64,000 nt of DNA, taken from the NCBI RefSeq assembly GCF_003334355.1, contig NZ_QOWP01000008.1; one strand, given 5' to 3'. The notes beneath the pieces were generated by a model that had not been told where the DNA came from, made no database searches, and saw nothing but the letters and a program-made list of their open reading frames with translations. How positions within the stretch are numbered: position 1 is the stretch's first letter; the number at the start of each line of letters is the position of its first letter. The position numbers were made by a program, and so were the translations under genes. Shown one piece after another: positions 1 through 64,000 of the stretch. Source of the stretch: Escherichia coli. GTDB taxonomy: Bacteria; Pseudomonadota; Gammaproteobacteria; Enterobacterales; Enterobacteriaceae.

Positions 1-1580
1 GCCGTGTCGGTGCTCATCAGGCCGGCAATGGGCAACGGCAGATGACTTTGGACCTGGCCGTTACGTACCACGCACAGCCCGCCGCCATCCTGAATCACCT
101 GATTGACCGCCAGCGCCATCTCTTCGGCACTGCGACCGATCACCACAATATTATGGCTGTCATGGCTGACCGTCGCAGCCAGCGCACCTTCATTCAGTCC
201 AAAGCCGCCAAGCAAACCACAAGCCGGAGCCAGCCGTTGCCCGTAACGCTCAAGTACGGCAATAAAGCTCACATCATCGCGATCAAAACCATTTTCGCTG
301 TAGACGCTGGAGTGGGAGTGCGTAATCAATTCGTTATGGATGACGTCAATGACCCGATAGCGTTTTCCGGGCGTAAATTGCAGGGCAAAGTCGCTGGCGG
401 AAACTGGCTGGCGGGCAATGGTGTTGCCATATGGCGGAGCGGATTGTGCCAGTCTCGCCGACTCTTCCGCCTGTAAGGTTTGCGCATCAATCGGCTCGCC
501 TTTCACCAGTACCTGCTGCACCGTGACCTTACGCGCATCGCTCAACAGGACGATATCGGCCTGCTTGCCGGGTGCCAGTAAGCCGAGGTGATTCAGACCA
601 AAGTGGCGCGCCGTCGACCAGCTGGCGACGCGATATGCCACATGCAGCGGCACATTGTGTTGTTCGATCAGGCGGCGAATTAAGGCATCGATGTGTCCTT
701 CATGGGCGATCTCCCACGGGTTACGGTCATCGGTACAGAGCATGCATTGCGGGCTGTTAAATTCGTTGATCAACGGTGCCAGCGCGTTGAGATTGCGGGC
801 AGCGGACCCTTCGCGGATCATCAACGACATGCCGAGTTGTAATTTCCGGCGTCCTTCTTCCAGCTGATAACTTTCGTGGCAGTTTTCAATACCCGCAGTA
901 ATATAGGCGTTAAGTTCTTTACCACCCAAACCCGGGCAGTGACCGTCCAGCGTCAGGTGGCGAAATGCATCCAGTTTATCGAGCAGCGCATTCTGCCCGC
1001 TAATTACGCCAGGGTAGTCCATCATTTCTGCAAGGCCGGTAACCTGCGGATGGTCCCGCCAGGCGAGCATCTGTTCAAGGGTAAAACTGGCACCGTTAAC
1101 ATCGCAGCCTTCCAGGGCGGGTACGCAAGAGCTGACCTGTAAGTACTGGTTTTGCCTTGCCTGTTCGGCACAGCGGGCAAACCAGGCGAATCCGGCTTCT
1201 CCCATCACGTTGACGATTTCATGAGGGTCGCAAATAACGGTCGTCAGGCCGCGCGGCAGGGTAGCGGTTTCAAAAGTGACCGGCGTCATCATGCTGGATT
1301 CAATATGCAGGTGAGCATCAATAAACCCTGGCACCGCCGTTGCGCCGCGAGCATCAATCCGCTGCAAAGCCGGAGCATCAGCGTATTCTGCGCCAACACC
1401 GGCAATGTAACGTCCTTTAATCACAATTGGGCCGGAAATTTCTCCGCCATTGATCAGGTCGAGAATAGAGACATTATCAATAATATAATCGGCAACAGCG
1501 TCGCCACGGGAAACGGCTAACAATTCCTGGTATTCAGCCCGGCTAATGTGATGAAATTTATGGTTAATAGAATTATTCAT
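1..1580 (-). CDS. ade: adenine deaminase, 5' portion (about 526 codons); 3' end lies beyond the window start
   Basis: ATG at 1578-1580 on minus strand; reverse translation begins [48 protein letters not shown]; frame is open to position 1 (no stop, hence absent from ORF track); matches recalled E. coli Ade N-terminus. Confidence 0.8.
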
Positions 1581-1754
1581 ATTTTTCTCATTTTGATTTT
1601 ATCAATTTGATTATTATTTATCATAAAGAAACGTCGCGAGATTATTAAAGAATATCCATTAATGTGCAATTGAAATGTGATAATTATCACTGAACCGTTG
1701 TTGTCATTTGTTTTACAAAAGCAAGGGATTAAATCTCCTCCAATGGACAAAAAA

Positions 1755-3089
1755 ATGAATAATGACAATACCGATTACGTGAGTAATGAATCAGGGACGC
1801 TTTCGCGATTATTTAAACTACCTCAGCATGGGACCACCGTCCGCACAGAATTGATTGCGGGGATGACCACTTTTTTAACCATGGTGTACATCGTTTTTGT
1901 GAACCCGCAAATCCTCGGCGCGGCACAAATGGACCCGAAAGTGGTGTTTGTTACCACCTGTTTGATTGCCGGTATCGGCAGTATTGCGATGGGGATATTT
2001 GCTAACTTACCCGTGGCGCTGGCTCCGGCAATGGGGCTGAACGCCTTCTTTGCCTTCGTGGTCGTGGGGGCGATGGGCATCTCCTGGCAGACCGGGATGG
2101 GCGCAATATTCTGGGGCGCAGTTGGACTATTTTTGCTCACGCTGTTTCGTATCCGGTACTGGATGATCTCCAACATTCCCTTAAGTTTACGTATTGGTAT
2201 CACCAGCGGAATTGGATTATTTATCGCCTTAATGGGATTAAAAAATACTGGCGTTATTGTCGCCAATAAAGACACGCTGGTGATGATTGGCGATTTAAGT
2301 TCTCACGGCGTGTTGTTAGGTATTTTAGGGTTTTTTATTATAACCGTGTTGTCATCACGTCATTTTCATGCCGCGGTGCTGGTTTCTATTGTGGTGATGT
2401 CTTGCTGTGGATTATTTTTCGGTGATGTTCATTTTAGCGGCGTCTATTCCATCCCGCCTGATATTAGCGGCGTCATTGGTGAAGTAGATTTGAGCGGCGC
2501 GTTAACACTTGAACTCGCCGGTATCATTTTCTCCTTTATGCTGATCAACCTATTTGATTCATCAGGAACATTAATTGGTGTAACTGATAAAGCGGGCTTA
2601 ATAGATGGTAACGGTAAATTCCCCAATATGAATAAGGCGCTGTATGTTGATAGCGTCAGTTCGGTGGCGGGTGCGTTTATCGGTACCTCGTCTGTTACTG
2701 CCTATATTGAAAGTACTTCTGGTGTGGCAGTCGGTGGCCGCACGGGGCTGACTGCGGTTGTGGTTGGCGTTATGTTCCTGTTGGTTATGTTCTTCTCACC
2801 GCTGGTGGCGATAGTTCCTCCTTACGCAACCGCCGGAGCGTTAATCTTTGTTGGCGTGCTGATGACTTCGAGCCTGGCGCGCGTTAACTGGGATGATTTT
2901 ACCGAATCGGTGCCTGCGTTTATTACCACGGTGATGATGCCCTTTACTTTCTCGATCACCGAAGGGATTGCACTCGGCTTTATGTCGTACTGCATCATGA
3001 AAGTATGCACCGGGCGCTGGCGCGATCTGAACCTGTGTGTGGTGGTGGTCGCAGCTCTGTTTGCACTGAAGATTATTCTGGTGGATTAG
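1755..3089 (+). CDS. adeQ: adenine/purine permease (NCS2/AzgA-like), 444 aa
   Basis: ORF 1677..3089; internal ATG at 1755 gives MNNDNTDYVSNESGTLSRLF and 444 aa; hydrophobic multi-TM protein divergent from ade. Confidence 0.75.
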   Translation: MNNDNTDYVSNESGTLSRLFKLPQHGTTVRTELIAGMTTFLTMVYIVFVNPQILGAAQMDPKVVFVTTCLIAGIGSIAMGIFANLPVALAPAMGLNAFFAFVVVGAMGISWQTGMGAIFWGAVGLFLLTLFRIRYWMISNIPLSLRIGITSGIGLFIALMGLKNTGVIVANKDTLVMIGDLSSHGVLLGILGFFIITVLSSRHFHAAVLVSIVVMSCCGLFFGDVHFSGVYSIPPDISGVIGEVDLSGALTLELAGIIFSFMLINLFDSSGTLIGVTDKAGLIDGNGKFPNMNKALYVDSVSSVAGAFIGTSSVTAYIESTSGVAVGGRTGLTAVVVGVMFLLVMFFSPLVAIVPPYATAGALIFVGVLMTSSLARVNWDDFTESVPAFITTVMMPFTFSITEGIALGFMSYCIMKVCTGRWRDLNLCVVVVAALFALKIILVD

Positions 3090-3141
3090 TAACTGGCGAG
3101 GGTTTCCAGATATCATGAGTTCTGATTACGCAGGAGAACTC

Positions 3142-3594
3142 ATGATCTGGATAATGCTCGCCACGCTGGCGGTAGTGTTTGTGGTTGGTTTTCGGGTGCT
3201 GACATCCGGGGCCAGAAAAGCGATTCGCCGTCTCAGCGATCGGCTGAACATCGATGTCGTACCCGTGGAGTCGATGGTCGATCAAATGGGAAAGTCAGCT
3301 GGTGACGAATTTTTACGTTATTTGCATCGTCCGGATGAGTCGCACCTGCAAAACGCCGCGCAGGTGTTGCTCATCTGGCAAATTGTCATTGTCGATGGTA
3401 GCGAACAGAACCTGCTGCAATGGCATCGGATTTTACAAAAAGCTCGCCTCGCCGCGCCGATTACCGACGCTCAGGTCAGGCTGGCGCTAGGTTTTCTGCG
3501 CGAAACCGAACCTGAAATGCAGGATATTAATGCTTTTCAGATGCGCTATAACGCGTTCTTTCAGCCTGCCGAGGGCGTTCACTGGTTGCATTGA
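3142..3594 (+). CDS. yicN: small inner-membrane protein YicN-like, 150 aa
   Basis: ORF 3115..3594; start placed at MIWIMLATLAVVFVVGF (ATG 3142); one N-terminal hydrophobic helix. Confidence 0.55.
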   Translation: MIWIMLATLAVVFVVGFRVLTSGARKAIRRLSDRLNIDVVPVESMVDQMGKSAGDEFLRYLHRPDESHLQNAAQVLLIWQIVIVDGSEQNLLQWHRILQKARLAAPITDAQVRLALGFLRETEPEMQDINAFQMRYNAFFQPAEGVHWLH

Positions 3595-3602
3595 AACCGT
3601 TT

Positions 3603-3670
3603 CGTCTTATCAGCCTACAGACCGCGCCTGACCTGTCGGGTGGATAAGACGTTCACGCCGCATCCGGTAA
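3603..3670. repeat. REP/BIME-type extragenic palindromic repeat
   Basis: cgtcttatc (3603-3611) inverted with gataagacg (3643-3651); 3641-3670 is reverse complement of a REP-like unit (accggatgcggcgtgaacgtcttatcc). Confidence 0.55.
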
Positions 3671-3804
3671 TCTTTGCCCTGTTCCGTTTCGATCTTAACT
3701 CCAGCTCAAGCAACACCGTAAAAGTTGCAAAAACGTTAAATGCGTCACACATTTCAATGTTAAAGTGGTCGGCTTTTCCCCTGAAACATGCCACGGGTAA
3801 CACC

Positions 3805-4995
3805 ATGAGTGAATTTATTGCCGAAAACCGCGGCGCGGATGCCATCACCCGACCGAACTGGTCAGCCGTTTTCTCGGTGGCGTTTTGTGTCGCCTGTCTG
3901 ATTATCGTTGAGTTTTTGCCCGTCAGTTTGTTGACGCCAATGGCCCAGGATTTAGGCATTTCGGAAGGGGTTGCCGGGCAATCGGTGACCGTGACCGCCT
4001 TTGTGGCAATGTTTGCCAGTTTGTTTATTACCCAGACAATTCAGGCTACTGACCGCCGCTACGTTGTTATTTTGTTTGCCGTTTTGCTGACGCTCTCCTG
4101 CTTGCTGGTTTCCTTTGCTAACTCATTCAGTTTGCTTTTAATCGGTCGTGCCTGTCTGGGGCTGGCGCTGGGCGGGTTCTGGGCGATGTCGGCGTCGCTG
4201 ACCATGCGTCTGGTGCCGCCGCGTACGGTGCCGAAGGCGCTGTCGGTGATCTTCGGCGCGGTTTCTATTGCGCTGGTGATTGCCGCGCCGTTGGGCAGTT
4301 TTTTAGGCGAGCTTATCGGTTGGCGCAATGTCTTTAATGCGGCGGCGGTGATGGGCGTGCTGTGTATTTTCTGGATTATCAAATCATTGCCTTCACTGCC
4401 AGGCGAACCCTCGCATCAGAAACAAAATACTTTCCGCTTATTACAACGTCCGGGTGTGATGGCAGGGATGATCGCCATCTTCATGTCTTTCGCCGGGCAG
4501 TTTGCTTTCTTCACGTATATTCGCCCGGTGTATATGAACCTGGCGGGATTCGGCGTGGATGGCTTAACGCTGGTGCTGTTGAGTTTTGGTATCGCCAGCT
4601 TTATTGGTACGTCGCTTTCGTCGTTCATTCTTAAACGTTCGGTAAAACTGGCCTTAGCAGGCGCGCCGTTAATACTGGCTGTGAGTGCGTTGGTACTGAC
4701 GTTGTGGGGAAGCGATAAAATCGTTGCTACCGGCGTGGCGATTATCTGGGGGCTAACTTTTGCATTGGTTCCTGTCGGCTGGTCAACGTGGATCACCCGC
4801 TCGCTGGCCGATCAGGCAGAAAAAGCCGGGTCTATTCAGGTGGCGGTTATTCAGCTTGCTAATACCTGTGGCGCGGCAATCGGCGGTTATGCGCTGGATA
4901 ATATTGGTCTGACTTCGCCGTTGATGTTGTCCGGCACATTGATGTTGCTGACTGCATTGTTGGTTACTGCAAAGGTGAAAATGAAGAAATCCTGA
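3805..4995 (+). CDS. nepI: MFS purine ribonucleoside efflux transporter NepI-like, 396 aa
   Basis: ORF 3640..4995 overextends into the REP element; ATG at 3805 ([19 protein letters not shown]) gives 396 aa; 12-TM MFS-type composition. Confidence 0.7.
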
Positions 4996-5035
4996 TATCA
5001 GGTAAAGAAGCGTTGGTCAGTAGTTGTTGCTGTTC

Positions 5036-5329
5036 TTACATATCCGGGCATTCTACCTTACCCAACGCTTCCCAATAATTGCTCTGATTATTACGTTCCA
5101 TCGCCACGATGGCCTCGCGTATATGTTGTTTATTGTTTTCATCTGACAACATTAACTTTTCCCACGCTTCATCTGATAATGACGCCTGTGGCGTGCAAAT
5201 TTTACGTAAATCTTGTAATACCGTGGTTTTCTCTTTTGCGGACTGCAGTGAGCTAAAAGGCGACTCGGCGTATACGATGCCTGGCATAGCGAAAAAAGTG
5301 AAAATAAGCAGTAGTGTCGTTGGTTTCAT
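5036..5329 (-). CDS. yicS: small secreted protein YicS-like, 97 aa
   Basis: ORF track 97 aa with N-terminal signal-peptide-like segment MKPTTLLLIFTFFAMPGIVYA. Confidence 0.6.
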   Translation of the reverse strand: MKPTTLLLIFTFFAMPGIVYAESPFSSLQSAKEKTTVLQDLRKICTPQASLSDEAWEKLMLSDENNKQHIREAIVAMERNNQSNYWEALGKVECPDM

Positions 5330-5550
5330 GGATTCAACCTTTTACAAATGTGTATCGAATGAAGCATAAGTGTAGTTTGCTTTCATCGCTCTCATCATGC
5401 TGTACGAAACGCGCTTGCGTGGTCAGTAAGAAGTGCCAGACTTTATATTCCACTTTTATTCCTTTTTATTCTTATCGATAGCGTTTCGTTTTTTAAACCG
5501 CAGCGACCTTACCGCTATAGTCAGGTAATCATTAATAAAAGGATAAAAAA

Positions 5551-6369
5551 ATGAAACTGACAACACATCATCTACGGACAGGGGCCGCATTATTGCTGGC
5601 CGGAATTCTGCTGGCAGGTTGCGACCAGAGTAGCAGCGATGCAAAACACATTAAAGTTGGCGTTATAAATGGCGCAGAACAAGATGTCGCGGAAGTCGCT
5701 AAAAAGGTGGCAAAAGAGAAATATGGCCTCGATGTTGAACTGGTAGGATTTAGCGGTTCGTTGCTACCGAACGATGCGACAAATCATGGCGAACTTGATG
5801 CGAATGTCTTCCAGCATCGACCCTTTCTTGAACAAGATAATCAGGCGCATGGTTATAAACTGGTAGCGGTGGGAAATACGTTTGTCTTCCCTATGGCGGG
5901 TTATTCCAAAAAAATCAAAACCGTGGCGCAAATAAAAGAAGGCGCGACAGTGGCGATCCCCAACGACCCGACCAACCTTGGTCGCGCACTTTTACTGTTG
6001 CAAAAAGAGAAGCTAATTACTCTGAAAGAGGGAAAAGGGTTATTACCTACCGCGCTGGATATAACCGATAATCCTCGTCATTTGCAGATTATGGAACTCG
6101 AGGGGGCGCAGCTCCCGCGCGTACTGGATGATCCCAAAGTTGATGTGGCGATTATCAGCACCACTTACATTCAGCAGACCGGGCTTTCTCCGGTGCACGA
6201 CAGCGTATTTATTGAAGATAAAAATTCGCCGTATGTGAATATTTTGGTGGCACGGGAAGATAATAAGAATGCAGAAAACGTGAAGGAATTTCTGCAATCT
6301 TATCAATCATCCGAAGTCGCTAAAGCGGCAGAAACCATCTTTAACGGTGGCGCGGTGCCTGGCTGGTAA
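5551..6369 (+). CDS. nlpA: lipoprotein-28 (NlpA/MetQ family methionine-binding lipoprotein), 272 aa
   Basis: 272 aa; signal peptide plus lipobox LLAGC at residues 19-23; periplasmic binding protein-like. Confidence 0.8.
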   Translation: MKLTTHHLRTGAALLLAGILLAGCDQSSSDAKHIKVGVINGAEQDVAEVAKKVAKEKYGLDVELVGFSGSLLPNDATNHGELDANVFQHRPFLEQDNQAHGYKLVAVGNTFVFPMAGYSKKIKTVAQIKEGATVAIPNDPTNLGRALLLLQKEKLITLKEGKGLLPTALDITDNPRHLQIMELEGAQLPRVLDDPKVDVAIISTTYIQQTGLSPVHDSVFIEDKNSPYVNILVAREDNKNAENVKEFLQSYQSSEVAKAAETIFNGGAVPGW

Positions 6370-6372
6370 TTC

Positions 6373-7296
6373 TCACTCATCCCGCGCCGGACGATTTATT
6401 TTTCTGGCGCGGCGACGGGAATCCATTGAAATCAAAATTACCGATGACAGAATCAGCAGCGTTCCCAGCCAGTCCGGTAATGTGAACGTGATCCCCAGCA
6501 ACAGCAAAGAGAGTAGCGCGCTACTTAATGGTTCTGCACAGCTCAAAATGCTGGCTTTTGGACCGCCAATTAATTGTGCTCCTTTCAGGTACAGACTAAA
6601 TGTCAGGGACGTACCAATGACGATCAAATAAAAAAACGCCAAAATCAAACTGCCGTTAACGACAAAGTTTGTCCCTTGTCTGGCATAAAAAGGCAACAGA
6701 ATCAGACCGCCGATCAGCATACTCCAGCCGACGACAGACAACGTGCCATAGCGGGCAATTAGCGTTGAGGGATAGGTGGTATAGAATGCAGCAGCAAATG
6801 CCGAGGCAATGCCCCAGAACAACGCGGCAGGAGAGATCGATAATGACGTCGGATTACCGTGTGTCACCAATAAAAAAGTCCCGACCAGCGATGTCAAAAT
6901 AGCGCAGAAAACCAGAATGCCCGGGCGCGATTTACGCACCAGTGAGAACCAGGCGACGATAATCGTCGGTGAGAGGAATTGCAGCACCGTTGCCGTGGCT
7001 GCGTTCGATTTTTCGATGGTTAGCAAAAAAGTGAGCTGTACAGTTAGCGCGCCAACCACGGAAAAAATCAGCAGGCTAATGGCATCTTTATGATTGTTAA
7101 TAATAGAAAAGATTTTATCGCCATGAACAAATGACAGCGTCAGTAGAATCAAACCGGCGAATATCAAACGCGTCATAGTCAAAAACTGCGACGACATCTG
7201 GCTTTGCTCCATGATGTATTGCGCGCAGACCCCTGAACTTCCCCACAACACGGCGGCAATCAGAACGTTCAGCATCCCCTTTCTGGTGGAACCCAT
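6373..7296 (-). CDS. yicL: EamA/DMT family inner membrane transporter, 307 aa
   Basis: ORF track 307 aa, about 10 TM segments, position between nlpA and setC. Confidence 0.7.
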
Positions 7297-7406
7297 TTTT
7301 CCCTCTGCATACTGTTTTGTCGTTTATGTATGCAGGCATGATAGCAAAAATGGCGAGGATGGCTCTGTTTGCGCCACGCCGATTTTTCTTAGCCCAGACT
7401 GGTGAG

Positions 7407-8591
7407 CTAAATATCTTTAATAAACAGCAGGCAAATTATCGCAATACCCAACATCCCTATCGCCAGCCAGAACAACGCATGGTAGCTCCAGATTTCAACC
7501 ATAATTCCGTCAACAGAGCCGGCGATAATCCAGCCGACGCGTGAAGTATTTGCATATAACGTTGTCGCAGAGCCTATTTTTTCAGGCATCAGGTCCTGAA
7601 ATTAAAGCATGCCGATACCACAGAGAATACCAAGGAAGATGGCATTAAGAATTTGCAATTCCAGCTCAACCGCCGGAGTCGTCGCCATGAGTACGCTGGC
7701 GTAAAAACACATTCCACTCACGATAGCAATGAGCATTAATAGTCGCTTGCCAATACGTTTCATGTAATAGCCTGCGATTAACATCATCGGAATTTCCAGA
7801 CCGGCAGCGATACCAATCATTTCTCCAGCCAGTTTATCGGTTAGATGCAGTTCATCAATAATAAATAGCGGCATATTTATCATGTAGAGATTATTCGCCG
7901 CCCACATCATTGAACAGACCACAAAAAGTAGCCGCGTATCCCGCTTCCTGTGGGTGGAGGGTAAAATTTCTACGGGTTGGGTAACGACAGGAATATTTCT
8001 TTGTATTGATGGCAAAAACAACCAGACTATCAGCCCGCAAACAACAAATGCGATGGCAGCGGTGAGATACATCACTTTAAAACTAAATCCCATTGCCAGT
8101 TCATAAGCGAGCGGTGGCCCGATAACCCAGGCAAGCGAGATCTGAGCACGTAAAAATGTACTGAACATGACCGTCTCACGGCCTGTTCTGTCGGCGTGTT
8201 CACGGGCGAGGGCGAACATTTGCGGGTTTGCGGTGGAAGCAAAACTACTCAGAAGTACGCCCGTTGAGAGGAGAATGAAGTAGTTGCGATTCCACGCAAA
8301 AAGCGTGCAGGCCAGCACTCCAAATAAGCAACATAGCAGAATCAGTAATTTACGGTCGCCTTGTTTATCGGAGTGCCTTGCCAGAAATTGACTGACCAGA
8401 ATTCCCATAATAGCGCTACCGGTGAAGAAAAAACCTACCATTATAGGACGGGCTTTCAGTTCATCTGCGAGGAATATACTTAGGGTAGGAGTCTGAAGAG
8501 CGCCCGCAATACCCGTCAGAAAGGCGACAAGTAAAAATGCCGCGGCAGTGAGATCAAGTATTTTTGATGGAGTGGTAGCCGTTTTTTGCAT
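7407..8591 (-). pseudogene. setC: sugar efflux transporter SetC homolog interrupted by one in-frame TAA (codon 330 of a 394-codon frame)
   Basis: ORFs 7602..8591 (329 aa) and 7407..7589 (60 aa) are in the same frame, separated only by TAA (minus-strand 7602-7604) plus four codons (F Q D L); 329+1+4+60 = 394 codons, the length recalled for K-12 SetC. Confidence 0.6.
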
Positions 8592-9227
8592 TCTTCTGAA
8601 TCACCGGGCGAAAAAATATAACTGAGTTACAAATAAGTACCAGTCGAATGAGTATTGTATTAAGAATTTTTGAGTATCGCTGATACAACCAGAAAGCAAT
8701 GCTAGCGCAATATTATAGGGCCAGCAATTGAGATTATTAGCAAAAGCATGTTAAGAATTAATTACTGAATTTATATATTAATTATAGTAAGGCAATGAGC
8801 TATTTTTGATAGTAAAAATAAAACAAGTTGATTTGATATATTAAATGAACAAATTAATCTTGATGGCAGTCTGATTATTGGTGAAGTTTATAGTCAGTTT
8901 TTTTCGCCAGCGGTTAAAGAAATAGAATAGTCGTATAAAAAAGGGTGTTCTGGGGCGAGTAAAACAACATCTTCACCTTAATGGCGATACAGTTGGCTGA
9001 GAGTCAGCAGGGGGGCAAATCACCTGCAAATAAACACGGCGCATACTGGCGTGAATATCGCGGATGCGTTCGAGGACAGAAGAACCGACAGGCGGATTCT
9101 TCAGCCGCTCATCGTCCATCACAAAACCTTAGACCAGGTATTCCTGAAGCCGATTGAATATTGAGCAGTAGAAAATATCTGGATTGACAGTATTACAAGG
9201 GGTTGGAGAACGTCAGGAGAGGCATTT

Positions 9228-9322
9228 TGGCGGAAGATCACAGGAGTCGAACCTGCCCGGGACCGCTGGCGGCCCCAACTGGATTTGAAGTCCAGCCGCC
9301 TCACCGGAGACGACGATCTTCC
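9228..9322 (-). tRNA. selC: tRNA-Sec (selenocysteine tRNA), 95 nt including CCA
   Basis: Reverse complement of 9228-9322 reads GGAAGATCGTCGTCTCCGGTGAGGCGGCTGGACTTCAAATCCAGTTGGGGCCGCCAGCGGTCCCGGGCAGGTTCGACTCCTGTGATCTTCCGCCA, the recalled E. coli selC sequence. Confidence 0.92.
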
Positions 9323-9614
9323 GCGCCTCGATTGCTACATGGAGGCGGGGCGCATTATAGCTACTTCCTTGAGTTTCTACATCCCCCAGATCAGTTTTTT
9401 CCGCCTAATACACGCAGCGTATTATCACGAAAGCATTATAGTTCATATAAAACCCATATTTTACAATGATATATGAGCGGAATTAACGCTACCACGATCA
9501 CATAAAACAAGAATCATAAATTAATAACCAGATATCGGAATATTCGCTCTCACAGGGATGGTTTACAAAATGCGTTATCGGTCTCAGCACCCCTATAGCA
9601 TCAAGGAAAAGCAG

Positions 9615-10997
9615 ATGAAGAGTGAAGTGTTGTCCGTTAAAGAGAAAATTGGTTATGGCATGGGAGACGCCGCCAGCCACATTATTTTCGATAACGTAAT
9701 GTTATATATGATGTTCTTTTATACCGATATTTTTGGCATTCCTGCCGGTTTTGTCGGAACCATGTTTTTGGTCGCTCGTGCACTGGATGCGATTTCCGAT
9801 CCTTGCATGGGGTTGTTGGCCGATCGAACGCGCTCTCGCTGGGGTAAATTTCGTCCGTGGGTACTGTTTGGCGCACTGCCATTCGGGATCGTCTGTGTAC
9901 TGGCCTATAGCACGCCAGATCTCAGTATGAACGGCAAAATGATCTATGCAGCAATTACTTACACCCTACTTACCTTACTTTATACCGTCGTCAATATCCC
10001 TTACTGCGCATTGGGTGGTGTAATCACCAATGACCCGACTCAGCGTATCTCGCTGCAATCCTGGCGTTTTGTGCTGGCGACCGCGGGAGGCATGCTTTCT
10101 ACTGTTCTGATGATGCCACTGGTTAATTTAATTGGCGGTGATAATAAACCACTCGGTTTCCAGGGCGGTATCGCGGTCCTTTCCGTGGTGGCATTCATGA
10201 TGCTGGCATTTTGTTTCTTCACCACTAAAGAACGCGTTGAAGCACCACCTACAACAACGTCTATGCGGGAAGATTTACGTGATATCTGGCAAAACGACCA
10301 GTGGCGGATTGTCGGTTTACTAACCATTTTCAATATCCTGGCGGTGTGCGTACGCGGTGGGGCGATGATGTATTACGTCACATGGATTTTGGGCACGCCG
10401 GAAGTGTTTGTCGCTTTTCTCACCACTTATTGCGTGGGTAACCTGATTGGTTCCGCACTGGCAAAACCTCTGACCGACTGGAAATGTAAAGTCACTATCT
10501 TCTGGTGGACGAACGCCCTGCTGGCAGTGATTAGCCTCGCGATGTTCTTTGTTCCCATGCAGGCCAGCATCACTATGTTTGTCTTCATCTTCGTGATTGG
10601 TGTGTTGCATCAACTGGTGACACCTATCCAGTGGGTAATGATGTCCGATACCGTCGACTACGGCGAGTGGTGCAATGGTAAACGCCTGACCGGGATCAGT
10701 TTTGCTGGCACGCTGTTTGTGCTCAAACTGGGGTTGGCCTTCGGCGGCGCTCTTATCGGCTGGATGCTGGCTTATGGCGGATATGATGCGGCAGAAAAAG
10801 CGCAGAACAGCGCCACGATTAGCATCATTATTGCGCTATTCACGATTGTTCCGGCGATCTGTTATTTGCTGAGCGCGATTATCGCTAAACGCTACTACTC
10901 ACTCACGACGCACAATCTGAAAACCGTTATGGAACAGCTGGCTCAGGGTAAACGCCGTTGCCAGCAACAATTCACCTCTCAAGAAGTGCAGAACTAA
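9615..10997 (+). CDS. yicJ: GPH/MFS family sugar:cation symporter YicJ-like, 460 aa
   Basis: ORF 9558..10997; ATG 9615 (MKSEVLSVKEKIGYGMGD) gives 460 aa; melibiose-permease-like; forms operon with the downstream alpha-xylosidase. Confidence 0.75.
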   Translation: MKSEVLSVKEKIGYGMGDAASHIIFDNVMLYMMFFYTDIFGIPAGFVGTMFLVARALDAISDPCMGLLADRTRSRWGKFRPWVLFGALPFGIVCVLAYSTPDLSMNGKMIYAAITYTLLTLLYTVVNIPYCALGGVITNDPTQRISLQSWRFVLATAGGMLSTVLMMPLVNLIGGDNKPLGFQGGIAVLSVVAFMMLAFCFFTTKERVEAPPTTTSMREDLRDIWQNDQWRIVGLLTIFNILAVCVRGGAMMYYVTWILGTPEVFVAFLTTYCVGNLIGSALAKPLTDWKCKVTIFWWTNALLAVISLAMFFVPMQASITMFVFIFVIGVLHQLVTPIQWVMMSDTVDYGEWCNGKRLTGISFAGTLFVLKLGLAFGGALIGWMLAYGGYDAAEKAQNSATISIIIALFTIVPAICYLLSAIIAKRYYSLTTHNLKTVMEQLAQGKRRCQQQFTSQEVQN

Positions 10998-11006
10998 GGA
11001 ACGGCA

Positions 11007-13325
11007 ATGAAAATTAGCGATGGAAACTGGTTGATTCAACCTGGCCTCAATTTGATTCACCCGCTTCAGGTGTTCGAGGTTGAACAGCAGGATAATGAAA
11101 TGGTGGTCTATGCTGCCCCCCGTGATGTGCGTGAACGTACCTGGCAGCTTGATACGCCTTTATTTACGCTGCGCTTTTTCTCCCCACAGGAAGGTATTGT
11201 CGGTGTGCGGATTGAGCATTTTCAGGGGGCGCTGAATAACGGTCCTCATTATCCGCTCAATATTTTGCAGGACGTGAAGGTCACAATCGAAAACACAGAA
11301 CGTTATGCTGAGTTTAAAAGTGGCAACTTAAGCGCGCGTGTCAGCAAAGGTGAGTTCTGGTCACTGGATTTTCTGCGCAACGGCGAACGTATTACCGGTA
11401 GTCAGGTGAAAAATAATGGCTACGTGCAGGACACGAATAATCAACGCAATTATATGTTTGAGCGGCTTGATCTTGGCGTTGGCGAAACAGTTTACGGTCT
11501 GGGAGAGCGCTTTACTGCCCTGGTGCGCAATGGCCAGACGGTAGAGACCTGGAACCGGGACGGCGGCACAAGTACTGAACAGGCGTATAAAAATATCCCG
11601 TTCTACATGACTAACCGTGGTTATGGGGTACTGGTCAATCATCCCCAGTGTGTCTCTTTTGAAGTGGGATCGGAGAAAGTCTCCAAAGTGCAGTTCAGCG
11701 TTGAGAGTGAATATCTCGAATACTTTGTTATCGACGGCCCGACGCCGAAAGCGGTACTTGATCGTTATACCCGCTTTACTGGTCGTCCGGCGCTGCCGCC
11801 CGCGTGGTCCTTCGGCCTGTGGCTAACCACTTCATTTACCACCAACTACGACGAAGCGACGGTAAACAGCTTTATCGATGGTATGGCGGAACGCAATCTG
11901 CCGCTGCATGTTTTCCACTTTGACTGTTTCTGGATGAAAGCCTTCCAGTGGTGCGATTTTGAGTGGGACCCGCTGACTTTCCCTGACCCGGAAGGGATGA
12001 TCCGCCGCCTGAAAGCGAAAGGGCTGAAAATCTGCGTCTGGATTAACCCCTATATCGGTCAAAAATCCCCCGTCTTTAAAGAGTTACAAGAGAAAGGCTA
12101 TTTACTCAAACGCCCGGACGGTTCGCTATGGCAGTGGGATAAATGGCAGCCAGGTCTGGCGATTTATGACTTTACCAATCCGGATGCCTGCAAATGGTAC
12201 GCCGACAAACTGAAAGGTCTGGTCGCGATGGGCGTTGATTGCTTTAAGACCGACTTTGGCGAACGTATCCCAACTGATGTTCAGTGGTTTGACGGTTCCG
12301 ATCCGCAGAAAATGCATAACCATTATGCGTACATCTACAACGAACTGGTGTGGAACGTGCTCAAGGACACCGTTGGTGAGGAAGAAGCTGTCTTGTTTGC
12401 CCGCTCGGCCTCCGTCGGTGCGCAGAAATTCCCGGTACACTGGGGTGGCGATTGTTACGCTAACTACGAATCAATGGCGGAAAGCCTGCGCGGTGGTTTG
12501 TCTATTGGCCTTTCAGGTTTTGGCTTCTGGAGCCACGATATCGGCGGCTTTGAAAATACCGCTCCGGCGCACGTTTACAAACGCTGGTGCGCGTTTGGTT
12601 TGCTCTCCAGCCATAGCCGTTTACACGGTAGCAAATCTTATCGTGTGCCGTGGGCCTACGATGATGAGTCCTGTGATGTGGTGCGCTTCTTCACGCAACT
12701 GAAATGCCGCATGATGCCGTATCTGTATCGTGAAGCTGCGCGTGCGAACGCGCGGGGTACGCCGATGATGCGGGCCATGATGATGGAGTTCCCGGACGAT
12801 CCGGCTTGTGATTACCTTGACCGTCAATACATGTTAGGCGACAACGTGATGGTTGCGCCGGTGTTCACTGAAGCGGGCGATGTGCAGTTCTACCTGCCGG
12901 AAGGTCGCTGGACACACCTGTGGCACAACGATGAACTCGACGGTAGTCGCTGGCATAAACAGCAGCACGGCTTCCTGAGTCTGCCCGTTTATGTGCGTGA
13001 TAACACTCTACTGGCGCTGGGCAACAACGATCAACGTCCCGATTACGTGTGGCACGAAGGCACGGCATTCCACCTCTTTAATCTGCAAGACGGGCATGAA
13101 GCCGTCTGTGAAGTGCCCGCTGCTGACGGATCGGTGATCTTTACTTTAAAAGCAGCACGTACTGGCAACACGATTACTGTGACTGGTGCGGGCGAGGCGA
13201 AGAACTGGACACTGTGCCTGCGCAATGTTGTGAAAGTAAATGGTCTGCAAGACGGTTCGCAGGCTGAAAGTGAGCAGGGGCTGGTGGTGAAGCCTCAAGG
13301 GAATGCGCTGACAATTACGTTGTAA
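11007..13325 (+). CDS. yicI: alpha-xylosidase (glycoside hydrolase family 31), 772 aa
   Basis: 772 aa ORF 10 bp after yicJ; GH31-type motifs (KTDFGE, WGGD); length matches YicI. Confidence 0.8.
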
Positions 13326-13339
13326 TCTATTGATGGAAT

Positions 13340-13366
13340 GCCGGGTACGTCTGAGTCGTACCCGGC
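13340..13366. terminator. intergenic stem-loop between convergent yicI and yicH (10-bp perfect stem gccgggtacg / cgtacccggc)
   Basis: perfect inverted repeat with 7-nt loop directly after the yicI stop; no strong U-tract on either strand. Confidence 0.45.
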
Positions 13367-13377
13367 GAGATTGATGT

Positions 13378-15087
13378 TTACCGCACCGGCTCCGTCGATG
13401 TAACTTCACCGCTGGAAACGATGCCAGCATTCATGGTTTGAGTCACTTGCTGCTTTGCGGCGTTCACGGCATGCAATTGCCCGCTAACCGTAGGTTTCAG
13501 CGGGGCATTGGCCTGAATATCTCCACTGGCGGTAAGCTGAATATTGCCGTCGCCAGTCAACGGTAATTCAGGCCATCCCCATTGTTGCAAAATATTCACC
13601 GGCACACCGCGTCCATTCAGGCTGATATGGGTCTGACGTTGTGGCGTTTGTGAAACACTGGCAGTGGCTTCCAGAATGCCTTTTTCAGTAAATGCACTCA
13701 GTTCGCTGATATTCACCGTGCTGCTGTTGGCGGTCAGCGCCAGCGACGGGCGACGAACATCAACACGATTGAATGTCGCGGCGGCGGCATTCAGATTCGC
13801 CGAGCCACTCCAGACGCCCCATTTATGATCGGTAACCAGCGTCAGGTTGGCACCGTAACCATCGAGCGTGGTGAGCTGCCACGGGAAGTCAGGGTCGATA
13901 TCAATGATCAGATTGCGGCTGGCGCTAAATCTCTTCAGTTGCAGGCTGTTTAACCAACCGGGTGTCGTTTCCATCCACAACTGTTGCCAGTTTTTCGGCA
14001 AGGTATATTCCAGCCCGGCAATTGCCGCATCATCAAGGATCAACGTTTTCCCGTCACGCAGCCAGTTCCCTGACGTTCTGACCATACCCCCTTCCCAGCG
14101 GCTGGTGAACTGGCGCAGCGCTACGCCCTGCGGGGAAAATTCCGCGTTTATAATCGGGTCAAATAAATGCAGCGAACCATAAATGAACTCGCTAGCGTTC
14201 ATCGACAGTTTGCCTTCTTGTGTCTGCCAGTCATCTTTACTGAAGGTCATGTTGCGCAAGCTGAGATCGAGGTCGGTCACCGCCCAGTCCGGACCTTGCA
14301 AACGAGCATCGATCACTTCCAGGCGACCAATCTGCAACGACGGGACAGAGCGTAATGGCGCAAAGAAGTCGGTTAGCGATTTTTCGCTTTGTAGACGGAT
14401 ATCCGCCATGCGCAGGTTTTCCACTTGCCAGCTGCCGTCGGCGTTACGCTGCGCGTTTCCGGTTAATGTCCCGCGCGCGATGTCGGCACCCAGGTTAGTC
14501 AGCGTAACGCGATCGTTATCAATACTGCCTTCAATCAGTACATTGGTGGCAGGAACATCATTGAGCGAAAGCGATCCGGCACTAAACTGAATCTGCGCCT
14601 TCGTACCCAGCACTTTACCGGCTTTTGGTGACCACGGAACTACGCCGCCATTTACCCGCTGCGCGCTCAGTTTCCATTCGCTATTCGGGCTATTAAACGC
14701 CATATCACGCAGTTGCAGACGATCGGCTTTGAACGGTAGCGGCGCGGTCTGGTCGGTGAGATTCAGCGTCCCGTTTTCCAGCAGGATGGTATCGACATGG
14801 CGTGGTTCGGTCAGTTGCCGACTGCTTAGCGCAATGTCGACACTTTTGGCCACCAGGGTCGCGGGCTGGCCATCACGACCAAACGTGACGTTCTCCAGCA
14901 CGATATGAGATGGCGCGGAAAAACGGTGATCCATCGCCCCGAAGGCCAGATGATAGTCGCTATTCTCGGAAACCCATGCGCTGATATGTTCTGCTCCCCA
15001 GCGGGTTTGCAGAAGAAAATAGAGGCCAGCGATCGCCACTAACAGAGCGATGAGAATGTAGAGAAGCAGCTTCCCAATAAATTTCAT
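13378..15087 (-). CDS. yicH: AsmA-family outer-membrane assembly protein YicH-like, 569 aa
   Basis: ORF 13378..15111; start at MKFIGKLLLYILIALLVA (ATG 15085-15087) gives 569 aa; N-terminal TM anchor. Confidence 0.65.
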   Translation of the reverse strand: MKFIGKLLLYILIALLVAIAGLYFLLQTRWGAEHISAWVSENSDYHLAFGAMDHRFSAPSHIVLENVTFGRDGQPATLVAKSVDIALSSRQLTEPRHVDTILLENGTLNLTDQTAPLPFKADRLQLRDMAFNSPNSEWKLSAQRVNGGVVPWSPKAGKVLGTKAQIQFSAGSLSLNDVPATNVLIEGSIDNDRVTLTNLGADIARGTLTGNAQRNADGSWQVENLRMADIRLQSEKSLTDFFAPLRSVPSLQIGRLEVIDARLQGPDWAVTDLDLSLRNMTFSKDDWQTQEGKLSMNASEFIYGSLHLFDPIINAEFSPQGVALRQFTSRWEGGMVRTSGNWLRDGKTLILDDAAIAGLEYTLPKNWQQLWMETTPGWLNSLQLKRFSASRNLIIDIDPDFPWQLTTLDGYGANLTLVTDHKWGVWSGSANLNAAAATFNRVDVRRPSLALTANSSTVNISELSAFTEKGILEATASVSQTPQRQTHISLNGRGVPVNILQQWGWPELPLTGDGNIQLTASGDIQANAPLKPTVSGQLHAVNAAKQQVTQTMNAGIVSSGEVTSTEPVR

Positions 15088-15207
15088 GGTCTTCCATCCC
15101 GTGAAATGCACATAAGGGAGTTATGCACGATTTACGCGCAATCCTCAAGGCGGGAATGGTTAAAGAGGTGAGACTGCGGCGGTAATTATCTTACCGCCGC
15201 CAGTGAA

Positions 15208-16599
15208 TTACTGTTTTTCTGGTGGGAAAATCAGATTCAGCACGATGGCAGTAATACCGCCCGCGGCGATCCCGGAGGAGAGCAGGTTTTTCAGCCATTC
15301 AGGGGCAAACTGCAAAATCAGCGGCTGCTGAGACACGCCCAGACCAACCGCCAGCGACAGCGCGATAATCAGAATCGCCCGACGGTTCAGCGGCTCACGA
15401 GAAACGATACGCACACCGGAGGCGGCGATGGTGCCAAACATTACAAGCGTTGCGCCGCCCAGAACCGGTTCTGGAATGTGTTGTACAAAACCGCTCACTG
15501 CCGGGAACAGACCCAGCACGATCAACATCAGCGCGACGACAAAACCGACATAGCGGCTGGCAACACCAGTCAACTGGATCACTCCGTTGTTTTGCCCGAA
15601 GCAGGAGTTCGGGAAGGTGTTAAACACCGCCGAAACAAACGAGTTCAGGCCGTTTGCCAGCACGCCACCTTTCAGGCGTTTCATGTACAGCGGACCGGAC
15701 ACTGGCTGTTCGGAAACGTCAGAGGTCGCCGTGATATCGCCAATGGTTTCCAGCGAAGTGATCATAAAGACCAGCATCAGCGGCAGCAGCAGACTCCATT
15801 CAATGCCAAGACCGTAATAGAGCGGCGTTGGCACCATAATCAGTTCTTGCGTCATCGGTTCGTTGCTTTCTGGCAACATGCCCATAAACCACGCCAGCGC
15901 ATATCCGGCCGCCATCGCAATCACCAGTGAGGCCACGCGTAAGTAAGGGTTACGTTGACGGTTAAGCAGGATAATTAAGGCTAAGACCACGCCTGCCAGC
16001 AGCAGATTTTTCGGTGCGCCGAAGGTGTTATCGCTCATGGCTGCGTAACCGCCGCCAATGGACGTTAACCCAACCTGAATTAGCGACAGGCCGATAATCA
16101 TCACCACAACGCCAGAAACCAGCGGCGTAATAATGCGGCGCGCCAGATGCAGAACGCGGGAGATCACCATCTCGGTGCAACTTGCCAGCATCAACGTGCC
16201 GAACAAAGCCGCCATCATGGTAGGAACATCAGCACCACCGGTTTTCAGCGCGGTACCGCCCATAATCAGCGGGGCAACAAAGTTGAAGCTGGTGCCCTGA
16301 ATAGACAACAGCCCGGAGCCAACCGGACCCCAGGCCTTAATTTGAATAATCGATGCCACACCGGAGGCAAACAGCGACATACTAATAATGTGTTGCGTGT
16401 CTTGTGCCGGTAAACCCAGCGCCTGGCAGATTAATAGCGCTGGCGTGATCACCGCAACGAACATCGCCAGCAGATGCTGACAGGCGGCAAACAGGGTTTG
16501 AGGAAGCGGCGGACGATCTTCAAGACGGTAAATCAGTTCGCTGTTTTGAGTCTGCGCAACCGGTTGCGCATTTTCTGACTCGAGGGTGGAAACAGACAT
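15208..16599 (-). CDS. xanP: xanthine permease (NCS2 family), 463 aa
   Basis: ORF 15208..16608; start at [16 protein letters not shown] (ATG 16597-16599); nucleobase:cation symporter-2 composition. Confidence 0.75.
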
Positions 16600-16878
16600 C
16601 GAAAACAATCCCGTGGTAGCAAAGCGGGCATTTTAGCTGACCGAAAGAGAAAAGCAAACGTTTGCCACATCCTCATCTAAATATTTAAATGAGATAAATG
16701 CACTTTTTTATATAACTTTTGGTATTTTTCTGCTTAAAATCCATGCCATTTGTTCATTAACAGCTGAGAATTTGACCCAGGAAAGCATAACTCGATACCC
16801 GTCATAGTTCATGAAGTTGCCACTGCGCGATGAAGTATGACGAGTATGAAAGAGTGATGCGGATACAAAGGAGTAACT

Positions 16879-18084
16879 ATGTTTCATCTCGATACTTTAG
16901 CAACGCTTGTTGCCGCAACGCTGACGTTGCTGCTCGGGCGTAAGTTGGTCCATTCCGTCTCCTTTTTGAAGAAATACACCATACCGGAACCTGTTGCGGG
17001 TGGTTTGTTGGTGGCGCTGGCGCTACTAGTACTGAAAAAAAGCATGGGCTGGGAAGTCAACTTTGATATGTCCCTGCGCGATCCGTTAATGCTGGCTTTC
17101 TTCGCCACCATTGGCCTGAACGCCAACATTGCCAGTTTGCGTGCCGGTGGGCGTGTGGTTGGCATCTTCTTGATTGTGGTTGTTGGTCTGTTGGTGATGC
17201 AAAATGCCATTGGCATTGGTATGGCTAGCTTGTTAGGGCTTGATCCGCTGATGGGGCTGTTGGCCGGTTCTATTACGCTTTCCGGCGGTCACGGTACGGG
17301 CGCTGCGTGGAGTAAATTGTTCATTGAACGTTATGGCTTCACCAATGCGACGGAAGTGGCGATGGCCTGTGCAACGTTCGGTCTGGTGCTGGGCGGCTTG
17401 ATTGGCGGTCCGGTGGCGCGCTATCTGGTGAAACACTCCACCACGCCGAACGGTATTCCGGATGACCAGGAAGTCCCGACGGCGTTTGAAAAGCCGGATG
17501 TGGGACGCATGATCACCTCGTTGGTGCTGATTGAAACTATCGCGCTGATTGCTATCTGCCTGACGGTGGGGAAAATTGTTGCGCAACTTTTGGCTGGCAC
17601 TGCTTTTGAACTGCCGACCTTCGTCTGTGTACTGTTTGTTGGCGTGATTCTGAGCAACGGTCTGTCAATAATGGGCTTTTACCGCGTCTTTGAGCGTGCG
17701 GTATCCGTGCTGGGTAACGTAAGCTTGTCGTTGTTCCTGGCGATGGCGTTGATGGGGCTGAAACTGTGGGAGCTGGCTTCGCTGGCGCTGCCGATGCTGG
17801 CGATTCTGGTGGTACAGACCATCTTCATGGCGTTGTATGCCATCTTCGTTACCTGGCGCATGATGGGCAAAAACTACGATGCGGCAGTGCTGGCTGCGGG
17901 TCACTGTGGTTTTGGCCTCGGTGCAACGCCAACGGCAATCGCCAACATGCAGGCGATCACTGAACGCTTTGGCCCGTCGCACATGGCGTTTTTGGTGGTG
18001 CCGATGGTCGGTGCGTTCTTTATCGATATCGTCAATGCGCTGGTAATTAAGTTGTATTTGATGTTGCCGATTTTTGCCGGTTAA
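16879..18084 (+). CDS. gltS: sodium/glutamate symporter, 401 aa
   Basis: 401 aa polytopic membrane protein; N-terminus MFHLDTLATLVAATLTLLLGRKL recalled as GltS. Confidence 0.8.
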   Translation: MFHLDTLATLVAATLTLLLGRKLVHSVSFLKKYTIPEPVAGGLLVALALLVLKKSMGWEVNFDMSLRDPLMLAFFATIGLNANIASLRAGGRVVGIFLIVVVGLLVMQNAIGIGMASLLGLDPLMGLLAGSITLSGGHGTGAAWSKLFIERYGFTNATEVAMACATFGLVLGGLIGGPVARYLVKHSTTPNGIPDDQEVPTAFEKPDVGRMITSLVLIETIALIAICLTVGKIVAQLLAGTAFELPTFVCVLFVGVILSNGLSIMGFYRVFERAVSVLGNVSLSLFLAMALMGLKLWELASLALPMLAILVVQTIFMALYAIFVTWRMMGKNYDAAVLAAGHCGFGLGATPTAIANMQAITERFGPSHMAFLVVPMVGAFFIDIVNALVIKLYLMLPIFAG

Positions 18085-18252
18085 CCGATGAAGCGGCGGT
18101 AGAAGTGCCGCCGCAACAAAGACAAATGCCTGATACGCTTCGCTTATCAAGCCTGCGTATTGATTCATAATTTATTGAATTTGTAGGGTGATGAATCGCA
18201 TCCGGCAGGAAGGTAGGGTAACCTGAAATGGCGGTCTTCTCACTGCCGCCTT

Positions 18253-20334
18253 TTACGCATTCGAGTAACGTTCCGTCTCCGGCATCCAGCGTTCTATCAG
18301 GGCTTTTGCCTGTTGTGGGTAACGTTCGTGAATATGGCGTGCCAGGCGCTGAACTTCCGGGATCATCGCCTGATCGCGCAGTAAATCCGCCACTTTAAAT
18401 TCAGCATTACCCGTCTGACGCGTGCCTAACAATTCGCCAGGGCCGCGAATCTCCAGATCTTTTTGCGCAATCACAAAACCGTCGTTACTGTCGCGCAGCA
18501 CTTGCAGGCGAATTTGCGCCGTTTTAGAAAGCGGCGTTTTGTAGAGCAGCACGCAGTGAGAAGCCACCGCGCCACGACCTACGCGCCCGCGCAGCTGGTG
18601 TAACTGCGCCAGACCCAGACGCTCCGGGTTTTCGATAATCATCAGACTGGCGTTAGGCACATCAACGCCGACTTCAATAACGGTTGTGGCAACCAGCAGG
18701 TGTAGCTCACCTTGTTTAAACGACGCCATCACCGCCTGTTTCTCGGCAGGTTTCATCCGCCCGTGTACCAGGCCAACGTTCAACTCTGGTAGCGCCAGTT
18801 TCAACTCTTCCCAGGTAGCTTCCGCCGCCTGCGCTTCCAGCAATTCCGACTCTTCAATCAACGTACAAACCCAGTATGCCTGACGACCTTCAGTTATGCA
18901 GGCGTGGCGCACGCGGTCAATAATGTCGGTACGGCGGGTATCAGGAATAGCGACCGTAGTCACTGGCGTGCGGCCTGGCGGCAGCTCATCTATCACCGAG
19001 GTATCGAGATCAGCATACGCAGTCATTGCCAGCGTTCGGGGGATCGGCGTGGCGGTCATGATCAACTGATGAGGATGGAAGCCTTGCTGCTGGCCTTTCT
19101 CCCATAACGCCAGACGCTGATGCACGCCAAAACGATGCTGTTCGTCGATAATCACCAGCGCCAGGCCGTTAAACAGCACCTGTTCCTGGAAGATGGCGTG
19201 TGTACCGACAATCATCTGCACCTGACCGCTGGCGATAGCTTCCTGCTGTGCCAGCCGCGCTTTACCTTTCTGCTTACCGGCGAGCCAGCCCACTTCGATA
19301 CCAAGCGGTGCAAACCAGTTACGGAAGTTATTGGCGTGCTGTTCGGCGAGTAATTCGGTTGGTGCCATCAATGCCACCTGTTTGCCGTGGGCAATCGCAC
19401 GCAGCGCGGCGAGGGCAGCGACCAGCGTTTTACCGGAACCTACATCGCCCTGTACCAGGCGCATCATCGGCACATCCAGCGCCAAATCGCGCTCGATCTC
19501 CGCCACCACGCGAGCCTGAGCGCCCGTTGGCTTGAACGGTAAGGCGGCAAGAAGTTTATTTTTCAGCGTGTCATTGGCGCTCAGCGGCTGGGCATGGAAA
19601 CGTTGCGCTCCGGCGCGTAAGGCTAACATGCTGAGGTTATGCGCCAGCAGTTCTTCCAGAATCAGACGACGTTGCGCCGGATGCTGTCCGGTTTCCAGAT
19701 CGCTAAGCTGCAAAGTCGGTGGCGGGCGATGCAAAGTGCGCAACGCTTCTGGCAGCGTCATCATTCCTTGTGACAGTTCCGGCGGCAGGAGTTCTTCAAT
19801 GGCGCAGGTGTCGAGCAGATCCAGCGCCTGGTCGGTTAATTTACGCAGCGTGGCCTGCTTTACGCCTTCCGTAGTTGGGTAAACCGGCGTGAGCGTTTCC
19901 TGTAACTCTGGCGTGCTGAGATCGCCTTGCACGCGGTATTCCGGGTGGATCATCTCCGCACCATATTTACCGCGCTTTGCTTCTCCATAAGCCAGTACAC
20001 GGCGGCCCGCCGCCAGGCTATTTTTCATTGCCGCGCTGAAATTGAAAAAGCGCATGGTGAGGATGCCGGAACCGTCGCTGATCTGGCAGGTCATCATCCG
20101 TCGACCGCCGAAGGAGATATTGCAGTTCAGCACTTCGCCTTCCACCGTGGCATAAACGCCCGGCAGTAGTTCTCCGATGGGGTAGAGATGGGTGCGATCT
20201 TCGTAGCGCAGGGGAAGGTGTAAGAGTAGATCCTGCACGGTATGCAGGTTGATTTTCGCCAGTTTGTTACTAAGTGCTGCGCCAACGCCCGTTAGGGAAC
20301 TGAGTGGGACAGCATCTAACAGGCGACCTTTCAT
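18253..20334 (-). CDS. recG: ATP-dependent DNA helicase RecG, 693 aa
   Basis: ORF 18253..20367; start MKGRLLDAVPLSSLTGVG (ATG 20332-20334); Walker A GSGKT, DEQHRFG helicase motifs. Confidence 0.9.
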   Translation of the reverse strand: MKGRLLDAVPLSSLTGVGAALSNKLAKINLHTVQDLLLHLPLRYEDRTHLYPIGELLPGVYATVEGEVLNCNISFGGRRMMTCQISDGSGILTMRFFNFSAAMKNSLAAGRRVLAYGEAKRGKYGAEMIHPEYRVQGDLSTPELQETLTPVYPTTEGVKQATLRKLTDQALDLLDTCAIEELLPPELSQGMMTLPEALRTLHRPPPTLQLSDLETGQHPAQRRLILEELLAHNLSMLALRAGAQRFHAQPLSANDTLKNKLLAALPFKPTGAQARVVAEIERDLALDVPMMRLVQGDVGSGKTLVAALAALRAIAHGKQVALMAPTELLAEQHANNFRNWFAPLGIEVGWLAGKQKGKARLAQQEAIASGQVQMIVGTHAIFQEQVLFNGLALVIIDEQHRFGVHQRLALWEKGQQQGFHPHQLIMTATPIPRTLAMTAYADLDTSVIDELPPGRTPVTTVAIPDTRRTDIIDRVRHACITEGRQAYWVCTLIEESELLEAQAAEATWEELKLALPELNVGLVHGRMKPAEKQAVMASFKQGELHLLVATTVIEVGVDVPNASLMIIENPERLGLAQLHQLRGRVGRGAVASHCVLLYKTPLSKTAQIRLQVLRDSNDGFVIAQKDLEIRGPGELLGTRQTGNAEFKVADLLRDQAMIPEVQRLARHIHERYPQQAKALIERWMPETERYSNA

Positions 20335-20339
20335 GGCAC

Positions 20340-21029
20340 TTACCCTGCAGCCTGCATAGTAGCCCACCAGTCGGCATCAGCTTCGATCTCGCCTTGCTGA
20401 TTGACGTGGGGATAAGGCAGGCCTTTGCGTTTTGCGACTTTCGCCAGCACCGGATAGCCGCCTTCAAACAACAGGCGTTGTTGCTCTGCTTCCGGCAACA
20501 TGCTGTTTTCACGCAGGTACATGCCTGCATTTTGCCGCTGACGCTGGGCTTCGTAAAGAATGAGGGCTGAGGCAACGGAAACATTCAGCGACTGCACCAT
20601 GCCGATCATCGGAATGATGATGTCCTGATCCGCCAGGGCCAATGCTTCCTGCGTGATGCCCGTTTTCTCCTGTCCCATCAAAATGCAGGTCGGGCGAGTG
20701 TAATCAATTTCGCGGAAATCGACAGCGTTATCAGAAAGATGGGTTGCCAGAATCTGCATGCCCTGGCCTTTGAGATGAGCGACGGCATCGCCAATGGTGC
20801 GGTGTGTTTTCACCTGTACCCAGCTGTTACTACCCGCCGCTGCCGAAGCCATGGTGCGCATGCGGCTACCAGGCCAGACGGCGTGAACTTCATGTACGCC
20901 AACGGCATCTGCGGTACGAATAATCGCAGAAACGTTATGAGGTTTGTGGACCTGCTCCATGCAGACGGTCAGATCAGGCTGCCGCCTGGCGAGCATTTCG
21001 CAGATGCGTGCATAACGTGTTGGGTTCAT
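20340..21029 (-). CDS. trmH: tRNA (Gm18) 2'-O-methyltransferase (SpoU), 229 aa
   Basis: 229 aa SPOUT-family protein between spoT and recG. Confidence 0.8.
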   Translation of the reverse strand: MNPTRYARICEMLARRQPDLTVCMEQVHKPHNVSAIIRTADAVGVHEVHAVWPGSRMRTMASAAAGSNSWVQVKTHRTIGDAVAHLKGQGMQILATHLSDNAVDFREIDYTRPTCILMGQEKTGITQEALALADQDIIIPMIGMVQSLNVSVASALILYEAQRQRQNAGMYLRENSMLPEAEQQRLLFEGGYPVLAKVAKRKGLPYPHVNQQGEIEADADWWATMQAAG

Positions 21030-21035
21030 AAAACA

Positions 21036-23144
21036 TTAATTTCGGTTTCGGGTGACTTTAATCACGTCTGGCATCACGCGGATTTTGCGCATGATATTCG
21101 CCAGATGCACACGGTCACGAGCGGTCAGACGAATAAAGGCGCTGTAGACGCGACCATCTTTCTCTTCCGTATTCAAACTTTGAATATTCGAAGTCGTGGT
21201 GTTAATTGCCGCCGTCAGGTTTGCCAGCGCACCCTGATGATTGAACATCTCCACCTTGATTTCGGTGATGAACTCCTGCGCCGTCTCTTTATCCCATTCC
21301 ACAGCCATAAACTTCTCTGGCTCTTTCTGGTAGCCACGGATATTACGGCAGGATTCATGGTGGATCACCAGACCTTTACCGGGGCTGACGTGGGCGATAA
21401 TCGGGTCGCCAGGAATAGGGCGGCAGCATTTCGCAAAGGTGATCAGCACGCCATCGGCACCTTTAATGGGCAGATGTCCGTGGCTTTGGGTTGCCGGTGG
21501 AATGGAGGCGTCCCCATGTTGCAGATTTTTCGCGACCACCACGCTCATTGCGTTACCAAGTCCGATTTCTGCCAGCAGATCGTCAAGCGTTGCCAGCTTC
21601 ATGCGATCCAGCTCGCGCTGAATATTTTCCTGCGGGATTTCATTCAGCTTACGGCTACCACCCAAAGCATGGTTGAGCAGACGACGGCCCAGGCTTACAG
21701 AATCATCACGCTTGAGGTTTTTCAGCAACTGACGAATTTTGGCGCGCGCTTTCGAGCTAACGACAAAGTTCAGCCAAGCGGCATTCGGGCGAGCGCCCGG
21801 AGCGGTAATGATTTCAACGGTTTGACCGCTGGTAAGCGGCTGCGACAGCGGGTAAGGCTGGCGGTCAACGCGTGCGCCCACGCAGGCATGACCGATATCG
21901 GTATGCACTGCATAAGCGAAGTCGACGGGCGTTGCACCGGCAGGCAGCTCGACAATGCGCCCTTCCGGTGTGAAAACGTAAATCTCATCCGGGAAGAGAT
22001 CGGATTTAACGCTCTCGATAAATTCAAACGAACTACCGGCGCTCTGTTGCAGCTCCAGCAGGCTTTGCATCCAGCGCTGGGCGCGGATTTGTGCGGTAGT
22101 ACTGGTTTCGCCGTGCTCTTTATAAGCCCAGTGCGCGGCAACACCCATCTCCGCCATCTGATCCATATCTTCGGTACGGATCTGGACCTCAACCGGCACG
22201 CCGTGCGGGCCAATCATCGAGGTGTGCAACGACTGATAGCCGTTCGCTTTTGGAATGGCGATATAGTCTTTCACGCGGCCCGGACGCGGCTTGTACAGGC
22301 TGTGCATCTGGCCCAGCACGCGATAACAGGTGTCAGAATCATTGACGATCACGCGGAAAGCGTAGATGTCCATGATTGAGTGAAAACGCTGCTCTTTGAG
22401 CACCATTTTGCAGTAAATCGAATAAAGATGCTTTTCGCGACCACTGACGCGGCACGGTATTCCCGCTTCCTGCAAACGCCCTTCGATTTCAGAGAGGATT
22501 TTTTGGATCATCTCTTTACGGTTGCCGCGCGCGGCTTTCACCACTTCTTTAATTACGCGGTAACGATTGGGATACAGCGCCTCAAAACCCAGCTCTTCGA
22601 GTTCGGTTTTAATGTGGTGGATACCTAAACGGTGCGCCAGCGGGCTATAAATTTCGAGAGTTTCACGGGCGATGCGGCGACGTTTGTCCGGGCGAAGTGA
22701 GCCCAGCGTGCGCATGTTGTGGGTACGGTCGGCAAGTTTGATGAGGATGACGCGGATATCCTGCACCATCGCCATAATCATCTTGCGAAAGTTTTCGGCC
22801 TGCGCCTCTTTCTTATCGCGGAACTTGAGTTTATCAAGTTTCGACACCCCCTCTACCAGCTCGGCGACGCTTTTACCAAAAAGCTGTTCCATATCCTGGT
22901 AGGTGGCGGGAGTATCTTCAATCACGTCATGCAGCAGCGCCGCCATCAGCGTTTCATAGTCGAGTTTCATCTCGGCCAGAATGCAGGCAACCGCTACCGG
23001 GTGCGTGATATAGGGTTCACCGCTTGAACGTGTTTGCCCCTCGTGAGCATCACGTGCAACGAGATACGCCTGCCGCAGACGCTTGATTTGGTCTTCCGGC
23101 AGGTAGGTTTGAATCAGTTGATTCAGGCTTTCAAACAGATACAA
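21036..23144 (-). CDS. spoT: bifunctional (p)ppGpp synthetase/hydrolase SpoT, 702 aa
   Basis: 702 aa; HD hydrolase motif (HDVIEDT), RelA/SpoT synthetase domain, TGS and ACT regions; TTG start codon at 23142-23144. Confidence 0.9.
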   Translation of the reverse strand: MYLFESLNQLIQTYLPEDQIKRLRQAYLVARDAHEGQTRSSGEPYITHPVAVACILAEMKLDYETLMAALLHDVIEDTPATYQDMEQLFGKSVAELVEGVSKLDKLKFRDKKEAQAENFRKMIMAMVQDIRVILIKLADRTHNMRTLGSLRPDKRRRIARETLEIYSPLAHRLGIHHIKTELEELGFEALYPNRYRVIKEVVKAARGNRKEMIQKILSEIEGRLQEAGIPCRVSGREKHLYSIYCKMVLKEQRFHSIMDIYAFRVIVNDSDTCYRVLGQMHSLYKPRPGRVKDYIAIPKANGYQSLHTSMIGPHGVPVEVQIRTEDMDQMAEMGVAAHWAYKEHGETSTTAQIRAQRWMQSLLELQQSAGSSFEFIESVKSDLFPDEIYVFTPEGRIVELPAGATPVDFAYAVHTDIGHACVGARVDRQPYPLSQPLTSGQTVEIITAPGARPNAAWLNFVVSSKARAKIRQLLKNLKRDDSVSLGRRLLNHALGGSRKLNEIPQENIQRELDRMKLATLDDLLAEIGLGNAMSVVVAKNLQHGDASIPPATQSHGHLPIKGADGVLITFAKCCRPIPGDPIIAHVSPGKGLVIHHESCRNIRGYQKEPEKFMAVEWDKETAQEFITEIKVEMFNHQGALANLTAAINTTTSNIQSLNTEEKDGRVYSAFIRLTARDRVHLANIMRKIRVMPDVIKVTRNRN

Positions 23145-23162
23145 GGGCGACCCGCTTTGTGA

Positions 23163-23438
23163 TTAACGACGACCTTCAGCAATAGCGGTAACGGCTTGTA
23201 ATTCAGCGGCTTCCTGCTCTTGCTGTTCCTGGCGTTCGCGAACGTCGAGGATCTGGTTGTTGATCAGACCTTCTTCGATTTCGCGCAGCGCGATTACAGT
23301 GGTTTTATCGTTTTCTTCCGGTACCAGCGGATCCTTTCCGCCTACCTGCATCTGACGAGCGCGACGCGCGGCGACCAGTACCAGGTCAAAACGGTTACCA
23401 ATTTTCTCTACAGCGTCCTGAACAGTTACGCGTGCCAT
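23163..23438 (-). CDS. rpoZ: RNA polymerase omega subunit, 91 aa
   Basis: [29 protein letters not shown], 91 aa, immediately upstream of spoT. Confidence 0.92.
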
Positions 23439-23492
23439 ACTTAAAAAGCTCCACAGGTGAAGAAATGACTGGGCATGATACTGAAATCAGGT

Positions 23493-24257
<765 letters not shown>

Positions 24258-24281
24258 TATTCACTGCAATAAAGACGATTC

Positions 24282-24334
<53 letters not shown>

Positions 24335-24335
24335 T

Positions 24336-26670
<2,335 letters not shown>

Positions 26671-26961
26671 GGTTCTCTCCCTAAAAATCTGTCTGGCAGG
26701 GTAGCGATTTGTGCGTATTGTCACGATTGAGATTTTTTAAGGTGAGAGGAAATTGATAACTTGTAGTTATGTGAAATCGCTATTTTCTGTAGCGTAGATG
26801 CATTCTTCTGACTTCTTGTCTGAGAAAATGCATAAGAAAAAATAGGTTAAAATTGAGGGGGGGAAAAGAAAGGTGCAATGTTTAGCCATTGTGTTCACCG
26901 CACCTGGACTTTGGCTTACGCATCGGGTATCTCAATCAACAAAAAGAGTTTTTAGTTTCTG

Positions 26962-27786
26962 CTATTTCTTCTCTGTAATTTTTACACTGTTTTCCAACTG
27001 CTTGATGCTGACCTGCGGGGTCGGCAACTCCTCAGGCATGGTTCCGCCAAGTTCCTGAATGGTTTGCCTCACCTTGCGACCCACGTCAAAGTGTGTGGTG
27101 TTTGCTTGCTGTTTTGAATTCACGCCATCCCGCTTGAGTTTTTCTTCTGTTTGGGTAGCTCGAAAGAGATTAGCCGCCAGTTCTGTTGAACCCATATGAT
27201 CCAGGATCTTCTGACTCTTTTTCAGCCCCTTCCGCTGATGGATGGCTTTCTGATCTAATCCACCATACAGCCCCCGGTAACCATGATTCTGAAATATGGC
27301 GAAATCGATAGCTGTCGCTACCCCAGCTTGCTGCGCTGCCTCAACTAATTGTTTGTTATGTTCTTTCAATTCATTTCTCAGAAAAAGACGCTTTTCGTCT
27401 TCACGAAGTTGCCTGAAAGCTTCATCGTCAGCCAGCTCCTGCCGTCGGGTCTGGATAGCAAAATAAGTTTGCCCTGCCGCAATAACCGGTTTCGCAGGGT
27501 CGCCGTTTTGTACTACCAGGTAACAGGCATAGCGGGAGAGATGAACATCTTCAAGTTCTCGTTGAGCCCCTGAACCTAATACAACCATTTTGGTGGTTTC
27601 AACGAAATGGTCAGATGCAGCTTGATTGCTGGCTTCGCACGCTTGAGTCGCGCGGGCAAGTACCTTTTGAAAATTGCGCCAGTCCCGATAATCCAGTAAC
27701 GGTGCCAATTCTCTCGCTGACCAAAATTCTTGCCCTTCAGTGCCATAATGCCGTATTTCTTCAAAAGGTTGATGATGTTCGTTCAT
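26962..27786 (-). CDS. dinD: DNA-damage-inducible protein D, 274 aa
   Basis: ORF 26962..27798; start MNEHHQPFEE; LexA box directly upstream. Confidence 0.7.
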   Translation of the reverse strand: MNEHHQPFEEIRHYGTEGQEFWSARELAPLLDYRDWRNFQKVLARATQACEASNQAASDHFVETTKMVVLGSGAQRELEDVHLSRYACYLVVQNGDPAKPVIAAGQTYFAIQTRRQELADDEAFRQLREDEKRLFLRNELKEHNKQLVEAAQQAGVATAIDFAIFQNHGYRGLYGGLDQKAIHQRKGLKKSQKILDHMGSTELAANLFRATQTEEKLKRDGVNSKQQANTTHFDVGRKVRQTIQELGGTMPEELPTPQVSIKQLENSVKITEKK

Positions 27787-27831
27787 TGCCCACTCCATGT
27801 GATATCGATTGCAAAGAAAGTAAATCTGTAA

Positions 27832-27847
27832 CTGTATTTATATACAG
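27832..27847. promoter_or_regulatory. LexA (SOS) box CTGTATTTATATACAG upstream of dinD
   Basis: exact CTGT-N8-ACAG palindrome with AT-rich centre, about 45 bp upstream of the dinD start on the minus strand. Confidence 0.7.
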
Positions 27848-27939
27848 TTGTGAGTATCTCACGTTCTCAGTGTGCTGGGCAAAAAGACATCGCAAAATCT
27901 GGAACAGGCACGCAAAACAGAATTGAAAGTTGCGGAGAA

Positions 27940-27970
27940 GAAAAATGCCGCTCTGTTTGAGTGGGCGGCA
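27940..27970 (-). terminator. rho-independent terminator downstream of yicC
   Basis: minus strand reads atgccgcc-loop-ggcggcat followed by TTTTT, about 40 nt after the yicC stop. Confidence 0.55.
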
Positions 27971-28007
27971 TTTGTGAAGGCTGAAAAGTAAGAATTGGCG
28001 TTACGAG

Positions 28008-28871
28008 TTATTCAATGTTCTGAATCTGTTCGCGCATCTGCTCAATCAACACTTTCAGCTCAATCGCGGAGTTTGTCACTTCGGCATTGATAGACTTCGA
28101 AGCAAGAGTGTTCGACTCGCGGTTGAACTCCTGCATCATAAAGTCCAGACGACGACCAACGGCTTCTTTTTTCTTCAGAATGTTGTACGTCTCATTAACA
28201 TGCGCTTCGAGGCGGTCCAGTTCTTCGGCAACGTCAATTCGTTGTGCCAGCAGAACCAACTCCTGCTCCAGACGGTTGTTTTCCAACTGCACCTGAGCAT
28301 CTTCCAGCTTCGCGACCAAGCGTTCACGCTGCCATTGCAGGATTTCCGGCATATGGGAGCGGACTTTGACCACTTCGGCGGTGACGCCTTCCAGACGCTG
28401 CTCAATCAACGCTTTCAGCGCCTGACCTTCGGTTTCGCGAGCGATGATAAAGTCATCCAGGGTGCCATCCAACGCCGCGAGAATTTCAGCGGCAATCGCG
28501 TCGAGATCCTGCTCCTGGGCTGCCATCACGCCCGGCCAGCGTAGAATATCAACCGGGTTGATTTCCCCTTCGTCACTCTGCATTTTTACCCAGTTCGCGG
28601 CAGTTACCAGCTGTTTAGCCAGTTTTTCATTGAGGATCAGCTCACCTTGTGCGCTAACATCTGGCTCATAGCGCAGGGTACATTCCACTTTACCGCGCGT
28701 CAGGCGAGAACGAATACGCTCACGAACGACAGGTTCAAGGCTACGGAACTGCTCCGGCAGACGAAAGTAAGTTTCCAGATAACGCTGGTTTACCGAGCGC
28801 ATTTCCCAGGTTGCGCTCCCCCATTCACCCTTGATTTCACGCCGGGCGTAGGCGGTCATACTGCGGATCAT
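28008..28871 (-). CDS. yicC: YicC-family stress-induced protein, 287 aa
   Basis: 287 aa; MIRSMTAYARREIKGEWGSATWEMRSVNQRYLE; divergent from rph. Confidence 0.75.
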   Translation of the reverse strand: MIRSMTAYARREIKGEWGSATWEMRSVNQRYLETYFRLPEQFRSLEPVVRERIRSRLTRGKVECTLRYEPDVSAQGELILNEKLAKQLVTAANWVKMQSDEGEINPVDILRWPGVMAAQEQDLDAIAAEILAALDGTLDDFIIARETEGQALKALIEQRLEGVTAEVVKVRSHMPEILQWQRERLVAKLEDAQVQLENNRLEQELVLLAQRIDVAEELDRLEAHVNETYNILKKKEAVGRRLDFMMQEFNRESNTLASKSINAEVTNSAIELKVLIEQMREQIQNIE

Positions 28872-28997
28872 AGACGTTCCTGTTTATAAAAGGAGAGGTG
28901 GAAGGATTATAGCCATCGATGCCTTGTCAGGATAGGAATAACCGCCGGAAGTCCGTATAATGCGCAGCCACATTTGTTTCAAGCCGGAGATTTCAAT

Positions 28998-29714
28998 ATG
29001 CGTCCAGCAGGCCGTAGCAATAATCAGGTGCGTCCCGTTACCCTGACTCGTAACTATACAAAACATGCAGAAGGCTCGGTGCTGGTCGAATTTGGCGATA
29101 CCAAAGTGTTGTGTACCGCCTCTATTGAAGAAGGCGTGCCGCGCTTCCTGAAAGGTCAGGGCCAGGGCTGGATCACCGCAGAGTACGGCATGCTGCCACG
29201 TTCTACCCACACCCGTAACGCTCGTGAAGCGGCGAAAGGTAAGCAGGGTGGACGCACAATGGAAATCCAGCGTCTGATCGCCCGTGCTCTTCGCGCGGCA
29301 GTAGATTTGAAAGCGCTGGGTGAGTTCACCATTACGCTGGACTGCGACGTGCTTCAGGCTGATGGTGGCACGCGTACCGCGTCGATTACGGGTGCCTGCG
29401 TGGCGCTGGCAGATGCGCTACAGAAGCTGGTGGAAAACGGCAAGCTGAAAACCAACCCGATGAAAGGGATGGTAGCCGCAGTTTCTGTCGGAATTGTGAA
29501 CGGCGAAGCGGTTTGCGATCTGGAATACGTTGAAGACTCAGCCGCAGAGACCGACATGAACGTAGTGATGACCGAAGACGGGCGCATCATTGAAGTGCAG
29601 GGGACGGCAGAAGGCGAGCCGTTCACCCATGAAGAGTTACTCACCTTGTTGGCGCTGGCCCGAGGGGGAATCGAATCCATTGTAGCGACGCAGAAGGCGG
29701 CGCTGGCAAACTGA
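28998..29714 (+). CDS. rph: ribonuclease PH, full-length 238 aa
   Basis: ORF 28974..29714; start [16 protein letters not shown] (ATG 28998); C-terminus ...[14 protein letters not shown] is intact (not the K-12 rph-1 truncated allele). Confidence 0.9.
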
Positions 29715-29720
29715 TTTTTA

Positions 29721-29747
29721 AGGCGACTGATGAGTCGCCTTTTTTTT
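29721..29747 (+). terminator. pyrE attenuator / rph terminator hairpin
   Basis: aggcgact-gatg-agtcgcct stem-loop followed by TTTTTTT, between the rph stop and the pyrE start. Confidence 0.75.
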
Positions 29748-29779
29748 GTCTGTAGAAAAGTAAGATGAGGAGCGAAGGC

Positions 29780-30421
29780 ATGAAACCATATCAGCGCCAG
29801 TTTATTGAATTTGCGCTTAGCAAGCAGGTGTTAAAGTTTGGCGAGTTTACGCTGAAATCCGGGCGTAAAAGCCCCTATTTCTTCAACGCCGGGCTGTTTA
29901 ATACCGGGCGCGATCTGGCACTGTTAGGCCGTTTTTACGCTGAAGCATTGGTGGATTCCGGCATTGAGTTCGATCTGCTGTTTGGCCCTGCTTACAAAGG
30001 GATCCCGATTGCTACCACAACCGCCGTGGCGCTGGCGGAGCATCATGACCTGGACCTGCCGTACTGCTTTAACCGCAAAGAGGCAAAAGACCACGGTGAA
30101 GGCGGCAATCTGGTCGGTAGCGCGTTACAAGGACGCGTAATGCTGGTGGATGATGTGATCACCGCCGGAACGGCGATTCGCGAGTCGATGGAAATTATTC
30201 AGGCCAATGGCGCGACGCTTGCTGGCGTATTGATTTCGCTTGATCGTCAGGAACGCGGGCGCGGCGAGATTTCGGCGATTCAGGAAGTTGAGCGTGATTA
30301 CAACTGCAAAGTGATCTCTATCATCACCCTGAAAGATCTGATTGCCTACCTGGAAGAGAAGCCAGAAATGGCGGAACATCTGGCGGCGGTTAAAGCCTAT
30401 CGCGAAGAGTTTGGCGTTTAA
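29780..30421 (+). CDS. pyrE: orotate phosphoribosyltransferase, 213 aa
   Basis: ORF 29765..30421; start [23 protein letters not shown]; PRPP-binding motif [13 protein letters not shown]. Confidence 0.9.
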
Positions 30422-30457
30422 AGAAACTCGCCGGATGAAAAGTCATCCGGCGTCATA

Positions 30458-31054
30458 TTACTGCAACTGCGCGGCAATTAGCGGCCAGCGGGCGTCAAAA
30501 TCATCCGTCGGGCGGTATTTAAATTCGCTGCGGACAAAGCGTGACAGCATACCTTCACAGAAGGCCAGGATCTGGCTTGCCAGCAGGGTTTCATCGGTGG
30601 TGTAACCTTCACCCTCACGCATTCTCTTTTCACGCAATACCTGGCGCAGCTGCGCTTCAATACGCTCGAACAGCTGGTTGATGCGCCCTTGCAGGCGATC
30701 CTGTTCAAACATTAGCGCATGACCAGTGAGGATGCGGGTCAGGCCAGGATTACGCTCACCAAAACCGAGAAGCAGCAACACAATCAGACGCAGGCGCGCT
30801 GTGGTGTCTTTCTCATCTTTCAGAATCAGGTTGATGCGAGTAATCAGGCTATCTTCGATAAACTCAATCAGGCTATCGAACATGCGGGTCTTACTGGGGA
30901 AGTGGCGATACAGTGCCGCTTCGGAAACGCCGACAGAGGCGGCCAGTTTTGCCGTCGTGATACGTTGGCTTCCATCGCTGGATTCCAGCATCAGCGCCAG
31001 AGACTGAAGTATTTCCTCGCGACGGTTCCTTTTCGCAGTTTGTTTTTCTGCCAT
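30458..31054 (-). CDS. slmA: nucleoid occlusion factor SlmA (TetR family), 198 aa
   Basis: ORF 30458..31096; start [17 protein letters not shown] (ATG 31052-31054); HTH region. Confidence 0.85.
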
Positions 31055-31160
31055 GTTACAAAATACCCCTGAAAATAAGCACTTGCCAGGCGGCACCCAC
31101 GCTATGACCGCAAACGAAATGTTTGCGGCTATGTTATGACGTTATTCGGATGCGTATGTG

Positions 31161-31619
31161 TTACTGACGACCAGAGTGACCAAAGCCGCCTTCACCGCGG
31201 TCGGTGGCGTCGAAATCTTCCACCAGATTAAATTCAGCCTGTACTACCGGAACAAAAATCATCTGGGCGATGCGTTCGCCAGGTTGAATGGTGAAGCTGT
31301 CCTGACCACGGTTCCACACGGAAATCATCAACTGGCCCTGATAGTCGGAATCGATCAATCCTACCAGGTTACCAAGCACGATACCGTGCTTATGTCCCAA
31401 TCCGGAGCGCGGCAGCATCATTGCCGCCAGTGAAGGATCGGCAATATGAATCGCCAGCCCGGTCGGAACCAGCGTAGTGTCACCCGGAGCCAGTTCTACG
31501 GCGTCGTCGAGACAGGCACGCAGGTCAAGTCCGGCAGAGCCAGAGGTGGCATAAGTCGGGAGCGGAAATTCCTTCCCAACGCGCGGGTCCAGAATCTTAA
31601 CGTCGATTTTTTTCATCAT
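31161..31619 (-). CDS. dut: dUTP pyrophosphatase
   Basis: 152 aa [38 protein letters not shown]; 3' overlap with coaBC start region. Confidence 0.9.
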
Positions 31620-32817
31620 AACGGGTCACGATCTCGTCGAGTAATAATTGGCCAAGGAGCTCTTTGCGCTCAAGCGGTAAGACTTTATCTCCGTCCTGCC
31701 AGAAAAGGTGTAATGCGTTGTTGTCGCTGTTAAACCCTTGAGTTGGCTGGGAAACATCGTTCGCGCAGATCAGATCAAGGTTTTTACGGATACGTTTTTG
31801 CCGGGCGTATTCTTCCACATTATTTGTTTCGGCGGCAAATCCAACGACGTAGGGTCGATGGTCTTTTAGTGCGGCAACGCCTGCGACGATATCGGGGTTT
31901 TTAACCATTTTTATTGTTAATTCATCACCCTGCGTGGCCTGCTTTTTGATTTTCTCTGGGGCCACGGTAGCTGCGCGATAATCAGCCACGGCGGCGCAAC
32001 CGATAAAAATATTTTGCTGCTGTACAGAAGCATTCACGGCGGCTTCCATTTCCAGCGCAGTCATCACATCAACACGTTTAACAAACGGTGGCGTCGGTAG
32101 TGAAACCGGACCTGATACCAGCGTGACGTTCGCGCCACGACGGGCAGCGGCGGCGGCGATAGCAAAACCCATCTTGCCGGAGCTGTGATTAGAGATATAA
32201 CGCACCGGATCGAGCGGTTCACGCGTCGGGCCGGCGGTAATCATAATGTTCAGATGTTTCAGGTCGTTGACGGGCGAAAAATGCGCCACCGCCATATCCA
32301 CAATGGTTAACGGATCGAGCATTCGCCCAGGACCGATATCACCACAAGCCTGACTGCCACTGTCTGGCCCCCAGATGAGCAAACCACGGGAAGCAAGCAC
32401 CTCTAAATTATGCTGCGTGGCAGCGGCACGGTACATCTGCTGGTTCATGGCGGGGAGCACGGCTACAGGCGCAGGTGTAGCCAGACAAATCGTCGATACC
32501 AGGTCATTCGCCATTCCGGCAGCAACACGGGCAATCAAATCTGCCGTGGCAGGGGCGAGAATCACTAAATCAGCCCATTTACCCAGCTCAATATGGCCCA
32601 TAGCGGCTTCGGCTGCCGGGTCAAGCAGACTGTCGGAAACGGGATACCCAGAAACCGCCTGCAAGCTAAGTGGGGTGATAAAGGCTTTTGCCGCTTCGGT
32701 CATGGCTACGCGGACGTCGGCCCCGCGATCGCGCAAACGACGCACCAGTTCAGGGGTTTTATAGGCAGCAATACCGCCGCTAACGCCGAGAACGATTTTT
32801 TTACCGGCCAGGCTCAT
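31597..32817 (-). CDS. coaBC: bifunctional phosphopantothenoylcysteine decarboxylase / synthetase, 406 aa
   Basis: ORF 31597..32889; start [20 protein letters not shown] (ATG 32815-32817); flavoprotein and DFP domains. Confidence 0.9.
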
Positions 32818-32982
32818 GATGATTTTTCCTGTTGGGTGACACCAGAAGTTGGCGATTTTATCACAATACTTTTGTTGTCGTGCCTTCACCTGAGAATCAC
32901 TTTGCGAGGCGCTTTCCAGGATTGAAAACTGGCCGTCGATTTAACGGAACGGCTATGACAGGATGCGAGCACCACAAAGGAG

Positions 32983-33657
32983 GTGAAGGTGAAAAACAAT
33001 GCACTGCTGTTGATGCCGCGCGAAAAAATGCTGAAGTTTGGTATTAGCGCCTTAACGGATGTCGAGCTGCTGGCGCTATTTCTGCGTACCGGAACGCGCG
33101 GTAAAGATGTATTAACCCTGGCAAAAGAGATGCTGGAGAATTTCGGCTCTCTTTATGGCTTGTTAACCTCTGAATATGAACAATTTAGTGGTGTTCATGG
33201 AATTGGCGTGGCGAAATTTGCCCAGTTAAAGGGGATTGCTGAACTGGCGCGGCGTTACTACAACGTGCGGATGCGTGAAGAAAGCCCTTTACTCAGCCCG
33301 GAGATGACGCGGGAATTTTTACAAAGCCAGCTCACGGGTGAGGAGCGGGAGATCTTTATGGTGATCTTTCTCGACTCACAACACCGGGTTATAACGCATA
33401 GCCGTCTTTTTTCCGGCACGCTAAACCATGTTGAAGTCCATCCTCGGGAAATTATCCGCGAAGCGATAAAAATAAACGCCTCGGCGCTGATCCTTGCACA
33501 TAATCACCCTTCGGGTTGTGCTGAACCCAGTAAAGCGGATAAACTCATTACTGAACGGATAATAAAGAGTTGTCAGTTCATGGATTTACGCGTGCTCGAC
33601 CATATCGTGATTGGGCGTGGAGAGTATGTTTCTTTTGCCGAACGCGGCTGGATTTAA
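32983..33657 (+). CDS. radC: RadC/YicR family JAB-domain protein, 224 aa
   Basis: 224 aa ORF; C-terminal JAMM-like motif HNHPSG; position between coaBC and rpmB. Confidence 0.75.
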
Positions 33658-33699
33658 CCCGCTATGCGCGATCCTTCGGGATCTTTGTCTGTTCGGGAC

Positions 33700-33728
33700 T
33701 TGAGCACATCGCTGAGTCAGCGTATACT
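33700..33728 (+). promoter_or_regulatory. candidate sigma-70 promoter of rpmB-rpmG (TTGAGC - 17 bp - TATACT)
   Basis: -35 TTGAGC at 33700-33705, 17-bp spacer, -10 TATACT at 33723-33728, about 145 bp upstream of rpmB. Confidence 0.5.
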
Positions 33729-33852
33729 ACGCCACCTTTGAGAATCTCGGGTTTGGCATTTGGGCCTGGCAATCGAGAGTTCACATAGAACTGCGATGAC
33801 CGGGCTGTAAAGCCTGACGAGGCGCCAATACCCCATACGAAGCTCGAGCTAA

Positions 33853-34110
<258 letters not shown>

Positions 34111-34127
34111 GTACTTAGAGGAAATAA

Positions 34128-34298
<171 letters not shown>

Positions 34299-34320
34299 TT
34301 TCCGCTTTGATGTAACAAAA

Positions 34321-34346
34321 AACCTCGCTCCGGCGGGGTTTTTTGT
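34321..34346 (+). terminator. rho-independent terminator after rpmG
   Basis: GC-rich imperfect hairpin aacctcgc..gcggggtt followed by TTTTTTG. Confidence 0.5.
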
Positions 34347-34395
34347 TATCTGCTTGCCCCCATATTGACTGCATCTGTTCATTCCTGGAGATGCT

Positions 34396-35205
34396 ATGCC
34401 TGAATTACCCGAAGTTGAAACCAGCCGCCGCGGCATAGAACCGCATCTCGTTGGTGCAACCATTCTTCATGCGGTGGTGCGCAACGGACGCTTGCGCTGG
34501 CCGGTTTCAGAAGAGATCTACCGATTAAGCGATCAACCAGTGCTTAGCGTGCAGCGGCGGGCTAAATATCTGCTGCTGGAGCTGCCTGAGGGCTGGATTA
34601 TCATTCATTTGGGGATGTCTGGCAGCCTGCGCATCCTTCCAGAAGAACTTCCCCCTGAAAAGCATGACCATGTGGATTTGGTGATGAGCAACGGCAAAGT
34701 GCTGCGCTACACCGATCCGCGCCGCTTTGGTGCCTGGCTGTGGACCAAAGAGCTGGAAGGGCATAATGTGCTGGCCCATCTTGGACCGGAGCCGCTTAGC
34801 GACGATTTCAACGGTGAGTACCTGCATCAGAAGTGCGCGAAGAAAAAAACGGCGATCAAACCGTGGCTGATGGATAACAAGCTGGTGGTAGGCGTAGGGA
34901 ATATCTATGCCAGCGAATCTCTGTTTGCGGCGGGGATCCATCCGGATCGGCTGGCGTCATCACTGTCGCTGGCGGAGTGCGAATTGCTGGCTCGGGTGAT
35001 TAAAGCGGTGTTGCTGCGTTCGATTGAGCAGGGCGGTACAACGCTGAAAGATTTTCTGCAAAGTGATGGTAAACCGGGCTATTTCGCGCAGGAATTGCAA
35101 GTTTACGGGCGAAAAGGTGAGCCGTGTCGGGTGTGCGGTACGCCGATTGTGGCGACTAAACATGCGCAGCGGGCAACGTTTTATTGTCGGCAGTGCCAGA
35201 AGTAA
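34396..35205 (+). CDS. mutM: formamidopyrimidine-DNA glycosylase, 269 aa
   Basis: N-terminal MPELPEVE catalytic motif; C-terminal zinc finger CRVCGTPI...YCRQCQ. Confidence 0.92.
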
Positions 35206-35213
35206 TTCATGCG

Positions 35214-35235
35214 CGCCGGATGGCATACCATCCGG
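35214..35235. repeat. REP-like stem-loop between convergent mutM and coaD
   Basis: gccggatgg-cata-ccatccggc perfect 9-bp stem. Confidence 0.45.
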
Positions 35236-35243
35236 CATAAACG

Positions 35244-37008
<1,765 letters not shown>

Positions 37009-37320
37009 AGTAAATAGCTGACTTATGGATGTGCTGGGGATTCTATGTATTTAGCTGTGGCTTTACCATTACTTTTCCCGTTTTTGACTTAAATAGCAAT
37101 TTACCCGCCAATTCTTGCTGAACATCTATACTTTTTTTGTATTTTATGCGATTCATTGATTTCTGCTGTACGTGCAGGAAGGAATCGCAGAGCAACAGTG
37201 AAAGAATATGGTTGCTAATGATTATATTTGATTGATTTCTTTATTGAAAATCAACAATGTGCTTAAAAATCATTCGGGTCGGATTGCCGCGAAAGAAGTG
37301 ATACACTAGCGCGTCAATAT

Positions 37321-37370
37321 CAGTGCGGTATCAGTATTCAGGTAGCTGTTGAGCCTGGGGCGGTAGCGTG
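37321..37370 (+). promoter_or_regulatory. JUMPstart element with ops site (GGCGGTAGCGTG at 37359-37370), RfaH-dependent antitermination signal for the waaQ operon
   Basis: cagtgcggtatcagtattcaggtagctgttgagcctggggcggtagcgtg matches the JUMPstart/ops consensus, about 50 bp upstream of waaQ. Confidence 0.75.
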
Positions 37371-37419
37371 CTTTTTCTGCTTCACCTTAATCGGATAATC
37401 TCAACAAAAAGAGTTACTT

Positions 37420-38478
37420 GTGGATAAGCCATTTCGAAGAATTTTGCTCATTAAGATGCGTTTTCATGGGGATATGTTATTAACTACTCCCGTCATTAGT
37501 TCGCTGAAAAAAAATTACCCTGACGCAAAAATCGATGTGCTGCTTTATCAGGACACCATCCCGATCCTGTCTGAAAATCCAGAGATTAACGCGCTCTACG
37601 GCATAAAAAATAAAAAAGCAAAAGCCTCAGAAAAAATTGCCAACTTTTTTCATCTCATCAAGGTATTACGTGCCAATAAGTATGACCTTATCGTCAATCT
37701 TACCGATCAATGGATGGTTGCTATACTGGTTCGCTTATTAAATGCCCGTGTGAAAATTTCCCAGGATTATCATCATCGGCAGTCTGCTTTTTGGCGTAAA
37801 AGTTTCACCCATTTGGTGCCGTTGCAGGGTGGAAATGTGGTGGAAAGTAACTTATCCGTGCTGATACCATTGGGACTTGATTCGTTGGTGAAGCAGACAA
37901 CCATGAGTTACCCGCCTGCAAGCTGGAAACGTATGCGTCGCGAACTTGATCACGCTGGTGTTGGACAAAATTATGTGGTTATCCAACCTACGGCGCGGCA
38001 AATCTTCAAATGCTGGGACAACGCCAAGTTTTCCGCTGTGATTGATGCCTTACATGCTCGTGGTTATGAAGTCGTTCTGACGTCCGGCCCAGATAAAGAC
38101 GATCTGGCCTGCGTCAATGAAATTGCGCAGGGATGCCAGACGCCACCAGTAACGGCGCTGGCTGGAAAGGTGACCTTCCCGGAACTTGGTGCGTTAATCG
38201 ATCATGCGCAGCTGTTTATTGGCGTTGATTCCGCACCGGCGCATATTGCCGCTGCAGTTAATACGCCGCTGATATCGCTGTTTGGTGCGACAGACCATAT
38301 TTTCTGGCGTCCCTGGTCAAATAACATGATTCAATTCTGGGCGGGAGATTACCGGGAAATGCCAACGCGCGATCAGCGTGACCGAAATGAGATGTATCTT
38401 TCGGTTATTCCGGCGGCAGATGTCATTGCTGCTGTCGATAAATTACTGCCCTCCTCCACGACAGGTACGTCGTTATGA
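37420..38478 (+). CDS. waaQ: LPS heptosyltransferase III (GT9)
   Basis: ORF track 352 aa; start codon in the track is GTG at 37420 (exact start uncertain); RILLIKMRFHGDMLLTTPVISSLKK heptosyltransferase N-terminus. Confidence 0.8.
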   Translation: MDKPFRRILLIKMRFHGDMLLTTPVISSLKKNYPDAKIDVLLYQDTIPILSENPEINALYGIKNKKAKASEKIANFFHLIKVLRANKYDLIVNLTDQWMVAILVRLLNARVKISQDYHHRQSAFWRKSFTHLVPLQGGNVVESNLSVLIPLGLDSLVKQTTMSYPPASWKRMRRELDHAGVGQNYVVIQPTARQIFKCWDNAKFSAVIDALHARGYEVVLTSGPDKDDLACVNEIAQGCQTPPVTALAGKVTFPELGALIDHAQLFIGVDSAPAHIAAAVNTPLISLFGATDHIFWRPWSNNMIQFWAGDYREMPTRDQRDRNEMYLSVIPAADVIAAVDKLLPSSTTGTSL

Positions 38479-39599
38479 TCGTTGCTTTTTGTTTATATAA
38501 ATATTTTCCCTTTGGCGGTTTGCAGCGCGATTTTATGCGTATTGCTCAGACAGTCGCCGCCCGAGGTCATCATGTTCGGGTTTATACCCAGTCGTGGGAA
38601 GGCGAATGCCCTGATGTATTTGAACTGATCAAAGTACCGGTTAAATCGCATACCAATCACGGGCGCAATGCGGAGTATTTTGCCTGGGTGCAAAAACATT
38701 TACGCGAACATCCCGTCGATAAAGTCGTTGGATTCAACAAAATGCCGGGGCTGGACGTTTATTATGCCGCTGATGTTTGTTATGCCGAGAAAGTAGCGCA
38801 GGAGAAAGGCTTTTTCTATCGCCTGACGTCACGTTATCGCCATTATGCCGCCTTTGAGCGGGCAACCTTCGAACAGGGTAAGCCGACACAGCTGCTGATG
38901 CTGACAGATAAGCAAATCGCCGATTTCCAGAAACATTATCAGACTGAAGCGGAGCGTTTTCATATTCTGCCACCGGGGATTTATCCTGATCGTAAATATA
39001 GCCAGCAGCCAGCCAATAGCCGTGAAATCTTCCGTAAGAAGAATGGAATAACCGAACAACAATATTTATTGTTGCAGGTCGGTTCAGACTTCACGCGTAA
39101 AGGTGTCGATCGTTCCATTGAAGCACTTGCTTCGTTACCGGATTCGCTGCGCCACAACACATTGCTATATGTTGTTGGGCAGGATAAACCGCGAAAATTT
39201 GAGGCACTGGCAGAAAAACGCGGCGTGCGCAGTAATGTTCACTTCTTCTCGGGGCGCAACGATGTCTCGGAATTAATGGCGGCGGCGGATTTATTACTGC
39301 ATCCTGCCTACCAGGAAGCGGCGGGAATTGTGCTGCTGGAAGCGATTACTGCAGGATTACCGGTACTAACAACAGCCGTTTGTGGCTATGCGCATTATAT
39401 TGTCGAGGCCAATTGCGGCGAGGCTATTGTTGAGCCATTCCGCCAGGAAACATTGAATGAGATTTTACGCAAAGCGTTAACGCAATCTTCATTGCGCCAG
39501 GCCTGGGCGGAAAATGCGCGACATTATGCTGATACACAAGATTTATACAGTCTGCCAGAGAAAGCGGCGGATATCATAACGGGTGGTCTGGATGGTTGA
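38475..39599 (+). CDS. waaG: LPS core alpha-1,3-glucosyltransferase I (GT4), 374 aa
   Basis: 374 aa; [24 protein letters not shown]; 4-bp overlap with the waaQ stop. Confidence 0.85.
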
Positions 39600-40389
39600 A
39601 CTTAAAGAGCCGTTTGCCACGTTATGGCGCGGCAAAGATCCTTTTGAGGAAGTTAAAACCTTGCAGGGTGAGGTATTTCGTGAACTGGAAACTCGCCGTA
39701 CTCTGCGCTTTGAAATGGCGGGCAAAAGCTATTTTCTCAAATGGCATCGCGGCACGACCCTGAAAGAGATAATCAAAAATTTACTCTCATTGCGGATGCC
39801 AGTATTAGGCGCTGACCGCGAATGGAATGCGATTCATCGACTGCGGGATGTCGGCGTTGATACTATGTATGGGGTGGCATTTGGCGAAAAAGGCATGAAT
39901 CCGCTGACCAGAACTTCATTTATTATTACCGAAGATCTGACACCAACCATAAGTCTGGAAGATTACTGTGCTGACTGGGCGACTAACCCTCCAGATGTTC
40001 GCGTAAAGCGTATGCTTATTAAGCGTGTCGCGACGATGGTGCGCGATATGCATGCTGCGGGCATTAACCACCGTGACTGTTATATCTGTCATTTCCTGCT
40101 GCACTTGCCTTTTTCCGGTAAGGAAGAGGAGTTAAAAATTTCGGTAATTGACCTGCACCGGGCGCAGCTTCGCACGCGCGTTCCACGTCGTTGGCGGGAT
40201 AAAGATCTTATTGGGCTTTATTTTTCTTCGATGAATATCGACCTGACTCAGCGGGATATCTGGCGGTTTATGAAAGTGTATTTTGCCGCCCCGCTTAAAG
40301 ACATTCTCAAGCAGGAACAAGGACTGCTGTCGCAAGCAGAAGCAAAAGCCACAAAAATCAGGGAAAGAACGATTCGAAAATCGTTGTAA
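39592..40389 (+). CDS. waaP: LPS core heptose(I) kinase, 265 aa
   Basis: ORF 39583..40389; start [21 protein letters not shown]; kinase-like HRDCYICH motif. Confidence 0.85.
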
Positions 40390-40404
40390 TTTCCGGAGAG
40401 AAAT

Positions 40405-41421
40405 ATGAGTGCCCACTATTTTAATCCACAAGAGATGATCACTAAGACAATCATCTTCGATGAAAGGCCAGCGGCGTCAGTGGCATCATCATTCCATGTT
40501 GCTTATGGCATTGATAAAAACTTTCTTTTTGGTTGTGGTGTTTCAATCACGTCAGTTTTGTTACATAACAACGACGTGAGTTTTGTTTTCCACGTTTTTA
40601 TTGATGATATCCCTGAAGCCGATATCCAGCGTTTAGCCCAATTGGCGAAAAGCTATCGTACCTGTATCCAGATCCATCTGGTAAATTGTGAACGGCTTAA
40701 GGCATTACCGACGACCAAAAATTGGTCTATTGCCATGTATTTCCGTTTTGTAATTGCAGATTACTTTATTGATCAACAAGATAAGGTTCTTTACCTGGAT
40801 GCTGATATCGCCTGTCAGGGAAACTTAAAGCCGCTGATAACAATGGATCTTGCCAATAACATTGCTGCTGTTGTTACTGAACGCGATGCTAACTGGTGGT
40901 CGTTACGGGGTCAAAGTCTGCAGTGTAATGAACTTGAAAAGGGTTACTTTAATTCAGGTGTCCTGTTAATTAATACACTAGCGTGGGCGCAGGAGTCCGT
41001 TTCTGCTAAAGCGATGTCGATGCTTGCTGATAAAGCCGTCGTTTCCCGTTTAACCTATATGGATCAAGATATACTTAATCTTATCCTGTCAGGGAAAGTT
41101 AAATTCATTGATGCTAAATACAATACGCAATTTAGTTTAAATTATGAATTAAAAAAATCATTTGTTTGTCCAATTAATGATGAAACCGTATTAATTCATT
41201 ATGTCGGCCCGACAAAACCCTGGCATTACTGGGCCGGTTATCCAAGTGCGCGACCTTTTATCAAAGCCAAAGAGGCATCGCCCTGGAAAAATGAACCGTT
41301 AATGCGGCCAGTTAACTCAAACTATGCTCGTTATTGCGCCAAGCATAATTTTAAACAAAATAAACCAATTAACGGGATAATGAATTATATTTATTATTTT
41401 TATTTAAAGATAATAAAATGA
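40405..41421 (+). CDS. waaO: family-8 LPS alpha-1,3-glucosyltransferase (WaaO/WaaI type), 338 aa
   Basis: GT8 signatures (YGIDKNFLFG, LYLDADI, NSGVLLIN); first outer-core gene after waaP; symbol assigned by position in an R1/R4-type order. Confidence 0.65.
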   Translation: MSAHYFNPQEMITKTIIFDERPAASVASSFHVAYGIDKNFLFGCGVSITSVLLHNNDVSFVFHVFIDDIPEADIQRLAQLAKSYRTCIQIHLVNCERLKALPTTKNWSIAMYFRFVIADYFIDQQDKVLYLDADIACQGNLKPLITMDLANNIAAVVTERDANWWSLRGQSLQCNELEKGYFNSGVLLINTLAWAQESVSAKAMSMLADKAVVSRLTYMDQDILNLILSGKVKFIDAKYNTQFSLNYELKKSFVCPINDETVLIHYVGPTKPWHYWAGYPSARPFIKAKEASPWKNEPLMRPVNSNYARYCAKHNFKQNKPINGIMNYIYYFYLKIIK

Positions 41422-41437
41422 AATTGAGAAAAGTTAA

Positions 41438-42433
41438 ATGAATGAATTTATAAAAGAACGGTTTTCGTATTTAGCAGATAATAAAAAAGAAAACGCCCCA
41501 GAGCTAAATGTTTCCTACGGTATCGATAAGAATTTTTTGTATGGTGCTGGCGTTTCAATTTCTTCCGTTTTGATTAATAATTCAGATATTAATTTTGTCT
41601 TTCATGTTTTCACTGATTATGTGGATGATGATTATTTAAAGTCATTTAATGAAACAGCAAAACAATTTAATACCTCAATTATTGTATATTTAATTGACCC
41701 CAAATACTTTGCTGATCTGCCGACGTCACAGTTTTGGTCGTACGCGACATACTTCAGGGTATTGTCTTTTGAATATCTGAGTGAAAGTATTTCCACACTG
41801 CTGTATCTGGATGCCGATGTTGTTTGTAAAGGAAGCCTGAAACCTCTCACAGAAATTATATTTAAAGATGAGTTTGCTGCGGTCATTCCTGACAATGATA
41901 GTACGCAGGCGGCATGTGCAAAACGCCTCAACATTCCCGAAATGAATGGACGTTATTTCAATGCAGGCGTTATCTATGTCAATCTTAAAAAATGGCATGA
42001 AGCAAATTTGACACCGTATTTACTCAAGCTTTTACGAGGGGAAACTAAATATGGCTCTCTTAAATATTTAGATCAGGATGCGTTGAATATCGCATTTAAT
42101 ATGAATAATATCTACCTCGGGAAGGATTTTGATACTATTTATACCCTGAAAAATGAACTTCATGATCGTAGTCATCGAAAGTTTCAGCAAACCATTACCG
42201 ATAAAACAGTATTGATTCACTATACAGGGATAACTAAACCATGGCATAGCTGGGCTGGATATCCGTCTGCATCATACTTTAATATCGCGCGTGAACAATC
42301 TCCCTGGAAGAAATATCCTCTTAAAGAGGCGCGGACTGTTGCAGAAATGCAGAAACAATATAAGCATCTGTTTGCCCATGGTGAGTATATAAAAGGCATA
42401 ACTTCATTAATTAAGTACAAGCTTAAGAAATAA
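41438..42433 (+). CDS. waaT: family-8 LPS alpha-1,2-glycosyltransferase (WaaT/WaaJ type), 331 aa
   Basis: GT8 signatures (YGIDKNFLYG, LYLDADVVCKGSL, NAGVIYVN); paralogous to the ORF at 43161; symbol by position. Confidence 0.55.
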   Translation: MNEFIKERFSYLADNKKENAPELNVSYGIDKNFLYGAGVSISSVLINNSDINFVFHVFTDYVDDDYLKSFNETAKQFNTSIIVYLIDPKYFADLPTSQFWSYATYFRVLSFEYLSESISTLLYLDADVVCKGSLKPLTEIIFKDEFAAVIPDNDSTQAACAKRLNIPEMNGRYFNAGVIYVNLKKWHEANLTPYLLKLLRGETKYGSLKYLDQDALNIAFNMNNIYLGKDFDTIYTLKNELHDRSHRKFQQTITDKTVLIHYTGITKPWHSWAGYPSASYFNIAREQSPWKKYPLKEARTVAEMQKQYKHLFAHGEYIKGITSLIKYKLKK

Positions 42434-42442
42434 ATTACTCTT

Positions 42443-43135
42443 ATGATTACAAGTATACGTTATCGCGGCTTCTCATTTTATTACAAAGATAATGATAATA
42501 AATATAAAGAAATCTTTGATGAAATACTGGCCTATAATTTTAAAACAGTAAAAGTATTACGTAATATTGATGATACCAAAGTATCGTTGATTGATACGAA
42601 ATATGGTCGCTATGTTTTTAAAGTCTTTGCTCCGAAAACGAAAAGGAATGAACGTTTTTTAAAATCTTTTGTAAAAGGTGACTACTATCAGAATTTGATC
42701 GTTGAAACCGATCGTGTCAGAAGTGCAGGTCTTACTTTTCCTAATGATTTTTATTTTCTGGCTGAGCGTAAAATTTTCAACTATGCCAGTGTTTTTATCA
42801 TGCTTATCGAGTATGTCGAGGGCGTAGAGCTCAATGATATGCCGATTATTCCAGAAAATGTTAAAGCAGAAATTAAGGCTTCAATGGAAAAATTGCATGC
42901 CTTAAATATGCTATCGGGCGACCCACACCGGGGTAATTTTATCGTTAGTAAAGATGGTGTCAGGATAATTGACCTATCCGGTAAAAGCTGTACGGCAGAG
43001 CGTAAAGCTCGTGATCGTCTGGCCATGGAACGTCACCTGGGTATTGCCAACGAAATAAAAGATTATGGCTACTATTCAGTAATCTACAGAACCAAACTAC
43101 GCAAATTTATTAAAAAATTAAAAGGCAAAGCGTAA
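42443..43135 (+). CDS. waaY: LPS core heptose(II) kinase WaaY, 230 aa
   Basis: MITSIRYRGFSFYYKDNDNKYKEIFDEILAYNFKTVKVLRN; kinase-like, AT-rich. Confidence 0.75.
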   Translation: MITSIRYRGFSFYYKDNDNKYKEIFDEILAYNFKTVKVLRNIDDTKVSLIDTKYGRYVFKVFAPKTKRNERFLKSFVKGDYYQNLIVETDRVRSAGLTFPNDFYFLAERKIFNYASVFIMLIEYVEGVELNDMPIIPENVKAEIKASMEKLHALNMLSGDPHRGNFIVSKDGVRIIDLSGKSCTAERKARDRLAMERHLGIANEIKDYGYYSVIYRTKLRKFIKKLKGKA

Positions 43136-43160
43136 ACCACACAGTCAAAACGGAACCAAC

Positions 43161-44189
43161 ATGGATTTATTAGCTGAGAGTATTTCTGAAGTCGCTGTCT
43201 CTGGGGAAATTGCTAACACCGATCGTGTGTTAAATATCGCTTACGGTATTGACCGTAACTTTTTATTTGGTGCGGCAGTATCTATGCAATCAGTTGTTAT
43301 GCATAACCCGGACCTTGCGGTTAAGTTTCATCTCTTTACCGACTACATTGATGAAGATTATCTACAACGTGTTAATGCTTTTACCAGCAAAAATGCTAAC
43401 GTTGAAGTAAGAATTTATAAAGTCTCCAATGCCTTTATTGATATCTTCCCCAGCCTGAAACAGTGGTCTTATGCAACATTCTTCCGTTTAGTTGCGTTCC
43501 AGTATCTGAGTGAAACTATTGAAAATCTGTTATATATCGATGCTGATGTCATCTGTAAAGGCTCATTAGCTGGATTGCTTGATATTAATTTTGATGGGGA
43601 TAAGTTTGCAGCTGTTATTAAAGATGTGCCTTTTATGCAGGAAAAACCAGCGAAGCGTCTGGCTATAGAGGGACTTCCAGGGAATTATTTCAACGCCGGT
43701 GTAGTATATCTGCAGCTTGAAGCATGGGCGAAAAATGATTTTATGAATAAAGCCATTGCTATGCTGGCAAGTGACCCGCAGCACACGAAGTATAAATGCC
43801 TTGATCAGGATATTTTAAATATTCTGTTTTTTGGTCATTGTATTTTTATTAGCGGCGATTATGATTGCTTTTATGGCATCGATTATGAGTTAAAAAATAA
43901 AAGCGATGAAGATTATAAAAAGACCATTACCGATGATACTAAGCTGATTCATTATGTTGGCGTAACGAAGCCCTGGAACGACTGGACGAATTATCCCTGC
44001 CAGAACTATTTTAATGAGGCTTATCAGGCTTCTTGCTGGAATGATGTGGCGTTTATTCCAGCCACGAATGAAAAGCAGTATCAAGTGAAATCCAGACATT
44101 TGAAAAGAAATGGTAATATTGCATCTTCATTTTACTATTTCATGCTCTATTATAGTAAGAAAATAGCGCGTAAGCATTTTTCCAAATAA
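43161..44189 (+). CDS. waaW: family-8 LPS alpha-1,2-glycosyltransferase (WaaW/WaaR type), 342 aa
   Basis: GT8 signatures (YGIDRNFLFG, LYIDADVICKGSL, NAGVVYLQ); clear paralog of 41438..42433; symbol by position. Confidence 0.55.
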   Translation: MDLLAESISEVAVSGEIANTDRVLNIAYGIDRNFLFGAAVSMQSVVMHNPDLAVKFHLFTDYIDEDYLQRVNAFTSKNANVEVRIYKVSNAFIDIFPSLKQWSYATFFRLVAFQYLSETIENLLYIDADVICKGSLAGLLDINFDGDKFAAVIKDVPFMQEKPAKRLAIEGLPGNYFNAGVVYLQLEAWAKNDFMNKAIAMLASDPQHTKYKCLDQDILNILFFGHCIFISGDYDCFYGIDYELKNKSDEDYKKTITDDTKLIHYVGVTKPWNDWTNYPCQNYFNEAYQASCWNDVAFIPATNEKQYQVKSRHLKRNGNIASSFYYFMLYYSKKIARKHFSK

Positions 44190-44220
44190 TTATTAAGATT
44201 AATCATCCAGAGATTTTTTA

Positions 44221-44994
44221 ATGAACTTGCCCATTTATATTGTCTCACTTAAAAGAGATATTGAGCGAAGAAATAAAATAAATGATGTTTTTCATCGATT
44301 AAATATTAATTTTGATTTTTTTGATGCCATAGATGCTAAAGACCCTCAAAATAAAGAAATTATTGATAAAATGAGATTAAGTGGTGTCGGCGCAGAAATG
44401 ACTGATGGAGAAATTGCTTGTACATTAAGTCATCAACTTATATATCAGGATATGATAGATAAAAATATAGAATGGGCAGTCATTCTCGAGGATGATGTTA
44501 TCGTCAATGAGAAATTTAAAAAATTTCTGCAATATTTTAATCTTTCTGAAAAAGACAAGTTAAAACATAATAATTTGTATTTGCTTGGAGGACAGAAAGG
44601 ATTACATGATTATCCGGTATTGGGGCAAAGCCTTTTTAGTAAAGTTAAGGTAAGTACTTGTACTTTTCGGCGTGTTAATTTCAATAAAAATAAAATTCGG
44701 CGTACATGTTCATATTTGATGAATAAAGATATGGCACAAAAGTTGCTCAAATTGACAAAGGATTATGGCACCTATCGAGCTGATAGCTGGAAGTTAATGC
44801 ATCAACATAATATTATAAAAGAGTTTTATTTAGACGAAATAATATTACATCCTATTTTAAATGAGTTTAATAGTCATCTTGAAAGTGAAAGGCTATTAAC
44901 ATCGGAAAAAAAACAACCTAGAACAAGGCTTCAGAAAAGAATGAAGTTTATACGCTCCTGGATAAAGGTGGCTTTTTTTTCTCTTTTGAAATGA
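44221..44994 (+). CDS. family-25 LPS beta-glycosyltransferase (Lic2A/LgtB-like); candidate WaaX-type beta-1,4-galactosyltransferase, 257 aa
   Basis: N-terminal IYIVSLKRDIERR...FDFFDAIDAKDP and downstream ILEDDVIV resemble GT25 (Lic2A/LgtB) proteins; sits at the waaV/waaX position immediately before waaL. Confidence 0.55.
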   Translation: MNLPIYIVSLKRDIERRNKINDVFHRLNINFDFFDAIDAKDPQNKEIIDKMRLSGVGAEMTDGEIACTLSHQLIYQDMIDKNIEWAVILEDDVIVNEKFKKFLQYFNLSEKDKLKHNNLYLLGGQKGLHDYPVLGQSLFSKVKVSTCTFRRVNFNKNKIRRTCSYLMNKDMAQKLLKLTKDYGTYRADSWKLMHQHNIIKEFYLDEIILHPILNEFNSHLESERLLTSEKKQPRTRLQKRMKFIRSWIKVAFFSLLK

Positions 44995-45028
44995 GATTGT
45001 TAATTTCAATTTGTTGTGAGATATTAAC

Positions 45029-46282
45029 GTGGAAGTAAAAATTGAGCAATTTCGAAATAATAGCTGTAATTTTATTTTTTTATTGTATTTAATCGGTTTG
45101 TTGTTTGTGCCAATTGATCTTAATATCACCACTAAAATAATTAATGCGACAGGTGCATTTTCTCTTTTCTTATTAATTGTAAATAAAAAGCATAATTATA
45201 ATAAAAATGTCATTATATTAATTCTTGGTTTACTTCTTTTGGGTGCAATGAACCTGATATGGTATGAATTTTATAAAACAGAAGATGTAGTATATAGAAA
45301 TGCTTATCGAGGCTACCTTGAGTCTGGAAAACTATTAGTATTTAGCTCGTTGACATTTTTATTACTAAGTAAAAATAAATTCAGGCAAAATGAAAAACTA
45401 CATTTTATTTCAGCCATCTTAGTTCAAATAATCATGCTATGTAGAGCATATTATCAAGGGATATATTTGCATGCAGACCGCATTCCCCTCTCCGCCATGA
45501 ATGGGAATATTGGTCAAATGGGGGCAGCGACTATTGCGGCTTATGTGATTACATTCACCACTTTATATTCTTCAATTGTATTCATCAAAATGCAATCGAA
45601 ATATAAATGGTTTCTATTTTATGCTAACTTTGCTTTAAGTTTTGCTGCAGTAACAATGACTGGCACTAGGGCGGCGATTTTTACATTCCCACTAATGATT
45701 ATGGTTATTTTATTAATACAATATCGTAATCAGAGAGTGTTTTTATTTAAAGGATTGAGTGGTTTCTTTTTTTTATTTCTAGTATGCGGATTAATATTCA
45801 ATAAGGGAATTGAAAGACGGATCAACGCATTACAAACAGATGTGATTTCCTATACTACAAAAAATAATAGCAATTCATCAGTAGGTGCGCGGTTTGCTAT
45901 GGTTAATGCAGGTATTAAGGGTAGTCCCGATACTTTAGGATGGCAATCCCTTGAAGAGCGAGCCAAAAAGATAAAAGCTTTAAGTTTAGATAATAATATT
46001 TATAATAGTGTTCTTCCTTTTCTGGATGTACATATGCATAACGAAATTGTGGAATCTCTTTCCACGAAAGGAAAAATTGGTCTTCTTGTTCTTATTATGT
46101 TCTATGTTGCAATGATCTATTACTGTATCCGGGAGAAAAAATATATACTCTTGGTTTTCCCTGCTTCTATTATGTTATTTGGCATTAGTGATGTCATTAC
46201 ACATGCTAAACCAATACCGGCATCGTGGATTGTGTGCCTCTTCCTGTCTACATCGTTTTTGAGTAAAAAAGAACCACAATAA
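45029..46282 (+). CDS. waaL: O-antigen ligase, 417 aa polytopic membrane protein
   Basis: About 10-12 predicted TM helices, very AT-rich, last gene of the waaQ-direction operon; GTG start in track (exact start uncertain). Confidence 0.65.
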   Translation: MEVKIEQFRNNSCNFIFLLYLIGLLFVPIDLNITTKIINATGAFSLFLLIVNKKHNYNKNVIILILGLLLLGAMNLIWYEFYKTEDVVYRNAYRGYLESGKLLVFSSLTFLLLSKNKFRQNEKLHFISAILVQIIMLCRAYYQGIYLHADRIPLSAMNGNIGQMGAATIAAYVITFTTLYSSIVFIKMQSKYKWFLFYANFALSFAAVTMTGTRAAIFTFPLMIMVILLIQYRNQRVFLFKGLSGFFFLFLVCGLIFNKGIERRINALQTDVISYTTKNNSNSSVGARFAMVNAGIKGSPDTLGWQSLEERAKKIKALSLDNNIYNSVLPFLDVHMHNEIVESLSTKGKIGLLVLIMFYVAMIYYCIREKKYILLVFPASIMLFGISDVITHAKPIPASWIVCLFLSTSFLSKKEPQ

Positions 46283-46297
46283 TAAAAGCGTTGACTA

Positions 46298-46333
46298 AGT
46301 AAGTGGGTATAATACCCACTTACTATTTATTAA
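46298..46333. terminator. bidirectional terminator between convergent waaL and waaC
   Basis: perfect 13-bp inverted repeat agtaagtgggtat / atacccacttact (46298-46325) followed by T-rich tract. Confidence 0.6.
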
Positions 46334-47289
46334 ATCAATGTGATTTTTTTATAAACAGCCGCTGCTTCTAAATTATTTAAATTCATTAGCGGAGCCCTAC
46401 AAACCATCTGATTCTTCCCATACCCGCCAATTAATCCAGGGTCGGTAGGTCCATAAACCGTGATATTGGGTCTATCCAGTGCCGCCGTTAAATGGCTTAA
46501 CCCCGTATCCACCGACACTACAAATTTAGCCCCGGCCAGCACGCGGGCAACGCCTTCCAGACTCATCTTAGGCAATACTTCAACATAAGCAAATCCTTCC
46601 GCCAGTCGTTTCGCCCGTTCTTCCTCATGCGGCGCGCCCCACGGAAGTTTAATCCGTATTCCTGAATCAGCCAGTAAACCAATCAATTCTCGCCAGTGTT
46701 CTTCCGGCCAGTGTTTATCATCACGGGTCGTCGCATGAAGAAATACGGCATATTCGCCAGCATCTGTAGGCAGGTTCGTCAGAAAATGCTGTGCGATAGC
46801 ATAATCGCCCTGGGTTTGCGGTTTGCTATAGCCCAAACTTTTGGCAAACAGTTCGCGGGTGCGTTCTACGGCGTGCTGCTGTTTTGCAATATGATGCTTA
46901 CGATTGTAAAACAGACTGGCTAAAGGTTCGCGAGCGGTTTTCCAGTCCATGCCATGCTTTACGCCATGCGCCAGACGCGTCACCAGCGCCGCGCTTTTTA
47001 CCAGCCCCTGAGCGTCGATAACTGCGTCATAGTTCTCTGCTTGTAGCGCTTCACGAAACGCTTTGCGTTCCGCTTTTATGGGGGCCGAGAACCAGGCTTT
47101 ACGCCAGCGACGTATTGCCACAGGAATAACTCGCTCAACGGCAGCGTGCCAGGAAGGAATCTGTGCGAACCCTTCTTCCACCACCCAGTCAAACTTAATC
47201 CCTGGGATTGCCTGCTGGGCATCAGTGAGTGCGGGCAACGTATGGAGAACATCGCCCATCGACGATGTTTTAACGATCAAAACCCGCAT
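46330..47289 (-). CDS. waaC: LPS heptosyltransferase I, 319 aa
   Basis: MRVLIVKTSSMGDVLHTLPALTDA; GT9. Confidence 0.9.
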   Translation of the reverse strand: MRVLIVKTSSMGDVLHTLPALTDAQQAIPGIKFDWVVEEGFAQIPSWHAAVERVIPVAIRRWRKAWFSAPIKAERKAFREALQAENYDAVIDAQGLVKSAALVTRLAHGVKHGMDWKTAREPLASLFYNRKHHIAKQQHAVERTRELFAKSLGYSKPQTQGDYAIAQHFLTNLPTDAGEYAVFLHATTRDDKHWPEEHWRELIGLLADSGIRIKLPWGAPHEEERAKRLAEGFAYVEVLPKMSLEGVARVLAGAKFVVSVDTGLSHLTAALDRPNITVYGPTDPGLIGGYGKNQMVCRAPLMNLNNLEAAAVYKKITLI

Positions 47290-47292
47290 CCG

Positions 47293-48339
47293 TCAGGCTT
47301 CCTCTTGTAACAATAGCGCGTTGAGTTCTTCCAGTACGCGCTGGGGAGTAATGTCGATTAAGCTCTGGTGATAACCCTCCGCAGCGTCACCTTTACGCAC
47401 TTTGTGATAGCCGGTAATCAAACGGATCACGCGCGCTTTATGGGATAGCGGCGGTGTGAAGTCCGGGCTACTCGGACCATACAGGGCAACCAGCGGACGA
47501 TTGAGCGCCGCCGCAACATGCATCAGGCCAGAATCGTTAGTGACAATGGCTTTACAGGCTGCAATCAGGATAACCGCTTGATCAAGCTGTGTTTCCCCCG
47601 CCAGGTTCCGACACCATGCCTGCTGCTCGGTATTCAAAGCGGCAAGAATCTCATTGCCCGCTTCATGATCTTTCGCCGAGCCAAACAGAACCACCTGATA
47701 ACCTTCATCAATCAGCTGCTTTGCCAGCTCCGCATAGTGGTAGTGTGGCCAGCGTTTTGCCGGACCAAACTCCGCACCCGGGCAAAAACCAATCATCGGA
47801 CGTTCTGATGAAAGCGAAAATTGATTACAGGTATATGATTTTTCACCTTCGCTCACCTGCAACTGCGGCCATAACAATGGCTGCGGCAGATCTTGTGCTG
47901 TGCGCATAATGCCTTTGTCATAGGCCAGCGCTATATAGCGTTCCACCATTAGCGGCCAGGCTTCTTTAGCGAGCACGCGTACATCGTTGAGTAAACCGTA
48001 GCGCATCTCGCCGCGCCAGCCGGTGCGATGAGGAATACCCGCGAAGAAAGGCACTAATGCAGATTTGAAGGAGTTGGGTAAGACGTAGGCGCGGTCGTAG
48101 CGCTTTTCACGCAGGCTATGACCCAGTTTGCGGCGTTCGCCGATTTCCAGCGCTCCGTGACCGAGAGGCATAGGAATAGCTTCGTTAACTTCCGGCATCC
48201 GCGATAATAATGGACGGCACCATGCCGGTGCCATCACATCGATTATCGCCTGGGGATAGCGCGCCTGGAGCGTGCGATAGAGACTTTGCGACATCATCAT
48301 GTCGCCAACCCAAGACGGGCCGATCACCAGTATTTTCAT
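47293..48339 (-). CDS. waaF: LPS heptosyltransferase II, 348 aa
   Basis: MKILVIGPSWVGDMMMSQSLYRTL; GT9; 3 bp upstream of waaC. Confidence 0.9.
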   Translation of the reverse strand: MKILVIGPSWVGDMMMSQSLYRTLQARYPQAIIDVMAPAWCRPLLSRMPEVNEAIPMPLGHGALEIGERRKLGHSLREKRYDRAYVLPNSFKSALVPFFAGIPHRTGWRGEMRYGLLNDVRVLAKEAWPLMVERYIALAYDKGIMRTAQDLPQPLLWPQLQVSEGEKSYTCNQFSLSSERPMIGFCPGAEFGPAKRWPHYHYAELAKQLIDEGYQVVLFGSAKDHEAGNEILAALNTEQQAWCRNLAGETQLDQAVILIAACKAIVTNDSGLMHVAAALNRPLVALYGPSSPDFTPPLSHKARVIRLITGYHKVRKGDAAEGYHQSLIDITPQRVLEELNALLLQEEA

Positions 48340-48348
48340 GCAGAGCTC

Positions 48349-49281
48349 TTATGCGTCGCGATTCAGCCAGGCCATGTATTCCGTTACACCTTCAGCAACG
48401 GTTTTGAACGGTTTGTCGTAACCCGCCGCGCGCAGATTCGTCAGATCTGCCTGAGTGAACGCCTGATAGCGGCCTTTCAGTTTATCCGGGAACGGAATGT
48501 ATTCGATCTGGCCTTTCTTGTGATAAGCCAGCGTAGCATCAGCTACAGCCTGGAAGGATTCCGCACGACCAGTACCGAGATTGAAGATGCCGGAAACGCC
48601 ATTTTCCAGGAACCACAGATTCACATCAGCCACGTCGCCCACATAGACGAAGTCGCGTTTGAAGTTCTCGCTACCTTCAAACAGCTTCGGTGATTCACCG
48701 TTGTTAAGCTGGGTGTTGAGATGGAAAGCGACGCTCGCCATGCTGCCTTTATGGCCTTCACGCGGTCCATAAACGTTGAAATAACGGAAGCCAACAATCT
48801 GCGAGTTCGCTTCAGGCAGGATTTGACGAACATATTCATCAAACAGGAATTTTGAGTAACCGTAGACGTTCAACGGTTTTTCGTACTCGCGGGATTCAAT
48901 AAAGTCGGAGGTGCGTCCGCCGTAGGTGGCCGCGGAAGATGCATACAGGAACGGGATTTCGCGCTCCAGACAGTAGTGCAGCAGCTCTTTGGAGTATTGA
49001 TAGTTGTTATCCATCATATACTTGCCATCCCACTCGGTGGTGGAAGAGCATGCGCCTTCGTGGAAAATCGCTTCGACATCGCCGAACTCTTCGCCAGCCA
49101 TAATCTGGATCAGGAAGTCTTCCTTATCCATATAGTCCGCGATATCCAGATCCACCAGGTTCACAAACTTGGTGCCGTCTTTCAGGTTGTCCACCACCAG
49201 AATATCGGTGATGCCTTTATCATTCAGGGCCTTAACGATGTTGCTGCCGATAAAGCCCGCGCCGCCGGTAACGATGATCAT
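48349..49281 (-). CDS. hldD: ADP-L-glycero-D-manno-heptose 6-epimerase, 310 aa
   Basis: [23 protein letters not shown] Rossmann NAD-binding motif; first gene of the hldD-waaF-waaC operon. Confidence 0.9.
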
Positions 49282-49494
49282 AACTGTAACCTTCGAATTA
49301 TGGAGTCAGAGACAATCTCAGACACGAATACTTCTATCATATCACTACACGGCGTTGGCTTCAGCCATTCGCCAAAAGTGAGATTGATGGACGTTATTTA
49401 TCCTGAATTTTGCAGAAGTGTTAACGCGTCATCTCGTCGCGACCTATAAGTTTGGGTAATATGTGCTGGAATTTGCCCTGTCTGGAGAATCGCA

Positions 49495-50691
49495 ATGCGT
49501 GGAGAATTTTATCAGCAGTTAACCAACGATCTGGAAACCGCACGGGCGGAAGGGTTGTTTAAAGAAGAGCGCATTATTACGTCTGCGCAGCAAGCAGATA
49601 TCACTGTGGCTGATGGAAGCCACGTCATTAACTTTTGTGCCAATAACTATCTCGGGCTGGCGAATCATCCGGATCTGATTGCGGCGGCAAAGGCGGGAAT
49701 GGATTCTCACGGTTTCGGCATGGCTTCGGTGCGTTTTATTTGCGGCACTCAGGACAGCCATAAAGAGCTTGAACAAAAACTGGCGGCATTCCTGGGGATG
49801 GAAGATGCGATTCTCTACTCTTCCTGCTTTGATGCTAACGGTGGCCTGTTTGAAACGCTGCTGGGCGCGGAAGACGCCATTATCTCCGACGCACTGAACC
49901 ACGCGTCTATTATTGATGGTGTGCGTCTGTGTAAAGCTAAACGCTATCGCTATGCCAACAACGATATGCAGGAGCTGGAAGCACGTCTGAAAGAAGCGCG
50001 TGAAGCCGGTGCGCATCATGTGTTGATTGCCACCGATGGTGTGTTCTCGATGGACGGCGTGATTGCCAATCTGAAGGGCGTTTGCGATCTGGCAGATAAA
50101 TACGATGCCCTGGTGATGGTAGACGACTCCCACGCGGTCGGTTTTGTCGGTGAAAATGGTCGTGGTTCCCATGAATACTGCGATGTGATGGACCGGGTCG
50201 ATATTATCACCGGTACGCTTGGTAAAGCGCTGGGCGGGGCTTCTGGTGGTTATACCGCGGCGCGCAAAGAAGTGGTTGAGTGGCTGCGCCAGCGTTCTCG
50301 TCCGTATCTGTTCTCCAACTCGCTGGCACCGGCCATTGTTGCCGCTTCTATCAAAGTGCTGGAGATGGTTGAAGCGGGTAGCGAGCTGCGTGACCGTCTG
50401 TGGGCGAACGCGCGTCAGTTCCGTGAGCAAATGTCGGCGGCGGGCTTTACCCTGGCGGGAGCCGATCATGCCATTATTCCGGTCATGCTTGGTGATGCGG
50501 TAGTGGCGCAGAAATTTGCCCGTGAGCTGCAAAAAGAGGGCATTTACGTCACCGGTTTCTTCTATCCGGTCGTTCCGAAAGGTCAGGCGCGTATTCGTAC
50601 CCAGATGTCTGCGGCGCATACCCCTGAGCAAATTACGCGTGCAGTAGAAGCATTCACGCGTATTGGTAAACAACTGGGCGTTATTGCCTGA
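49495..50691 (+). CDS. kbl: 2-amino-3-ketobutyrate CoA ligase (glycine C-acetyltransferase), 398 aa
   Basis: 398 aa PLP-dependent class-II aminotransferase-like; [28 protein letters not shown]. Confidence 0.9.
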
Positions 50692-50700
50692 GGATGTGAG

Positions 50701-51726
50701 ATGAAAGCGTTATCCAAACTGAAAGCGGAAGAGGGCATCTGGATGACCGACGTTCCTGTACCGGAACTCGGGCATAACGATCTGCTGATTAAAATCCGTA
50801 AAACAGCCATCTGCGGGACTGACGTTCACATCTATAACTGGGATGAGTGGTCGCAAAAAACCATCCCGGTGCCGATGGTCGTGGGCCATGAATATGTCGG
50901 TGAAGTGGTAGGTATTGGTCAGGAAGTGAAAGGCTTCAAGATTGGCGATCGCGTTTCTGGCGAAGGCCATATCACTTGCGGTCACTGTCGCAACTGTCGT
51001 GGCGGTCGTACCCATCTGTGCCGCAACACGATCGGCGTCGGCGTTAACCGTCCGGGCTGCTTCGCCGAATATCTGGTGATCCCGGCGTTCAACGCCTTCA
51101 AAATCCCAGACAATATCTCCGACGACCTGGCTTCCATTTTTGATCCCTTCGGTAACGCCGTGCATACCGCGCTGTCGTTCGATCTGGTTGGCGAGGATGT
51201 GCTGGTCTCTGGTGCAGGTCCGATAGGTATTATGGCTGCGGCGGTGGCGAAACACGTTGGTGCACGCAATGTGGTGATCACTGATGTTAATGAATATCGT
51301 CTCGAACTGGCGCGCAAAATGGGTATCACCCGTGCGGTCAACGTCGCTAAAGAAAACCTTAATGATGTGATGGCAGAACTGGGCATGACCGAAGGTTTTG
51401 ATGTCGGTCTGGAAATGTCCGGTGCGCCGCCAGCGTTTCGTACCATGCTTGACACCATGAACCACGGCGGCCGTATTGCGATGCTGGGTATTCCGCCGTC
51501 TGATATGTCTATCGACTGGACCAAAGTGATCTTTAAAGGCTTGTTCATTAAAGGTATTTACGGTCGTGAGATGTTTGAAACCTGGTACAAGATGGCGGCG
51601 CTGATTCAGTCTGGCCTCGATCTTTCGCCGATCATTACCCATCGTTTCTCTATCGATGATTTCCAGAAGGGCTTTGACGCTATGCGTTCGGGCCAGTCCG
51701 GGAAAGTTATTCTGAGCTGGGATTAA
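50701..51726 (+). CDS. tdh: L-threonine 3-dehydrogenase, 341 aa
   Basis: zinc-ADH family; [43 protein letters not shown]. Confidence 0.9.
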
Positions 51727-51734
51727 CACGAACA

Positions 51735-51757
51735 AGGGCTGGTATTCCAGCCCTTTT
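51735..51757 (+). terminator. rho-independent terminator of kbl-tdh
   Basis: agggctgg-tatt-ccagccct stem-loop followed by TTT, 8 bp after the tdh stop. Confidence 0.7.
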
Positions 51758-51964
51758 ATCTGAGGATAATCTGTTAAATATGTAAAATCCTGTCAGTGTA
51801 ATAAAGAGTTCGTAATTGTGCTGATCTCTTATATAGCTGCTCTCATTATCTCTCTACCCTGAAGTGACTCTCTCACCTGTAAAAATAATATCTCACAGGC
51901 TTAATAGTTTCTTAATACAAAGCCTGTAAAACGTCAGGATAACTTCAGAGGTCGTCGGTAATTT

Positions 51965-52999
51965 ATGATGAACAGCACCAATAAACTTAGTGTTATTATT
52001 CCGTTATATAATGCGGGCGATGATTTCCGCACTTGTATGGAATCTTTAATTACGCAAACCTGGACTGCTCTGGAAATCATTATTATTAACGATGGTTCAA
52101 CGGATAATTCTGTTGAAATAGCAAAGTATTACGCAGAAAACTATCCGCACGTTCGTTTGTTGCATCAGGCGAATGCTGGCGCATCGGTGGCGCGTAATCG
52201 TGGGATTGAAGTTGCAACGGGCAAATATGTCGCTTTTGTCGATGCTGACGATGAAGTCTATCCCACCATGTACGAAACGCTGATGACCATGGCGTTAGAG
52301 GACGACCTCGACGTGGCGCAGTGCAACGCTGACTGGTGTTTTCGTGAAACGGGAGAAACCTGGCAATCCATCCCCACCGATCGCCTTCGCTCAACCGGCG
52401 TCTTAACCGGCCCGGACTGGCTGCGGATGGGGCTTTCTTCGCGCCGTTGGACTCACGTTGTCTGGATGGGGGTTTATCGCCGTGATGTTATTGTTAAAAA
52501 TAACATTAAATTTATTGCCGGATTACATCATCAGGATATTGTCTGGACAACAGAATTCATGTTTAACGCGCTGCGTGCGCGATATACCGAGCAATCATTA
52601 TATAAATATTATCTGCATAATACGTCAGTGAGTCGGTTGCATAGACAAGGGAATAAAAACCTTAATTATCAACGTCACTATATTAAGATTACCCGCCTGC
52701 TGGAGAAATTAAATCGAAATTATGCCGACAAAATTATGATTTATCCGGAATTTCATCAGCAAATAACTTACGAGGCATTGCGTGTTTGCCATGCGGTGCG
52801 CAAAGAGCCGGATATTCTTACCCGCCAACGGATGATTGCCGAGATATTTACTTCCGGTATGTATAAGCGCCTGATTACCAATGTGCGCAGCGTGAAGGTC
52901 GGTTACCAGGCGTTACTGTGGTCTTTCCGCTTATGGCAATGGCGCGACAAAACGCGGTCGCACCATCGCATTACGCGTAGCGCCTTTAATTTGCGCTAG
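51965..52999 (+). CDS. waaH: family-2 glycosyltransferase (WaaH/YibB type, inner-core glucuronic acid transferase), 344 aa
   Basis: GT2 N-terminus KLSVIIPLYNAGDDF and DADDE motif; AT-rich upstream region. Confidence 0.7.
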   Translation: MMNSTNKLSVIIPLYNAGDDFRTCMESLITQTWTALEIIIINDGSTDNSVEIAKYYAENYPHVRLLHQANAGASVARNRGIEVATGKYVAFVDADDEVYPTMYETLMTMALEDDLDVAQCNADWCFRETGETWQSIPTDRLRSTGVLTGPDWLRMGLSSRRWTHVVWMGVYRRDVIVKNNIKFIAGLHHQDIVWTTEFMFNALRARYTEQSLYKYYLHNTSVSRLHRQGNKNLNYQRHYIKITRLLEKLNRNYADKIMIYPEFHQQITYEALRVCHAVRKEPDILTRQRMIAEIFTSGMYKRLITNVRSVKVGYQALLWSFRLWQWRDKTRSHHRITRSAFNLR

Positions 53000-53945
53000 C
53001 GTTAAACTTCGCCGCTTCGGGCTGTTTGCCCCAGCCTTGCCACTGATGCTGGAAGTAAACGATCAGCGTGCTCTGGCTGATGCTTTCGCTTAATACTTCA
53101 AAGAAGCGATTAGCATAAACAGGTTCTATCGGTTTCTTCGGTTTGCACAGCTTCACGCCACGGAACGGATTACGCGGTGCATCAGGCACAGCGTTTTTCG
53201 GCGGTGTAGAAGTATCAACCTGCGGTTCATTCAGCAAGCTGCTGGCTTTCACCAGCGTAATGTCTGGCGGCAGGTTATAAACCATCTGTTGTAGCACGCG
53301 TACCGTTGAAGGGTGAGGATGCCCAATGGCAATGGTTGAACCGTTGCGACGCGCCAGATCAATTGCGCGATTAAATTGCACACGGATGTCCGCTTCGTTC
53401 TGCGAATCGTCGAGGAACACCTTCCGTTTGATCACCTTCACGCCAGTACCTTGCGCGGCGCGCATCGCCTGGGTATTACCGATGGTTACGCTGTCGAGGA
53501 AGTAAAGATTGTAACGCTCCAGTGCCTGCATCACTTTCTGCATACCAAACAGGTTAGAGGTCATCTTGCTACCCATGTGGTTGTTGATCCCCACGGCATA
53601 GGGCACGTTATTGACCGCACTACGAATAATGCGCTCAATTTCGTCGCTGCTCATCTCCGGGCGCAGCGTATTTTTCTCCAGCGGCTGTTTACTCAGTGGT
53701 GCCATCGGGAGATGAATCAACACTTCGTGCCCGCTGTTATGCGCTTTGGTCGCCATCTCTCTGGCGTGCGGTGAATCGGGTAATACAGCGACGGAGATAG
53801 CGGAGGGCATCGCCAGCACCTGGTTTTCGTTGTGCGGGCGATACCCAAAATCATCAATGACGATGGCAAGTTTGCCAGCAAGTACGGGGGAGGAGAGCGC
53901 CAACAGAGCGGCAAATGCAAGAACGTTACGACGAAATGGAAACAA
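52986..53945 (-). CDS. yibQ: polysaccharide deacetylase-like divergent periplasmic protein YibQ, 319 aa
   Basis: 319 aa with signal peptide MFPFRRNVLAFAALLALSSPVLA; overlaps the waaH 3' end by 14 bp. Confidence 0.7.
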   Translation of the reverse strand: MFPFRRNVLAFAALLALSSPVLAGKLAIVIDDFGYRPHNENQVLAMPSAISVAVLPDSPHAREMATKAHNSGHEVLIHLPMAPLSKQPLEKNTLRPEMSSDEIERIIRSAVNNVPYAVGINNHMGSKMTSNLFGMQKVMQALERYNLYFLDSVTIGNTQAMRAAQGTGVKVIKRKVFLDDSQNEADIRVQFNRAIDLARRNGSTIAIGHPHPSTVRVLQQMVYNLPPDITLVKASSLLNEPQVDTSTPPKNAVPDAPRNPFRGVKLCKPKKPIEPVYANRFFEVLSESISQSTLIVYFQHQWQGWGKQPEAAKFNASAN

Positions 53946-53948
53946 AAC

Positions 53949-55208
53949 TTATCTTCCCAACCACGGCTGTGGATTGACCGCCTGACCCTGGCGGCGAATT
54001 TCGAAATAGAGTGAAGGCCGACCCTGACCGCCACTGCTGCCCACCAGTGCAATTGGCTGGCCCGCGCGAACCTGCGAACCAACGCTCACCAGTGCGCTCT
54101 GATTATAGCCGTAAAGACTCATGTCGCCTTTACCATGCTCAACCACCACCACCAGACCGTAGCCTTGCAGCCAGTCAGCCAGAATCACCCGACCGTCGGC
54201 AATCGCTTTAACTTCAGTACCTTCAGAGGCACCAATCACCATCCCTTTCCAGCGTAATTCACCCTGTAGCTGCTCGCCATAGCGATGCAGCGTCGGCCCG
54301 CGAACCGGCCAGAATGCCTGACCACGCGGCGCACCCAGGCCACCAGTTCGGGACATCAGCGATTTTTCGCTTTCGGTCGGTTTGTAGGTGGTGCCTTTGC
54401 GCGTCGCTTCTTTCTGGCGGTCGCGAACCGCCTGGGCCTCACGTGCTTCTCGTTCTGCACGCGCTTTCGCCGCGGCTTCCGCACGGGCAATGCTGTTACG
54501 CAGACGGGATTCGTTGGCACGCAGTTCACTTAGCTGCTGCTGACCTTGCTGGATGGAAGATTCCAGCCCCGCCAGCGTCTTTTTACGCTCATTCAGAGCC
54601 TGAGTCAGTTTCGCCTGTTGGGCGCGCTGTTCATATAACAGCGTTTGTTGCTCGCTTTGTTTCTCTTCCAGTTCAGCACGCTGCATGGCGACTTCTTCAC
54701 GCGTTTGCTTCAACTGGGCAATGGTTTCTTGTCGCGCCTGGTTGAGATAGCCGAAATAAGCCTGTAAACGCTGTCCACGCTGGCTTTCTTCACCGCTGAG
54801 AATCAGCTGAATACCGGTATGCTCGCCCTGACGGAATGCGGCATCCAGTTGTGCGGCGAGGCTGCGCTCCTGGGCGGCTTTTTGCTGCTCCAGTTTGGCA
54901 ATCGACGCGTTCATCTCATCAATCTGTTTATTGAGTTGATTGAGCGTGTTTTGCGTTTCGCGCAGCTTACGGGTGGCTTCAGAGATCGCTTCTTCCTGCT
55001 TTTTCAATTGTGCGAGCAGGCTTGCGCGTTGTTGTTGCTTTTGGCGTACCGCGCGCTCTTTCGCGGCGATATCGGCCTGAATAGATTTGAGTTGGTCACG
55101 CTCATCCGCATGGGCGGAAAAGGCGCACAACAATACGCCAGCGCTAAGAACGCTGGCGTAGATGATGGGCCTGATTGCAAACCTGCGCGGTTTCACGGCC
55201 CGTGTCAT
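53949..55208 (-). CDS. envC: murein hydrolase activator EnvC (coiled-coil plus LytM domain), 419 aa
   Basis: ORF 53949..55232; start MTRAVKPRRF; long Q/E/A-rich coiled coil then C-terminal peptidase M23-like domain. Confidence 0.85.
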   Translation of the reverse strand: MTRAVKPRRFAIRPIIYASVLSAGVLLCAFSAHADERDQLKSIQADIAAKERAVRQKQQQRASLLAQLKKQEEAISEATRKLRETQNTLNQLNKQIDEMNASIAKLEQQKAAQERSLAAQLDAAFRQGEHTGIQLILSGEESQRGQRLQAYFGYLNQARQETIAQLKQTREEVAMQRAELEEKQSEQQTLLYEQRAQQAKLTQALNERKKTLAGLESSIQQGQQQLSELRANESRLRNSIARAEAAAKARAEREAREAQAVRDRQKEATRKGTTYKPTESEKSLMSRTGGLGAPRGQAFWPVRGPTLHRYGEQLQGELRWKGMVIGASEGTEVKAIADGRVILADWLQGYGLVVVVEHGKGDMSLYGYNQSALVSVGSQVRAGQPIALVGSSGGQGRPSLYFEIRRQGQAVNPQPWLGR

Positions 55209-55241
55209 GGTATTAATCGCCTTTCCCCTCATGGGGAGGGA

Positions 55242-56786
55242 TTATTCCACGATGAACAGCGGCTTACCAGTCATCTCTTGCGGGATTTCCATACCCATCA
55301 GCGACAACATGGTCGGCGCGATGTCAGAAAGTTTGCCGCCTGCAACCGCTTTCACGTTCTTATCACCAACGTAAATCAGCGGAACTGGCAGGTTGGTGTG
55401 TGCCGTGTGTGCCTGACCCGTTGCCGGATCGCGCATCTGTTCAGCGTTACCGTGGTCAGCGGTGATCAGCAGTTGTCCACCCACGGACTCAACCGCTTTC
55501 GCGACTTCTTCCACGCAGTGATCCAGTGCTTCAACCGCTTTAACCGCCGCTTCCATCACCCCGGTGTGACCTACCATGTCACCGTTCGGATAGTTACAGA
55601 TAATGGTGTCGTATTTGCCGCTCTTGATGGCCGCAACCAGTTTTTCGGTCAGCTCTGCGGAGCTCATTTCCGGTTGCAGATCGTAGGTAGCCACTTTCGG
55701 TGAGTTGATCAGAATGCGATCTTCGCCTTTGAACGACTCTTCTACGCCACCGTTGAAGAAGAAAGTAACGTGGGCATATTTTTCGGTTTCGGAAATACGC
55801 AACTGAGTTTTGTCGTTTTTCGCCATCCACTCGCCGAAGGTGTTAACCAGGGAAGCGGGTGGGTAAGCAACCGCAGTTTTGATGTCAGCGGCGTATTCGG
55901 TCAGCATCACGAAATCGACGTTAACCACTTTCTTACGCGCGAAGCCGTCGAAATCTGCGTTTACGAATGCACGAGTGATTTCGCGCGCGCGGTCAGCACG
56001 GAAGTTCATGAAAATCAGCGCATCGCCGTCTTCCATTGCCGCATCTGGCTGACCTTCTGCACGAATAACGGTCGCTTTCACGAACTCGTCGTTTTCGTCG
56101 CGAGCATAAGCTGCCTGCAAACCAGCAACGGCAGTATCGGCCTGGAACTCACCCTGCGCCAGAGTCAGCAGGTCATAGGCTTTTTCAACGCGATCCCAAC
56201 GGTTATCGCGGTCCATCGCGTAGTAACGACCAATGATGGACGCTACGCGGCCTTTACCCAGCGCAGCAAATTTCTCTTCAAATTTTTTCAGCGAGGATTC
56301 AGCACTGCGCGGCGGGGTGTCGCGACCGTCAAGGAATGCGTGCAGGTAGATTTTTTCTGCGCCGCGTTCAGCTGCCAGTTCTACCATCGCCATGATGTGA
56401 TCTTCGTGGCTGTGTACGCCGCCTGCGGAGAGCAGACCCATAATGTGTACTGCTTTACCTGCGTTTTTCGCTTTATCTACCGCGCCAGTCAGCACTGGAT
56501 TAGCAAAGAAAGCGCGATCTTTGATTTCAACGTCCAGACGAGTCAGGTCCTGATACACGATGCGGCCGGCACCCAGGTTAACGTGGCCTACTTCGGAGTT
56601 ACCCATCTGACGGTCAGGCAGACCGACTTCCAGACCGGAAGCGTCGATCAGGGTATGCGGACGATTGGCCCACAGTGCATCCATTACCGGGGTTTTAGCA
56701 CTAAAAATGGCGTTATCCTGCTGTTCTTCACGATAGCCATAGCCATCCAGAATCACCAGTACCATAGGTTTTTTAGAAACCGACAT
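55242..56786 (-). CDS. gpmI: 2,3-bisphosphoglycerate-independent phosphoglycerate mutase, 514 aa
   Basis: ORF 55242..56930; start [19 protein letters not shown] (ATG 56784-56786). Confidence 0.9.
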
Positions 56787-57030
56787 TGCGACAACCTCAT
56801 ACTCAAGAGTCAAAATTTGCGTAATTTTACTACAGCTGAATCGATAAAATAGCCTCTGAAGATCAAAATATACGACCGCTCGCGGCAAGCCGATGCCAGA
56901 TTTGCGCTTTTTTTTCGTCGTGCCCCGCAAAATTGCATTCCAGTTAACGCGCTGGCTGTATTTGCCGCACCGCGCAGGTATACTCCTTTCCTGGTTTTTT
57001 TAATCACTACGTCGGGAGTTGTTACCCCCC

Positions 57031-57462
57031 ATGCAAGAAATTATGCAATTTGTTGGCCGTCATCCCATACTGAGTATCGCCTGGATCGCGTTACTGGTGG
57101 CGGTTCTTGTGACTACGTTTAAGAGCCTGACCTCGAAAGTGAAGGTGATTACTCGTGGTGAAGCTACGCGTCTGATCAACAAAGAAGACGCTGTGGTTGT
57201 GGATTTACGTCAGCGTGATGACTTCCGTAAAGGCCATATCGCAGGTTCTATCAATCTGTTGCCGAGCGAAATCAAAGCCAACAATGTTGGTGAGCTTGAG
57301 AAGCACAAAGACAAACCGGTTATCGTGGTAGACGGTTCTGGCATGCAGTGCCAGGAGCCTGCAAACGCACTGACGAAAGCTGGTTTTGCGCAAGTATTCG
57401 TGCTGAAAGAAGGCGTCGCTGGCTGGGCTGGCGAAAACTTGCCTTTGGTGCGCGGCAAATAA
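57031..57462 (+). CDS. yibN: rhodanese-domain inner membrane protein YibN, 143 aa
   Basis: ORF 57019..57462; start [15 protein letters not shown]; N-terminal TM helix then rhodanese-like domain. Confidence 0.75.
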
Positions 57463-57603
57463 TTTACCTGTCGTCTTTCATGATGCAGGCCGTTAGCTGC
57501 AATTAGGCCCCCAGCGACTTATTGTTATAAGCTTCTGGGGACACTCCATTTTGCAGCCGCCCTGCAACATGAAATTTCAGGGTAAAAAAACAGGAGCTAA
57601 ATT

Positions 57604-57855
57604 ATGGCCAATGTTGAAATCTATACCAAAGAAACCTGCCCGTATTGCCATCGTGCAAAAGCACTGCTGAGCAGCAAGGGCGTGAGTTTTCAGGAGTTGC
57701 CGATCGATGGCAATGCCGCCAAGCGTGAAGAGATGATCAAACGCAGCGGTCGCACCACGGTTCCCCAGATTTTTATTGACGCACAGCACATTGGCGGCTG
57801 TGATGACTTGTATGCATTGGATGCACGTGGTGGACTGGATCCCCTGCTGAAATAA
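57604..57855 (+). CDS. grxC: glutaredoxin 3, 83 aa
   Basis: [22 protein letters not shown] with CPYC active site. Confidence 0.92.
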
Positions 57856-57917
57856 CGTGTGAACGTTGGCATTACATTGCGCAGTATTTAAGGACAACAC
57901 TTAAGGGTTTTCTACAC

Positions 57918-58385
57918 ATGTCAGAACAAAACAACACCGAAATGACTTTCCAGATCCAACGTATTTATACCAAGGATATTTCTTTCGAAGCGCCGAACGC
58001 GCCGCACGTTTTCCAGAAAGATTGGCAGCCAGAAGTTAAACTTGATCTGGATACGGCATCTACTCAACTGGCAGATGACGTTTACGAAGTGGTACTGCGT
58101 GTTACCGTAACGGCCTCCCTGGGCGAAGAAACCGCGTTCCTGTGTGAAGTTCAGCAGGGCGGTATTTTCTCCATCGCGGGTATCGAAGGCACCCAGATGG
58201 CACATTGCCTGGGCGCATACTGCCCGAACATTCTGTTCCCGTATGCTCGTGAGTGCATCACCAGCATGGTATCCCGCGGTACATTCCCGCAACTGAACCT
58301 TGCGCCGGTTAACTTCGATGCGCTGTTCATGAACTATTTGCAGCAGCAGGCTGGCGAAGGTACTGAAGAACATCAGGATGCCTGA
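57918..58385 (+). CDS. secB: protein-export chaperone SecB, 155 aa
   Basis: [33 protein letters not shown]. Confidence 0.92.
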
Positions 58386-59404
58386 TGAACCAACGTAATG
58401 CTTCAATGACTGTGATCGGTGCCGGCTCGTACGGCACCGCTCTTGCCATTACCCTGGCAAGAAATGGCCACGAGGTTGTCCTCTGGGGCCATGACCCTGA
58501 ACATATCGCAACGCTTGAACGCGACCGCTGTAACGCCGCGTTTCTCCCCGATGTGCCTTTTCCCGATACGCTCCATCTTGAAAGCGATCTCGCCACTGCG
58601 CTGGCAGCCAGCCGTAATATTCTCGTCGTCGTACCCAGCCATGTCTTTGGTGAAGTGCTGCGCCAGATTAAACCGCTGATGCGTCCTGATGCGCGTCTGG
58701 TGTGGGCGACCAAAGGGCTGGAAGCGGAAACCGGGCGTCTGTTACAGGACGTGGCCCGCGAGGCGTTAGGCGATCAAATTCCGCTGGCGGTTATCTCTGG
58801 CCCAACGTTTGCGAAAGAACTGGCGGCAGGTTTACCGACAGCTATTTCGCTGGCCTCGACCGATCAGACCTTTGCTGATGATCTTCAGCAGCTGCTGCAC
58901 TGCGGCAAAAGTTTCCGCGTTTACAGTAACCCGGATTTCATTGGCGTGCAGCTTGGCGGCGCGGTGAAAAACGTCATTGCCATTGGTGCGGGGATGTCCG
59001 ACGGTATCGGTTTTGGTGCGAATGCGCGTACGGCGCTGATCACCCGTGGGCTGGCTGAAATGTCGCGTCTTGGCGCGGCGCTGGGTGCCGATCCTGCCAC
59101 CTTTATGGGCATGGCGGGGCTGGGGGATCTGGTGCTTACCTGTACCGACAACCAGTCGCGTAACCGCCGTTTTGGCATGATGCTCGGTCAGGGCATGGAT
59201 GTACAAAGCGCGCAGGAGAAGATTGGTCAGGTGGTGGAAGGCTACCGCAATACGAAAGAAGTCCGCGAACTGGCGCATCGCTTCGGCGTAGAAATGCCAA
59301 TAACCGAGGAAATTTATCAAGTATTATATTGCGGAAAAAACGCGCGCGAGGCAGCATTGACGTTATTAGGTCGTGCACGCAAGGACGAGCGCAGCAGCCA
59401 CTAA
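58385..59404 (+). CDS. gpsA: NAD(P)H-dependent glycerol-3-phosphate dehydrogenase, 339 aa
   Basis: [31 protein letters not shown]; start overlaps the secB stop. Confidence 0.9.
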
Positions 59405-59483
59405 CCCCAGGGAACCTTTGTTACCGCTATGACCCGGCCCGCGCAGAACGGGCCGGTCATTATCTCATCGTGTGGAGTAAGCA

Positions 59484-60305
59484 ATGTCGTGTGAAGAACT
59501 GGAAATTGTCTGGAACAATATTAAAGCCGAAGCCAGAACGCTGGCGGACTGTGAGCCAATGCTGGCCAGTTTTTACCACGCGACGCTACTCAAGCACGAA
59601 AACCTTGGAAGTGCACTGAGCTACATGCTGGCGAACAAGCTGTCATCGCCAATTATGCCTGCTATTGCTATCCGTGAAGTGGTGGAAGAAGCCTACGCCG
59701 CTGACCCGGAAATGATCGCCTCTGCGGCCTGTGATATTCAGGCGGTGCGTACCCGCGACCCGGCAGTCGATAAATACTCAACCCCGTTGTTATACCTGAA
59801 GGGTTTTCATGCCTTGCAGGCCTATCGCATCGGTCACTGGTTGTGGAATCAGGGGCGTCGCGCATTGGCAATCTTTCTGCAAAACCAGGTTTCTGTGACG
59901 TTCCAGGTCGATATTCACCCGGCAGCAAAAATTGGCCGTGGCATTATGCTCGACCACGCCACGGGCATCGTTGTGGGTGAAACGGCGGTAATTGAAAACG
60001 ACGTATCGATTCTGCAATCTGTGACGCTTGGCGGTACGGGTAAATCTGGTGGTGACCGTCACCCGAAAATTCGTGAAGGTGTGATGATTGGCGCGGGCGC
60101 GAAAATCCTCGGCAATATTGAAGTTGGTCGCGGCGCGAAGATTGGCGCAGGTTCCGTGGTGCTGCAACCGGTGCCGCCGCATACAACCGCCGCTGGCGTT
60201 CCGGCTCGTATTGTCGGTAAACCAGACAGCGATAAGCCATCAATGGATATGGACCAGCATTTCAACGGTATTAACCATACATTTGAGTATGGGGATGGGA
60301 TCTAA
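59484..60305 (+). CDS. cysE: serine O-acetyltransferase, 273 aa
   Basis: MSCEELEIVWNNIKAEARTLADCEPMLASFYHATLLKHEN; hexapeptide repeats. Confidence 0.92.
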   Translation: MSCEELEIVWNNIKAEARTLADCEPMLASFYHATLLKHENLGSALSYMLANKLSSPIMPAIAIREVVEEAYAADPEMIASAACDIQAVRTRDPAVDKYSTPLLYLKGFHALQAYRIGHWLWNQGRRALAIFLQNQVSVTFQVDIHPAAKIGRGIMLDHATGIVVGETAVIENDVSILQSVTLGGTGKSGGDRHPKIREGVMIGAGAKILGNIEVGRGAKIGAGSVVLQPVPPHTTAAGVPARIVGKPDSDKPSMDMDQHFNGINHTFEYGDGI

Positions 60306-60319
60306 TGTCCTGTGATCGT

Positions 60320-60348
60320 GCCGGATGCGATGTAATCATCTATCCGGC
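60320..60348. repeat. REP-like stem-loop between convergent cysE and trmL
   Basis: gccggat ... atccggc inverted repeat with a 15-nt loop. Confidence 0.4.
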
Positions 60349-60357
60349 ATACAGTAA

Positions 60358-60831
60358 CTAATCTCTCAACAACGCTCCCGGATATCCCAGCTGCCGCCAG
60401 GCTTCATACACCACAACTGACACCGCATTGGACAGGTTCATGCTGCGGCTGTCCGGCACCATCGGAATGCGAATTTTTTGTTCAGCGGGCAGGGCATCAA
60501 GAATGCTCGCTGGCAGGCCGCGTGTTTCCGGGCCGAACATCAGATAATCGCCATCCTGATAGCTTACGGCGCTATGAGCAGGCGTACCTTTCGTGGTGAG
60601 GGCAAACAGGCGCTGGGGATTTTCTGCTTCGAGGAACGCGCGAAAGTCATGATGACGCGTAACGGCGGTAAACTCGTGATAGTCCAGCCCCGCGCGGCGC
60701 AGGCGCTTATCGTCCCAGGCAAATCCCATCGGTTCGATGATATGCAGACGAAAGCCGGTATTAGCGCAAAGACGGATGATGTTGCCAGTATTTGGCGGAA
60801 TTTCTGGTTCGTAAAGTACGATGTTTAGCAT
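60358..60831 (-). CDS. trmL: tRNA (cytidine/uridine-34 2'-O)-methyltransferase (SPOUT family), 157 aa
   Basis: [37 protein letters not shown]. Confidence 0.85.
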
Positions 60832-60886
60832 ACTGCCCCCTTAGTGCGGGGGCAGGATAGCAGAAAATTGGTGAGCAGTGCGGCCT

Positions 60887-60977
60887 TTTCCCCTCACCCC
60901 GGCCTCCCCCTGTCTCTTGATCAGGAGATCTGATCAAGAGACAGCTCCCTGAGGGAGAGGGTTAGGGGGAGGGGGCG
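60887..60977. repeat. About 90-bp imperfect palindromic element; core is two head-to-head IS50 inside-end-like sequences flanked by C-rich and G-rich arms
   Basis: 60926-60944 reverse-complements to CTGTCTCTTGATCAGATCT (19/19 to the recalled IS50 IE); 60910-60928 CTGTCTCTTGATCAGGAGA (15/19); 14-bp perfect inverted repeat ctgtctcttgatca around the centre ggagatc; flanks ccctcaccccggcctcccc and gggagagggttagggggagggggcgc. Confidence 0.55.
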
Positions 60978-60984
60978 CAAACGA

Positions 60985-62175
60985 CTATGCCGCATTCCCT
61001 TTCGCCATCGGGGCCAGTGCCGCAGGCAACTCTTTACCCAGCCCCTGCACCAGCGAATCTTGCGTAATTTCGCTGATCGATTTCGCGCCAGTCAGCGTCA
61101 TCGCCACTTTCATCTCTTTTTCGATCAGATTTAGCAGGTTAGCTACACCCGCCTGGCCCGCTGTTGCCAGCGCATACAAGAAAGCACGACCCAGCAGTAC
61201 GGTGTCGGCACCGAGCGCAATCATACGCACGACATCAAGCCCGTTACGAATTCCGCTATCCGCCAGAATGGCTATATCACCTTTCACCGCATCTGCAATA
61301 GCAGGCAGTGCACGGGCGGAAGAGAGTACACCGTCCAGCTGGCGGCCACCGTGGTTAGAAACCACAATTCCATCAGCACCAAAACGTACTGCATCGCGCG
61401 CATCTTCCGGATCGAGGATCCCTTTGATCACCATCGGGCCATCCCAGAAATCGCGGATCCATTCAAGGTCTTTCCATGAGATGGACGGATCGAAGTTATT
61501 CCCCAGCCAGCCGATGTAATCTTCCAGTCCGGTCGGTTTGCCGAGATAAGCTGAGATATTACCTAAATCATGTGGACGACCGTTCAGGCCCACATCCCAC
61601 GCCCATTGCGGATGTGTCACCGCTTGCAAGTAGCGGCGCATTGCCGCGTTCGGGCCGCTCATACCTGAATGCGCATCACGGTAGCGTGCGCCCGGTGTCG
61701 GCATATCCACGGTGAAAACCAGCGTCGAACAACCCGCTGCTTTTGCTCGCTCCAGCGCGTTACGCATAAAGCCGCGATCGCGCAGTACATAAAGCTGGAA
61801 CCACATTGGGCGCTTGATGGCTGGCGCGACTTCTTCAATCGGGCAAACGGAAACCGTCGAGAGAGTAAACGGAATACCATGCGCGTCCGCCGCTTTGGCT
61901 GCCTGAACTTCGCCACGACGCGCATACATGCCACACAAACCCACCGGAGCCAGTGCCACCGGCATCGACAATTTCTCATTAAACAGCGTCGTTTCCAGGC
62001 TTAAGTCGGACATGTTTTTCAGAATACGCTGGCGCAGCGCCACTTCTGACAAATCTTCCACGTTGCGGCGCAGCGTGTATTCAGAATATGCACCACCATC
62101 CATATAGTGGAACAGGAACGGCGGCAGAATGCGTTGCGCTGCGGCGCGATAATCGCTGGCTGCGGAAATAATCAT
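60985..62175 (-). CDS. lldD: L-lactate dehydrogenase (FMN-dependent), 396 aa
   Basis: [43 protein letters not shown]; alpha-hydroxy-acid oxidase family. Confidence 0.9.
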
Positions 62176-62948
62176 GCGTTTTTCTCCCTCGAATGCTCAT
62201 TATGCTCACCGGGCAGGCGGGTAATCCGTGCGTGGCGAGCCTGATCTTCATCGAATCGTTTCATGGTGGTGTGAACAAAACTAAGGTGCGCCATCATTGC
62301 TTTACGCGCCCCGTCAGCATCACCGGCAAAAATGGCGTCAATGACAGCCTGATGTTGTTCGGTCAGTTGTGAAAAAACCGGTGGCACCAGATACATCCGC
62401 TGACGGCTATGCTTCACTGAGGATTGCAGGACATCGAAGAAACCGCGCATGGTTTGCAGCAGCACGATGTTATGTGAGGCTTCGGCAATCGCCAGATGAA
62501 AACGAACGTCCGCTTGTGAGGCGATATCCGGGTCTTCACTTAGCGTTGCTTCAAAGCAAAGCTGAATCTTTTCTTTGTCGCCAGGTGTGGCGCGCATTGC
62601 CGCATGCCATGCGGTGCTGGCTTCAATGGCGTAGCGGGCTTCCAGAATATCGAAACTGTAATCCGGATCATCGGCCATCAGTGTTTTTAGCGGCTGGACG
62701 ATGTTTTGCTCCGACCATGTGTCATGACGCCAGCGAATAAACGTCCCGCCGCCGCGTCGACTGAGCAGCACGCCTTCACTCACCAGTTTTGCCAGCGCCT
62801 CGCGCAGTGAATTACGTGATACGCCGAGTTGCATCGCCAGTTGGCGCTCAGCGGGCAACTTCATGCCCGCTTCCAGGTTTTTTTCATCAATCAGCGCCCG
62901 CACACGATCGGCAACCTCGTCTGACAGGCGTCTGGGTAAAACAATCAT
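62172..62948 (-). CDS. lldR: GntR/FadR-family L-lactate operon regulator, 258 aa
   Basis: ORF 62172..62963; start [20 protein letters not shown] (ATG 62946-62948); N-terminal wHTH. Confidence 0.85.
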
Positions 62949-64000
62949 TAAGGAATCATCCACGTTAAGACATAAGCCTGAAGCGTGGTGATCACGCCCA
63001 CTATACAGGTGAAGATCAGGCTGTGTTTGACAGTAAAGCGGAACAAATCAGACTCTTTGCCCACCAGGCCTACCGCCGCACAGGCGATAGCGATAGATTG
63101 CGGGGAGATCATCTTACCGGTGACGCCACCGGTGGTATTGGCGGCAACCAGCAACAGATCAGAGACGCCAATTTGTTGTGCTGCGGTGGCTTGCAGCGCG
63201 GCGAACAGGGCGTTAGATGAGGTATCCGACCCGGTCAGGAATACCCCCAGCCAGCCGAGGAACGGCGAGAAGAAGGTGAATGCATGACCGGTGTGCGCCA
63301 GTGCCAGCGCCAGTGTTGATGACAGTCCGGAATAGTTCGAAATAAAGGCGAATGCCAGCACCATACCGATGGAGTAGATGGGCAGAGCCAGTTCTTTCAG
63401 CGTGCTGCCGAAGGTGCTGATAGCGTCAGACGGTTTCATCTTCAGCCAGACAATCGAGAGCAGTGCAGCAAACAGAATGGCGGTGCCGGTGGCAGAGAAC
63501 CAGTCAAACTTAAACACGGCGGCATAGGCTGTAGCCTCGCTGACCACTGGCGGCATACGGGCAACCAGTTTATCGAGGTACGGCACCGGAATATTGATCA
63601 CCCACTCATACAGCGCGCCACCCGATGCGAACAGGGCTTTAAACGGCGGGATACTCCACAGTGTTACGGTAGCTGTCAGGAACAGGAACGGTGTCCAGGC
63701 ACGTAACACCTGACCCGCAGTGTAACCGGTGTGGGCCAGCGTCATATCAACCTGTGACGCCCCCAAATCACCAAAACGGAATACACGCACTGGCTGCCAG
63801 CGTTTGAGGAACAGCGTCAGGCAGAGCAGTGATACCAGCGAAGAGATAATGTCCGGCAGCTCCGGCCCAATGAAGTTAGAGCTAAGGTACTGAGCGATGG
63901 CAAACGAGCCGCCCGCAACCACGACCGCAGGCCACGTCTCTTTGATACCGCGCCAGCCGTCCATAATCGCCATGATCCAGAACAGCACGATAATGGTCAT
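62948..64000 (-). CDS. lldP: L-lactate permease, C-terminal about 350 codons (5' end beyond window)
   Basis: polytopic membrane ORF running to the window edge; stop overlaps the lldR start by 1 nt; completes the lldPRD operon order. Confidence 0.85.

Follow-up and report, generated by a model that had tools for sequence, protein, structure and literature searches.

The 174-bp spacer between adeD and adeQ is the divergent promoter region common to these two genes. The reading that we favor for it, with a probability of roughly 0.8, has an AT-rich divergent promoter that is silenced by H-NS, presumably through coating of the spacer and the adjoining gene ends, is served on both sides by one CRP dimer, and can be activated by insertion sequences (IS). 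The locus, its H-NS silencing, its IS activation, and its Crp dependence have all been published already for identical DNA. The modest addition made here is comparative, namely, a phase-locked CRP box and an invariant promoter-like block inside the AT-rich spacer. An account of this spacer that involves only H-NS is incomplete; the strongest selection is found on the CRP box and the core-promoter-like block.

The window, i.e., the whole 64-kb stretch of Escherichia coli DNA that was analyzed, starts within adeD (Table 1). The translation of this gene matches AdeD homologs over residues 1-526. With the adeD start codon (reverse complement) at 1578-1580 and the adeQ ATG at 1755, the two genes are separated by 174 bp, and K-12 strains have the same genes and the same gap according to the RefSeq annotation of the identical DNA. 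The gene names and the spacer coordinates (1581-1754) given in the sequence-only reading agree exactly with this annotation, in which ade is now named adeD, and the A/T-tract string quoted there is located at 1593-1628.

Of 5426 complete E. coli genomes, 5409 contain the adeD/adeQ region, and 5060 of these do so with at least 99% identity. The source strain of the window is not K-12; over its first 12 kb, the best matches reach 99.9% identity. Compared with K-12, it has a different waa region and, in the first 3.5 kb, eight mismatches to MG1655, none of which is in the control region. The segment 1383-2397 is a 100% match to MG1655; besides the spacer, which corresponds to MG1655 3,843,790-3,843,963, it takes in 198 nt from the 5' end of adeD and 643 nt from that of adeQ. 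Because of this identity, the published H-NS result from K-12 applies to the cis-DNA of this strain.

Table 1. Features of the adeD/adeQ control region and its surroundings (positions are those of the window; for IS1 insertions in other genomes, the equivalent positions are given).
Feature	Position	Strand	Remarks
adeD (ade/yicP), adenine deaminase, 5' part	1-1580	-	526 codons inside the window, the gene extending beyond its first position; annotated by RefSeq in identical DNA
Divergent AT-rich spacer, 174 bp	1581-1754		GC 0.270; identical to K-12
adeQ (yicO), adenine permease, 444 aa	1755-3089	+	RefSeq annotation of identical DNA
Wider low-GC patch, spacer and 5' ends of both genes	1450-1850		150-bp segments inside the patch have GC 0.23-0.41
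CRP box TGTGATAATTATCACT	1676-1691, center 1683.5		9 of 10 core positions match TGTGA-N6-TCACA; half-sites conserved
Ultraconserved block adjoining the adeD start, ATCAAATTGATAAAATCAAAATGAGAA (ade strand)	1585-1611	-	22 of 27 positions invariant in 12 aligned taxa
Extended -10-like TGaTAAAAT, putative adeD core promoter	1596-1604	-	Promoter scan match with TG
Alternative upstream -10-like AATAAT for adeD	1641-1646	-	Promoter scan; moderately conserved, TTATT nearly invariant
Tandem 14-bp direct repeat TTTTCTCATTTTGA / TTTTATCAATTTGA	1583-1610		12 of 14 identical
Weak -10-like TACAAA, putative for adeQ	1714-1719	+	33 bp from CRP center
Conserved AATGGA with Shine-Dalgarno-like GGA, 7 nt before the adeQ ATG	1743-1748	+	G1745 and G1746 invariant
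IS1 in EC45	1460-1468		adeD is a pseudogene
IS1 in ET776 and ES9	1539-1550		Inside adeD codons 11-14
IS1 in 1368KP	1764-1773		Inside adeQ codons 4-6; adeQ start truncated

The spacer was described from its sequence as very AT-rich with A/T tracts, and the numbers bear this out. Its GC content is 0.270 compared with 0.500 for the 64-kb window, and it contains six runs of A or T that are four or more bases long, as well as 13 TpA steps. Among all 174-bp segments in the 64 kb, only 1.3% are as AT-rich as the spacer, and the others are confined to the LPS-core (waa) cluster and to 8.6-9.0 kb, where the K-12 map has the setC/selC area. The K-12 C600 annotation of the first 50 kb has 22 intergenic spacers that are 100 bp or longer, and this one has the lowest GC content of them all. 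The mean over all 32 spacers listed is 0.41, and the other divergent spacers on the K-12 C600 map have values of 0.37-0.47. The AT-richness may alternatively be viewed as nothing more than the ordinary composition of promoter and intergenic DNA, with no special role for H-NS at this locus in the source strain. This view agrees with the generally AT-rich state of intergenic DNA in the region, with the lack of a close H-NS motif match in the spacer, with the strongest constraints falling on promoter and CRP elements, and with the Crp-dependent expression of the ade locus seen in wild type. However, the spacer stands out even by the standard of intergenic DNA, its sequence is identical to K-12 DNA for which H-NS silencing has been published (as reported by citing papers), and its AT-richness persists across 12 aligned taxa in segments that have no sequence conservation. 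We consider ordinary composition a very improbable explanation.

DNA shape is consistent with the favored reading of an H-NS-silenced promoter region. Curvature was calculated with a wedge model and compared among 174-bp segments; the mean of the spacer is at the 98.6th percentile. The proposed check of DNA curvature came out as expected, with a spacer that is predicted to be intrinsically curved. The curvature peaks are near 1585, 1608, and 1748, i.e., toward both spacer ends. In both composition and predicted shape, this promoter DNA has the AT-rich and/or curved character of H-NS-silenced loci. The AT-rich patch continues for ~130 bp into adeD and ~100 bp into adeQ, and the first 150 nt of these genes have 41 and 43% GC, respectively. 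Segments of 150 bp that overlap the edges of the patch reach GC values of 0.46-0.49. This patch is likely the extent of any H-NS binding. The coding DNA of adeD has 55% GC, and so the gene is not a typical AT-rich foreign gene.

The ade gene of K-12 is cryptic, silenced by H-NS, and activated by insertion elements (Petersen 2002, as cited in PMC2753651 and PMC13274399). The original report on ade (Petersen, Moller and Valentin-Hansen 2002, J Biol Chem 277:31373) enters here through these citing papers, and the K-12 promoter region that it concerns is the same locus with the same AT-rich spacer, for which H-NS silencing and IS activation are cited. Both genes were also listed as "novel and validated" Crp-activated transcription units in a 2021 study (PMC8085971, Table 1), which was based on transcriptomes of crp deletion and gel shift of Crp on the listed promoters, including adeD/adeQ. 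Because of this published Crp activation, H-NS silencing is only half of the published picture. For the same reason, ade can be called cryptic only with reference to standard laboratory growth conditions, given that the activation of adeD and adeQ by Crp has gel-shift support. The suggestion that the spacer is consistent with the H-NS silencing architecture of K-12 is supported by its identity to MG1655, by the silencing cited for that DNA, and by a composition and predicted curvature that fit the preference of H-NS.

The nucleation of H-NS can involve a high-affinity 10-mer, TCGATAAATT, which is an optional feature. Matches to this 10-mer with zero or one mismatch are absent from the spacer, and those with two mismatches occur at chance frequency. 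Motif prediction, the other check put forward with the sequence-only reading, thus found no close match in the spacer, and the case for H-NS that can be made from sequence rests on composition and shape. In the mechanism that we propose, H-NS would coat the AT-rich patch of ~400 bp (about 1450-1850), such that the adeD promoter would be shut under standard laboratory growth conditions. An IS insertion or the loss of hns would then lift the silencing, either by breaking the H-NS complex or, for an insertion, by supplying an outward promoter.

For comparisons across Enterobacterales, we aligned the spacers of 12-16 taxa, and all counts of invariant positions were derived from 12 aligned taxa. 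The CRP box at 1676-1691 reads TGTGA-N6-TCACT, with one mismatch to TGTGA-N6-TCACA, and belongs to a first conserved cluster, TGTGA-N6-TCACTGAA, at 1676-1694. Its half-sites are invariant or nearly so among the 12 taxa and the central 6 bp are variable. Fixed half-sites combined with six free central bases are the classic signature of a CRP box. In the type strain of E. albertii, the left half-site reads TGTTA instead of TGTGA (equivalent to window position 1679), which is the sole core change among the 12 taxa. CRP-like boxes were also found upstream of adeD in Hafnia and Serratia sp. DD3. Across the 64 kb, the count of CRP consensus matches is not above chance (two found versus 1.75 expected). 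Because the motif count by itself is not significant, the case for this CRP site is built on conservation and on published data.

The position of the CRP box relative to the adeD-proximal block (1585-1611) is also conserved. The distance between the two centers is 75.5-78.5 bp in 12 taxa and is shorter in Pluralibacter and Hafnia (67.5 bp) and in Serratia sp. DD3 (65.5 bp). The shortening corresponds to about one helical turn (10 bp in Pluralibacter and Hafnia and 12 bp in Serratia sp. DD3), such that the helical phasing of CRP to the block is approximately kept. The one-turn change in Pluralibacter and Hafnia supports a putative constraint on phasing.

We propose that a single CRP dimer serves both the adeD and adeQ promoters. 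CRP would be located ~42 bp upstream of the weak adeQ -10 promoter (near -42.5), which is a class II-like position, and ~93 bp upstream of the predicted adeD start (about -93 to -95), which is a class I-like position. The textbook positions for CRP are -41.5 and -92.5. The positions proposed here are based on predicted start sites and are 1-2 bp off these values, and the assignment to classes is accordingly putative. Divergent gene pairs with one common CRP site, which acts as class I for one gene and class II for the other, are a known arrangement, and the ade locus likewise has one TGTGA-N6-TCAC box between its genes. At ade, the spacing does not change on one side, and its changes on the other side preserve the phase.

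The fixed side is that of adeQ. The spacing between the CRP box and the adeQ -10 is gap-free in 12 of 12 aligned taxa, and length variation is confined to the adeQ leader. Two positions in TACAAA (A1715 and A1717) and one just upstream (T1713) are invariant in these taxa. The promoter scan found no consensus sigma-70 match on the adeQ strand, which fits a dependence on an activator. The reading frame of adeQ is open upstream to a GTG at 1677, which is inside the CRP box, and also includes an in-frame ATG at 1743. This ATG was rejected as the adeQ start because it is out of frame in Citrobacter, and therefore the annotated start at 1755 is likely right. A 22-nt inverted repeat with 77% complementarity (1687-1708 and 1761-1782) links the region of the right CRP half-site to adeQ codons 3-10, and is probably due to chance.

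On the adeD side, conservation is concentrated in the 27-bp block. The fraction of invariant positions in this block far exceeds the 9% observed for third-codon positions of the flanking genes, and the block also exceeds codon positions 1-2 of these genes in conservation (12 aligned taxa in both comparisons). Its core, ATCAnnTTGAT, recurs in Edwardsiella, Hafnia, and Serratia sp. DD3. Within the block, the hexamer TAAAAT of the extended -10 (1601-1596, with TG at 1604-1603) is invariant in all 12 aligned taxa. The block may be explained as an extended -10 followed by the initial transcribed region with a weak Shine-Dalgarno sequence. In Edwardsiella and Hafnia, the leader that follows the core is longer and has a strong Shine-Dalgarno sequence.

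Two candidate promoters were found for adeD. The start predicted from the extended -10 is at ~1589, which leaves a leader of 9 nt only. Activating insertions at ade reportedly lie between -145 and +13, counted from the mapped start. Because the start at ~1589 gives such a short leader and fits this span poorly, we also considered the upstream promoter (-10 at 1646-1641), which may be the mapped one.

The high conservation of the block could also reflect an operator for a specific regulator, e.g., one responsive to purine or adenine, that goes beyond a core promoter. The 22 invariant positions out of 27, a level above that of codon position 2 in the flanking genes, would suit such an operator, as would the persistence of the core in Edwardsiella, Hafnia, and Serratia. 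The block further contains TTGAT-N3-ATCAA-N-TTGAT with overlapping half-sites, which gives two palindromes (TTGAT-N3-ATCAA and ATCAA-N-TTGAT), in addition to the 14-bp direct repeat, although this two-copy repeat may be a chance occurrence. However, the block holds a complete extended -10, the hexamer of which is the invariant core, and the sequence in Edwardsiella and Hafnia (TGaTAA, then the longer leader and strong Shine-Dalgarno sequence) is as expected for a promoter. No regulator gene accompanies the cassette in the seven genera inspected. At BLAST sensitivity, E. coli genomes contain a single copy of the block; a second copy would have hinted at a regulon. The half-sites of FNR are separated by N4, a spacing that the TTGAT-N3-ATCAA palindrome does not have. 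An operator is therefore unlikely. The more specific version, in which an undescribed regulator uses the block as its operator and gates adenine catabolism while H-NS and CRP act as general layers, appears doubtful to a somewhat greater degree; if true, ade would be a conditionally induced gene rather than a cryptic one.

Another candidate for direct regulation at the spacer is PlaR (YiaJ), for which genomic SELEX names adeQ and adeD among the predicted targets. The published PlaR box is ATnTGAAACnnnGTTCAnTT, and by eye the spacer has no convincing match to it. AT-rich DNA is also a common by-product of SELEX. Direct control by PlaR is quite improbable.

The block might also act in the transcript, whether as a 5' UTR element, as the target of an sRNA, or as a four-codon upstream ORF coupled to the ade start; this seems to us highly improbable. 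A transcript starting from the upstream -10 (1646-1641) would place the block in a 54-nt leader, and a mini-ORF (ATG AGA AAA ATA TGA; 1578-1592, minus strand) has a stop codon that overlaps the adeD ATG. On the other hand, the frame and the stop of this mini-ORF are lost in E. whittamii, Atlantibacter, and Yokenella. The predicted fold of the adeD leader is no better than that of shuffled sequence (z = 0.17), and a search of window positions 1-8000 against Rfam, including the purine riboswitch, found no match at E-values up to 1. The extended -10 with its initial transcribed region remains our preferred explanation for the block.

The divergent adeD/adeQ pair was found in at least 10 genera, namely, Escherichia, Citrobacter, Kluyvera, Cedecea, Pluralibacter, Atlantibacter, Yokenella, Edwardsiella, Hafnia, and Morganella. 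A pattern-based scan with one genome per species returned 51 loci; the cassette in these belongs to only 11 enterobacterial genera, and none is from Salmonella, Klebsiella, or Enterobacter. The result of this pattern-based scan suggests that the cassette has a patchy distribution. The neighboring genes of the cassette differ among the seven loci inspected, and no co-traveling regulator gene was found beside it in these seven genera. From Escherichia to Pluralibacter, the spacer has a length of 172-178 bp and GC of 0.26-0.30. The spacer GC is 0.26-0.33 even at sequence identities as low as 25-50%. In Serratia sp. DD3, adeD is not paired with adeQ, and a block reading ATCAtTTTGAT and a CRP-like box are still located upstream of adeD. 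The gene upstream of adeD in this strain is a 168-aa ORF (1445-1951, minus strand) with a Cys-x2-Cys ... His-x3-His pattern, and it has no match in NCBIfam.

These comparisons indicate that the spacer is not featureless landing DNA for H-NS, in that its elements are kept and their phasing is roughly preserved in at least 10 genera and in different genomic contexts. The conservation of the CRP box and the block across genera argues for expression of the "cryptic" adenine deaminase, and for selection on it, in nature. The box and the block also provide concrete targets for work on the balance between CRP activation and H-NS silencing.

IS insertions upstream of adeD were enriched in adenine cross-feeding cocultures, in which a partner feeds adenine to E. 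coli (PMC13274399). Natural IS1 insertions within 574 bp around the spacer were found in at least four complete E. coli genomes among the matches listed, with target duplications of ~9-12 bp in these four genomes. The three natural sites in these matches are all in the AT-rich patch and none is in the spacer proper; two of the three interrupt adeD itself.

Among known systems, the control region of the bgl operon is cryptic, H-NS-silenced, CRP-dependent, and activated by IS1 or IS5. At ade, as at bgl, an AT-rich promoter region would have H-NS dominating over a CRP-dependent promoter, with relief by IS or by hns mutation. By analogy, the ade locus may function like bgl as a CRP-dependent, H-NS-dominated, and IS-activatable locus. 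Unlike bgl, ade is a divergent two-gene cassette with one common CRP site. To our knowledge, the antiterminator layer known for bgl has no counterpart at ade.

Two other AT-rich regions were observed elsewhere in the window. The segment 8608-8975 is very AT-rich (GC down to 0.22) and strongly curved, with a curvature peak at 8806. In the K-12 map, this segment is upstream of setC and beside a rhuM remnant near the tRNA-Sec gene. The low-GC clusters at 41019-46159 form the largest AT-rich tract of the window. The surrounding region at about 40285-46391 has no alignment to K-12 C600, and the preceding 27754-40285 is only 92.7% identical to it. The source strain probably carries an LPS-core (waa) type other than that of K-12.

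Follow-up and report, generated by a model that had tools for sequence, protein, structure and literature searches.

A recent nonsense mutation very probably inactivates the putative sugar exporter gene setC in a narrow Escherichia coli lineage

Introduction

SetC (YicK) is a putative sugar exporter of Escherichia coli, known chiefly as a homologue of SetA and SetB. Among MFS transporters, it falls into the SET family of sugar exporters (TC 2.A.1.20). K-12 cells deleted for setC are viable, the only change being a stronger signal from a reporter of intracellular arabinose; the signal falls upon mild over-expression, and strong over-expression is toxic (PMC3429515). SotB (YdeA) is also an arabinose exporter of E. 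coli (PMC3429515). The setC gene is dispensable, and a literature search linking setC to selC and to pseudogenes returned no publication.

Here, we analyzed setC in a 64-kb stretch of E. coli DNA (referred to below as the window), in which an inspection of the bare sequence had noticed an in-frame TAA codon cutting SetC at residue 329 of 394. This original prediction considered the stop to be either a recent nonsense mutation or a sequencing error. Based on comparisons with complete genomes, public contigs and the protein family, we consider it very probable that the stop is a real and recent mutation, c.990T>A (p.Tyr330*), of one narrow lineage, which effectively renders the strain a setC null and is tolerated.

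Results

The reading frame of setC in the window runs on the minus strand and can be divided as follows.

7407..8591, minus strand: setC (yicK, orthologue of b3659), 394 codons plus the native stop; pseudogene by virtue of one internal stop
7605..8591, minus strand: 329-codon N-terminal piece of setC, still translatable, covering TM1 to most of TM10
7602..7604, minus strand: premature TAA at codon 330; ancestral codon TAT (Tyr)
7590..7601, minus strand: TTT CAG GAC CTG, encoding Phe331-Gln332-Asp333-Leu334; these codons follow the stop, precede the next ATG and are part of neither ORF
7407..7589, minus strand: 60-codon C-terminal remainder, Met335 to Ile394, covering TM11 and TM12 and ending in the native TAG; orphaned by the upstream stop

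Translated in one piece from 8591 to 7407, the frame comprises 394 codons with a single internal stop at codon 330. The minus-strand ORF at 7602..8591 encodes 329 amino acids and ends in the TAA at 7604..7602, inside the interval 7599-7607 given for it originally, while the 60-codon ORF starts with an ATG and runs from 7589 to 7410, its stop occupying 7409..7407. The two ORFs are in the same frame and are parted by the TAA and the four codons TTT CAG GAC CTG, exactly as had been described, and the codons sum up accordingly (329 + 1 + 4 + 60 = 394). The length of 394 codons, originally given for K-12 SetC, agrees with that of setC in K-12 MG1655 (b3659; 1185 nt, i.e. 394 codons plus stop).

Window setC differs from K-12 setC at 5 of 1185 nt, giving rise to three codon differences (T255A, Y330* and M385I). 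The lesion is a single transversion in the third position of codon 330, c.990T>A; the mutated base is window position 7602, a T on the plus strand and an A on the gene strand. Beyond the TAA, the gene contains neither a frameshift nor a second stop. M385I (in the region of 7437) is shared with intact alleles such as that of strain 13P484A and must therefore be an ordinary polymorphism older than the stop. T255A (in the region of 7829) is likewise an ordinary polymorphism relative to K-12.

The neighborhood of the gene is the same in the window, in K-12 and in other genomes: tRNA-Sec (selC), a rhuM/yicT remnant, setC, yicL and nlpA. The two features upstream of setC are:

9228-9322, minus strand: tRNA-Sec gene (selC), detected by Rfam and by a tRNA scan
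8988-9149, minus strand: pseudogene remnant of the RhuM family (yicT in K-12), between tRNA-Sec and setC, common to K-12 and close relatives

The remnant has the appearance of a scar left by an old island associated with selC. Near-identity to the K-12 gene and its position beside selC and yicL identify the window gene as the setC orthologue, and an internal stop in a frame that is otherwise intact, and uninterrupted in the orthologues, identifies it as a pseudogene by nonsense mutation. Rfam and the tRNA scan of positions 6000-10000 detected tRNA-Sec alone, lying 640 nt upstream of setC, and no RNA element that could be tied to the stop in setC. In a scan of positions 7200-9400 for promoters and terminators, no signal exceeded what shuffled sequence would give, and setC and yicL had no terminator between them; the scan is uninformative with respect to polarity.

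Codon 330 of setC reads TAT in K-12, in 13P484A and in strain PSS-12. In addition, E. coli C has an intact setC of 1185 nt with TAT in a scan of the site. A 1.5-kb query spanning the setC region found matches in 4,296 of 5,426 complete RefSeq E. coli genomes, none of them identical to the window. The best match, in 13P484A, shows two base differences, one upstream of the gene at 8766 and the other at 7602 (TAT versus TAA); the stop base is thus the sole difference between the intact setC coding sequence of 13P484A and that of the window. An 81-nt query centered on the stop site was covered to at least 80% in 3,794 of the 5,426 genomes, the best full-length matches being 98.8% identical with one mismatch. 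Moreover, a 55-nt megablast query, designed such that each 28-mer seed has to span the SNP, had no match, i.e. the TAA allele is absent from the 5,426 complete E. coli genomes. Comparison with setC of other E. coli strains, which the original prediction had proposed, thus identifies TAT as the ancestral codon. A SetC naturally ending at residue 329 was not found, the site being TAT-type in about 3,790 genomes.

The gene carries no other disabling change, an intact and near-identical allele exists, and none of the complete genomes has the stop. For these reasons, the comparisons support the view that the stop arose recently and is confined to one lineage, in keeping with the earlier distinction between a recent nonsense mutation and an ancient pseudogene. 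The SNP is a handy private marker for this small lineage.

The TAA allele, GCTTTAATTTCAGG, is not peculiar to the window. We found it in a 41.9-kb Logan contig of run ERR4578542, the same contig being present in six samples, in a 13.8-kb contig of run SRR3823860 and in the NCBI assembly GCA_012531255.1 (DABAWU010000006.1). Altogether, no fewer than seven further sequencing runs share this base with the window at the level of assembled contigs, as does one NCBI assembly, a TPA assembly that may derive from one of the SRA runs. Over 6.2-7.0 kb, the contigs carrying TAA match the window at 100% identity, which extends to longer flanks in GCA_012531255.1 (17,589 nt) and SRR3823860 (11,922 nt). PSS-12 differs from the window at nine sites in the stretch where the TAA contigs are identical to it. 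The stop was thus seen in contigs 100% identical to the window and in none of the complete genomes. Literature searches for the accessions ERR4578542, SRR3823860, GCA_012531255 and DABAWU found no mention of them.

Both the exact 329-residue product and the exact 60-residue orphan ORF (in its Ile385 form) occur in a public collection of 15 billion proteins. The 329-residue product is found on 24 contigs; 8 of the 10 listed end 0-2 bases from codon 329, as expected of partial gene calls, and these eight were discounted as evidence for the stop. In GCA_012531255.1, the broken gene is called as two proteins, a 279-residue MFS protein with a later start and a 60-residue "sugar transporter" (HAH2850488.1). 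The 60-residue orphan ORF is listed as a separate gene in this assembly and in Logan contigs.

Among complete genomes, PSS-12 (NZ_AP027697.1) is nearest to the window. It is colinear throughout the 64 kb and differs by 16 substitutions and a single homopolymer indel of 1 nt. According to its PGAP annotation, setC is intact in PSS-12. When the window was translated at the 58 complete CDSs of PSS-12, only setC showed an internal stop or a frame problem. As originally stated, setC is thus the only gene visibly disrupted, provided that full-length genes are considered; the statement does not extend to the short rhuM/yicT remnant described above.

Seven of the 16 substitutions are non-synonymous or nonsense (adeD R/G, adeQ T215M, setC M385I, setC Y330*, yicC N19S, waaG A50E and, in a GT8 glycosyltransferase, T9S); of the remainder, seven are synonymous and two fall between genes, the direction of change being unpolarized. 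Three of the 16 lie in or just upstream of setC. The sole indel in the 64 kb concerns a run of six C residues at 57020-57025 (plus strand) immediately before the ATG of yibN, which counts five C residues in PSS-12. The run is located between a GGGAG Shine-Dalgarno sequence and the start codon; the difference may be genuine or may stem from an error in sequencing the homopolymer in one or the other assembly.

To describe what the truncation removes, we restored the 394-residue SetC sequence and compared it with TIGR00899 ("sugar efflux transporter"), the NCBIfam model of the SET family with 375 positions. Restored SetC scores 646.3 bits (cutoff 522.3) and covers positions 1-375 of 375. The encoded 329-residue piece scores 530.9 bits, just over the cutoff, and covers only positions 1-311, while the 60-residue orphan ORF matches positions 317-375. 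Judged by these profile matches, the descent of the setC product from the SET family is clear, and the predicted product is incomplete.

Among 1.84 billion representative proteins, 227 relatives were detected at E ≤ 1e-30. From full-length homologues with 25-45% identity, we built a family alignment of 84 sequences (restored SetC and 83 homologues), which served as input for an AlphaFold2 model of restored SetC (pLDDT 93.3, pTM 0.91). Each of the 83 homologues reaches at least position 392; having been picked for full length, they illustrate the normal architecture of the family and are not an unbiased census of lengths. The model contains 12 TM helices, comprising residues 14-43, 49-76, 80-100, 104-136, 140-168 and 171-192 (helices 1-6) and 212-246, 253-280, 282-300, 306-334 (TM10, also delimited as 313-334), 339-367 (TM11) and 370-389 (TM12; helices 7-12). 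The model was used in place of a simple hydropathy scan, in which TM11 was poorly resolved. When the PDB was searched by sequence, restored SetC had no relative at E ≤ 0.01, and a fold search was therefore used. In Foldseek, the SetC model aligned over its full length with the 12-TM MFS exporters NorA, SotB and MdfA, at TM-scores of about 0.77-0.8.

According to the model, a stop at codon 330 removes all of TM11 and TM12 as well as the last turn of TM10 (approximately five residues). The earlier estimate that the last one or two TM helices are lost was correct as to TM11 and TM12 and slightly understated the damage to TM10. The encoded product thus does not have the 12-TM MFS fold, retaining at most ten helices of the 12 in the restored sequence. 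The lost region is one of those that the family conserves best (Q332, 96%; G340, 95%; N348, 85%; L345, 83%; A342, 82%; G353, 81%), and conservation around Q332 amounts to 62% for F331, 63% for D333 and 67% for L334. With ten helices, the fragment would be unable to complete the C-terminal six-helix bundle of the MFS fold, and most probably the allele is null; in structural terms, loss of SetC function appears to be the likely outcome.

Loss of setC is not restricted to the window strain. About 21% of complete E. coli genomes show no match to setC and a further 12% or so show a partial match only. Independent breaks of the gene in other E. coli genomes and metagenomes include insertions of IS1 in both orientations, some of them with adjacent deletions of about 0.9-1.2 kb, one insertion each of elements belonging to the IS3 and IS110 families, frameshifts, and replacement by LEE-type (EspG side) or integrase-bearing islands at selC. 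These disrupted alleles were ascertained via the common form of the orphan 60-residue ORF and therefore represent a biased sample. Among the contigs with a disrupted setC, several breakpoints fall within about 50 bp of the Y330 stop, in the region equivalent to 7593-7646 of the window. This record shows that setC decay is commonplace in E. coli.

We also examined the sequence downstream of the stop for signals that might support renewed initiation of translation.

7594..7597, minus strand: AGGA, a weak Shine-Dalgarno-like sequence 4 nt before the ATG of Met335; only a consensus-type hint

The Met335 ATG is in frame and lies 13 nt past the stop. The predicted duplex of its AGGA with the 3' end of 16S rRNA has an energy of -4.0 kcal/mol, compared to -3.0 kcal/mol for the start of setC itself and -5.4 to -6.3 kcal/mol for neighboring genes.

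Discussion

Our preferred explanation is that c.990T>A arose in one narrow E. coli lineage, whose nearest complete relatives include PSS-12, ATCC 8739 and E. coli C. Translation of SetC would then halt at TAA-T, leaving a fragment of 329 residues in which TM10 is without its cytoplasmic end and TM11 and TM12 are missing altogether. Without TM11 and TM12, the C-terminal six-helix bundle of the 12-TM MFS fold could not close, and the fragment would most likely be non-functional and probably be degraded. Its loss would be tolerated due to SetC being a dispensable, redundant putative efflux pump for arabinose or other sugars, and we infer that this loss is neutral.

As to whether the strain in truth carries TAT and an intact setC, a single-base departure from all 5,426 complete genomes is a pattern that an isolated miscall in sequencing or assembly would produce as well. 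However, the same base recurs in the contig of ERR4578542 and five further samples, in SRR3823860 and in GCA_012531255.1, all otherwise 100% identical to the window; moreover, the change is a substitution rather than an indel and the site is not part of a long homopolymer. With several runs, two archives and different assemblers agreeing on this base, a sequencing error is very unlikely, and of the two explanations that had originally been offered, the mutation is favored. Granted that the stop is real, it might still be read through or recoded, by programmed readthrough or a suppressor tRNA, or the 329-residue protein might be a natural isoform. The presence of tRNA-Sec upstream of setC is only superficially suggestive in this respect, as tRNA-Sec decodes UGA and not UAA. 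UAA-U is the strongest and most efficient termination signal in E. coli, and the TAA-T context of the stop argues against readthrough. Nor does codon 330 have the features of a programmed recoding site, since UAA is followed by U and relatives lack a stop there; likewise, none of the 5,426 complete genomes has a stop at this position and both the family profiles and the 83 homologues continue through TM12. Taken together, we give readthrough, recoding or a natural isoform virtually no credence. An ochre suppressor may conceivably be encoded elsewhere in the genome, beyond the 64 kb covered here.

A more intriguing alternative is that translation re-initiates at Met335 and that the resulting 10-TM and 2-TM pieces assemble into a SetC that is active, partly active or altered in specificity. 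Artificially split halves of lactose permease (LacY) can assemble into an active transporter. The general point that split polytopic membrane proteins can reassemble has been reviewed (PMC3464245). In setC, the break lies near the TM10-TM11 loop and the in-frame ATG is preceded at 4 nt by an AGGA whose duplex is no weaker than that of the gene's own start. On the other hand, residues 330-334 are part of neither piece, including the 96% conserved Gln332 and the FQDL motif, and TM10 is deprived of its last helical turn. Furthermore, the ATG and the AGGA are ancestral, being present in intact alleles, and are not new adaptations, while the allele itself is rare, recent and shows no sign of maintenance. 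The gene also differs from a naturally split transporter in that the split is limited to a handful of identical isolates. We therefore regard a functional split SetC as highly improbable; if true, it would offer a glimpse, in nature, of an MFS transporter gene undergoing fission. Finally, the stop might be real and inactivating and yet have been positively selected, for instance through retention of sugar or relief from the cost of a toxic membrane protein. Independent inactivation by IS1, IS3-family and IS110-family elements, frameshifts and islands, the proportion of complete genomes with no or only a partial setC match, and the reported toxicity of over-expression and rise in intracellular arabinose upon deletion (PMC3429515) would all fit this idea. 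Yet a dispensable gene with the selC integration hotspot as its neighbor would be expected just as much to be lost repeatedly, the disrupted alleles form a sample biased by the way in which it was collected, and the TAA allele is rare. Selection for the loss thus appears rather unlikely to us.

We therefore suggest that the window strain carries a recent null allele of setC that has been tolerated. The allele is a case of ordinary pseudogenization, already present, and unremarked, in public assemblies. In the window strain, the gene should be annotated as a setC pseudogene (p.Tyr330*) rather than as a 329-residue MFS transporter followed by a 60-residue "sugar transporter". It adds one more independent event to the picture of setC as a dispensable gene, situated beside the selC integration hotspot, that has been lost repeatedly in E. 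coli. Anyone using arabinose-inducible expression or engineering sugar efflux in this strain should expect setC-null behavior. Beyond annotation and its use as a lineage marker, the stop is of little importance.

In comparison with known systems, the window gene is closest to K-12 setC (YicK, b3659), with which it shares the locus (selC - setC - yicL - nlpA) and the 394-codon frame. It differs from the K-12 gene in having TAA in place of TAT at codon 330, such that the product ends after 329 residues, and in the substitutions T255A and M385I. With other disrupted setC alleles of E. coli and Shigella, it shares the loss of the same gene and the orphan 60-residue ORF, which in many cases persists and is annotated as a gene of its own. 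However, while those alleles are due to insertions, deletions or frameshifts, the window allele is a clean single-base nonsense mutation found in 0 of 5,426 complete genomes. Among solved 12-TM MFS structures, NorA, SotB/YdeA and MdfA can be superposed on the restored SetC model along its entire length; these proteins are only 13-18% identical to SetC in sequence and, unlike the product encoded in the window, they possess TM11 and TM12.

Follow-up and report, generated by a model that had tools for sequence, protein, structure and literature searches.

No island at selC in an Escherichia coli genome: a K-12-type selC-setC interval with a mosaic, probably scarred spacer

No island is integrated at selC in this genome. 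The DNA that we analysed is one stretch of 64,000 nucleotides (hereafter, the window), and we consider it very probable that the part between selC and setC is an ordinary interval of the K-12 type, free of islands, whose spacer is a scarred mosaic. The spacer would be non-coding and made up of a short trailer, a scrap of rhuM and about 400 bp of AT-rich DNA. The selC gene is a textbook island hotspot in E. coli; other sites used by islands of the LEE type are pheU and pheV, which lie outside the reach of this window.

The sole tRNA gene that ARAGORN reports in the 64 kb is a tRNA-Sec with the anticodon UCA, at 9228..9322 on the minus strand. The Rfam model RF01852 scores 83.8 bits on it (the gathering score is 47), and positions 9228-9322 show no mismatch to the characterised selC of K-12 (NC_000913.3). 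Judging by its sequence, it is an intact and presumably functional tRNA-Sec gene. Its CCA end is at 9228 and the start codon of setC at 8591, so that the spacer occupies 8592-9227 and is 636 bp long. On the other side, a gap of 292 bp separates selC from the backbone gene yicJ (9615..10997, plus strand, with the ATG at 9615; PGAP annotation of the closely matching locus L001 and the list of open reading frames). The earlier note put these distances at about 640 and about 290 bp, and the exact values agree. Past the variable slot between selC and yicL, the first backbone gene is yicL itself (6373..7296, minus strand, by annotation).

The last 24 nt of selC (9228..9251), which read TGGCGGAAGATCACAGGAGTCGAA on the plus strand, would be the chromosomal attachment site for islands with a tyrosine integrase, i.e., an unoccupied attB core. 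The attachment sites of LEE, PAI-I 536, SHI-2, AGI-3, the EAEC 042 island selC-A and P4-like elements likewise consist of the 3'-terminal 21-24 nt of selC; for AGI-3 the attachment at the selC 3' end is stated in PMC2704930. The core is present in a single copy in the window. A 29-mer of the selC 3' end, searched with up to 3 mismatches on both strands of the 64 kb, has no copy besides selC, and an ungapped search on both strands with 21-, 24- and 39-mers at up to 30% mismatch gives no second genuine copy. A 21-mer inside yicI with 6 mismatches was considered as such a copy and rejected, being at chance level. Within 7200-9700 we found short repeat families at chance level only.

The window aligns with K-12 MG1655 over 7300-9700 without a gap and with 7 substitutions; this covers the alignment proposed in the earlier note as a check. 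Two substitutions separate the same region from strain 81EVA, and over 8400-9700 that strain and the window do not differ. At a larger scale, positions 1-27540 are collinear with K-12 3845543-3818006 with one gap only. The window contains 9.2 kb on the island side of selC, and since the K-12 flank continues unbroken up to the core, an insertion there is excluded. A tblastn search with the integrase of the selC island of strain 571 gave a best E-value of 1.1 in the spacer and 2.2 in the window, and the PGAP annotation of locus L001 contains no integrase. In other words, neither an adjoining integrase, nor a direct repeat at a far boundary, nor extra DNA relative to the reference was found.

Since selC is intact, the collinearity with K-12 is gap-free, the attachment core is single and no integrase was detected, we regard the site as unoccupied. 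The earlier note described selC as intact and free of islands, and it named a duplicated selC 3' end, an integrase fragment or DNA in excess of commensal references as findings that would speak against this; no such finding was made. The observation is thereby confirmed, and the interpretation attached to it is partly supported. The interval is arranged as in the K-12 reference and is nothing new in kind: MG1655 has the same order selC-yicT-setC (b3658, b4653, b3659), an identical selC and the same 636-bp spacer without an indel, from which the spacer of the window differs by two substitutions (8741 and 8766).

Other parts of the window depart further from K-12. The LPS core (waa) cluster at approximately 37000-46370 is 64-79% identical to K-12 or unmatched, i.e., it is of a non-K-12 core type; the region 38000-47000 is covered to at least 80% in 691 of 5,426 genomes only, and the lowest-GC stretches of the window are found in the waa region. 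Around dinD, positions 27001-28000 are 88% identical to K-12 and the neighbouring kilobases 97-99%; megablast against K-12 leaves 27541-27753 unaligned.

The comparison with occupied sites clarifies where an island would have been expected. In strain 571, selC is followed by a tyrosine integrase, approximately 37 kb of cargo, a perfect 24-bp repeat, and then the same rhuM fragment, spacer and setC as in the window. The repeat, TGGCGGAAGATCACAGGAGTCGAA, flanks the island of that strain as a perfect direct repeat and is identical to window positions 9228-9251. A similar order is described for the selC island of EAEC 042, where a 21-bp repeat is followed by the “backbone genes” setC, yicL and nlpA (PMC7058095). 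Occupied strains thus carry their island between selC and a spacer of the type seen here, whereas the window has no integrase, no duplicated core and no island.

The empty arrangement is common. A contiguous, K-12-like, empty site is present in 2,468 of 5,426 complete E. coli genomes (45%). The spacer with the rhuM fragment is found in 3,619 of the 5,426 (67%) at 94-100% identity over its full length; in approximately 1,150 genomes (3,619 minus 2,468) it is present but parted from selC. A further 844 of the 5,426, with ST131 among them, are matched only through a full-length rhuM that is 75% identical, and the remaining genomes, O157:H7 and O55:H7 included, lack the spacer. The empty state is the most frequent single state and says little on pathotype. 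The suggestion of the earlier note that the absence of an island is informative is therefore weak, with 45% of the complete genomes equally empty.

The statement that the spacer holds no other island cargo did not stand. Positions 8988..9149 (minus strand) contain an internal fragment of a rhuM-family gene, 162 bp long, which corresponds to residues 121-185 of the 345 residues of RhuM and retains 54 of 345 codons. As a reference we used the intact 345-residue copy adjoining selC in strain AVS0710, which matches the Pfam family PF13310 at 5.7e-118. A tblastn search of an intact E. coli RhuM against window 9149-8988 (minus strand) gives an E-value of 5e-20 at 63% identity, and the translation of the fragment matches PF13310 with an i-E of 4.1e-10 over model positions 52-98 of 252. 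Compared with intact RhuM, the fragment lacks 8 codons at one place and 3 at another, and a stop codon interrupts its frame once. By profile it belongs to the RhuM family (PF13310), yet it is not a complete functional member. Its nucleotide identity is 75% to the E. coli rhuM and 71% to one Salmonella rhuM.

This fragment is already annotated publicly, and hence known: K-12 has the pseudogene yicT (b4653) at this position, and PGAP labels it in the spacer of 81EVA as a partial “RhuM family protein” with an internal stop and with the N- and C-terminus missing. Our literature search found no paper that names yicT together with “pseudogene” and “Escherichia coli”. According to PMC3680342, rhuM is a gene of the Salmonella island SPI-3, which is located at selC; the rhuM of SPI-3 belongs to the same PF13310 family and has the same neighbourhood directly 3' of selC as the fragment in the window. 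In ST131-type E. coli, probably of phylogroup B2, an intact rhuM (WP_001280586.1, “virulence RhuM family protein”) adjoins selC. Because the fragment is homologous to rhuM, a gene of the selC-borne SPI-3, we infer that it may be a scar left by an earlier selC-associated element. The likeness to SPI-3 is confined to this gene: by the annotation of the closely matching and K-12 loci, sugR, misL, marT and mgtCB are not between selC and yicL, where the rhuM fragment and setC are the only annotated contents.

The 51 bp directly after selC (9177..9227), which we call the trailer, match almost perfectly the arm that adjoins the integrase in the O157:H7 selC island. Against the selC-integrase interval of O157:H7 strain TR01 (L097 5001-5051), they give a 36-bp match at 97% as well as an alignment over the 51 bp. 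In the O157:H7 genome examined this is the sole match to the spacer, whose remaining K-12-type sequence is missing there. The 15 bp of the trailer nearest selC are common to both other configurations compared (L002 and L006), with the homology starting at 9213. The trailer would thus resemble the arm next to the integrase in selC islands; the likeness could instead mean that the attP of an island has an extended homology to the flank of the ancestral attB. The 27 bp between the trailer and the rhuM fragment (9150..9176) resemble the rhuM locus L002 neither as DNA nor as protein, and they align with neither of the integrase-side arms in L006 and L097.

The remaining 396 bp of the spacer (8592..8987), upstream of setC, are AT-rich and non-coding. 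The GC content is 38% in the spacer, 31.6% in 8592-8987, 26.5% in 8700-8899 and 19.8% in 8740-8860, with a window average of 50%; 8700-8899 falls within the lowest 1% of 200-bp windows of the 64 kb. The description of 8700-8900 as strongly AT-rich in the earlier note is accurate. Two origins or roles were offered there for this stretch, a remnant of past insertions and the promoter region of setC. Regarding the former, a remnant of a past insertion does exist in the spacer, but the recognisable one is the rhuM fragment at 8988-9149, which has 52% GC and lies beside the AT-rich part. The AT-rich DNA has no relatives in genuine phage or plasmid records.

A phage origin and a plasmid origin of the AT-rich DNA were both considered and rejected. 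The full-length phage matches are contaminated “Campylobacter phage” records: GenBank MG065686.1 and MG065691.1 (“Campylobacter phage A18a” and “A11a”, 174 kb) contain all 636 bp of the spacer at 99.7%, and these records most likely reflect contamination with E. coli DNA or misassembly. The plasmid matches that cover the spacer are mislabelled chromosomes, and, among the matches listed, the others fall on setB.

The promoter proposal is plausible. Genomic SELEX placed binding peaks of the sigma-S and sigma-H RNA polymerase in the selC-setC spacer, at U00096.2 3834856 and 3834954 (PMC5493296). With our own offset of +1977 to U00096.3 and then onto the window, these peaks of a low-resolution in-vitro tiling array correspond to approximately 8711 and 8613, i.e., 120 and 22 bp upstream of the setC start. 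Nucleotide diversity (pi) was estimated in 11 sequences, namely the window, K-12, strain 571 and eight genomes chosen for their divergent spacers. In this sample the 150 bp nearest setC (8592-8741) are the least variable part of the spacer, with pi of 0.007-0.016, as against 0.04-0.05 at 8892-8991 and 0.026 in the AT-rich spacer overall; the first and second codon positions of setC have 0.004 and 0.001. The setC-proximal part is therefore somewhat conserved, which fits a promoter or leader. Against the proposal, a consensus sigma-70 scan gave no -35/-10 site on the setC (minus) strand and fewer sites than in shuffled sequences. Taking together the published in-vitro polymerase binding and the lower diversity, we presume that the setC-proximal AT-rich DNA probably holds a candidate setC promoter and 5' leader, and it would serve setC in this capacity. 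In the E. coli strain EC0880B (NZ_OX460335.1), an IS1 is inserted within the selC-setC spacer, and so the spacer tolerates disruption.

The gene downstream, setC (7407..8591, minus strand), encodes a paralogue of the sugar efflux transporters and is interrupted in the window by a nonsense codon at 7602-7604. A change of TAT to TAA at base 7602 turns Tyr330 into a stop, and 65 of 394 residues are lost (translation compared with K-12). The 40-mer at 7593-7632 has an exact match in none of the 3,744 complete E. coli genomes that carry setC, all of which are one base off. The gene has a further private change at 7437 (Met to Ile) and three more substitutions relative to K-12. The stop codon may be real, as a pseudogenisation peculiar to this strain, or it may stem from a sequencing error.

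The setC gene is present in 3,744 of the 5,426 complete E. coli genomes (approximately 69%). Its closest paralogue, SetB (b2170), has 71% amino-acid identity over the full length and belongs to the same family of sugar efflux transporters. In a scan of 100,044 species with one representative genome each, 341 relatives of SetC were obtained and the best 80 loci kept; all of these are SetB orthologues, 81-99% identical to K-12 SetB and at most 72% to SetC. No SetC orthologue outside E. coli is thus found among the best 80 of the 341 relatives in these 100,044 species representatives, and none of 8 SetB-orthologue loci checked has a tRNA-Sec within 5 kb. SetB orthologues occur in about 80 enterobacterial species; by contrast, setC lies in the variable selC-yicL slot of E. 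coli. From these sequence comparisons, setC appears to be restricted to approximately 69% of E. coli.

The same slot has other contents in other genomes. In AVS0710, the one genome examined among those matched only through rhuM, the intact gene (345 codons) has selC on one side and a degenerate copy of the selC 3' end on the other, and it forms a one-gene islet of 1.2 kb without an integrase. The degenerate repeat, GAGGCATTTTGGCG-ATCACAGGAGTCG, carries a 4-nt deletion (L002 5258-5285). Past it, a hypothetical gene of 165 codons takes the place of setC and is followed by yicL; there is no setC. In L002, which is a setC-less locus of the B2 type, sequence similar to the window returns only at window positions 7300-7325, immediately upstream of yicL. 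In Salmonella, PMC3641672 places mgtC next to yicL at the far end of SPI-3. Since setC is patchy in E. coli and SPI-3 fills the same slot, we treat the interval from selC to yicL as a variable slot that holds setC. An evenly spaced sample of 40 rows from 4,530 matching records contained no transitional forms, i.e., a longer rhuM beside setC.

Together, the rhuM scrap, the AT-rich DNA and setC would accordingly form an accessory block in the selC-yicL slot, carried by about two thirds of E. coli, and this block may be a decayed residue of an old insertion that lacks an integrase. Gene content and distribution make this the most likely origin of the block, as it is found in two thirds of E. coli and was not found in other species representatives. 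The rhuM scrap would have been left by an earlier selC-associated element, and later islands would insert between the old block and selC. No direct repeat was found on the yicL side of the proposed insertion at up to 30% mismatch, so that gene content and distribution are what speaks for an island origin. A broader proposal is that the “empty” selC site of K-12 is itself derived: the 1.9-kb block from selC to yicL, with the trailer included, would be the decayed stump of an old selC islet, setC would not be a backbone gene but a paralogue of setB, confined to E. coli and gained by horizontal transfer, and later islands would be stacked on top. To this proposal as a whole we give a little better than an even chance.

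The opposite view is that the site is a pristine attB that was never occupied, and that the spacer is the native promoter region of setC, free of mobile-element DNA. The collinearity with K-12 and the absence of a detected integrase or direct repeat agree with it, as does the SELEX signal for a promoter. It is nonetheless improbable: the rhuM fragment (a PF13310 match, with a tblastn E-value as low as given above) contradicts the lack of cargo, about one E. coli genome in three lacks setC and the spacer, neither of which turned up in the representatives of other species, and the 51-bp trailer matches an island arm.

Another reading is that the rhuM piece or the AT-rich DNA has been co-opted, as a micro-protein from the 49-codon ORF with a GTG start (8973-9122), as a small RNA, or as an H-NS-bound silencer of setC; H-NS commonly targets very AT-rich DNA. 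The fragment is indeed kept in the 3,619 genomes mentioned at 94-100% identity, and the ORF is present; no small ORF was found in the spacer besides the one derived from rhuM. However, the diversity of the fragment equals that of synonymous sites (pi of 0.030, compared with 0.033 at the third codon positions of setC, in the 11 sequences), and the frame-breaking lesions differ by strain: the PGAP notes report an internal stop in some strains, a frameshift in one, and neither in others. As pi matches the synonymous sites and the lesion notes differ between strains, the fragment seems to drift like neutral DNA, although this is indicative only. Rfam at E of at most 1 finds no family in the spacer, selC alone being found, and a scan of the spacer for promoters and terminators gave nothing better than shuffled sequences. 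We consider such a co-option highly improbable.

Excision mediated by an integrase restores the tRNA gene that bears an island scarlessly. The least probable explanation is that such a precise excision followed a recent occupation and that the empty state is secondary: the approximately 1,150 genomes with the spacer parted from selC imply that gain and loss at selC are frequent, but the sequence cannot tell an excised site from one never occupied, and the closest relatives (81EVA, PSS-12 and ST540-type strains) are also contiguous, so that no recent loss is needed.

We return to the reading of the interval as an island-free site of the K-12 type with a scarred spacer. Its overall weight is that of a modest evolutionary footnote, and it involves no new mechanism. 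It records an island-free selC in this strain, as in K-12 and in nearly half of complete E. coli genomes, and it illustrates that “unoccupied” reference sites can still hold scars of earlier elements (here, yicT/rhuM). If setC and the AT-rich DNA are indeed an old insertion at selC, this would refine the description of the selC-yicL hotspot in pan-genome work and would explain the variable presence of setC.

Follow-up and report, generated by a model that had tools for sequence, protein, structure and literature searches.

The region considered here lies between two divergently transcribed genes in a 64-kb window of Escherichia coli chromosomal DNA, the window being the whole stretch that was analysed. 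The two genes are as follows.

15208-16599, minus strand: coding sequence of xanP (yicE), the xanthine/H+ symporter and the regulated gene, identified from the RefSeq annotation of identical E. coli genomes and from its translation.

16879-18084, plus strand: gltS, the divergent neighbour of xanP, taken from the annotation and given for context only.

xanP starts with an ATG at 16599 (minus strand). When 1.4 kb around the palindrome described below was used as a query, it proved 100% identical to many complete E. coli genomes, in which both xanP and gltS are annotated, and the 341 nt from the gltS start to xanP codon 20 are 100% identical to those of K-12 MG1655. Of 5424 E. coli genomes, 5385 carry the 131-nt segment spanning both palindromes of this locus at 99% identity or more. 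A preliminary description of the sequence had placed a PurR-box-like palindrome in a xanP-gltS divergent region, an arrangement with which the annotation agrees (gltS on the plus strand, xanP on the minus strand). The palindrome, here called O1, is listed below.

16652-16667, minus strand: PurR operator O1 of xanP. In the sense orientation of xanP its sequence is TGGCAAACGTTTGCTT, and 16654-16665 hold the core palindrome GCAAACGTTTGC.

The box had been given as aaGCAAACGTTTGCca (AAGCAAACGTTTGCCA) with a perfect 12-nt palindrome at its core, and both the coordinates and the sequence were found to be correct. It had been put about 60 bp from the xanP start, and it does span positions -68 to -53 relative to the ATG with its centre at -60. 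O1 has the form expected of a PurR operator, being a 16-bp imperfect palindrome with a central CpG and GCAA/TTGC arms, in which the 12-nt core is perfect. The likeness to the PurR consensus that had been noted is also present: O1 shows three mismatches to ACGCAAACGTTTTCNT, the consensus used in that description, and matches ACGCAAACGTTTGCGT at 13 of 16 positions.

A PurR weight-matrix scan had been proposed in the same description. Matrices were built from the sites in Table 1 of Cho et al. (2011; PMC3159470) with xanP left out. With 13 classical operators in the matrix O1 scores 18.7 bits (p = 2.2e-7 per position) and ranks first among the 128,000 positions of the window; chance would give about 0.03 sites as good per 64-kb window and about 1e-4 in the 280-bp gltS-xanP intergenic region. 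When all 27 other sites of Cho et al. were used the score was 16.9 bits, with 0.13 such sites expected per window. The 13 training operators themselves score 16.0-24.9 bits, a range that includes the 18.7 bits of O1, and O1 sits among the weaker genuine operators, namely those of purMN, carAB and guaBA.

The exact 12-mer palindrome of O1 is unique in the window. Matches to it with up to two mismatches are uninformative, since seven were seen against 5.4 expected in the window. Three further PurR-like matches were found, at 37923-37938, 47053-47068 and 50286-50301. These lie inside genes of the LPS core (rfaQ, an LPS N-acetylglucosaminyltransferase gene and rfaF) and were treated as chance matches for that reason. 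The first was found by a consensus search allowing three mismatches and by that search only, while the other two score 12.5-14.0 bits, the one at 50286-50301 scoring 12.5-13.1 bits and the one at 47053-47068 having no central CG. At gmk (23493-24116) and pyrE (29779-30420), nucleotide-metabolism genes of the window, no PurR-like site was present among the top weight-matrix matches.

That PurR acts at this site is established knowledge. Cho et al. (2011; PMC3159470) carried out ChIP-chip on tagged PurR in MG1655 and found a peak at xanP both in the presence and in the absence of adenine (log2 ratios of 2.08 and 1.36 respectively in their Table 1). The motif that they place beneath the peak, at 3,826,900-3,826,915, is TGGCAAACGTTTGCTT, the reverse complement of the 16-mer of the preliminary description. 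[quoted passage not shown] The PurR site at xanP is curated in RegulonDB with 'strong evidence' (PMC3548332), and the PurR-1 iModulon includes xanP (PMC8376909). As early as 2008 the E. coli PurR regulon of Tractor_DB contained gltS and, under its old name yicE, xanP (PMC2329645). The functional evidence for O1 comes from one ChIP-chip and microarray study together with a transcriptome decomposition; no in vitro footprint of O1 was found in the literature, and the resolution of ChIP-chip is too low to separate O1 from a second palindrome 98 bp away, which is considered below. O1 is thus the already published PurR operator of xanP. The earlier suggestion that purine repression controls xanthine uptake through this box was right, being supported by the ChIP-chip data, the adenine repression, RegulonDB and the iModulon, and the comparative analysis that follows agrees with it. 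It is also nothing new, control of xanP through exactly this site having been published since 2011, recorded in RegulonDB and predicted computationally before that. What is added here is modest: a phylogenetic footprint that fixes the geometry of operator and promoter, and evidence that O1 is owned by xanP and not by gltS.

A scan of species-representative genomes yielded 80 xanP loci, with 90-100% protein identity, from about 30 genera of Enterobacteriaceae. Upstream of xanP all 80 have a PurR-type site, which scores 13.6-19.4 bits and is centred at -60 in most loci and at -59 to -72 in the others; Kosakonia has the box as well. Ten positions of O1 are invariant in the 81 sequences, these being 3-6 (GCAA), 8-9 (CG) and 11-14 (TTGC). 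Substitutions are confined to four positions: 1 and 2 take any base, 7 is A, T or C, and 10 is T or A. Known PurR operators differ from one another at these same places. Upstream of about -70 the intergenic DNA of different genera cannot be aligned, which makes O1 a true footprint. In a search for orthologues beyond the Enterobacteriaceae, the best 120 word-index matches were all at least 90% identical save for one partial match at 84%. Among the 50%-identity representatives there was one 65%-identical protein, the rest being at most 51% identical and in unrelated gene contexts; none had a PurR-like site at the corresponding positions, and these distant proteins are uninformative. The 65%-identical XanP homologue (L084; CP074374.1) is encoded on a 572-kb contig of 25% GC, with a GTP cyclohydrolase I gene on one side and a UbiD-family gene on the other, and has a PurR-like site neither upstream nor in its 5' coding region. 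This contig is possibly from a reduced (endosymbiont-like) genome.

The same alignment points to the promoter that O1 would control. A consensus sigma-70 promoter scan of 16500-16950 gave no promoter at the thresholds used, and the promoter was therefore inferred from conservation. Its predicted elements are the following.

16652-16657, minus strand: predicted -35 hexamer TTGCTT of the xanP promoter, lying within the promoter-proximal half of O1.

16630-16635, minus strand: predicted -10 hexamer TAAAAT of the xanP promoter, present as TA[A/G]AAT exactly 16 nt after the box in 81 of 81 sequences.

TTGCTT, 16 nt upstream of the -10 hexamer and so suitably spaced for a -35 element, matches the -35 consensus at three of six positions only. 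The two ends of O1 are conserved unequally: positions 15 and 16 (TT) are kept in 80 and 81 of the 81 sequences respectively, while the distal positions 1 and 2 vary freely. Such an asymmetry is what would be expected if the two bases served both PurR and RNA polymerase. All variation in length between species falls between the -10 hexamer and the ATG. Because of the invariant 16-nt spacing and the asymmetric conservation of TT, O1 probably overlaps the -35 element of xanP, with PurR blocking the binding of RNA polymerase. Relative to the predicted -35 hexamer, O1 also lies where a PurR operator should, in or near the promoter of a nucleotide-metabolism or transport gene. Operators that overlap the promoter have been described for many PurR targets, with a location in the -35/-10 region in 44% of PurR-regulated promoters (PMC3159470).

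We are highly confident that the 16-bp palindrome is the PurR operator through which xanP is repressed from a position at the predicted -35 element, most likely by exclusion of RNA polymerase. PurR, a member of the LacI family, binds O1 when loaded with its corepressor, hypoxanthine or guanine; there it would cover the predicted -35 hexamer, at a fixed 16 nt from TAAAAT, and would most likely keep RNA polymerase off the xanP promoter. Xanthine uptake is then turned off when purines are plentiful, along with de novo purine synthesis.

A different geometry would have PurR bound at O1 act as a roadblock to polymerase arriving from a promoter further upstream, the operator not covering a -35 element at all. 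The AT-rich DNA upstream of O1 (16668-16720) does contain -10-like hexamers, and PurR has been reported to block elongation at purB and purR (PMC3159470). However, the DNA upstream of -70 in which such a promoter would lie is not conserved between genera, whereas TAAAAT 16 nt downstream of O1 is invariant as TA[A/G]AAT, and it is the positions of O1 forming the -35 hexamer that are conserved asymmetrically. An upstream promoter with O1 as roadblock is accordingly unlikely, and occlusion at the -35 element is retained as the preferred mechanism.

It might also be supposed that O1 serves mainly the divergent gltS, or that it is the operator of another LacI-family repressor such as RbsR or Cra, given that a palindrome with a central CG is a design common to LacI-family operators. 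The listing of gltS beside yicE in the PurR regulon by Tractor_DB (PMC2329645) would fit the first of these. Against them, O1 is 212-227 nt from the gltS ATG, and its arms (GCAAACG) are of the PurR type, with 15 of 16 positions identical to the purMN operator. The ChIP was performed on tagged PurR, and Cho et al. assign both the peak and direct repression to xanP (PMC3159470). The comparative data bear on the same point. Of the 80 loci, 19 showed no gltS upstream of xanP, two of these having short upstream flanks, and the position of O1, at -60 of xanP, was still kept (loci of this kind include L009, L019, L020 and L024). In Kosakonia (L083, 1376-1500) the gene immediately before xanP is recG, which has the same orientation and is separated from it by a spacer of 125 nt, and O1, the -10 hexamer and the intragenic palindrome are all kept. 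The divergent gltS-xanP arrangement is therefore not universal, and because the box stays where gltS is not the upstream neighbour O1 can be assigned to xanP and does not appear to belong to gltS. Service to gltS or to another repressor is considered very improbable. Also in the intergenic region, TGCTTAAAAT lies at 16731-16740 on the plus strand, with the gltS ATG about 140 nt downstream. It is conserved in part among species that keep gltS beside xanP and may be the -10 region of the gltS promoter.

That O1 is a functionless chance match is scarcely credible: the 12-mer with up to two mismatches is as common in the window as expected and about two sites as good as O1 would be expected per E. 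coli genome, but there is a ChIP-chip peak and an adenine repression attributed to PurR (PMC3159470), and in about 30 genera the core never changes, in contrast to the intergenic DNA around it, which diverges.

A second palindrome lies within the coding sequence of xanP. This is an 18-nt perfect palindrome, TGCGCAACCGGTTGCGCA, at 16553-16570 (xanP codons 10-16), and it contains a candidate operator, O2.

16554-16569, no strand assigned: candidate O2 within xanP, GCGCAACCGGTTGCGC, centred at +38 from the ATG (+30 to +47) and covering codons Ala11-Gln16 (AQPVAQ).

As would be looked for in an intragenic operator, O2 is of the PurR type, has a central CpG and lies within what is transcribed. It scores 14.5 bits with the PurR weight matrix (p = 4.5e-6 per position) and matches the consensus at 12 of 16 positions. 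Its AACCG half-site occurs in the purB and purL operators, and the half-site CGGTTGCG in that of purEK. A PurR-like site of 12.9-17.2 bits is present at +38 in 79 of the 80 loci and in Kosakonia, the single exception scoring 3.0.

Conservation of O2 was assessed from synonymous entropy in a codon alignment of the 81 genes, using windows of six codons (449 windows). The windows starting at codons 9-12 hold ranks 1 to 4 of 449 for lowest synonymous entropy, with values of 0.03-0.20 against a median of 1.04. Over the candidate the codons are GCG in 80 of 81 sequences, CAA in 81 of 81, CCG in 77 of the 78 with proline at residue 13, GTT in 45 of 45 and GCG in 78 of 81. The central C8 and G9 of the motif are kept almost everywhere, G9 being the four-fold degenerate base of the Pro13 codon. 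Variation is normal in codons 2-8 and 17-32, and the residues of the N-terminal tail that flank the motif are variable. As the lowest synonymous entropy in the gene coincides with flanking codons and residues that do vary, the constraint on O2 is at the level of nucleotides.

Two explanations fit this constraint, a DNA operator or a hairpin in the mRNA, and the operator is favoured for several reasons. O2 matches the PurR motif, and a proven PurR site lies 98 bp from it. In a hairpin the central CG would form the loop, yet it is almost invariant although its G is four-fold degenerate. Positions 7 and 10 of the motif do change. One arm has its outer two bases altered in three species with no compensation, and no compensatory pair changes were found in the 7-bp stem of the would-be hairpin in the 81-sequence comparison. 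The 5' region of the xanP mRNA folds no better than shuffled controls (z = -0.36). These points make a hairpin the less likely explanation. A search of Rfam with 16300-17000 returned nothing relevant. The sole 'terminator' reported by the promoter scan, at 16553-16570 on the plus strand, was rejected as such, being the intragenic palindrome read antisense.

As a candidate operator, O2 would have been kept across Enterobacteriaceae by selection on synonymous sites, and would work together with O1 at the promoter as either an auxiliary operator or a roadblock. The distance between the two is 98 bp here, and centre to centre it ranges from 97 to 110 bp between species. Such variation speaks for the two being bound independently, as are the operators of purR itself, and against phased looping. 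From the motif and its conservation we consider it reasonably probable that O2 is a functional PurR site. The narrower claim, that it is a functional PurR operator and also hitherto undescribed, is put forward tentatively. GCGCAACCGGTTGCGC was not found in the searchable literature, a body of text that leaves the RegulonDB and EcoCyc site tables and the older comparative-genomics papers outside its coverage. O2 is the only element of this locus that might be new. If it is an operator, it could explain the 20-30-fold repression of xanP, which is far above that of other PurR-controlled purine transporters, and constraint on the DNA would also fix AQP(V/I)A in an otherwise variable N-terminal tail. 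It would then extend a textbook regulon in a minor but definite way and be a clear case of regulatory DNA constraining a protein sequence.

Comparison with known PurR systems places O1 among the classical operators, including those of purF, purMN, purHD, purEK and purL, which share with it the 16-bp imperfect palindrome, the central CpG and the GCAA/TTGC arms. The purMN operator, TCGCAAACGTTTGCTT, differs from O1 at one base. The location in the -35/-10 region, the bound protein and the corepressor logic are likewise alike. The best classical operators score 21-25 bits and have outer bases AC...GT, whereas O1 is weaker at 18.7 bits with outer bases TG...TT, and the classical targets are biosynthetic enzymes whereas xanP encodes a purine-base transporter. 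Candidate O2, located past the promoter and within a coding sequence, resembles in this the purB operator and the site in the purR coding region. The intragenic site is the sole known operator of purB, whereas O2 would be auxiliary to one at the promoter. The sites within purB and purR are reported to be transcriptional roadblocks at which PurR blocks elongation (He and Zalkin, 1992, as cited in PMC3159470), and O2 of xanP is in comparison a candidate known here from its sequence. Among the transporters, ghxP/yjcD, adeP/yieG, codB and tsx are like xanP in having a PurR motif under an upstream ChIP-chip peak and in being repressed by adenine (PMC3159470). Of the purine transporters xanP is the most strongly repressed, 20-fold as against 2-3-fold for yieG, and it differs further in being occupied by PurR also when no adenine has been added (PMC3159470).

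Follow-up and report, generated by a model that had tools for sequence, protein, structure and literature searches.

For dinD of Escherichia coli K-12, binding of LexA to the SOS box, in vitro or by ChIP, and derepression upon mutation of this box are reported in literature, and the site is said to be included in the compilation of Lewis et al. from 1994 as well as in that of Fernandez de Henestrosa et al. from 2000. The box is printed as ACAACTGTATATAAATACAGTTACA in Tables 4 and 7 of a study in which the UV induction of dinD was found to be LexA-dependent by RT-qPCR, using lexA71::Tn5 (Def) and lexA3 (Ind-) strains (PMC3009722). In an RNA-seq experiment, dinD was induced 9.8-fold by AZT with a 12-fold dependence on LexA cleavage (lexA3), and a heterology index (HI) of 2.2 was given for the site (PMC11228462). 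Upon treatment with ciprofloxacin, the dinD transcript, at a log2 value of 0.25 after 1 min, has reached 4.2 after 50 min, and transcript and DinD protein both climb over 120 min (PMC11002266). A delayed induction of dinD has been noted as well (PMC2577331). A review from 2019 counts dinD among the genes with a known SOS box and refers to both of the above compilations (PMC6590174). With regard to function, the protein itself has been described to inhibit RecA filaments of the postsynaptic type (Uranga et al., 2011, as cited by others). Among the literature matches listed, there was no LexA ChIP paper that includes dinD.

The operators of umuDC, sbmC, recN and tisB/istR-2 have the CTGT-N8-ACAG core, a TA-rich spacer and a low HI in common with the one of dinD, and they score 24.7–28.3 bits vs. 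25.3 bits for dinD. The flanks of the core are different, being AA...TT in dinD and TA...TA in the other high-affinity operators. Moreover, dinD has a single box; recN has three LexA boxes. At the protein level, the closest described relatives are encoded by DinD genes in type I R-M operons (PADLOC PDC-S13; DinD-HsdS fusions, e.g., Btr190I), with products that are 64–82% identical to the DinD protein studied here. In literature these are found as single cases, i.e., the S subunit of Btr190I that is fused to dinD and a dinD gene located between hsd genes. The relatives embedded in R-M operons lie between hsdM and hsdS or hsdR, in the same direction, and have no LexA box, whereas dinD of E. coli is a solitary gene under a LexA-controlled promoter of its own.

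The site analyzed here is part of a stretch of 64 kb of E. coli DNA, which is called the window. According to the original prediction, it is an exact CTGT-N8-ACAG sequence with an AT-rich centre, located about 45 bp upstream of the start of dinD on the minus strand, and forms a canonical SOS box that is placed to repress this DNA-damage-inducible gene. The sequence and its position are borne out, and the reading as the SOS box of dinD is supported. The match is exact and the spacer, ATATAAAT, consists entirely of A and T. Read on the minus strand, the 16-bp core is CTGTATATAAATACAG, which is contained in the 20-mer AACTGTATATAAATACAGTT, and exactly 45 nt (27831..27787) separate it from the annotated dinD ATG (27786). 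The operator is intergenic, in the yicC-dinD interval, and abuts the best predicted promoter (Table 1). In an alignment, the 20-mer is base-for-base the one of K-12 MG1655, and it is equally identical to the published dinD SOS box. In MG1655, dinD (pcsA, b3645) also lies between yicC and yicG, its ATG is equally far from the box, and the -35, TG and -10 elements predicted here are the same. An alignment of 241–245 nt, which runs through the yicC-dinD intergenic region into the first dinD codons, shows seven differences, i.e., six substitutions and one single-base gap; from the -35 element to the ATG there is one, in the 5′ UTR.

Altogether, the palindrome is, with a probability of about 0.95, the single high-affinity LexA operator of the E. 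coli dinD promoter. For the strain of the window, the case for LexA control of dinD rests on identity with K-12, and the test of the LexA dependence of dinD induction has already been published for the identical sequence in K-12. The site is the dinD SOS box known from textbooks, and its role as operator, its strength and the dependence of dinD on LexA have all been described. It adds nothing new on SOS regulation, and it is a real textbook regulatory site that was recognised from sequence alone.

Table 1. Coordinates of the dinD operator and of the features discussed with it. Positions are those of the window, unless another locus is given.
Feature	Position	Strand	Basis or remark
LexA operator (SOS box) of dinD, 20-mer	27849..27830	minus	matrix score, K-12 identity, published box
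16-bp core of the operator, CTGTATTTATATACAG	27832-27847	plus	
Predicted -35 hexamer of the dinD promoter, TTGCCC	27877..27882	minus	relaxed hexamer search, predicted
Predicted extended -10 element, TGaGATACT	27853..27861	minus	TG 27861-27860, GATACT 27858-27853, predicted
Hairpin followed by U-run, likely yicC terminator	27943..27973	minus	RNA fold; function putative
Shine–Dalgarno sequence of dinD, GGAG	27793..27796	minus	read from sequence; 6 nt before dinD ATG
dinD CDS, 274 aa, non-K-12 N-terminal allele	26962..27786	minus	NF008573, Bro-N, RefSeq annotation
Insertion in other strains, at window site 27832-27847	L087 61-76 and 1376-1400; L085; L086		
Example of an R-M locus, L017	hsdM 2-1477, dinD-like 1501-2316, hsdS 2382-3581		

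The identity of the regulated gene is based on several elements. With 504.7 bits over aa 1–274, the protein exceeds the cutoff of 242 bits of NF008573, the NCBIfam equivalog for DNA damage-inducible protein D, and it contains a Pfam Bro-N domain at aa 10–105. The order pyrE-rph-yicC-dinD-yicG-ligB in the window is the one of K-12, on the E. coli chromosome, and thousands of E. coli genomes in RefSeq have the ORF annotated as dinD. A query of 311 nt around the site has matches in 4707 of the 5426 complete E. coli genomes, all of them chromosomal and under the names 'dinD' and 'yicC'. In RefSeq, the start of the identical locus is the ATG at 27786 (MNEHH...), which has a Shine–Dalgarno sequence in front of it; the start in the ORF list is an in-frame ATG at 27798 (MEWAMNEHH...), which has none.

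Promoter context and proposed mode of repression

From the surroundings of the operator, we infer promoter hexamers, a transcription start and a steric mode of repression for dinD. In a relaxed search of positions 27780–27990, the best pair of hexamers was TTGCCC and GATACT with 18 nt in between, having 8 of 12 hexamer matches and additionally the TG of an extended -10 element. With default settings, a promoter and terminator scan of positions 27600–28100 found nothing. The predicted promoter implies that transcription of dinD would start near 27846, inside the operator. With such a start, the 20-bp operator would span roughly -3 to +17, which is a common arrangement among SOS genes. With regard to an experimental transcription start, no paper on the dinD promoter was found, and dinD is not listed in the supplementary data of Kim et al. 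(2012) or of the tiling-array study.

The upstream gene yicC is co-directional with dinD and ends at 28008. It is followed by a hairpin of -12.4 kcal/mol (z -3.1; none of 200 shuffled sequences was as stable) and a U-run, which would likely insulate the dinD promoter from upstream transcription. The loop of this hairpin is 13 nt long, explaining why it was missed by the consensus terminator scan. A scan with Rfam gave no match near the site. Because of the orientation of yicC and the presence of the hairpin and U-run after it, dinD is the sole gene that the box is placed to control.

The proposed mechanism is as follows. In undamaged cells, a LexA dimer would bind the two CTGT/ACAG half-sites. 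With its first base 4 nt downstream from the predicted -10 hexamer, the operator would cover the predicted start, so that bound LexA is expected to block either initiation by RNA polymerase or promoter clearance. Upon DNA damage, RecA filaments on single-stranded DNA would bring about self-cleavage of LexA, after which the operator would be vacated and dinD transcribed. As the site is near the consensus (HI of approximately 2.2), LexA is expected to leave it later than most other operators, with full induction coming late. The low HI predicts tight repression as well as late full induction, which agrees with the slow rise of dinD after ciprofloxacin (PMC11002266) and with the delayed induction mentioned above (PMC2577331).

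It is improbable that the LexA site, although functional, acts as a roadblock, and not by occluding a promoter, on transcripts that reach dinD mainly by read-through from yicC or from another promoter. The co-directionality of yicC is in line with such a role, as is the weakness of the predicted dinD promoter, which is poor by consensus and escapes the default scan. However, a stable hairpin and a U-run stand between yicC and dinD, and none of the E. coli alleles inspected shows a change in the predicted -35, TG or -10 element, although their spacer and 5′ UTR do vary. The LexA-dependent changes of 9.8-fold to 12-fold are, moreover, typical of operators that overlap a promoter.

Variation of the operator and of DinD within E. 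coli

A query of 50 nt centred on the box matches 4445 genomes, 3435 of which at an identity of at least 99%. Several hundred genomes have a variant operator, AACTGTATATAAACACAGTT, that scores 23.2 bits and has intact CTGT and ACAG arms. The variant region (27823–27836 of the window; loci L083 and L084) differs by one change in the spacer, from AAAT to AAAC, and by four more in the 8 bp that directly follow the box downstream; both predicted promoter hexamers, -35 and -10, are the same as in the window.

In 276 E. coli genomes, the two parts of the region are found at separate places. In the two of these genomes that were inspected, an ISKox3-like element of the ISL3 family, approximately 1.3 kb in length, is located exactly in the 8-bp spacer, resulting in the arrangement CTGT-ATATAAAT-IS-ATATAAAT-ACAG with an 8-bp target duplication. 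The exact left junction of the element is found in 223 complete E. coli genomes; NZ_CP085060.1 is an example of a strain with the insertion. With the element in place, CTGT and ACAG are separated by 1.3 kb and dinD is disconnected from its promoter. That the two inspected insertions occurred in different promoter alleles points to the spacer of the dinD box as a hot spot for IS insertion.

Slightly less probable still than a roadblock is that the palindrome matters mainly as a structure or as a target, i.e., as a hairpin in the 5′ part of the dinD mRNA with an influence on how stable this transcript is or how well it is translated, or as a preferred insertion target of ISL3-family elements. 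With a start near 27846, most of the palindrome would be transcribed and its arms could pair (AACUGUAU/AUACAGUU), and the precise insertions, with their duplicated spacer in at least 223 complete genomes and on two promoter alleles, do fit a target. These would, however, be additional properties and not alternatives; operator function fully explains the published LexA-dependent expression of dinD. Of wider interest within E. coli are the repeated use of the operator as an IS target and the dimorphism of the protein under its control.

The dimorphism concerns the N-terminal part of DinD. Between the window and K-12, the proteins are 84% identical overall, with approximately 45% identity over aa 12–83 (codons at 27537–27752 of the window, Bro-N) vs. 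approximately 98% over aa 84–274. The N-terminal allele of the window was found in 2814 of the 5426 complete genomes, in a search by blastn for which the K-12 allele is too divergent to be detected in that segment. The allele of the window resembles the Pseudocitrobacter sequence, and mosaics exist as well (L084). Two unannotated records of 174 kb that are labelled 'Campylobacter phage' (MG065691.1 and MG065686.1) contain a DinD gene whose product is 84% identical to the protein of the window, the same figure as for the K-12 allele. In both records, this may be E. coli DNA.

Statistical strength of the site

To score the site, a symmetrised matrix was made from 17 published SOS boxes (PMC3009722, Table 4), leaving out the one of dinD. 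On this matrix, the dinD site obtains 25.26 bits. In the exact score distribution, this corresponds to a p-value of approximately 1e-9 per position, or 6e-5 sites expected per 64 kb. The scoring with a LexA matrix that accompanied the original prediction as a proposal thereby puts the site at the top of the window by more than 10 bits. The runner-up, at 40961, has 14.55 bits and lies within an ORF, 0.2 matches that good being expected per window; further matches at 25383, 37565 and 28576 score 10–11 bits. Compared to the published boxes, the dinD box ranks 4th of 18, proven sites ranging from 13.6 to 28.3 bits. Its HI, calculated with the Lewis formula on the set of 18 sites, is approximately 2.14, the published value being 2.2 (PMC11228462). 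When the 20-mer is compared to the consensus TACTG(TA)5CAGTA (TACTGTATATATATACAGTA), 17 of the 20 positions agree and three are mismatched, and none of 100 shuffles contained a sequence as good.

The bare 16-bp pattern is weak evidence when taken on its own. CTGT-N8-ACAG occurs twice in the window vs. 0.5 times expected, and two or more occurrences were seen in 10 of 100 shuffles. Such a number is not significant for 64 kb, whereas chance is far from accounting for the full 20-mer. The second occurrence (CTGTTTGGTGCGACAG, 38278–38293) was rejected as a LexA site, having approximately 0 bits, a GC-rich spacer and a position inside an ORF. That the dinD palindrome would likewise be a chance AT-rich intergenic sequence that fits the pattern and has no regulatory role is hardly credible, notwithstanding the frequency of the bare pattern and its clearly non-functional second copy, given the score of the full 20-mer, its identity to the site of a gene that is LexA-dependent in K-12, and the conservation of its arms in E. 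coli alleles that differ in the bases around it.

Relatives of DinD in other species

Proteins that are 64–82% identical to DinD of the window are encoded by at least 80 loci. The sample considered here comprises the 80 loci listed in a scan with one genome per species, Escherichia not being among them, and spans Proteobacteria, Chlorobi, Chlamydiae, Firmicutes, Lentisphaerae, Spirochaetes and one archaeal MAG (Methanolobus). DinD relatives are also present in satellite phages of Streptococcus. In most of the loci listed, clustering of the neighbours places the dinD-like gene between hsdM and hsdS, or between hsdS and hsdM/hsdR, in the same direction. The window protein itself matches the PADLOC models PDC-S13 (413 bits) and 'Specificity_I', a model of 717 positions for a DinD-HsdS fusion (392 bits).

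A LexA box of the gamma type within 300 bp upstream was found for two of the 80 loci listed. In Citrobacter werkmanii (L015), the box CACTGTAAAAATATCCAGTA at 1444–1463 scores 23 bits and is located beside ibpB (ibpAB). In Paraburkholderia madseniana (L041), a box of 20–21 bits at 1384–1403 is found beside an integrase gene. These two loci are unrelated, and their boxes may reflect independent recruitment to the SOS regulon. The dinD-like ORF of C. werkmanii (L015 1492–2265) seems to be split into parts of 104 and 141 aa.

The other 78 relatives listed have no such box upstream, including those of three genera in which dinD is located directly downstream of yicC, i.e., Pseudocitrobacter (L003), Providencia and Morganella (L006 and L014). 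In Pseudocitrobacter, the yicC-dinD interval (L003 1375–1500) is approximately 100 bp shorter, the entire promoter-operator segment being missing. At the enterobacterial loci that have neither R-M genes nor yicC next to dinD, a scan of the neighbours with NCBIfam gave mostly no family match. Phylogenetic footprinting on the relatives listed therefore gives no support for the box beyond Escherichia, as it is not kept upstream of them. Homology to dinD does not imply a LexA box, and among the species sampled LexA control of dinD is a feature of Escherichia and not of the family. The name 'DNA damage-inducible' has been carried by homology to genes that are probably not SOS-regulated. The wider interest of the site lies in this spread of the name 'DNA damage-inducible protein D' to hundreds of genes in R-M operons that have no LexA box.

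The absence of the box from these 78 loci is compatible with a more speculative scenario for the origin of dinD, which we regard as possible but put at clearly less than even odds. E. coli dinD could be a stand-alone descendant of an R-M accessory gene (PDC-S13), of which the promoter and the LexA operator would be a lineage-specific acquisition that wires a defence-type module to the SOS response. The two deeply diverged N-terminal alleles of E. coli and the recurrent IS insertions that split the operator would in that case reflect ongoing selection on when, and against what, the module acts.

Some other features of the window were observed. The rph gene is full length (28998–29714, plus strand), encoding 238 aa from MRPAGR..., and is not the frameshifted rph-1 of K-12 MG1655; the window is therefore not from a K-12 strain of the MG1655/W3110 type. 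The tRNA-Sec gene selC, a classic integration site of pathogenicity islands, is located at 9228–9322 on the minus strand. Lastly, a JUMPstart element is present at 37332–37370 on the plus strand, upstream of an operon of five co-directional ORFs, which is probably the waa operon for the LPS core.

Follow-up and report, generated by a model that had tools for sequence, protein, structure and literature searches.

At the pyrBI operon of Escherichia coli, transcription is controlled by a leader attenuator at which UTP-sensitive slowing of RNA polymerase, together with a ribosome that follows closely behind, blocks the terminator hairpin. The rph-pyrE operon of the same species uses the same logic, but where pyrBI has a dedicated short leader peptide, the 'leader' of pyrE is a full-size functional gene, rph. 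Its product, RNase PH, is a phosphorolytic 3'-5' exoribonuclease that trims the 3' ends of tRNAs. Read-through of the rph-pyrE terminator needs tight coupling between polymerase and ribosome (Bonekamp 1984 and Jensen 1993, as summarized in PMC2784333 and PMC11148124). When UTP is scarce, RNA polymerase would be slow in a U-rich stretch while the ribosome finishing rph is close behind it; the terminating ribosome would then cover or unwind the 5' arm of the hairpin, so that termination would fail and pyrE would be transcribed. When UTP is plentiful, the polymerase would be ahead of the ribosome, the hairpin would form and transcription would stop. The rph-1 allele, in which this geometry is disturbed, arose in the K-12 strain W1485; K-12 also includes several lineages that are rph+ (PMC11148124, PMC5379014). 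In the W1485 lineage the loss of one G from a run of five causes translation to stop 29 nt earlier, so that the ribosome never reaches the hairpin; pyrE is under-expressed and RNase PH is inactive.

Here, a stretch of 64,000 nucleotides of E. coli DNA (the window) was analyzed, in which rph and pyrE both lie on the plus strand and are separated by a spacer of 65 nt that holds a GC-rich hairpin and a T8 tract. We are highly confident that the window comes from a natural E. coli isolate and that its bicistronic rph-pyrE operon has the ordinary wild-type form, with the attenuator between the two genes, and nothing in the window sequence speaks against this reading. The rph gene (28998-29714, +) is an uninterrupted open reading frame of 238 aa, closed by a TGA stop codon (29712-29714, +), and its product has the C-terminus ...QKAALAN. 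An earlier reading, made from the sequence only (hereafter the sequence-only reading), had described rph as intact, with this length and this C-terminus, and the uninterrupted translation agrees with that description, whereas the MG1655 product has 228 aa. Against the NCBIfam RNase PH equivalog TIGR01966, the product scored 380.8 bits (cut-off 141.5), and residues 2-236 matched profile positions 1-235 of 236, that is, from end to end. The two-domain architecture of RNase PH was also present, with PF01138 (RNase_PH) at residues 10-140 (E = 1.7e-30) and PF03725 (RNase_PH_C) at residues 157-222 (E = 1.4e-15). Given these TIGR01966 and Pfam matches, the open reading frame is not a chance one. RefSeq annotates rph at the same coordinates in E. 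coli PSS-12 (WP_001247093.1). The encoded protein was identical at 236 of 238 residues to the intact RNase PH of the K-12 strain GM4792, the two differences being A138 (V in K-12) and T216 (I in K-12). It retains the intact C-terminal tail that the inactive rph-1 product lacks, and in a comparison of Enterobacterales the C-terminal motif SI[VI]..QKAAL of RNase PH was kept across genera.

For comparison with K-12, the 1,586-bp span that reaches from the stop codon of yicC to that of slmA (28872-30457) was aligned with MG1655 (NC_000913.3), whose rph is annotated by RefSeq as "truncated RNase PH". The single indel over this span was one extra G in the window, located in the G5 run at the site of the rph-1 deletion (29664-29668, +; GGGGG in the window vs GGGG in MG1655). 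The sequence-only reading had proposed aligning the rph 3' end with MG1655 and looking for a 1-bp difference, and this is the difference that the alignment returned. In MG1655 the 228-aa product ends ...LARGESNPL* at a TAG equivalent to 29683-29685, which places the stop 29 nt earlier than in the window and ~34 nt before the hairpin. The same TAG triplet is present in the window (29683-29685, +), where it lies out of frame ((29683-28998) mod 3 = 1). Thus, the G-run deletion, the premature TAG stop and the 228-aa product that define rph-1 were all looked for in the window, and none was found. In addition to the indel, rph and pyrE together differed from MG1655 by 22 substitutions. Six of these were in rph (2 non-synonymous) and 16 in pyrE, every one of the latter at a third codon position and synonymous; the upstream intergenic region, the leader and the attenuator contained no substitutions.

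As homopolymer runs are error-prone, the extra G could be a sequencing or assembly error, in which case the true sequence would be the 4-G frameshift; we regard this as extremely improbable. Two short megablast queries, one per allele, were designed so that a run of the other length would give no seed. They were searched against 5,426 complete E. coli genomes, and the 5-G allele was found in 5,251 of them and the 4-G allele in 169. An intact rph is the norm, at ~97% of the complete E. coli genomes. Five G were likewise present in all other Enterobacterales examined in which the codon context was kept, and it is the 5-G frame that gives the C-terminus conserved across genera. Further, the close relatives PSS-12, OW1E2, E41 and MB51 were all identical to the window over the rph G-run region, in line with a genuine run of five.

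Of the 169 genomes with the 4-G allele, about 120 were listed, and nearly all of those listed were recognizable K-12 derivatives with K-12-sized chromosomes, including MG1655, W3110, BW25113, J53, HMS174, MFDpir and laboratory-evolution lines. The clear non-K-12 exception among the listed carriers was E. coli 2015C-3101, a human stool isolate with a 5.3-Mb genome, the rph of which is marked as frameshifted by RefSeq and the product of which ends GESNPL* as in rph-1. A second listed carrier above K-12 size was PJ-T13 (4.94 Mb). The same 4-G allele with the GESNPL* ending was found in another genus, in Kluyvera genomosp. 3 YDC799. These isolated 4-G calls in 2015C-3101 and YDC799 could equally be homopolymer sequencing errors, a point that lends some weight to the idea of miscalled runs at this site. 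It seems unlikely, and concerns genomes other than the one analyzed here, that the G5 run is a recurrent slippage site from which variants like rph-1, with low pyrE, occasionally arise in nature.

The rph stop codon is followed by a T5 run (TTTTT, 29715-29719, +), which fills the interval to the first paired base of the pyrE attenuator hairpin (29720-29741, +). The hairpin reads AAGGCGACT-GATG-AGTCGCCTT and has a loop of 4 nt on a 9-bp stem, in which 5 of the pairs are G-C. It runs into the T8 tract of the intrinsic terminator (29740-29747, +), and A29720 and A29721 are paired with the first two T of this tract. When folded in isolation, the hairpin had a free energy of -14.7 kcal/mol (z = -5.2), which was matched by 0 of 200 shuffles. 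The sequence-only reading had located an attenuator hairpin at 29721-29747; the hairpin exists, but its start was misplaced by 1 nt and the true start is 29720, the one inaccuracy in what that reading observed. The same reading had put the rph stop only a few bp before the attenuator, and the measured gap is 5 nt (29715-29719). The leader and attenuator (29715-29779) were 100% identical to MG1655, and the attenuator of the window is therefore base for base the one that was studied experimentally in K-12. Following the model outlined in PMC2784333, the T5 run would be a candidate for the UTP-sensitive stretch in which RNA polymerase is slow. A second stem, formed between the U-run after the terminator and the pyrE Shine-Dalgarno sequence (29743-29771), was considered and rejected, as it folded no better than shuffles (z = -0.4). 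A scan of the whole window against Rfam matched only tRNA-Sec and JUMPstart, with no curated entry that represents the pyrE attenuator.

Downstream of the attenuator, the pyrE gene (29780-30421, +) starts with an ATG at 29780, the position at which the region marked by the sequence-only reading ends, and the ATG is preceded at a distance of 7 nt by the Shine-Dalgarno sequence GAGGAG (29767-29772, +). It encodes an orotate phosphoribosyltransferase of 213 aa (RefSeq WP_000806177.1), which scored 240.6 bits against TIGR00336 (cut-off 106.8). The operon ends where pyrE and slmA converge, at a GC-rich hairpin of 10 bp (30429-30452, assigned to neither strand) that has its T-run on the slmA strand. 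On the 5' side of rph, the intergenic region 28872-28997 was wholly identical to MG1655. This region contains a perfect TATAAT hexamer (28956-28961, +), 37 nt 5' of the rph ATG, which is a candidate for the -10 element of the rph-pyrE operon promoter. A sigma-70 consensus scan called no promoter 5' of rph or in the rph-pyrE spacer; at the TATAAT hexamer none was called because no -35 hexamer reaches 4/6 matches.

A terminator near the stop codon is common to many genes, and the hairpin might accordingly be read as a constitutive terminator of rph, with pyrE transcribed from a promoter of its own and the closeness of stop and stem without regulatory meaning. The outcome of the consensus scan is compatible with this, as the scan places no promoter 5' of rph any more than in the spacer. 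Nevertheless, we consider a constitutive terminator very unlikely. The sequence is that of the K-12 attenuator, at which translation-coupled, UTP-modulated read-through has been shown experimentally (Bonekamp 1984 and Jensen 1993, as reported in PMC2784333 and PMC11148124), and a stop moved 29 nt upstream, as in rph-1, lowers the expression of pyrE. Moreover, laboratory evolution of MG1655 repeatedly selects and fixes an 82-bp deletion that returns the stop to the hairpin (PMC2784333), which independently supports the view that the stop-hairpin distance matters. Conrad et al. saw no measurable rise of pyrE mRNA in their strains with an rph-pyrE deletion (PMC2784333), so the quantitative link between the position of the stop and the level of pyrE is not always clean.

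The constitutive terminator also fits poorly with the conservation of the junction across Enterobacterales. With a degenerate DNA pattern for the N-terminus of pyrE, 120 loci were obtained from contigs that represent one genome per species; by title, they were all Enterobacterales except one probable mislabel. The 115 loci that extended 330 nt or more upstream were used. In 114 of the 115 species, rph was closely followed by a GC-rich hairpin with perfect pairing and then by a T-run. The first paired base was 2-8 nt from the rph stop in 113 of the 115 species, and in 97 of the 115 this gap was 4 or 5 nt. The length of the rph-pyrE spacer, on the other hand, ranged from 57 to 200 nt, a more than threefold variation. 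A stop-to-stem gap that is conserved while the remainder of the spacer varies matches the prediction of the coupling model. When pairs were counted outward with the invariant GCG(A/G)C core of the stems as an anchor, 4 positions showed pairing-preserving changes on both sides (A-T to G-C, G-C to A-T, and T-A to G-C or C-G, with G-T intermediates), a count that is partly circular in that the hairpins had been detected by perfect complementarity. Unsupervised MAFFT/RNAalifold on 93 distinct stop-to-terminator segments did not recover the stem, because variation in loop length between species misaligned the 3' arm. The two species outside the 2-8 nt range were Kluyvera genomosp. 3 YDC799 and Budvicia diplopodorum, and the latter was the sole species of the 115 without a hairpin and T-run after rph. 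The spacer of B. diplopodorum is 164 nt long and contains a GGCGAC...GTCGCC pairing with a long loop and no T tract. The cross-species table of stop-to-hairpin distances confirms the accepted attenuation model and is not a discovery; the biology is textbook knowledge, and the present analysis adds nothing new on attenuation itself.

One of the retrieved contigs, titled Chryseobacterium sp. 18061, carries an enterobacterial rph-pyrE junction whose stop, spacer length, hairpin and tail are those of Citrobacter sp. 18056 from the same project. It is likely to represent contamination or a mislabelled assembly. Variation at the attenuator (equivalent to 29738-29747 of the window) was also encountered in other complete E. 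coli genomes. In place of the T8 found in the window and MG1655, JNEC-KY202 has T7 and N2512 has T9, and O78 strain 3 has one C fewer in the 3' arm of the hairpin. These length variants could alter the efficiency of termination or could be homopolymer errors. In E. coli 23CRST050, an element of the IS200/IS605 family (tnpA) is located between rph and pyrE, at positions 3240-3960 of the locus, and its insertion point is within or just past the T-tract of the attenuator, equivalent to ~29746 of the window. The corresponding BLAST search gave 17 more places than records, and in 18 genomes no place covered at least 80% of the query, which suggests that up to ~18 genomes carry an interruption like that of 23CRST050.

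The ribosome has a footprint that extends roughly a dozen nt downstream of its A site. With the TGA at 29712-29714 in the A site, a terminating ribosome should cover the 5' arm (29720-29728) up to about its middle; it would reach this arm because no more than 5 nt separate the rph stop from the stem. For a ribosome that stops at the TAG of rph-1, the distance left to the stem would exceed 20 nt. By extension from the published work on K-12, sensing of UTP and occlusion of the stem by the ribosome would operate in the window as well. As the window has the 5-G arrangement, both RNase PH and the regulation of pyrE are expected to be normal. For RNase PH this expectation draws on the literature about the enzyme and its rph-1 form, and for practical purposes RNase PH activity and normal, pyrimidine-regulated expression of pyrE can probably be assumed in the source strain.

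The sequence-only reading had also taken the intact rph as an argument against an MG1655- or W3110-derived source. By itself, an intact rph excludes only the W1485-derived branch of K-12 (MG1655, W3110, BW25113, J53 and others). The K-12 strains JM83, JM109 and XL1-Blue are rph+ (PMC11148124), as is RR1 (PMC5379014), and rph of the K-12 strain GM4792 is listed in RefSeq with an intact length of 717 bp. Because several K-12 lineages are rph+, the argument from rph needs this caveat. The source could then be a K-12 strain that never carried rph-1 or in which it was repaired (for example, the JM83, DH1 or GM4792 lineages, or an engineered rph+ MG1655), and under such an origin the intact rph would say nothing about a non-laboratory source; the identity of the attenuator and promoter regions to K-12 is what such an origin would give. 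The chance of this is negligible in our judgment, and a source in an rph+ K-12 strain is effectively refuted already by the two residues at which RNase PH differs, the 22 substitutions in rph-pyrE and the remainder of the window. A 25-kb query (28001-53000) gave a 100.0% match to E. coli PSS-12, an isolate from human faeces in Ecuador (NZ_AP027697.1), and over the 64 kb the window differed from this best match by 16 SNPs and one 1-bp indel. In contrast, the left 27.5 kb of the window was only 99.31% identical to MG1655 (188 mismatches), and the right part was 98.2-99.9% identical.

In the waa core cluster, no BLAST match to MG1655 was obtained at ~40.3-46.4 kb. The LPS core genes of the window (37420-46282 and 48349-49495) are arranged as waaQ-waaG-waaP-waaO-GT8-waaY-GT8-GT25-ligase, an order that differs from the waaS-B-O-J-Y-Z-U cluster with htrL of K-12, and htrL is absent from the window between rfaD and kbl. 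We take this gene order to resemble the R1/R4 core types. The window thus has neither the K-12-type waa cluster with htrL nor the near-identity to MG1655 that would characterize a K-12 background. It is the waa cluster and the genome-wide divergence that exclude K-12 of any lineage, for which the rph allele alone is insufficient. The view that the source is not derived from MG1655 or W3110 is consequently upheld on wider grounds, namely the 5-G rph, the non-K-12 waa cluster, the rph-pyrE substitutions and the near-identity to PSS-12. In combination, a 5-G rph and a non-K-12 LPS core serve as a provenance marker for a natural isolate outside the MG1655/W3110/BW25113 family.

Several other features were observed along the window. 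The sole indel relative to PSS-12 over the 64 kb is in a C run directly 5' of the yibN ATG (57031), which is C6 in the window (57025-57030) and C5 in PSS-12. The selC tRNA-Sec gene is on the minus strand (Rfam, 83.8 bits; RefSeq coordinates 9228-9322), and the only thing between selC and setC is a 162-bp fragment of a rhuM-family pseudogene (8988-9149). With only this small remnant beside selC, the integration hot spot is without an island in the window. The corresponding site of K-12 is occupied by the yicT pseudogene. Located 5' of waaQ is a JUMPstart element (37332-37370, +; 55.2 bits against Rfam RF01707), in the same intergenic region, between waaA and waaQ, in which the sRNA RirA is annotated in MG1655.

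With respect to the known systems, the encoded protein, the rph-1 allele and the wild-type operon can each be set beside the window. Among the structure matches of the rph product there was no structure of E. coli RNase PH. RNase PH of Pseudomonas aeruginosa (PDB 1r6l) aligned with residues 2-237 of the window protein (E = 3.7e-104), and the alignment includes a 10-residue stretch that is the same in both; this protein and RNase PH of Bacillus subtilis (1oyp) are orthologues from other genera. The rph-1 allele of the K-12 strains W1485, MG1655, W3110 and BW25113 has the same locus and the same attenuator as the window, but it has 4 G, its product of 228 aa ends GESNPL, and its stop codon is ~34 nt away from the hairpin; the window has none of these features. 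The wild-type rph-pyrE operon of E. coli (orfE-pyrE; Poulsen 1984, Bonekamp 1984, Jensen 1993) matches the window in gene order, in the 65-nt spacer, and in the hairpin, the T8 tract and the leader. Between this operon and the window no functional differences are expected, and the sequence divergence from K-12 amounts to the 22 substitutions.

Follow-up and report, generated by a model that had tools for sequence, protein, structure and literature searches.

The 64,000-nt stretch of Escherichia coli DNA analysed here (the window) carries an ops motif in front of its LPS core operon, and this raises the question of whether the motif loads RfaH for transcription of the whole operon, up to the O-antigen ligase gene waaL at its far end. 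The explanation that we consider very probable is that a canonical waaQ JUMPstart/ops element loads RfaH for transcription through to waaL. The first 49 kb of the window are 99.96-99.98% identical to E. coli strain PSS-12. Over the last 15 kb (49031-64000), naive position-by-position identity to PSS-12 falls to 65%, probably due to an indel that shifts the register.

The core locus is of the R4 type, with the gene order waaQ-G-P-O-T-Y-W-X-L at 37420-46282. In-silico PCR with published outer-core typing primers gave only the R4 product, of exactly 380 bp, at 44030-44409 (PMC13293308). All nine genes run on the plus strand, the gaps between them measure -8 to +34 bp, and together they form a long multi-gene operon downstream of a single ops. 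The first is waaQ (37420-38478, GTG start), which encodes heptosyltransferase III (NCBIfam NF007742 RfaQ, 712 bits). The PGAP start at GTG 37420 gives a protein that spans positions 1-351 of 352 in the RfaQ profile, and the MG1655 waaQ start is an ATG equivalent to 37456, 12 codons downstream. It is followed, after a 4-nt overlap, by waaG (38475-39599; GT4 glucosyltransferase I, PSS-12 annotation), and then by waaP (39592-40389, with the PSS-12 start; heptose I kinase, NCBIfam NF011703, 479 bits) and waaO (40405-41421; α-1,3-galactosyl/glucosyltransferase of family GT8, NCBIfam NF011718, 612 bits). The waaT position is occupied by a GT8 transferase gene (41438-42433), named from its cluster and 98.3% identical to its CFT073 counterpart. 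The heptose II kinase gene waaY (42443-43135; NCBIfam NF007684, 401 bits) precedes three genes that are likewise identified by cluster names, namely waaW (43161-44189; GT8 α-1,2-galactosyltransferase, with the R1/R4 typing primer site at 44030-44049), the R4-specific waaX (44221-44994; GT25 β-1,4-galactosyltransferase, with the R4-F primer site at 44391-44409) and, after a gap of 34 bp, the R4 allele of the O-antigen ligase gene waaL (45029-46282; GC 0.32), which is last in the operon. The GC content is ~0.47-0.48 over waaQGP and drops to 0.30-0.38 in the stretch that begins with waaO and ends with waaL.

Between the convergent waaL and waaC genes lies a perfect 12-bp palindromic hairpin (46298-46324; -18.3 kcal/mol, z = -5.3), which is terminator-like and likely marks the end of the waaQ-waaL unit. 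Its U-tract is weak on either strand. The R4-specific tail, made up of waaX, waaL and the following spacer (44190-46329), occurs in 691-693 members of a set of 5,426 complete E. coli genomes. Three matches to the waaX-waaL cassette in this genome collection fall in records classed as plasmids.

The ops element GGCGGTAGCGTG is located at 37359-37370 on the plus strand as an exact 12-nt match, and is the only copy in the 64-kb window, where ~0.009 exact copies would be expected on both strands from base composition. It conforms to the definition GGCGGTAGnnTG, with core bases 3-8 intact and TG at positions 11-12 (for the requirement and role of each base see PMC5995543), and it agrees with the consensus pause at each of G-10, Y-1 and G+1. 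The pause is predicted to fall on U11, at 37369. The motif forms the 3' end of a 39-nt JUMPstart element (37332-37370, plus strand) that matches Rfam family RF01707 over model positions 1-38 of 38 at 55.2 bits, the gathering threshold being 35 bits, with E = 1.5e-11 in a 1.5-kb search and 6.4e-10 in a search of the entire window; this was the only RF01707 match in the 64 kb. In agreement with the Rfam consensus structure, a stem-loop with a 5-bp stem (CAGGU/GCCUG, 37339-37343 with 37353-37357) and a 9-nt loop is present directly 5' of ops, and no non-standard pairs were flagged in it. The motif lies in the untranslated leader, on the non-template strand and 49 nt upstream of GTG 37420, and the JUMPstart element thus occupies the 5' UTR of polysaccharide-synthesis genes, here those of the LPS core. 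The rfaH gene itself is outside the window; it is annotated at 2822568-2823056 in the near-identical PSS-12, by way of which its presence in the genome is accepted. Strand, position and sequence all fit, and so support, a predicted RfaH loading site before waaQ.

The earlier note on this DNA, made from the sequence alone, had described an exact ops motif inside a JUMPstart-like sequence, and both the motif and the full-length RF01707 match bear this out. The 50-nt span that it gave, 37321-37370, does contain the element but opens with a CAGTGC box, 11 nt ahead of the curated start at 37332. It had also proposed an alignment with other ops leaders, including rfb, and this was borne out for the K-12 rfb (O-antigen) leader, whose JUMPstart belongs to RF01707 as well (60.0 bits) and has an identical ops and the same GGGG spacer. 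The two JUMPstart elements also share the GGUAGCUG segment, which comprises the 5' arm and the loop. They differ in the second stem pair, which is A-U in waaQ and U-A in rfb; in the CAGTGC box, which abuts the stem in rfb and is separated from it by 11 extra nt in waaQ; and in a T-run after ops, which only waaQ has. In literature descriptions of hly, kps and tra, the leader likewise carries a 12-nt non-template ops with TG at positions 11-12 that recruits RfaH (PMC5995543, PMC9765446), although in hly it lies ~600 nt from the first gene, as compared with 49 nt here (PMC9765446, PMC6775461).

The closest relatives of the element are the waaQ leaders of other E. coli. In K-12, the waaQ (rfaQ) leader has a 39-nt JUMPstart, ops included, that is identical to that of the window, the same -10 promoter, the same distance to waaQ and the same divergent waaA. 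Compared along the window, the K-12 intergenic region is a mosaic, with identities of 100% for 37009-37097 beside waaA, 54.5% for 37098-37262 in the middle, 92.6% for 37263-37370, from the promoter to ops, and 65% for 37371-37419 past ops. The K-12 waaQGP genes are 70-80% identical to those of the window at the DNA level, the outer-core genes differ, and K-12 waaL is on the opposite strand, outside the waaQ operon, whereas in the window waaL closes the unit. The rfa locus of CFT073 (R1 core) is much nearer: identity is 100% over the leader (37314-37419), 98.5% over the intergenic region and 97-99% over the genes waaQ to waaW, and the same nine-gene architecture ends in the ligase gene. From the last ~70 nt of waaW up to waaC, CFT073 has no match to the window; it carries waaV (GT2) and the R1 ligase in place of waaX (GT25) and the R4 ligase. 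The DNA identity of waaQ, waaG and waaP is thus 70-80% to K-12 as against 97-99% to CFT073, which indicates two deep allele classes for these inner-core genes as well, although they are supposed to be conserved.

Of the 5,426 complete E. coli genomes, 4,908, K-12 among them, carry an identical 39-nt JUMPstart, and a further 496 have one that differs by a single mismatch. The 39-mer gave no megablast match in 23 genomes. The waaA-waaQ intergenic region was found in 5,425 of the 5,426 genomes, with at least 95% identity in 4,469 and 60-80% identity in 936 (~17%), the latter being the divergent K-12-like allele, and the JUMPstart is invariant despite that divergence. One match to the intergenic region with its JUMPstart is in a record classed as a plasmid. 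In other Enterobacterales species, 72 waaQ loci were compared, and in 46 of them ops lies at a distance of 37-52 nt upstream of the gene. No ops was found within 500 nt of waaQ in Providencia, Arsenophonus, Moellerella, Brenneria, Siccibacter, Superficieibacter and Candidatus Hartigia, nor in one Kluyvera locus, one metagenome assembly and a 94-nt fragment. Both Brenneria loci have GGCGGTAG ~1.46 kb upstream of waaQ. The window carries the canonical JUMPstart/ops of the waaQ (rfaQ) operon for the LPS core of E. coli, an element that is real, essentially invariant in the species and ordinary; it is a textbook feature, already known, with a sequence identical to that of experimentally characterised copies.

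The gap between waaA (Kdo transferase; 35731-37008, minus strand, an ORF annotated as waaA in PSS-12) and waaQ is 411 bp, as the earlier note had given it, for a waaA start at 37008 and the waaQ GTG at 37420; it becomes 447 bp if the MG1655-style ATG at 37456 is taken as the waaQ start. This region is the shared divergent control region of the two genes, and the description of it as a long waaQ leader did not hold, the transcribed part being much shorter. A putative extended -10 element, TGaTACACT (37299-37307, plus strand), ends 7 nt before 37314, and TGnTACACT hardly varies among the waaQ leaders of other Enterobacteriaceae. This conservation, together with homology to the K-12 rirA/waaQ start, points to a transcription start at ~37314. 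The leader would then be only ~106 nt long (37314-37419), with ops at +46 to +57.

Within this predicted leader, the CAGTGC box that is conserved in waaQ leaders and the 11 extra nt occupy 37321-37331 (plus strand), and the direct repeat TATCAGT occurs with a period of 11 at 37318-37324 and 37329-37335. At the position of the extra nucleotides and the direct repeat, a Leminorella locus has a second ops-like motif, GGCGGTAGCGTT. The remainder of the leader (37371-37419, plus strand) includes a T-run at 37372-37376 and shows no significant fold (z = +0.43). The T-run is kept in most waaQ leaders across genera and is missing in the K-12 rfb leader. There is no strong Shine-Dalgarno sequence before waaQ, only AAGAG.

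On the reading that we prefer, transcription would begin at ~37314 from the conserved extended -10 promoter, and RNA polymerase would pause at ops with U11 (37369) as the pause nucleotide. The exposed non-template strand would fold into a small hairpin, closed by C3:G8, in which G5 and T6 are offered to RfaH, as described for ops bases 3-8 (PMC5995543, PMC11001881). RfaH is then expected to load, to exclude NusG, to suppress pausing and Rho/H-NS-dependent termination and to help bring ribosomes to genes with weak ribosome-binding sites, in keeping with published work, in which loaded RfaH stays with RNA polymerase, NusG is excluded, pausing and Rho/H-NS termination are suppressed and ribosomes are recruited (PMC9765446, PMC6358824). 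The RfaH-modified polymerase would cross the AT-rich distal genes (GC 0.30-0.38) and reach the end of waaL at 46282. In CFT073, ChIP-seq revealed an RfaH signal that spans the rfa unit downstream of its single ops and travels with RNAP; without rfaH, RNAP occupancy declines distally in rfa, and the RfaH-dependent RNAP travelling ratio is from 0.1 or less to 0.34 for wzx, kps and rfa (PMC9765446).

The earlier note had assigned the whole waaQ operon, including a strain-specific outer-core cassette and waaL, to one RfaH-antiterminated unit. The motif, its strand and position and the 100% identity of the leader to that of CFT073 support this assignment, with a weaker, predicted status for the waaX-waaL part. 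These two genes would depend on RfaH because they are co-oriented with the rest of the operon, lie behind gaps of 31-34 bp, in a distal part with gaps of 9-34 bp, have a very low GC content and are preceded by no second ops. The dependence is an expectation, as the segment is absent from K-12 and CFT073, the two strains studied by experiment, and promoter-like matches exist inside the operon, among them sites near 44546 and 45114, numbering 23 as compared with 29.2 in shuffled sequence. Relative to R1, the term strain-specific applies only to the last ~2.2 kb, that is, to the 3' end of waaW, waaX and waaL. Since the ligase gene of R1 and R4 loci lies downstream of ops in one unit, ligase expression, in addition to core synthesis, is expected to be RfaH-dependent. 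The R4-core strain thus carries a standard RfaH control module and current understanding is unchanged; the position of the ligase gene helps with annotation and with predictions of the phenotypes of rfaH mutants, and is not a discovery.

The leader also overlaps a small RNA, a match that the earlier note had missed while reading the JUMPstart/ops correctly. Over its first ~72 nt (37314-37385, plus strand), the waaQ leader corresponds to K-12 RirA (b4760), and 67 of 73 positions are identical to the MG1655 rirA annotation, a 73-nt ncRNA immediately upstream of waaQ; the homology includes ops. According to reviews, rirA and waaQ mRNA start at one common site (PMC8745692), and RirA includes JUMPstart and ops (PMC8745692, PMC5736990). 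RirA is reported to be an RNA of ~73 nt that binds RfaH together with RNAP, and is described for K-12 only (PMC6358824). By analogy, the first ~72 nt of the transcript in the window would be a RirA counterpart, the K-12 RNA dampening RfaH activity through its binding to RfaH and RNAP.

It is conceivable, though on balance unlikely, that the conserved block mainly encodes a trans-acting RirA that serves as an RfaH decoy, with RfaH loading in cis being secondary. Besides the 67/73 match of 37314-37385, this would explain why the ops flanks that are specific to waaQ, the upstream box and the T-run, are kept across genera and are absent from the K-12 rfb leader, and overexpression of RirA mimics deletion of rfaH in a manner that requires ops (PMC6358824, PMC5736990). 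The reported effects of RirA are, however, overexpression phenotypes, and ChIP shows RfaH loading in cis at the same ops on an identical leader (PMC9765446). Moreover, the RirA-sized RNA folds no better than shuffled sequence (z = -0.46), and no intrinsic terminator was predicted at its 3' end. The T-run at 37372-37376 may be linked to formation of this 3' end. The decoy and cis-loading roles are not mutually exclusive.

Somewhat less probable still is a role of JUMPstart as a structured RNA, such as a hairpin in the exit channel that would lengthen the pause at ops, in addition to its being a DNA signal. The stem pairs covary: the second pair, A-U in waaQ, is reversed to U-A in the rfb copy of K-12, and other genera have G.U or G-C; G.U wobbles favour pairing in RNA over pairing in DNA. 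The 3' end of the stem (37357) and the pause nucleotide (37369) are 12 nt apart, a distance close to the spacing of hairpin-stabilised pauses. A conserved stem-loop was also found by Weinberg et al. (PMC2864571). These points are offset by the biochemistry of ops, the pause at which is described as distinct from hairpin-stabilised pauses, and by the reconstitution of RfaH recruitment on scaffolds that lack upstream RNA (PMC11001881, PMC5995543). Across 38 waaQ leaders, helix 3, which consists of the Rfam stem and one outer pair, is 94% paired, with A-U, G.U and G-C all seen at one position, but two-sided pair changes are rare in this set (6 cells), and an extended three-helix fold of the same 38 sequences has 90.7% of cells paired as compared with 90.0% in shuffles. 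The whole leader is no more stable than shuffled sequence (fold z = +0.43), and any role of JUMPstart at the RNA level therefore rests on the 5-bp stem with its limited covariation.

An improbable elaboration of both ideas is that, in waaQ leaders specifically, the conserved upstream box (37322-37335) pairs with the RNA of ops so as to enclose the JUMPstart stem and, together with the conserved U-run just past ops, would form a terminator-like fold that acts as a feedback attenuator: polymerases that fail to load RfaH would release RirA, which would titrate RfaH. In a related form, the JUMPstart stem 12 nt behind U11 would be an exit-channel pause hairpin. If so, the waaQ ops site would be a decision point rather than a simple loading site. 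The three-helix fold in which the upstream box is paired with the ops RNA was rejected, as the values of 90.7 and 90.0% give no convincing sign of covariation outside the Rfam stem. That the waaQ leader RNA serves as an attenuator or a decoy is an unproven possibility, and loading of RfaH in cis by the waaQ JUMPstart/ops is retained as the main reading.

That an ops-like motif arose here by chance, or is a generic pause site with no role for RfaH, is scarcely credible: although GGCGGTAG is present five times in the window and sites of this kind within genes recruit no RfaH (PMC9765446), only ~0.009 exact 12-mers are expected, the JUMPstart context has E = 6.4e-10, the element keeps its distance from waaQ and is conserved in 5,403 E. 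coli genomes as well as in 46 other loci, and the leader is identical to the CFT073 leader bound by RfaH, so that expected frequency and conservation effectively rule out a chance occurrence.

The five GGCGGTAG 8-mers compare with 1.5 expected in the window. Only the ops copy lies between waaA and waaC, and there is no other between 26458 and 63070. The remaining four are on the sense strand of yicN (3168-3175), in a hairpin after gltS (18095-18102), antisense in yicG (26458-26465) and on the sense strand of lldP (63070-63077). They were rejected as RfaH sites, since they have no JUMPstart and no TG at positions 11-12 and none is in an untranslated leader.

Elsewhere in the window, the tRNA-Sec gene selC (9232-9322, minus strand) adjoins a degraded pseudogene fragment of the rhuM family (8988-9149, PSS-12 annotation), which may be what is left of an island that had inserted at selC.

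Follow-up and report, generated by a model that had tools for sequence, protein, structure and literature searches.

The region at 40405-46282 of the 64-kb stretch of Escherichia coli DNA analysed here (the window) is almost certainly the R4-type waa locus of this species, intact and in its standard arrangement; we found nothing in the sequence that speaks against this reading. The six open reading frames of the cassette are intact and all on the + strand, at the positions that the original prediction gave them. Profile matches (NCBIfam and Pfam) upheld the families assigned to them, in order GT8, GT8, waaY kinase, GT8, GT25 and waaL, and, together with RefSeq annotation of syntenic genomes, the flanking genes, waaQ-waaG-waaP on one side (RfaQ, GT4, RfaP) and the convergent waaC-waaF-hldD on the other (RfaC, RfaF, HldD). 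The resulting layout, waaQ-G-P-O-T-Y-W-X-L, is that of annotated R4 genomes, and together with the ORF map and family assignments it confirms an R1/R4-type order in which the ligase gene closes the waaQ operon. DNA identity to listed complete E. coli genomes, UMNK88 among them, is 99.4-100% across the full 5878 bp of the cassette; at least 80% of the cassette query is covered in 691 genomes, and the waaO-waaW part is common to 2529. The exact WaaX and WaaL proteins are on record, as "Beta-1,4-galactosyltransferase" and "Lipid A-core surface polymer ligase WaaL". The R4 core-type waa locus, with F2513 as prototype strain, reportedly goes back to Heinrichs and colleagues in 1998 (J Biol Chem 273:29497).

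Core typing in silico

Nine published core-typing primers were scanned against the window with up to three mismatches allowed. Only the R4 pair matched, both primers exactly—R1R4-R at 44030-44049 and R4-F at 44391-44409—to delimit an R4-diagnostic amplicon of 380 bp (44030-44409), while the R1, R2, R3 and K-12 primers had no match in the window at this threshold. A 380-bp product of R4-F and R1R4-R denotes R4, and an 842-bp product of R1-F and R1R4-R denotes R1 (Trofimova et al. 2025, PMC13293308, which also reports R4-typed genomes). The exact match to the published waaX primer falls within that gene, at 44221-44994. The K-12, R2 and R3 types, marked by waaS/B/Z/U, waaK and waaD/J, are rejected, as the original prediction anticipated: besides the primer result, waaL lies on the waaQ strand, and the layout is not that of K-12 (MG1655), which occupies the same chromosomal site from waaA to hldD, with a conserved JUMPstart/ops leader, but has the gene set waaS-B-O-J-Y-Z-U, waaL in the hldD-waaF-waaC operon and htrL beside hldD.

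The R4 locus, R4 typing, the low GC content and spread through homologous recombination are all already published, and the R4 call has annotation value rather than new biology. It is a useful annotation for the strain because core type governs ligation and recognition: it determines the attachment site of O-antigen and enterobacterial common antigen (ECA) and the ligase that joins them to the core, and it decides by which LPS-binding phages and antibodies rough or semi-rough cells are recognised.

Genes of the locus

The waaQ leader carries a JUMPstart element (37332-37370, + strand; Rfam RF01707, 55.2 bits, gathering score 35) with a matching ops sequence, GGCGGTAG, at 37359-37366. The element is contained in the counterpart of the K-12 rirA sRNA/waaQ 5' UTR (37314-37385), with five substitutions and one deletion relative to K-12 rirA. 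The operon then opens, on the + strand, with waaQ (37420-38478), an R1/R4-type allele for heptosyltransferase III (NCBIfam RfaQ, 712 bits, cut-off 467), whose product is 99.4-99.7% identical in amino acids to those of R1 and R4 genomes and 71.8% to that of K-12. It is followed by waaG (38475-39599), encoding the GT4 glucosyltransferase I for the first outer-core glucose (RefSeq annotation of syntenic genomes; 89.8% amino acid identity to K-12 WaaG), and waaP (39592-40389), encoding the heptose(I) kinase (NCBIfam RfaP, 479 bits, cut-off 170; 83.8% to K-12).

The cassette itself begins with waaO (40405-41421, +; 338 aa), whose product is a GT8 alpha-1,3 hexosyltransferase for the second outer-core hexose (NCBIfam NF011718, 612 bits, cut-off 461), 97.6-97.9% identical to WaaO of R1 and R4 genomes and 49.9% to that of K-12. 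Its naming is split: 3-alpha-galactosyltransferase in PGAP/NCBIfam, alpha-1,3-glucosyltransferase under another source name for the same cluster. Next come waaT (41438-42433, +), for a GT8 alpha-1,2 transferase of 331 aa (Pfam Glyco_transf_8, E = 1.5e-72, and Glyco_transf_8C; 98.8% identical to R1 and R4 genomes), waaY (42443-43135, +), for the heptose(II) kinase of 230 aa (NCBIfam RfaY, 401 bits, cut-off 248), and waaW (43161-44189, +), for a GT8 alpha-1,2-galactosyltransferase of 342 aa (Pfam Glyco_transf_8 and Glyco_transf_8C; RefSeq product name) that matches the LgtC structure 1G9R (E = 5e-17). The products of waaO, waaT and waaW, the first, second and fourth ORFs of the cassette, all match the GT8 LPS transferase model. 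The waaX product (44221-44994, +; 257 aa) belongs to GT25, the profile match extending across the catalytic domain (Pfam PF01755, Glyco_transf_25, E = 2.1e-51, residues 4-186), and matches the solved GT25 structures 8XC8 and 8XLZ (E about 1e-13); it is a beta-galactosyltransferase. The operon closes with waaL (45029-46282, +), for the R4-type O-antigen ligase of 417 aa.

A hairpin with a 12-bp stem (46298-46324, +) lies between the convergent waaL and waaC; found by a terminator scan as a match to consensus, it is likely a bidirectional terminator. Beyond it, on the - strand, are waaC (46330-47289; heptosyltransferase I; NCBIfam RfaC, 631 bits, cut-off 437) and the rest of the conserved inner-core operon (47293-49281), waaF (47293-48339) and hldD (48349-49281), 99.7% identical in amino acids to K-12 and named from RefSeq annotation of syntenic genomes.

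Proposed core assembly

The R4 core oligosaccharide chemotype has a Gal-Gal-Glc-Glc backbone with a beta-Gal branch. We modelled the steps of its assembly on the established pathway and took sugar linkages and ligation site from the literature. A single RfaH-dependent transcript would run from the JUMPstart/ops leader upstream of waaQ through waaQ-G-P-O-T-Y-W-X-L. WaaG would place the first glucose on heptose II and WaaO would follow with an alpha-1,3-linked second hexose, WaaT and WaaW would add two alpha-1,2-linked galactoses, and WaaX, as an inverting GT25 enzyme, would attach the side branch of beta-galactose by which R4 is defined. Heptose I and heptose II would be phosphorylated by WaaP and WaaY, and heptose III would be added by WaaQ. 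Once lipid A-core has been exported and faces the periplasm, WaaL, the ligase specific to R4, would join O-antigen or ECA carried on undecaprenyl-pyrophosphate to the core, presumably at the beta-Gal branch, as published work assumes.

Two versions of a segment within waaL

The waaL product has the marks of an O-antigen ligase: a Wzy_C domain (Pfam PF04932, E = 9e-8), a polytopic profile, a large predicted periplasmic loop and conserved Arg and His residues. By hydropathy the protein has about 10 hydrophobic segments and, at about residues 259-343, a hydrophilic loop; it also matches the WaaL structure 7TPG (E = 5e-6). R214 and R288 are invariant across 14 homologues and H337 nearly so (at least 90%); from mutagenesis of K-12 WaaL, we take these three to be the catalytic residues. 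Amino acid identity is 92.8-100% to WaaL of waaX-carrying genomes, 35.5% to that of R1 and 31.6% to that of K-12.

Core types have also been assigned by waaL allele (Leclercq et al. 2021, PMC8715443). The R4 allele falls into two discrete classes, its identity to the window's copy being bimodal: 77 genomes at at least 99%, 615 at 80-90%, and no intermediates. The window belongs to the minority class (77 of the 693 genomes that carry R4 waaL), and this is its one slightly unusual trait, nothing being different at system level; both classes share one 90% cluster. The differences from the majority allele are clustered, 91 of 102 nucleotides falling within 385 bp (45640-46024, +, about codons 205-332), a divergence of 23.6% against 1.3% elsewhere (Fisher p = 4e-38). 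Over codons 206-331, dS is 1.36 and dN 0.14. The two versions of this patch are 78% identical in amino acids, as against 98-100% for the remainder of waaL and the whole cassette. Read from its sequence, the R4 waaL is an intragenic mosaic in which a 385-bp segment exists in two anciently diverged versions. No description of such a two-allele mosaic was found in the literature searched, and it offers a small lead for those who study ligase specificity.

Might the patch shift ligase specificity or exposure to phage or immune factors, making R4 in this strain functionally unlike the majority R4? The distribution of the changes invites the question: 28 of the 30 amino acid differences between the classes lie in residues 209-330, a stretch that by hydropathy spans a pair of predicted membrane helices and the greater part of the large hydrophilic loop with R288, and the classes are discrete, without intermediates. 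We nevertheless consider such a shift unlikely. The dN/dS ratio in the patch, about 0.1, points to an old, divergent segment kept under purifying selection and not to adaptive change in the recent past; R214, R288, H335 and H337, conserved across homologues, are unchanged; and the two classes do not differ in WaaX or elsewhere in the cassette, which should give them the same acceptor structure. A change, through the patch, in the choice of undecaprenyl-linked glycans for ligation, in the efficiency of ligation or in the exposure to phage or host factors is conceivable though improbable; if there were one, "R4" would comprise two functional types instead of one.

Base composition and extent of the exchanged block

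The GC content of the cassette is 34.7% (0.347), against 51.9% (0.519) for the rest of the window, which bears out the predicted contrast with its neighbours. Other windows of the same length (n = 429) have a minimum of 0.460 and a mean of 0.516 (sd 0.023), placing the cassette about 7 sd below. By gene, GC falls from 0.38 in waaO to 0.30 in waaX, with 0.32 in waaL; waaQGP is intermediate, at 0.476. The low GC of the locus and its interpretation as horizontal transfer have been reported before (Leclercq et al. 2021, PMC8715443).

Comparison with K-12 revised the extent of the transferred segment. In DNA, the waaA and waaC-waaF-hldD flanks share 98-100% identity with K-12 and the waaQ operon only 40-83%. 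The original prediction had called waaQ-waaG-waaP conserved, which holds for their function but not for their sequence, at 62-83% identity in DNA and 72-90% in protein. Since these genes diverge while the flanks do not, the block exchanged relative to K-12 is the waaQ operon in its entirety (about 37098-46392); the lateral exchange that had been proposed stands, as an inference already in print, but the unit is wider than the six-gene cassette. Its breakpoints lie inside waaC and in the waaA-waaQ spacer. With a backbone almost identical to that of K-12, the R4 locus must have reached this lineage, or the K-12 locus that of K-12, via homologous recombination and not on a mobile element; recombination would have used the conserved sequence on either side, with waaA at the left and the waaC 3' end at the right.

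Neither integrase, IS or transposase ORFs nor tRNA genes occur inside the locus, where the coding space is taken up wholly by waa genes and intergenic gaps are at most 47 bp (40405-46329). Genuine plasmid or phage copies were likewise absent: the plasmid matches were assembly fragments and phage matches numbered zero. With no integrase, transposase or IS, no tRNA or direct-repeat borders and no carriage by plasmid or phage, the region is not a mobile genomic island.

The cassette could still, as a classical island, have been acquired recently from a donor of low GC that is not one of the Enterobacteriaceae, rather than being an old polymorphism shuffled within the species. Its GC of 0.30-0.38 between flanks of 0.52 would fit, and GT25 enzymes are well known from LOS synthesis in Haemophilus and Neisseria. 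We hold this to be very unlikely: beside the missing mobility genes, border repeats and tRNA, the breakpoints fall within conserved genes, and homologous cassettes occur in other Enterobacterales, with WaaL 50-67% identical in Citrobacter, Kluyvera, Leminorella, Obesumbacterium and Shimwellia. A GC-rich enterobacterium of a different species (ENA ERZ23879511, NODE_17) has a syntenic cassette that is AT-rich relative to its host, with waaQ-G-P, GT8, GT8, waaY, GT25 and waaL facing convergent waaC-F-hldD. Its WaaY is 87% identical to that of the window, its GT25 protein 67% and its WaaL 60%, but it has two GT8 genes only, whose products are 42-44% identical to WaaO and WaaT, and no equivalent of waaW. 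Given these homologues, AT-richness is long-standing in this class of locus; the published view, too, is homologous recombination of old polymorphism (PMC8715443).

R4 distinguished from R1

The original prediction left R1 and R4 as alternatives, and R4 is the one that stood, on waaX and the 380-bp amplicon. An R1 locus (e.g. ABWA45, NZ_CP022154.1) has the same operon layout and is 97-100% identical in DNA from waaQ to about codon 310 of waaW. Similarity ends at about 44092 and returns at about 46392, the right breakpoint also found against K-12, which leaves 44092-46392 as the only differing block. It takes in the R4-specific final ~98 nt of waaW, waaX, waaL and the final ~20 codons of waaC (46330-46392), and the 3' tails of waaW and waaC differ accordingly between the types. 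Within it R1 has waaV, for a GT2 enzyme of 327 aa, in the place of the 257-aa GT25 protein, and waaX is the gene that sets R4 apart from R1.

R1/R4 hybrids do exist, ECOR46 for example (PMC13293308), and a second, R1-type waaV-waaL pair might lie elsewhere in this genome. That is highly improbable, as the 64-kb window has a single waaL and lacks waaV, the locus contains no transposase, and in every matching genome the R4 ligase sequence (query 45450-46330, the 3' two-thirds of waaL) maps to a single place. That the locus itself is of R1 type, for which the shared gene order and DNA from waaQ through most of waaW would speak, we reject with near certainty: R1-F finds no match in the window at up to three mismatches, the waaV position holds a GT25 and not a GT2 gene (WaaX and WaaV are 25% identical), and WaaL, only 35.5% identical to its R1 counterpart, shows no DNA similarity to it by blastn.

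Among 5426 genomes, waaX is present at a coverage of at least 80% in 691. R4 is rare in phylogroup A, at 5.1% (PMC13293308). The linkage made by WaaX is given as beta-1,4 in PMC13293308, and in one source name, and as beta-1,3 in PMC3526765.

Gene content and composition of the cassette

The outer-core cassette (40405-46282) holds six open reading frames, all intact and on the + strand, at exactly the positions given them in the original prediction, and profile and structure matches agree with the families proposed there (GT8, GT8, kinase, GT8, GT25, ligase). ORF 1 (waaO, 40405-41421; 338 aa) matches the enterobacterial GT8 LPS transferase model; ORF 2 (41438-42433; 331 aa) and ORF 4 (43161-44189; 342 aa) match the same model and also Pfam Glyco_transf_8 and Glyco_transf_8C, ORF 4 also matching the LgtC structure. 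ORF 3 (42443-43135; 230 aa) scores above the curated cut-off for the heptose(II) kinase RfaY, ORF 5 (44221-44994; 257 aa) is a GT25 protein (PF01755, E = 2e-51; solved GT25 structures, E ~1e-13), and ORF 6 (45029-46282; 417 aa) carries the Wzy_C O-antigen ligase domain and matches a solved WaaL structure, 7TPG. RfaQ, WaaG and RfaP lie upstream, with RfaC, RfaF and HldD convergent downstream. Base composition is low, as had been noted: GC is 0.347, against 0.519 in the remainder of the window, where other stretches of equal length all reach at least 0.460 (mean 0.516, s.d. 0.023). The cassette observation is confirmed, far beyond chance.

Sources conflict over the name of WaaO (40405-41421), NCBIfam/PGAP having "lipopolysaccharide 3-alpha-galactosyltransferase" and other sources in the same 90% cluster "UDP-glucose:(glucosyl)LPS alpha-1,3-glucosyltransferase"; the published R1 and R4 structures have glucose at the position added by WaaO.

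The locus is of the R4 core type

The cassette had been placed in the R1/R4 group. The group is right, and the primers, waaX and WaaL identity refine the assignment to R4, not R1. Over its full length, 5878 bases, the cassette is 99.4-100% identical to complete E. coli genomes among the matches listed; at least 80% of it is covered in 691 genomes, and the GT25 gene (waaX) is found at 80% coverage or more in 691 of 5426 complete genomes. The waaO-waaW part is common to 2529. In genomes with this first part only, the blastn match ends at ~44118; one of them, ABWA45, has there a GT2 gene (source name "Beta1,3-glucosyltransferase WaaV") and then a different ligase, which is the R1 arrangement. Of the nine primers that Trofimova et al. 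2025 (PMC13293308) use for core typing, R1R4-R (44030-44049) and R4-F (44391-44409, within the GT25 gene) were the only ones to match anywhere in the window, both exactly, giving in silico a product of 380 bp, the published R4 size; the R1, R2, R3 and K-12 primers had no match in the window even with three mismatches allowed. Against WaaL of R1 and of K-12 the window's ligase shows 35.5% and 31.6% identity, respectively, compared with 92.8-100% against that of waaX-carrying genomes. At least 1000 contigs carry the exact WaaX sequence (source name "Beta-1,4-galactosyltransferase"), and at least 1000 the exact WaaL sequence ("Lipid A-core surface polymer ligase WaaL").

The layout given for K-12, waaS-B-O-J-Y-Z-U with waaL in the hldD operon, was also accurate, and the window has a different gene set. 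Observation and interpretation were both correct and resolve to a well-known entity: an R4 locus between flanks nearly identical to the K-12 backbone, already known, whose assignment is useful annotation and not new biology.

The exchanged block relative to K-12 and R1

We aligned 35731-49281 to UMNK88 (R4, same waaL allele class as the window), FDAARGOS_1276 (R4, other class), ABWA45 (R1) and K-12 MG1655. The DNA of waaA and of waaC-waaF-hldD is 98-100% identical to K-12. The left breakpoint with K-12, where identity collapses, is at 37098, ~90 bp upstream of the start codon of waaA; the right one, at ~46392, falls within the final ~20 codons of waaC, and everything between is divergent, waaQ, waaG and waaP included, save for an island in the leader. 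These three genes are 62-83% identical to K-12 in DNA, and 71.8%, 89.8% and 83.8% respectively in protein; their description as conserved therefore holds for function, not for sequence. In the window (37098-40389) they are R1/R4-type alleles. On this alignment the unit swapped relative to a K-12-like backbone is the whole waaQ operon, ~9.3 kb.

Against R1, the differing block is 44092-46392 only: the last ~98 nt of waaW, waaX, waaL, the waaL-waaC spacer with its hairpin (46298-46324, 12-bp stem) and the waaC tail. Since the right breakpoint is identical with respect to K-12 and to R1, the WaaC C-terminus travels with the outer-core cassette; the last ~20 codons of waaC (46330-46392) vary with core type. 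Further on, htrL, which in K-12 lies between kbl and hldD, is absent: 49282-49494 is only a 213-bp spacer, as it is in the other R1 and R4 genomes compared.

Within the otherwise divergent operon, only the waaQ leader is well conserved. A JUMPstart element occupies 37332-37370 (Rfam, 55 bits) and includes the ops sequence (37359-37366), and 37314-37385 corresponds to the K-12 sRNA RirA / waaQ 5' UTR with five substitutions and one deletion. A promoter scan gave 25 matches where 29.7 were expected from shuffled sequence, and no promoter was called.

R4 waaL is an intragenic mosaic

Over the 3' two-thirds of R4 waaL, identity to the window is at least 99% in 77 genomes, 95-99% in one and 80-90% in 615. 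Among complete E. coli genomes R4 waaL comprises two discrete allele classes, the window carrying the minority one, and is an intragenic mosaic. Of 102 nucleotide differences from one majority-class genome, 91 sit in 385 bp (45640-46024), a patch diverging by 23.6%, compared with 1.3% in the remainder of waaL (Fisher p = 4e-38); its amino acid identity between classes is 78%, the remaining cassette being 98-100% identical. Codons 206-331 have dS = 1.36 and dN = 0.14, as against dS of 0.03-0.15 in the remainder of waaL and 0.007-0.09 in the other eight waa genes. All but two of the 30 amino acid changes fall within residues 209-330, predicted from hydropathy to form two membrane helices and most of a large hydrophilic loop (~259-343); the conserved residues R214, R288, H335 and H337 are unchanged between classes. 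These values argue for an old divergent segment, acquired by intragenic recombination and held by purifying selection, rather than for recent diversification.

The search for a donor of the patch found none, the nearest proteins beyond the E. coli cluster being at most 67% identical. Within the patch, outgroup ligases resemble the window allele more than the majority allele by only 3-7 points, which hints weakly that the window allele may be the older. We found no description of the R4 waaL mosaic in the literature searched.

Protein P0124 (84% identical), which resembled a third waaL lineage, was discarded: it derives from a frameshifted contig treated as a poor assembly (L009; GCA_900608365.1, UWYG01000002.1 82310-101230). 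Frameshifts affect the R4 locus there throughout, in waaO, waaT, waaX and waaL, leaving waaO at 256 aa, waaX at 73 aa and waaL split; most likely the assembly is rich in sequencing errors in AT-rich DNA. Databases acquire spurious divergent protein entries from it.

Route of exchange and age of the AT-rich composition

The matches to waaX and waaL on supposed plasmids are either fragments of 3-10 kb or a mislabelled 4.9-Mb replicon. Plasmid-labelled records with waaW, waaX or waaL are NZ_CP070033.1, NZ_CP034391.1, NZ_CP059911.1 and NZ_CP134663.1; such records reflect faults of assembly or labelling rather than carriage of core genes by plasmids. No phage match was found, no integrase, transposase, IS or tRNA lies in or beside the locus, and intergenic gaps in the cassette (40405-46329) are at most 47 bp. 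The exchange breakpoints fall in conserved sequence. The locus history fits alternative alleles of one chromosomal locus swapped by homologous recombination, which is the published view (Leclercq et al. 2021, PMC8715443); the same authors had reported the GC drop, including a slight one at waaQGP, and detected no homologue of the variable region beyond Escherichia and Shigella.

We found WaaL relatives at 50-67% protein identity in Citrobacter amalonaticus, Kluyvera, Leminorella, Obesumbacterium and Shimwellia; for the Citrobacter ligase (P0114) no contig was found on record. A syntenic GT8-GT8-waaY-GT25-waaL cassette occupies the same chromosomal site in a GC-rich enterobacterium (ENA ERZ23879511 NODE_17, 5439-10263). 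It lacks a waaW equivalent, its WaaY, GT25 and WaaL proteins are 87%, 67% and 60% identical to those of the window, and it too is AT-rich, at GC 0.37-0.48 between flanks of 0.58-0.66. AT-richness is therefore long established in this class of locus and does not indicate recent import; the real evidence for exchange lies in the juxtaposition of K-12-like flanks with a non-K-12 operon.

Proposed assembly of the core

By the established pathway, a transcript from waaQ to waaL would depend on RfaH, signalled by the ops/JUMPstart leader. Heptose II would receive the first glucose from WaaG; WaaO would attach the second hexose (alpha-1,3-linked), WaaT and WaaW two alpha-1,2-linked galactoses, and WaaX the beta-galactose branch by which R4 differs from R1. 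For WaaX, PMC13293308 and the database source name both give a beta-1,4 linkage, PMC3526765 a beta-1,3 one. Heptose III would come from WaaQ, and the phosphates on heptoses I and II from WaaP and WaaY; WaaL would then join O-antigen or ECA carried on undecaprenyl pyrophosphate to the finished core, at a site assumed to be the beta-Gal branch (PMC7504096).

The selC region

The tRNA-Sec gene selC (9232-9322, - strand) is a classical island insertion site. In MLI023K1, the closest genome, only a rhuM remnant adjoins it. Coordinates are offset from those of MLI023K1 by 776 bp because of an IS1 in its yicI, absent from the window.
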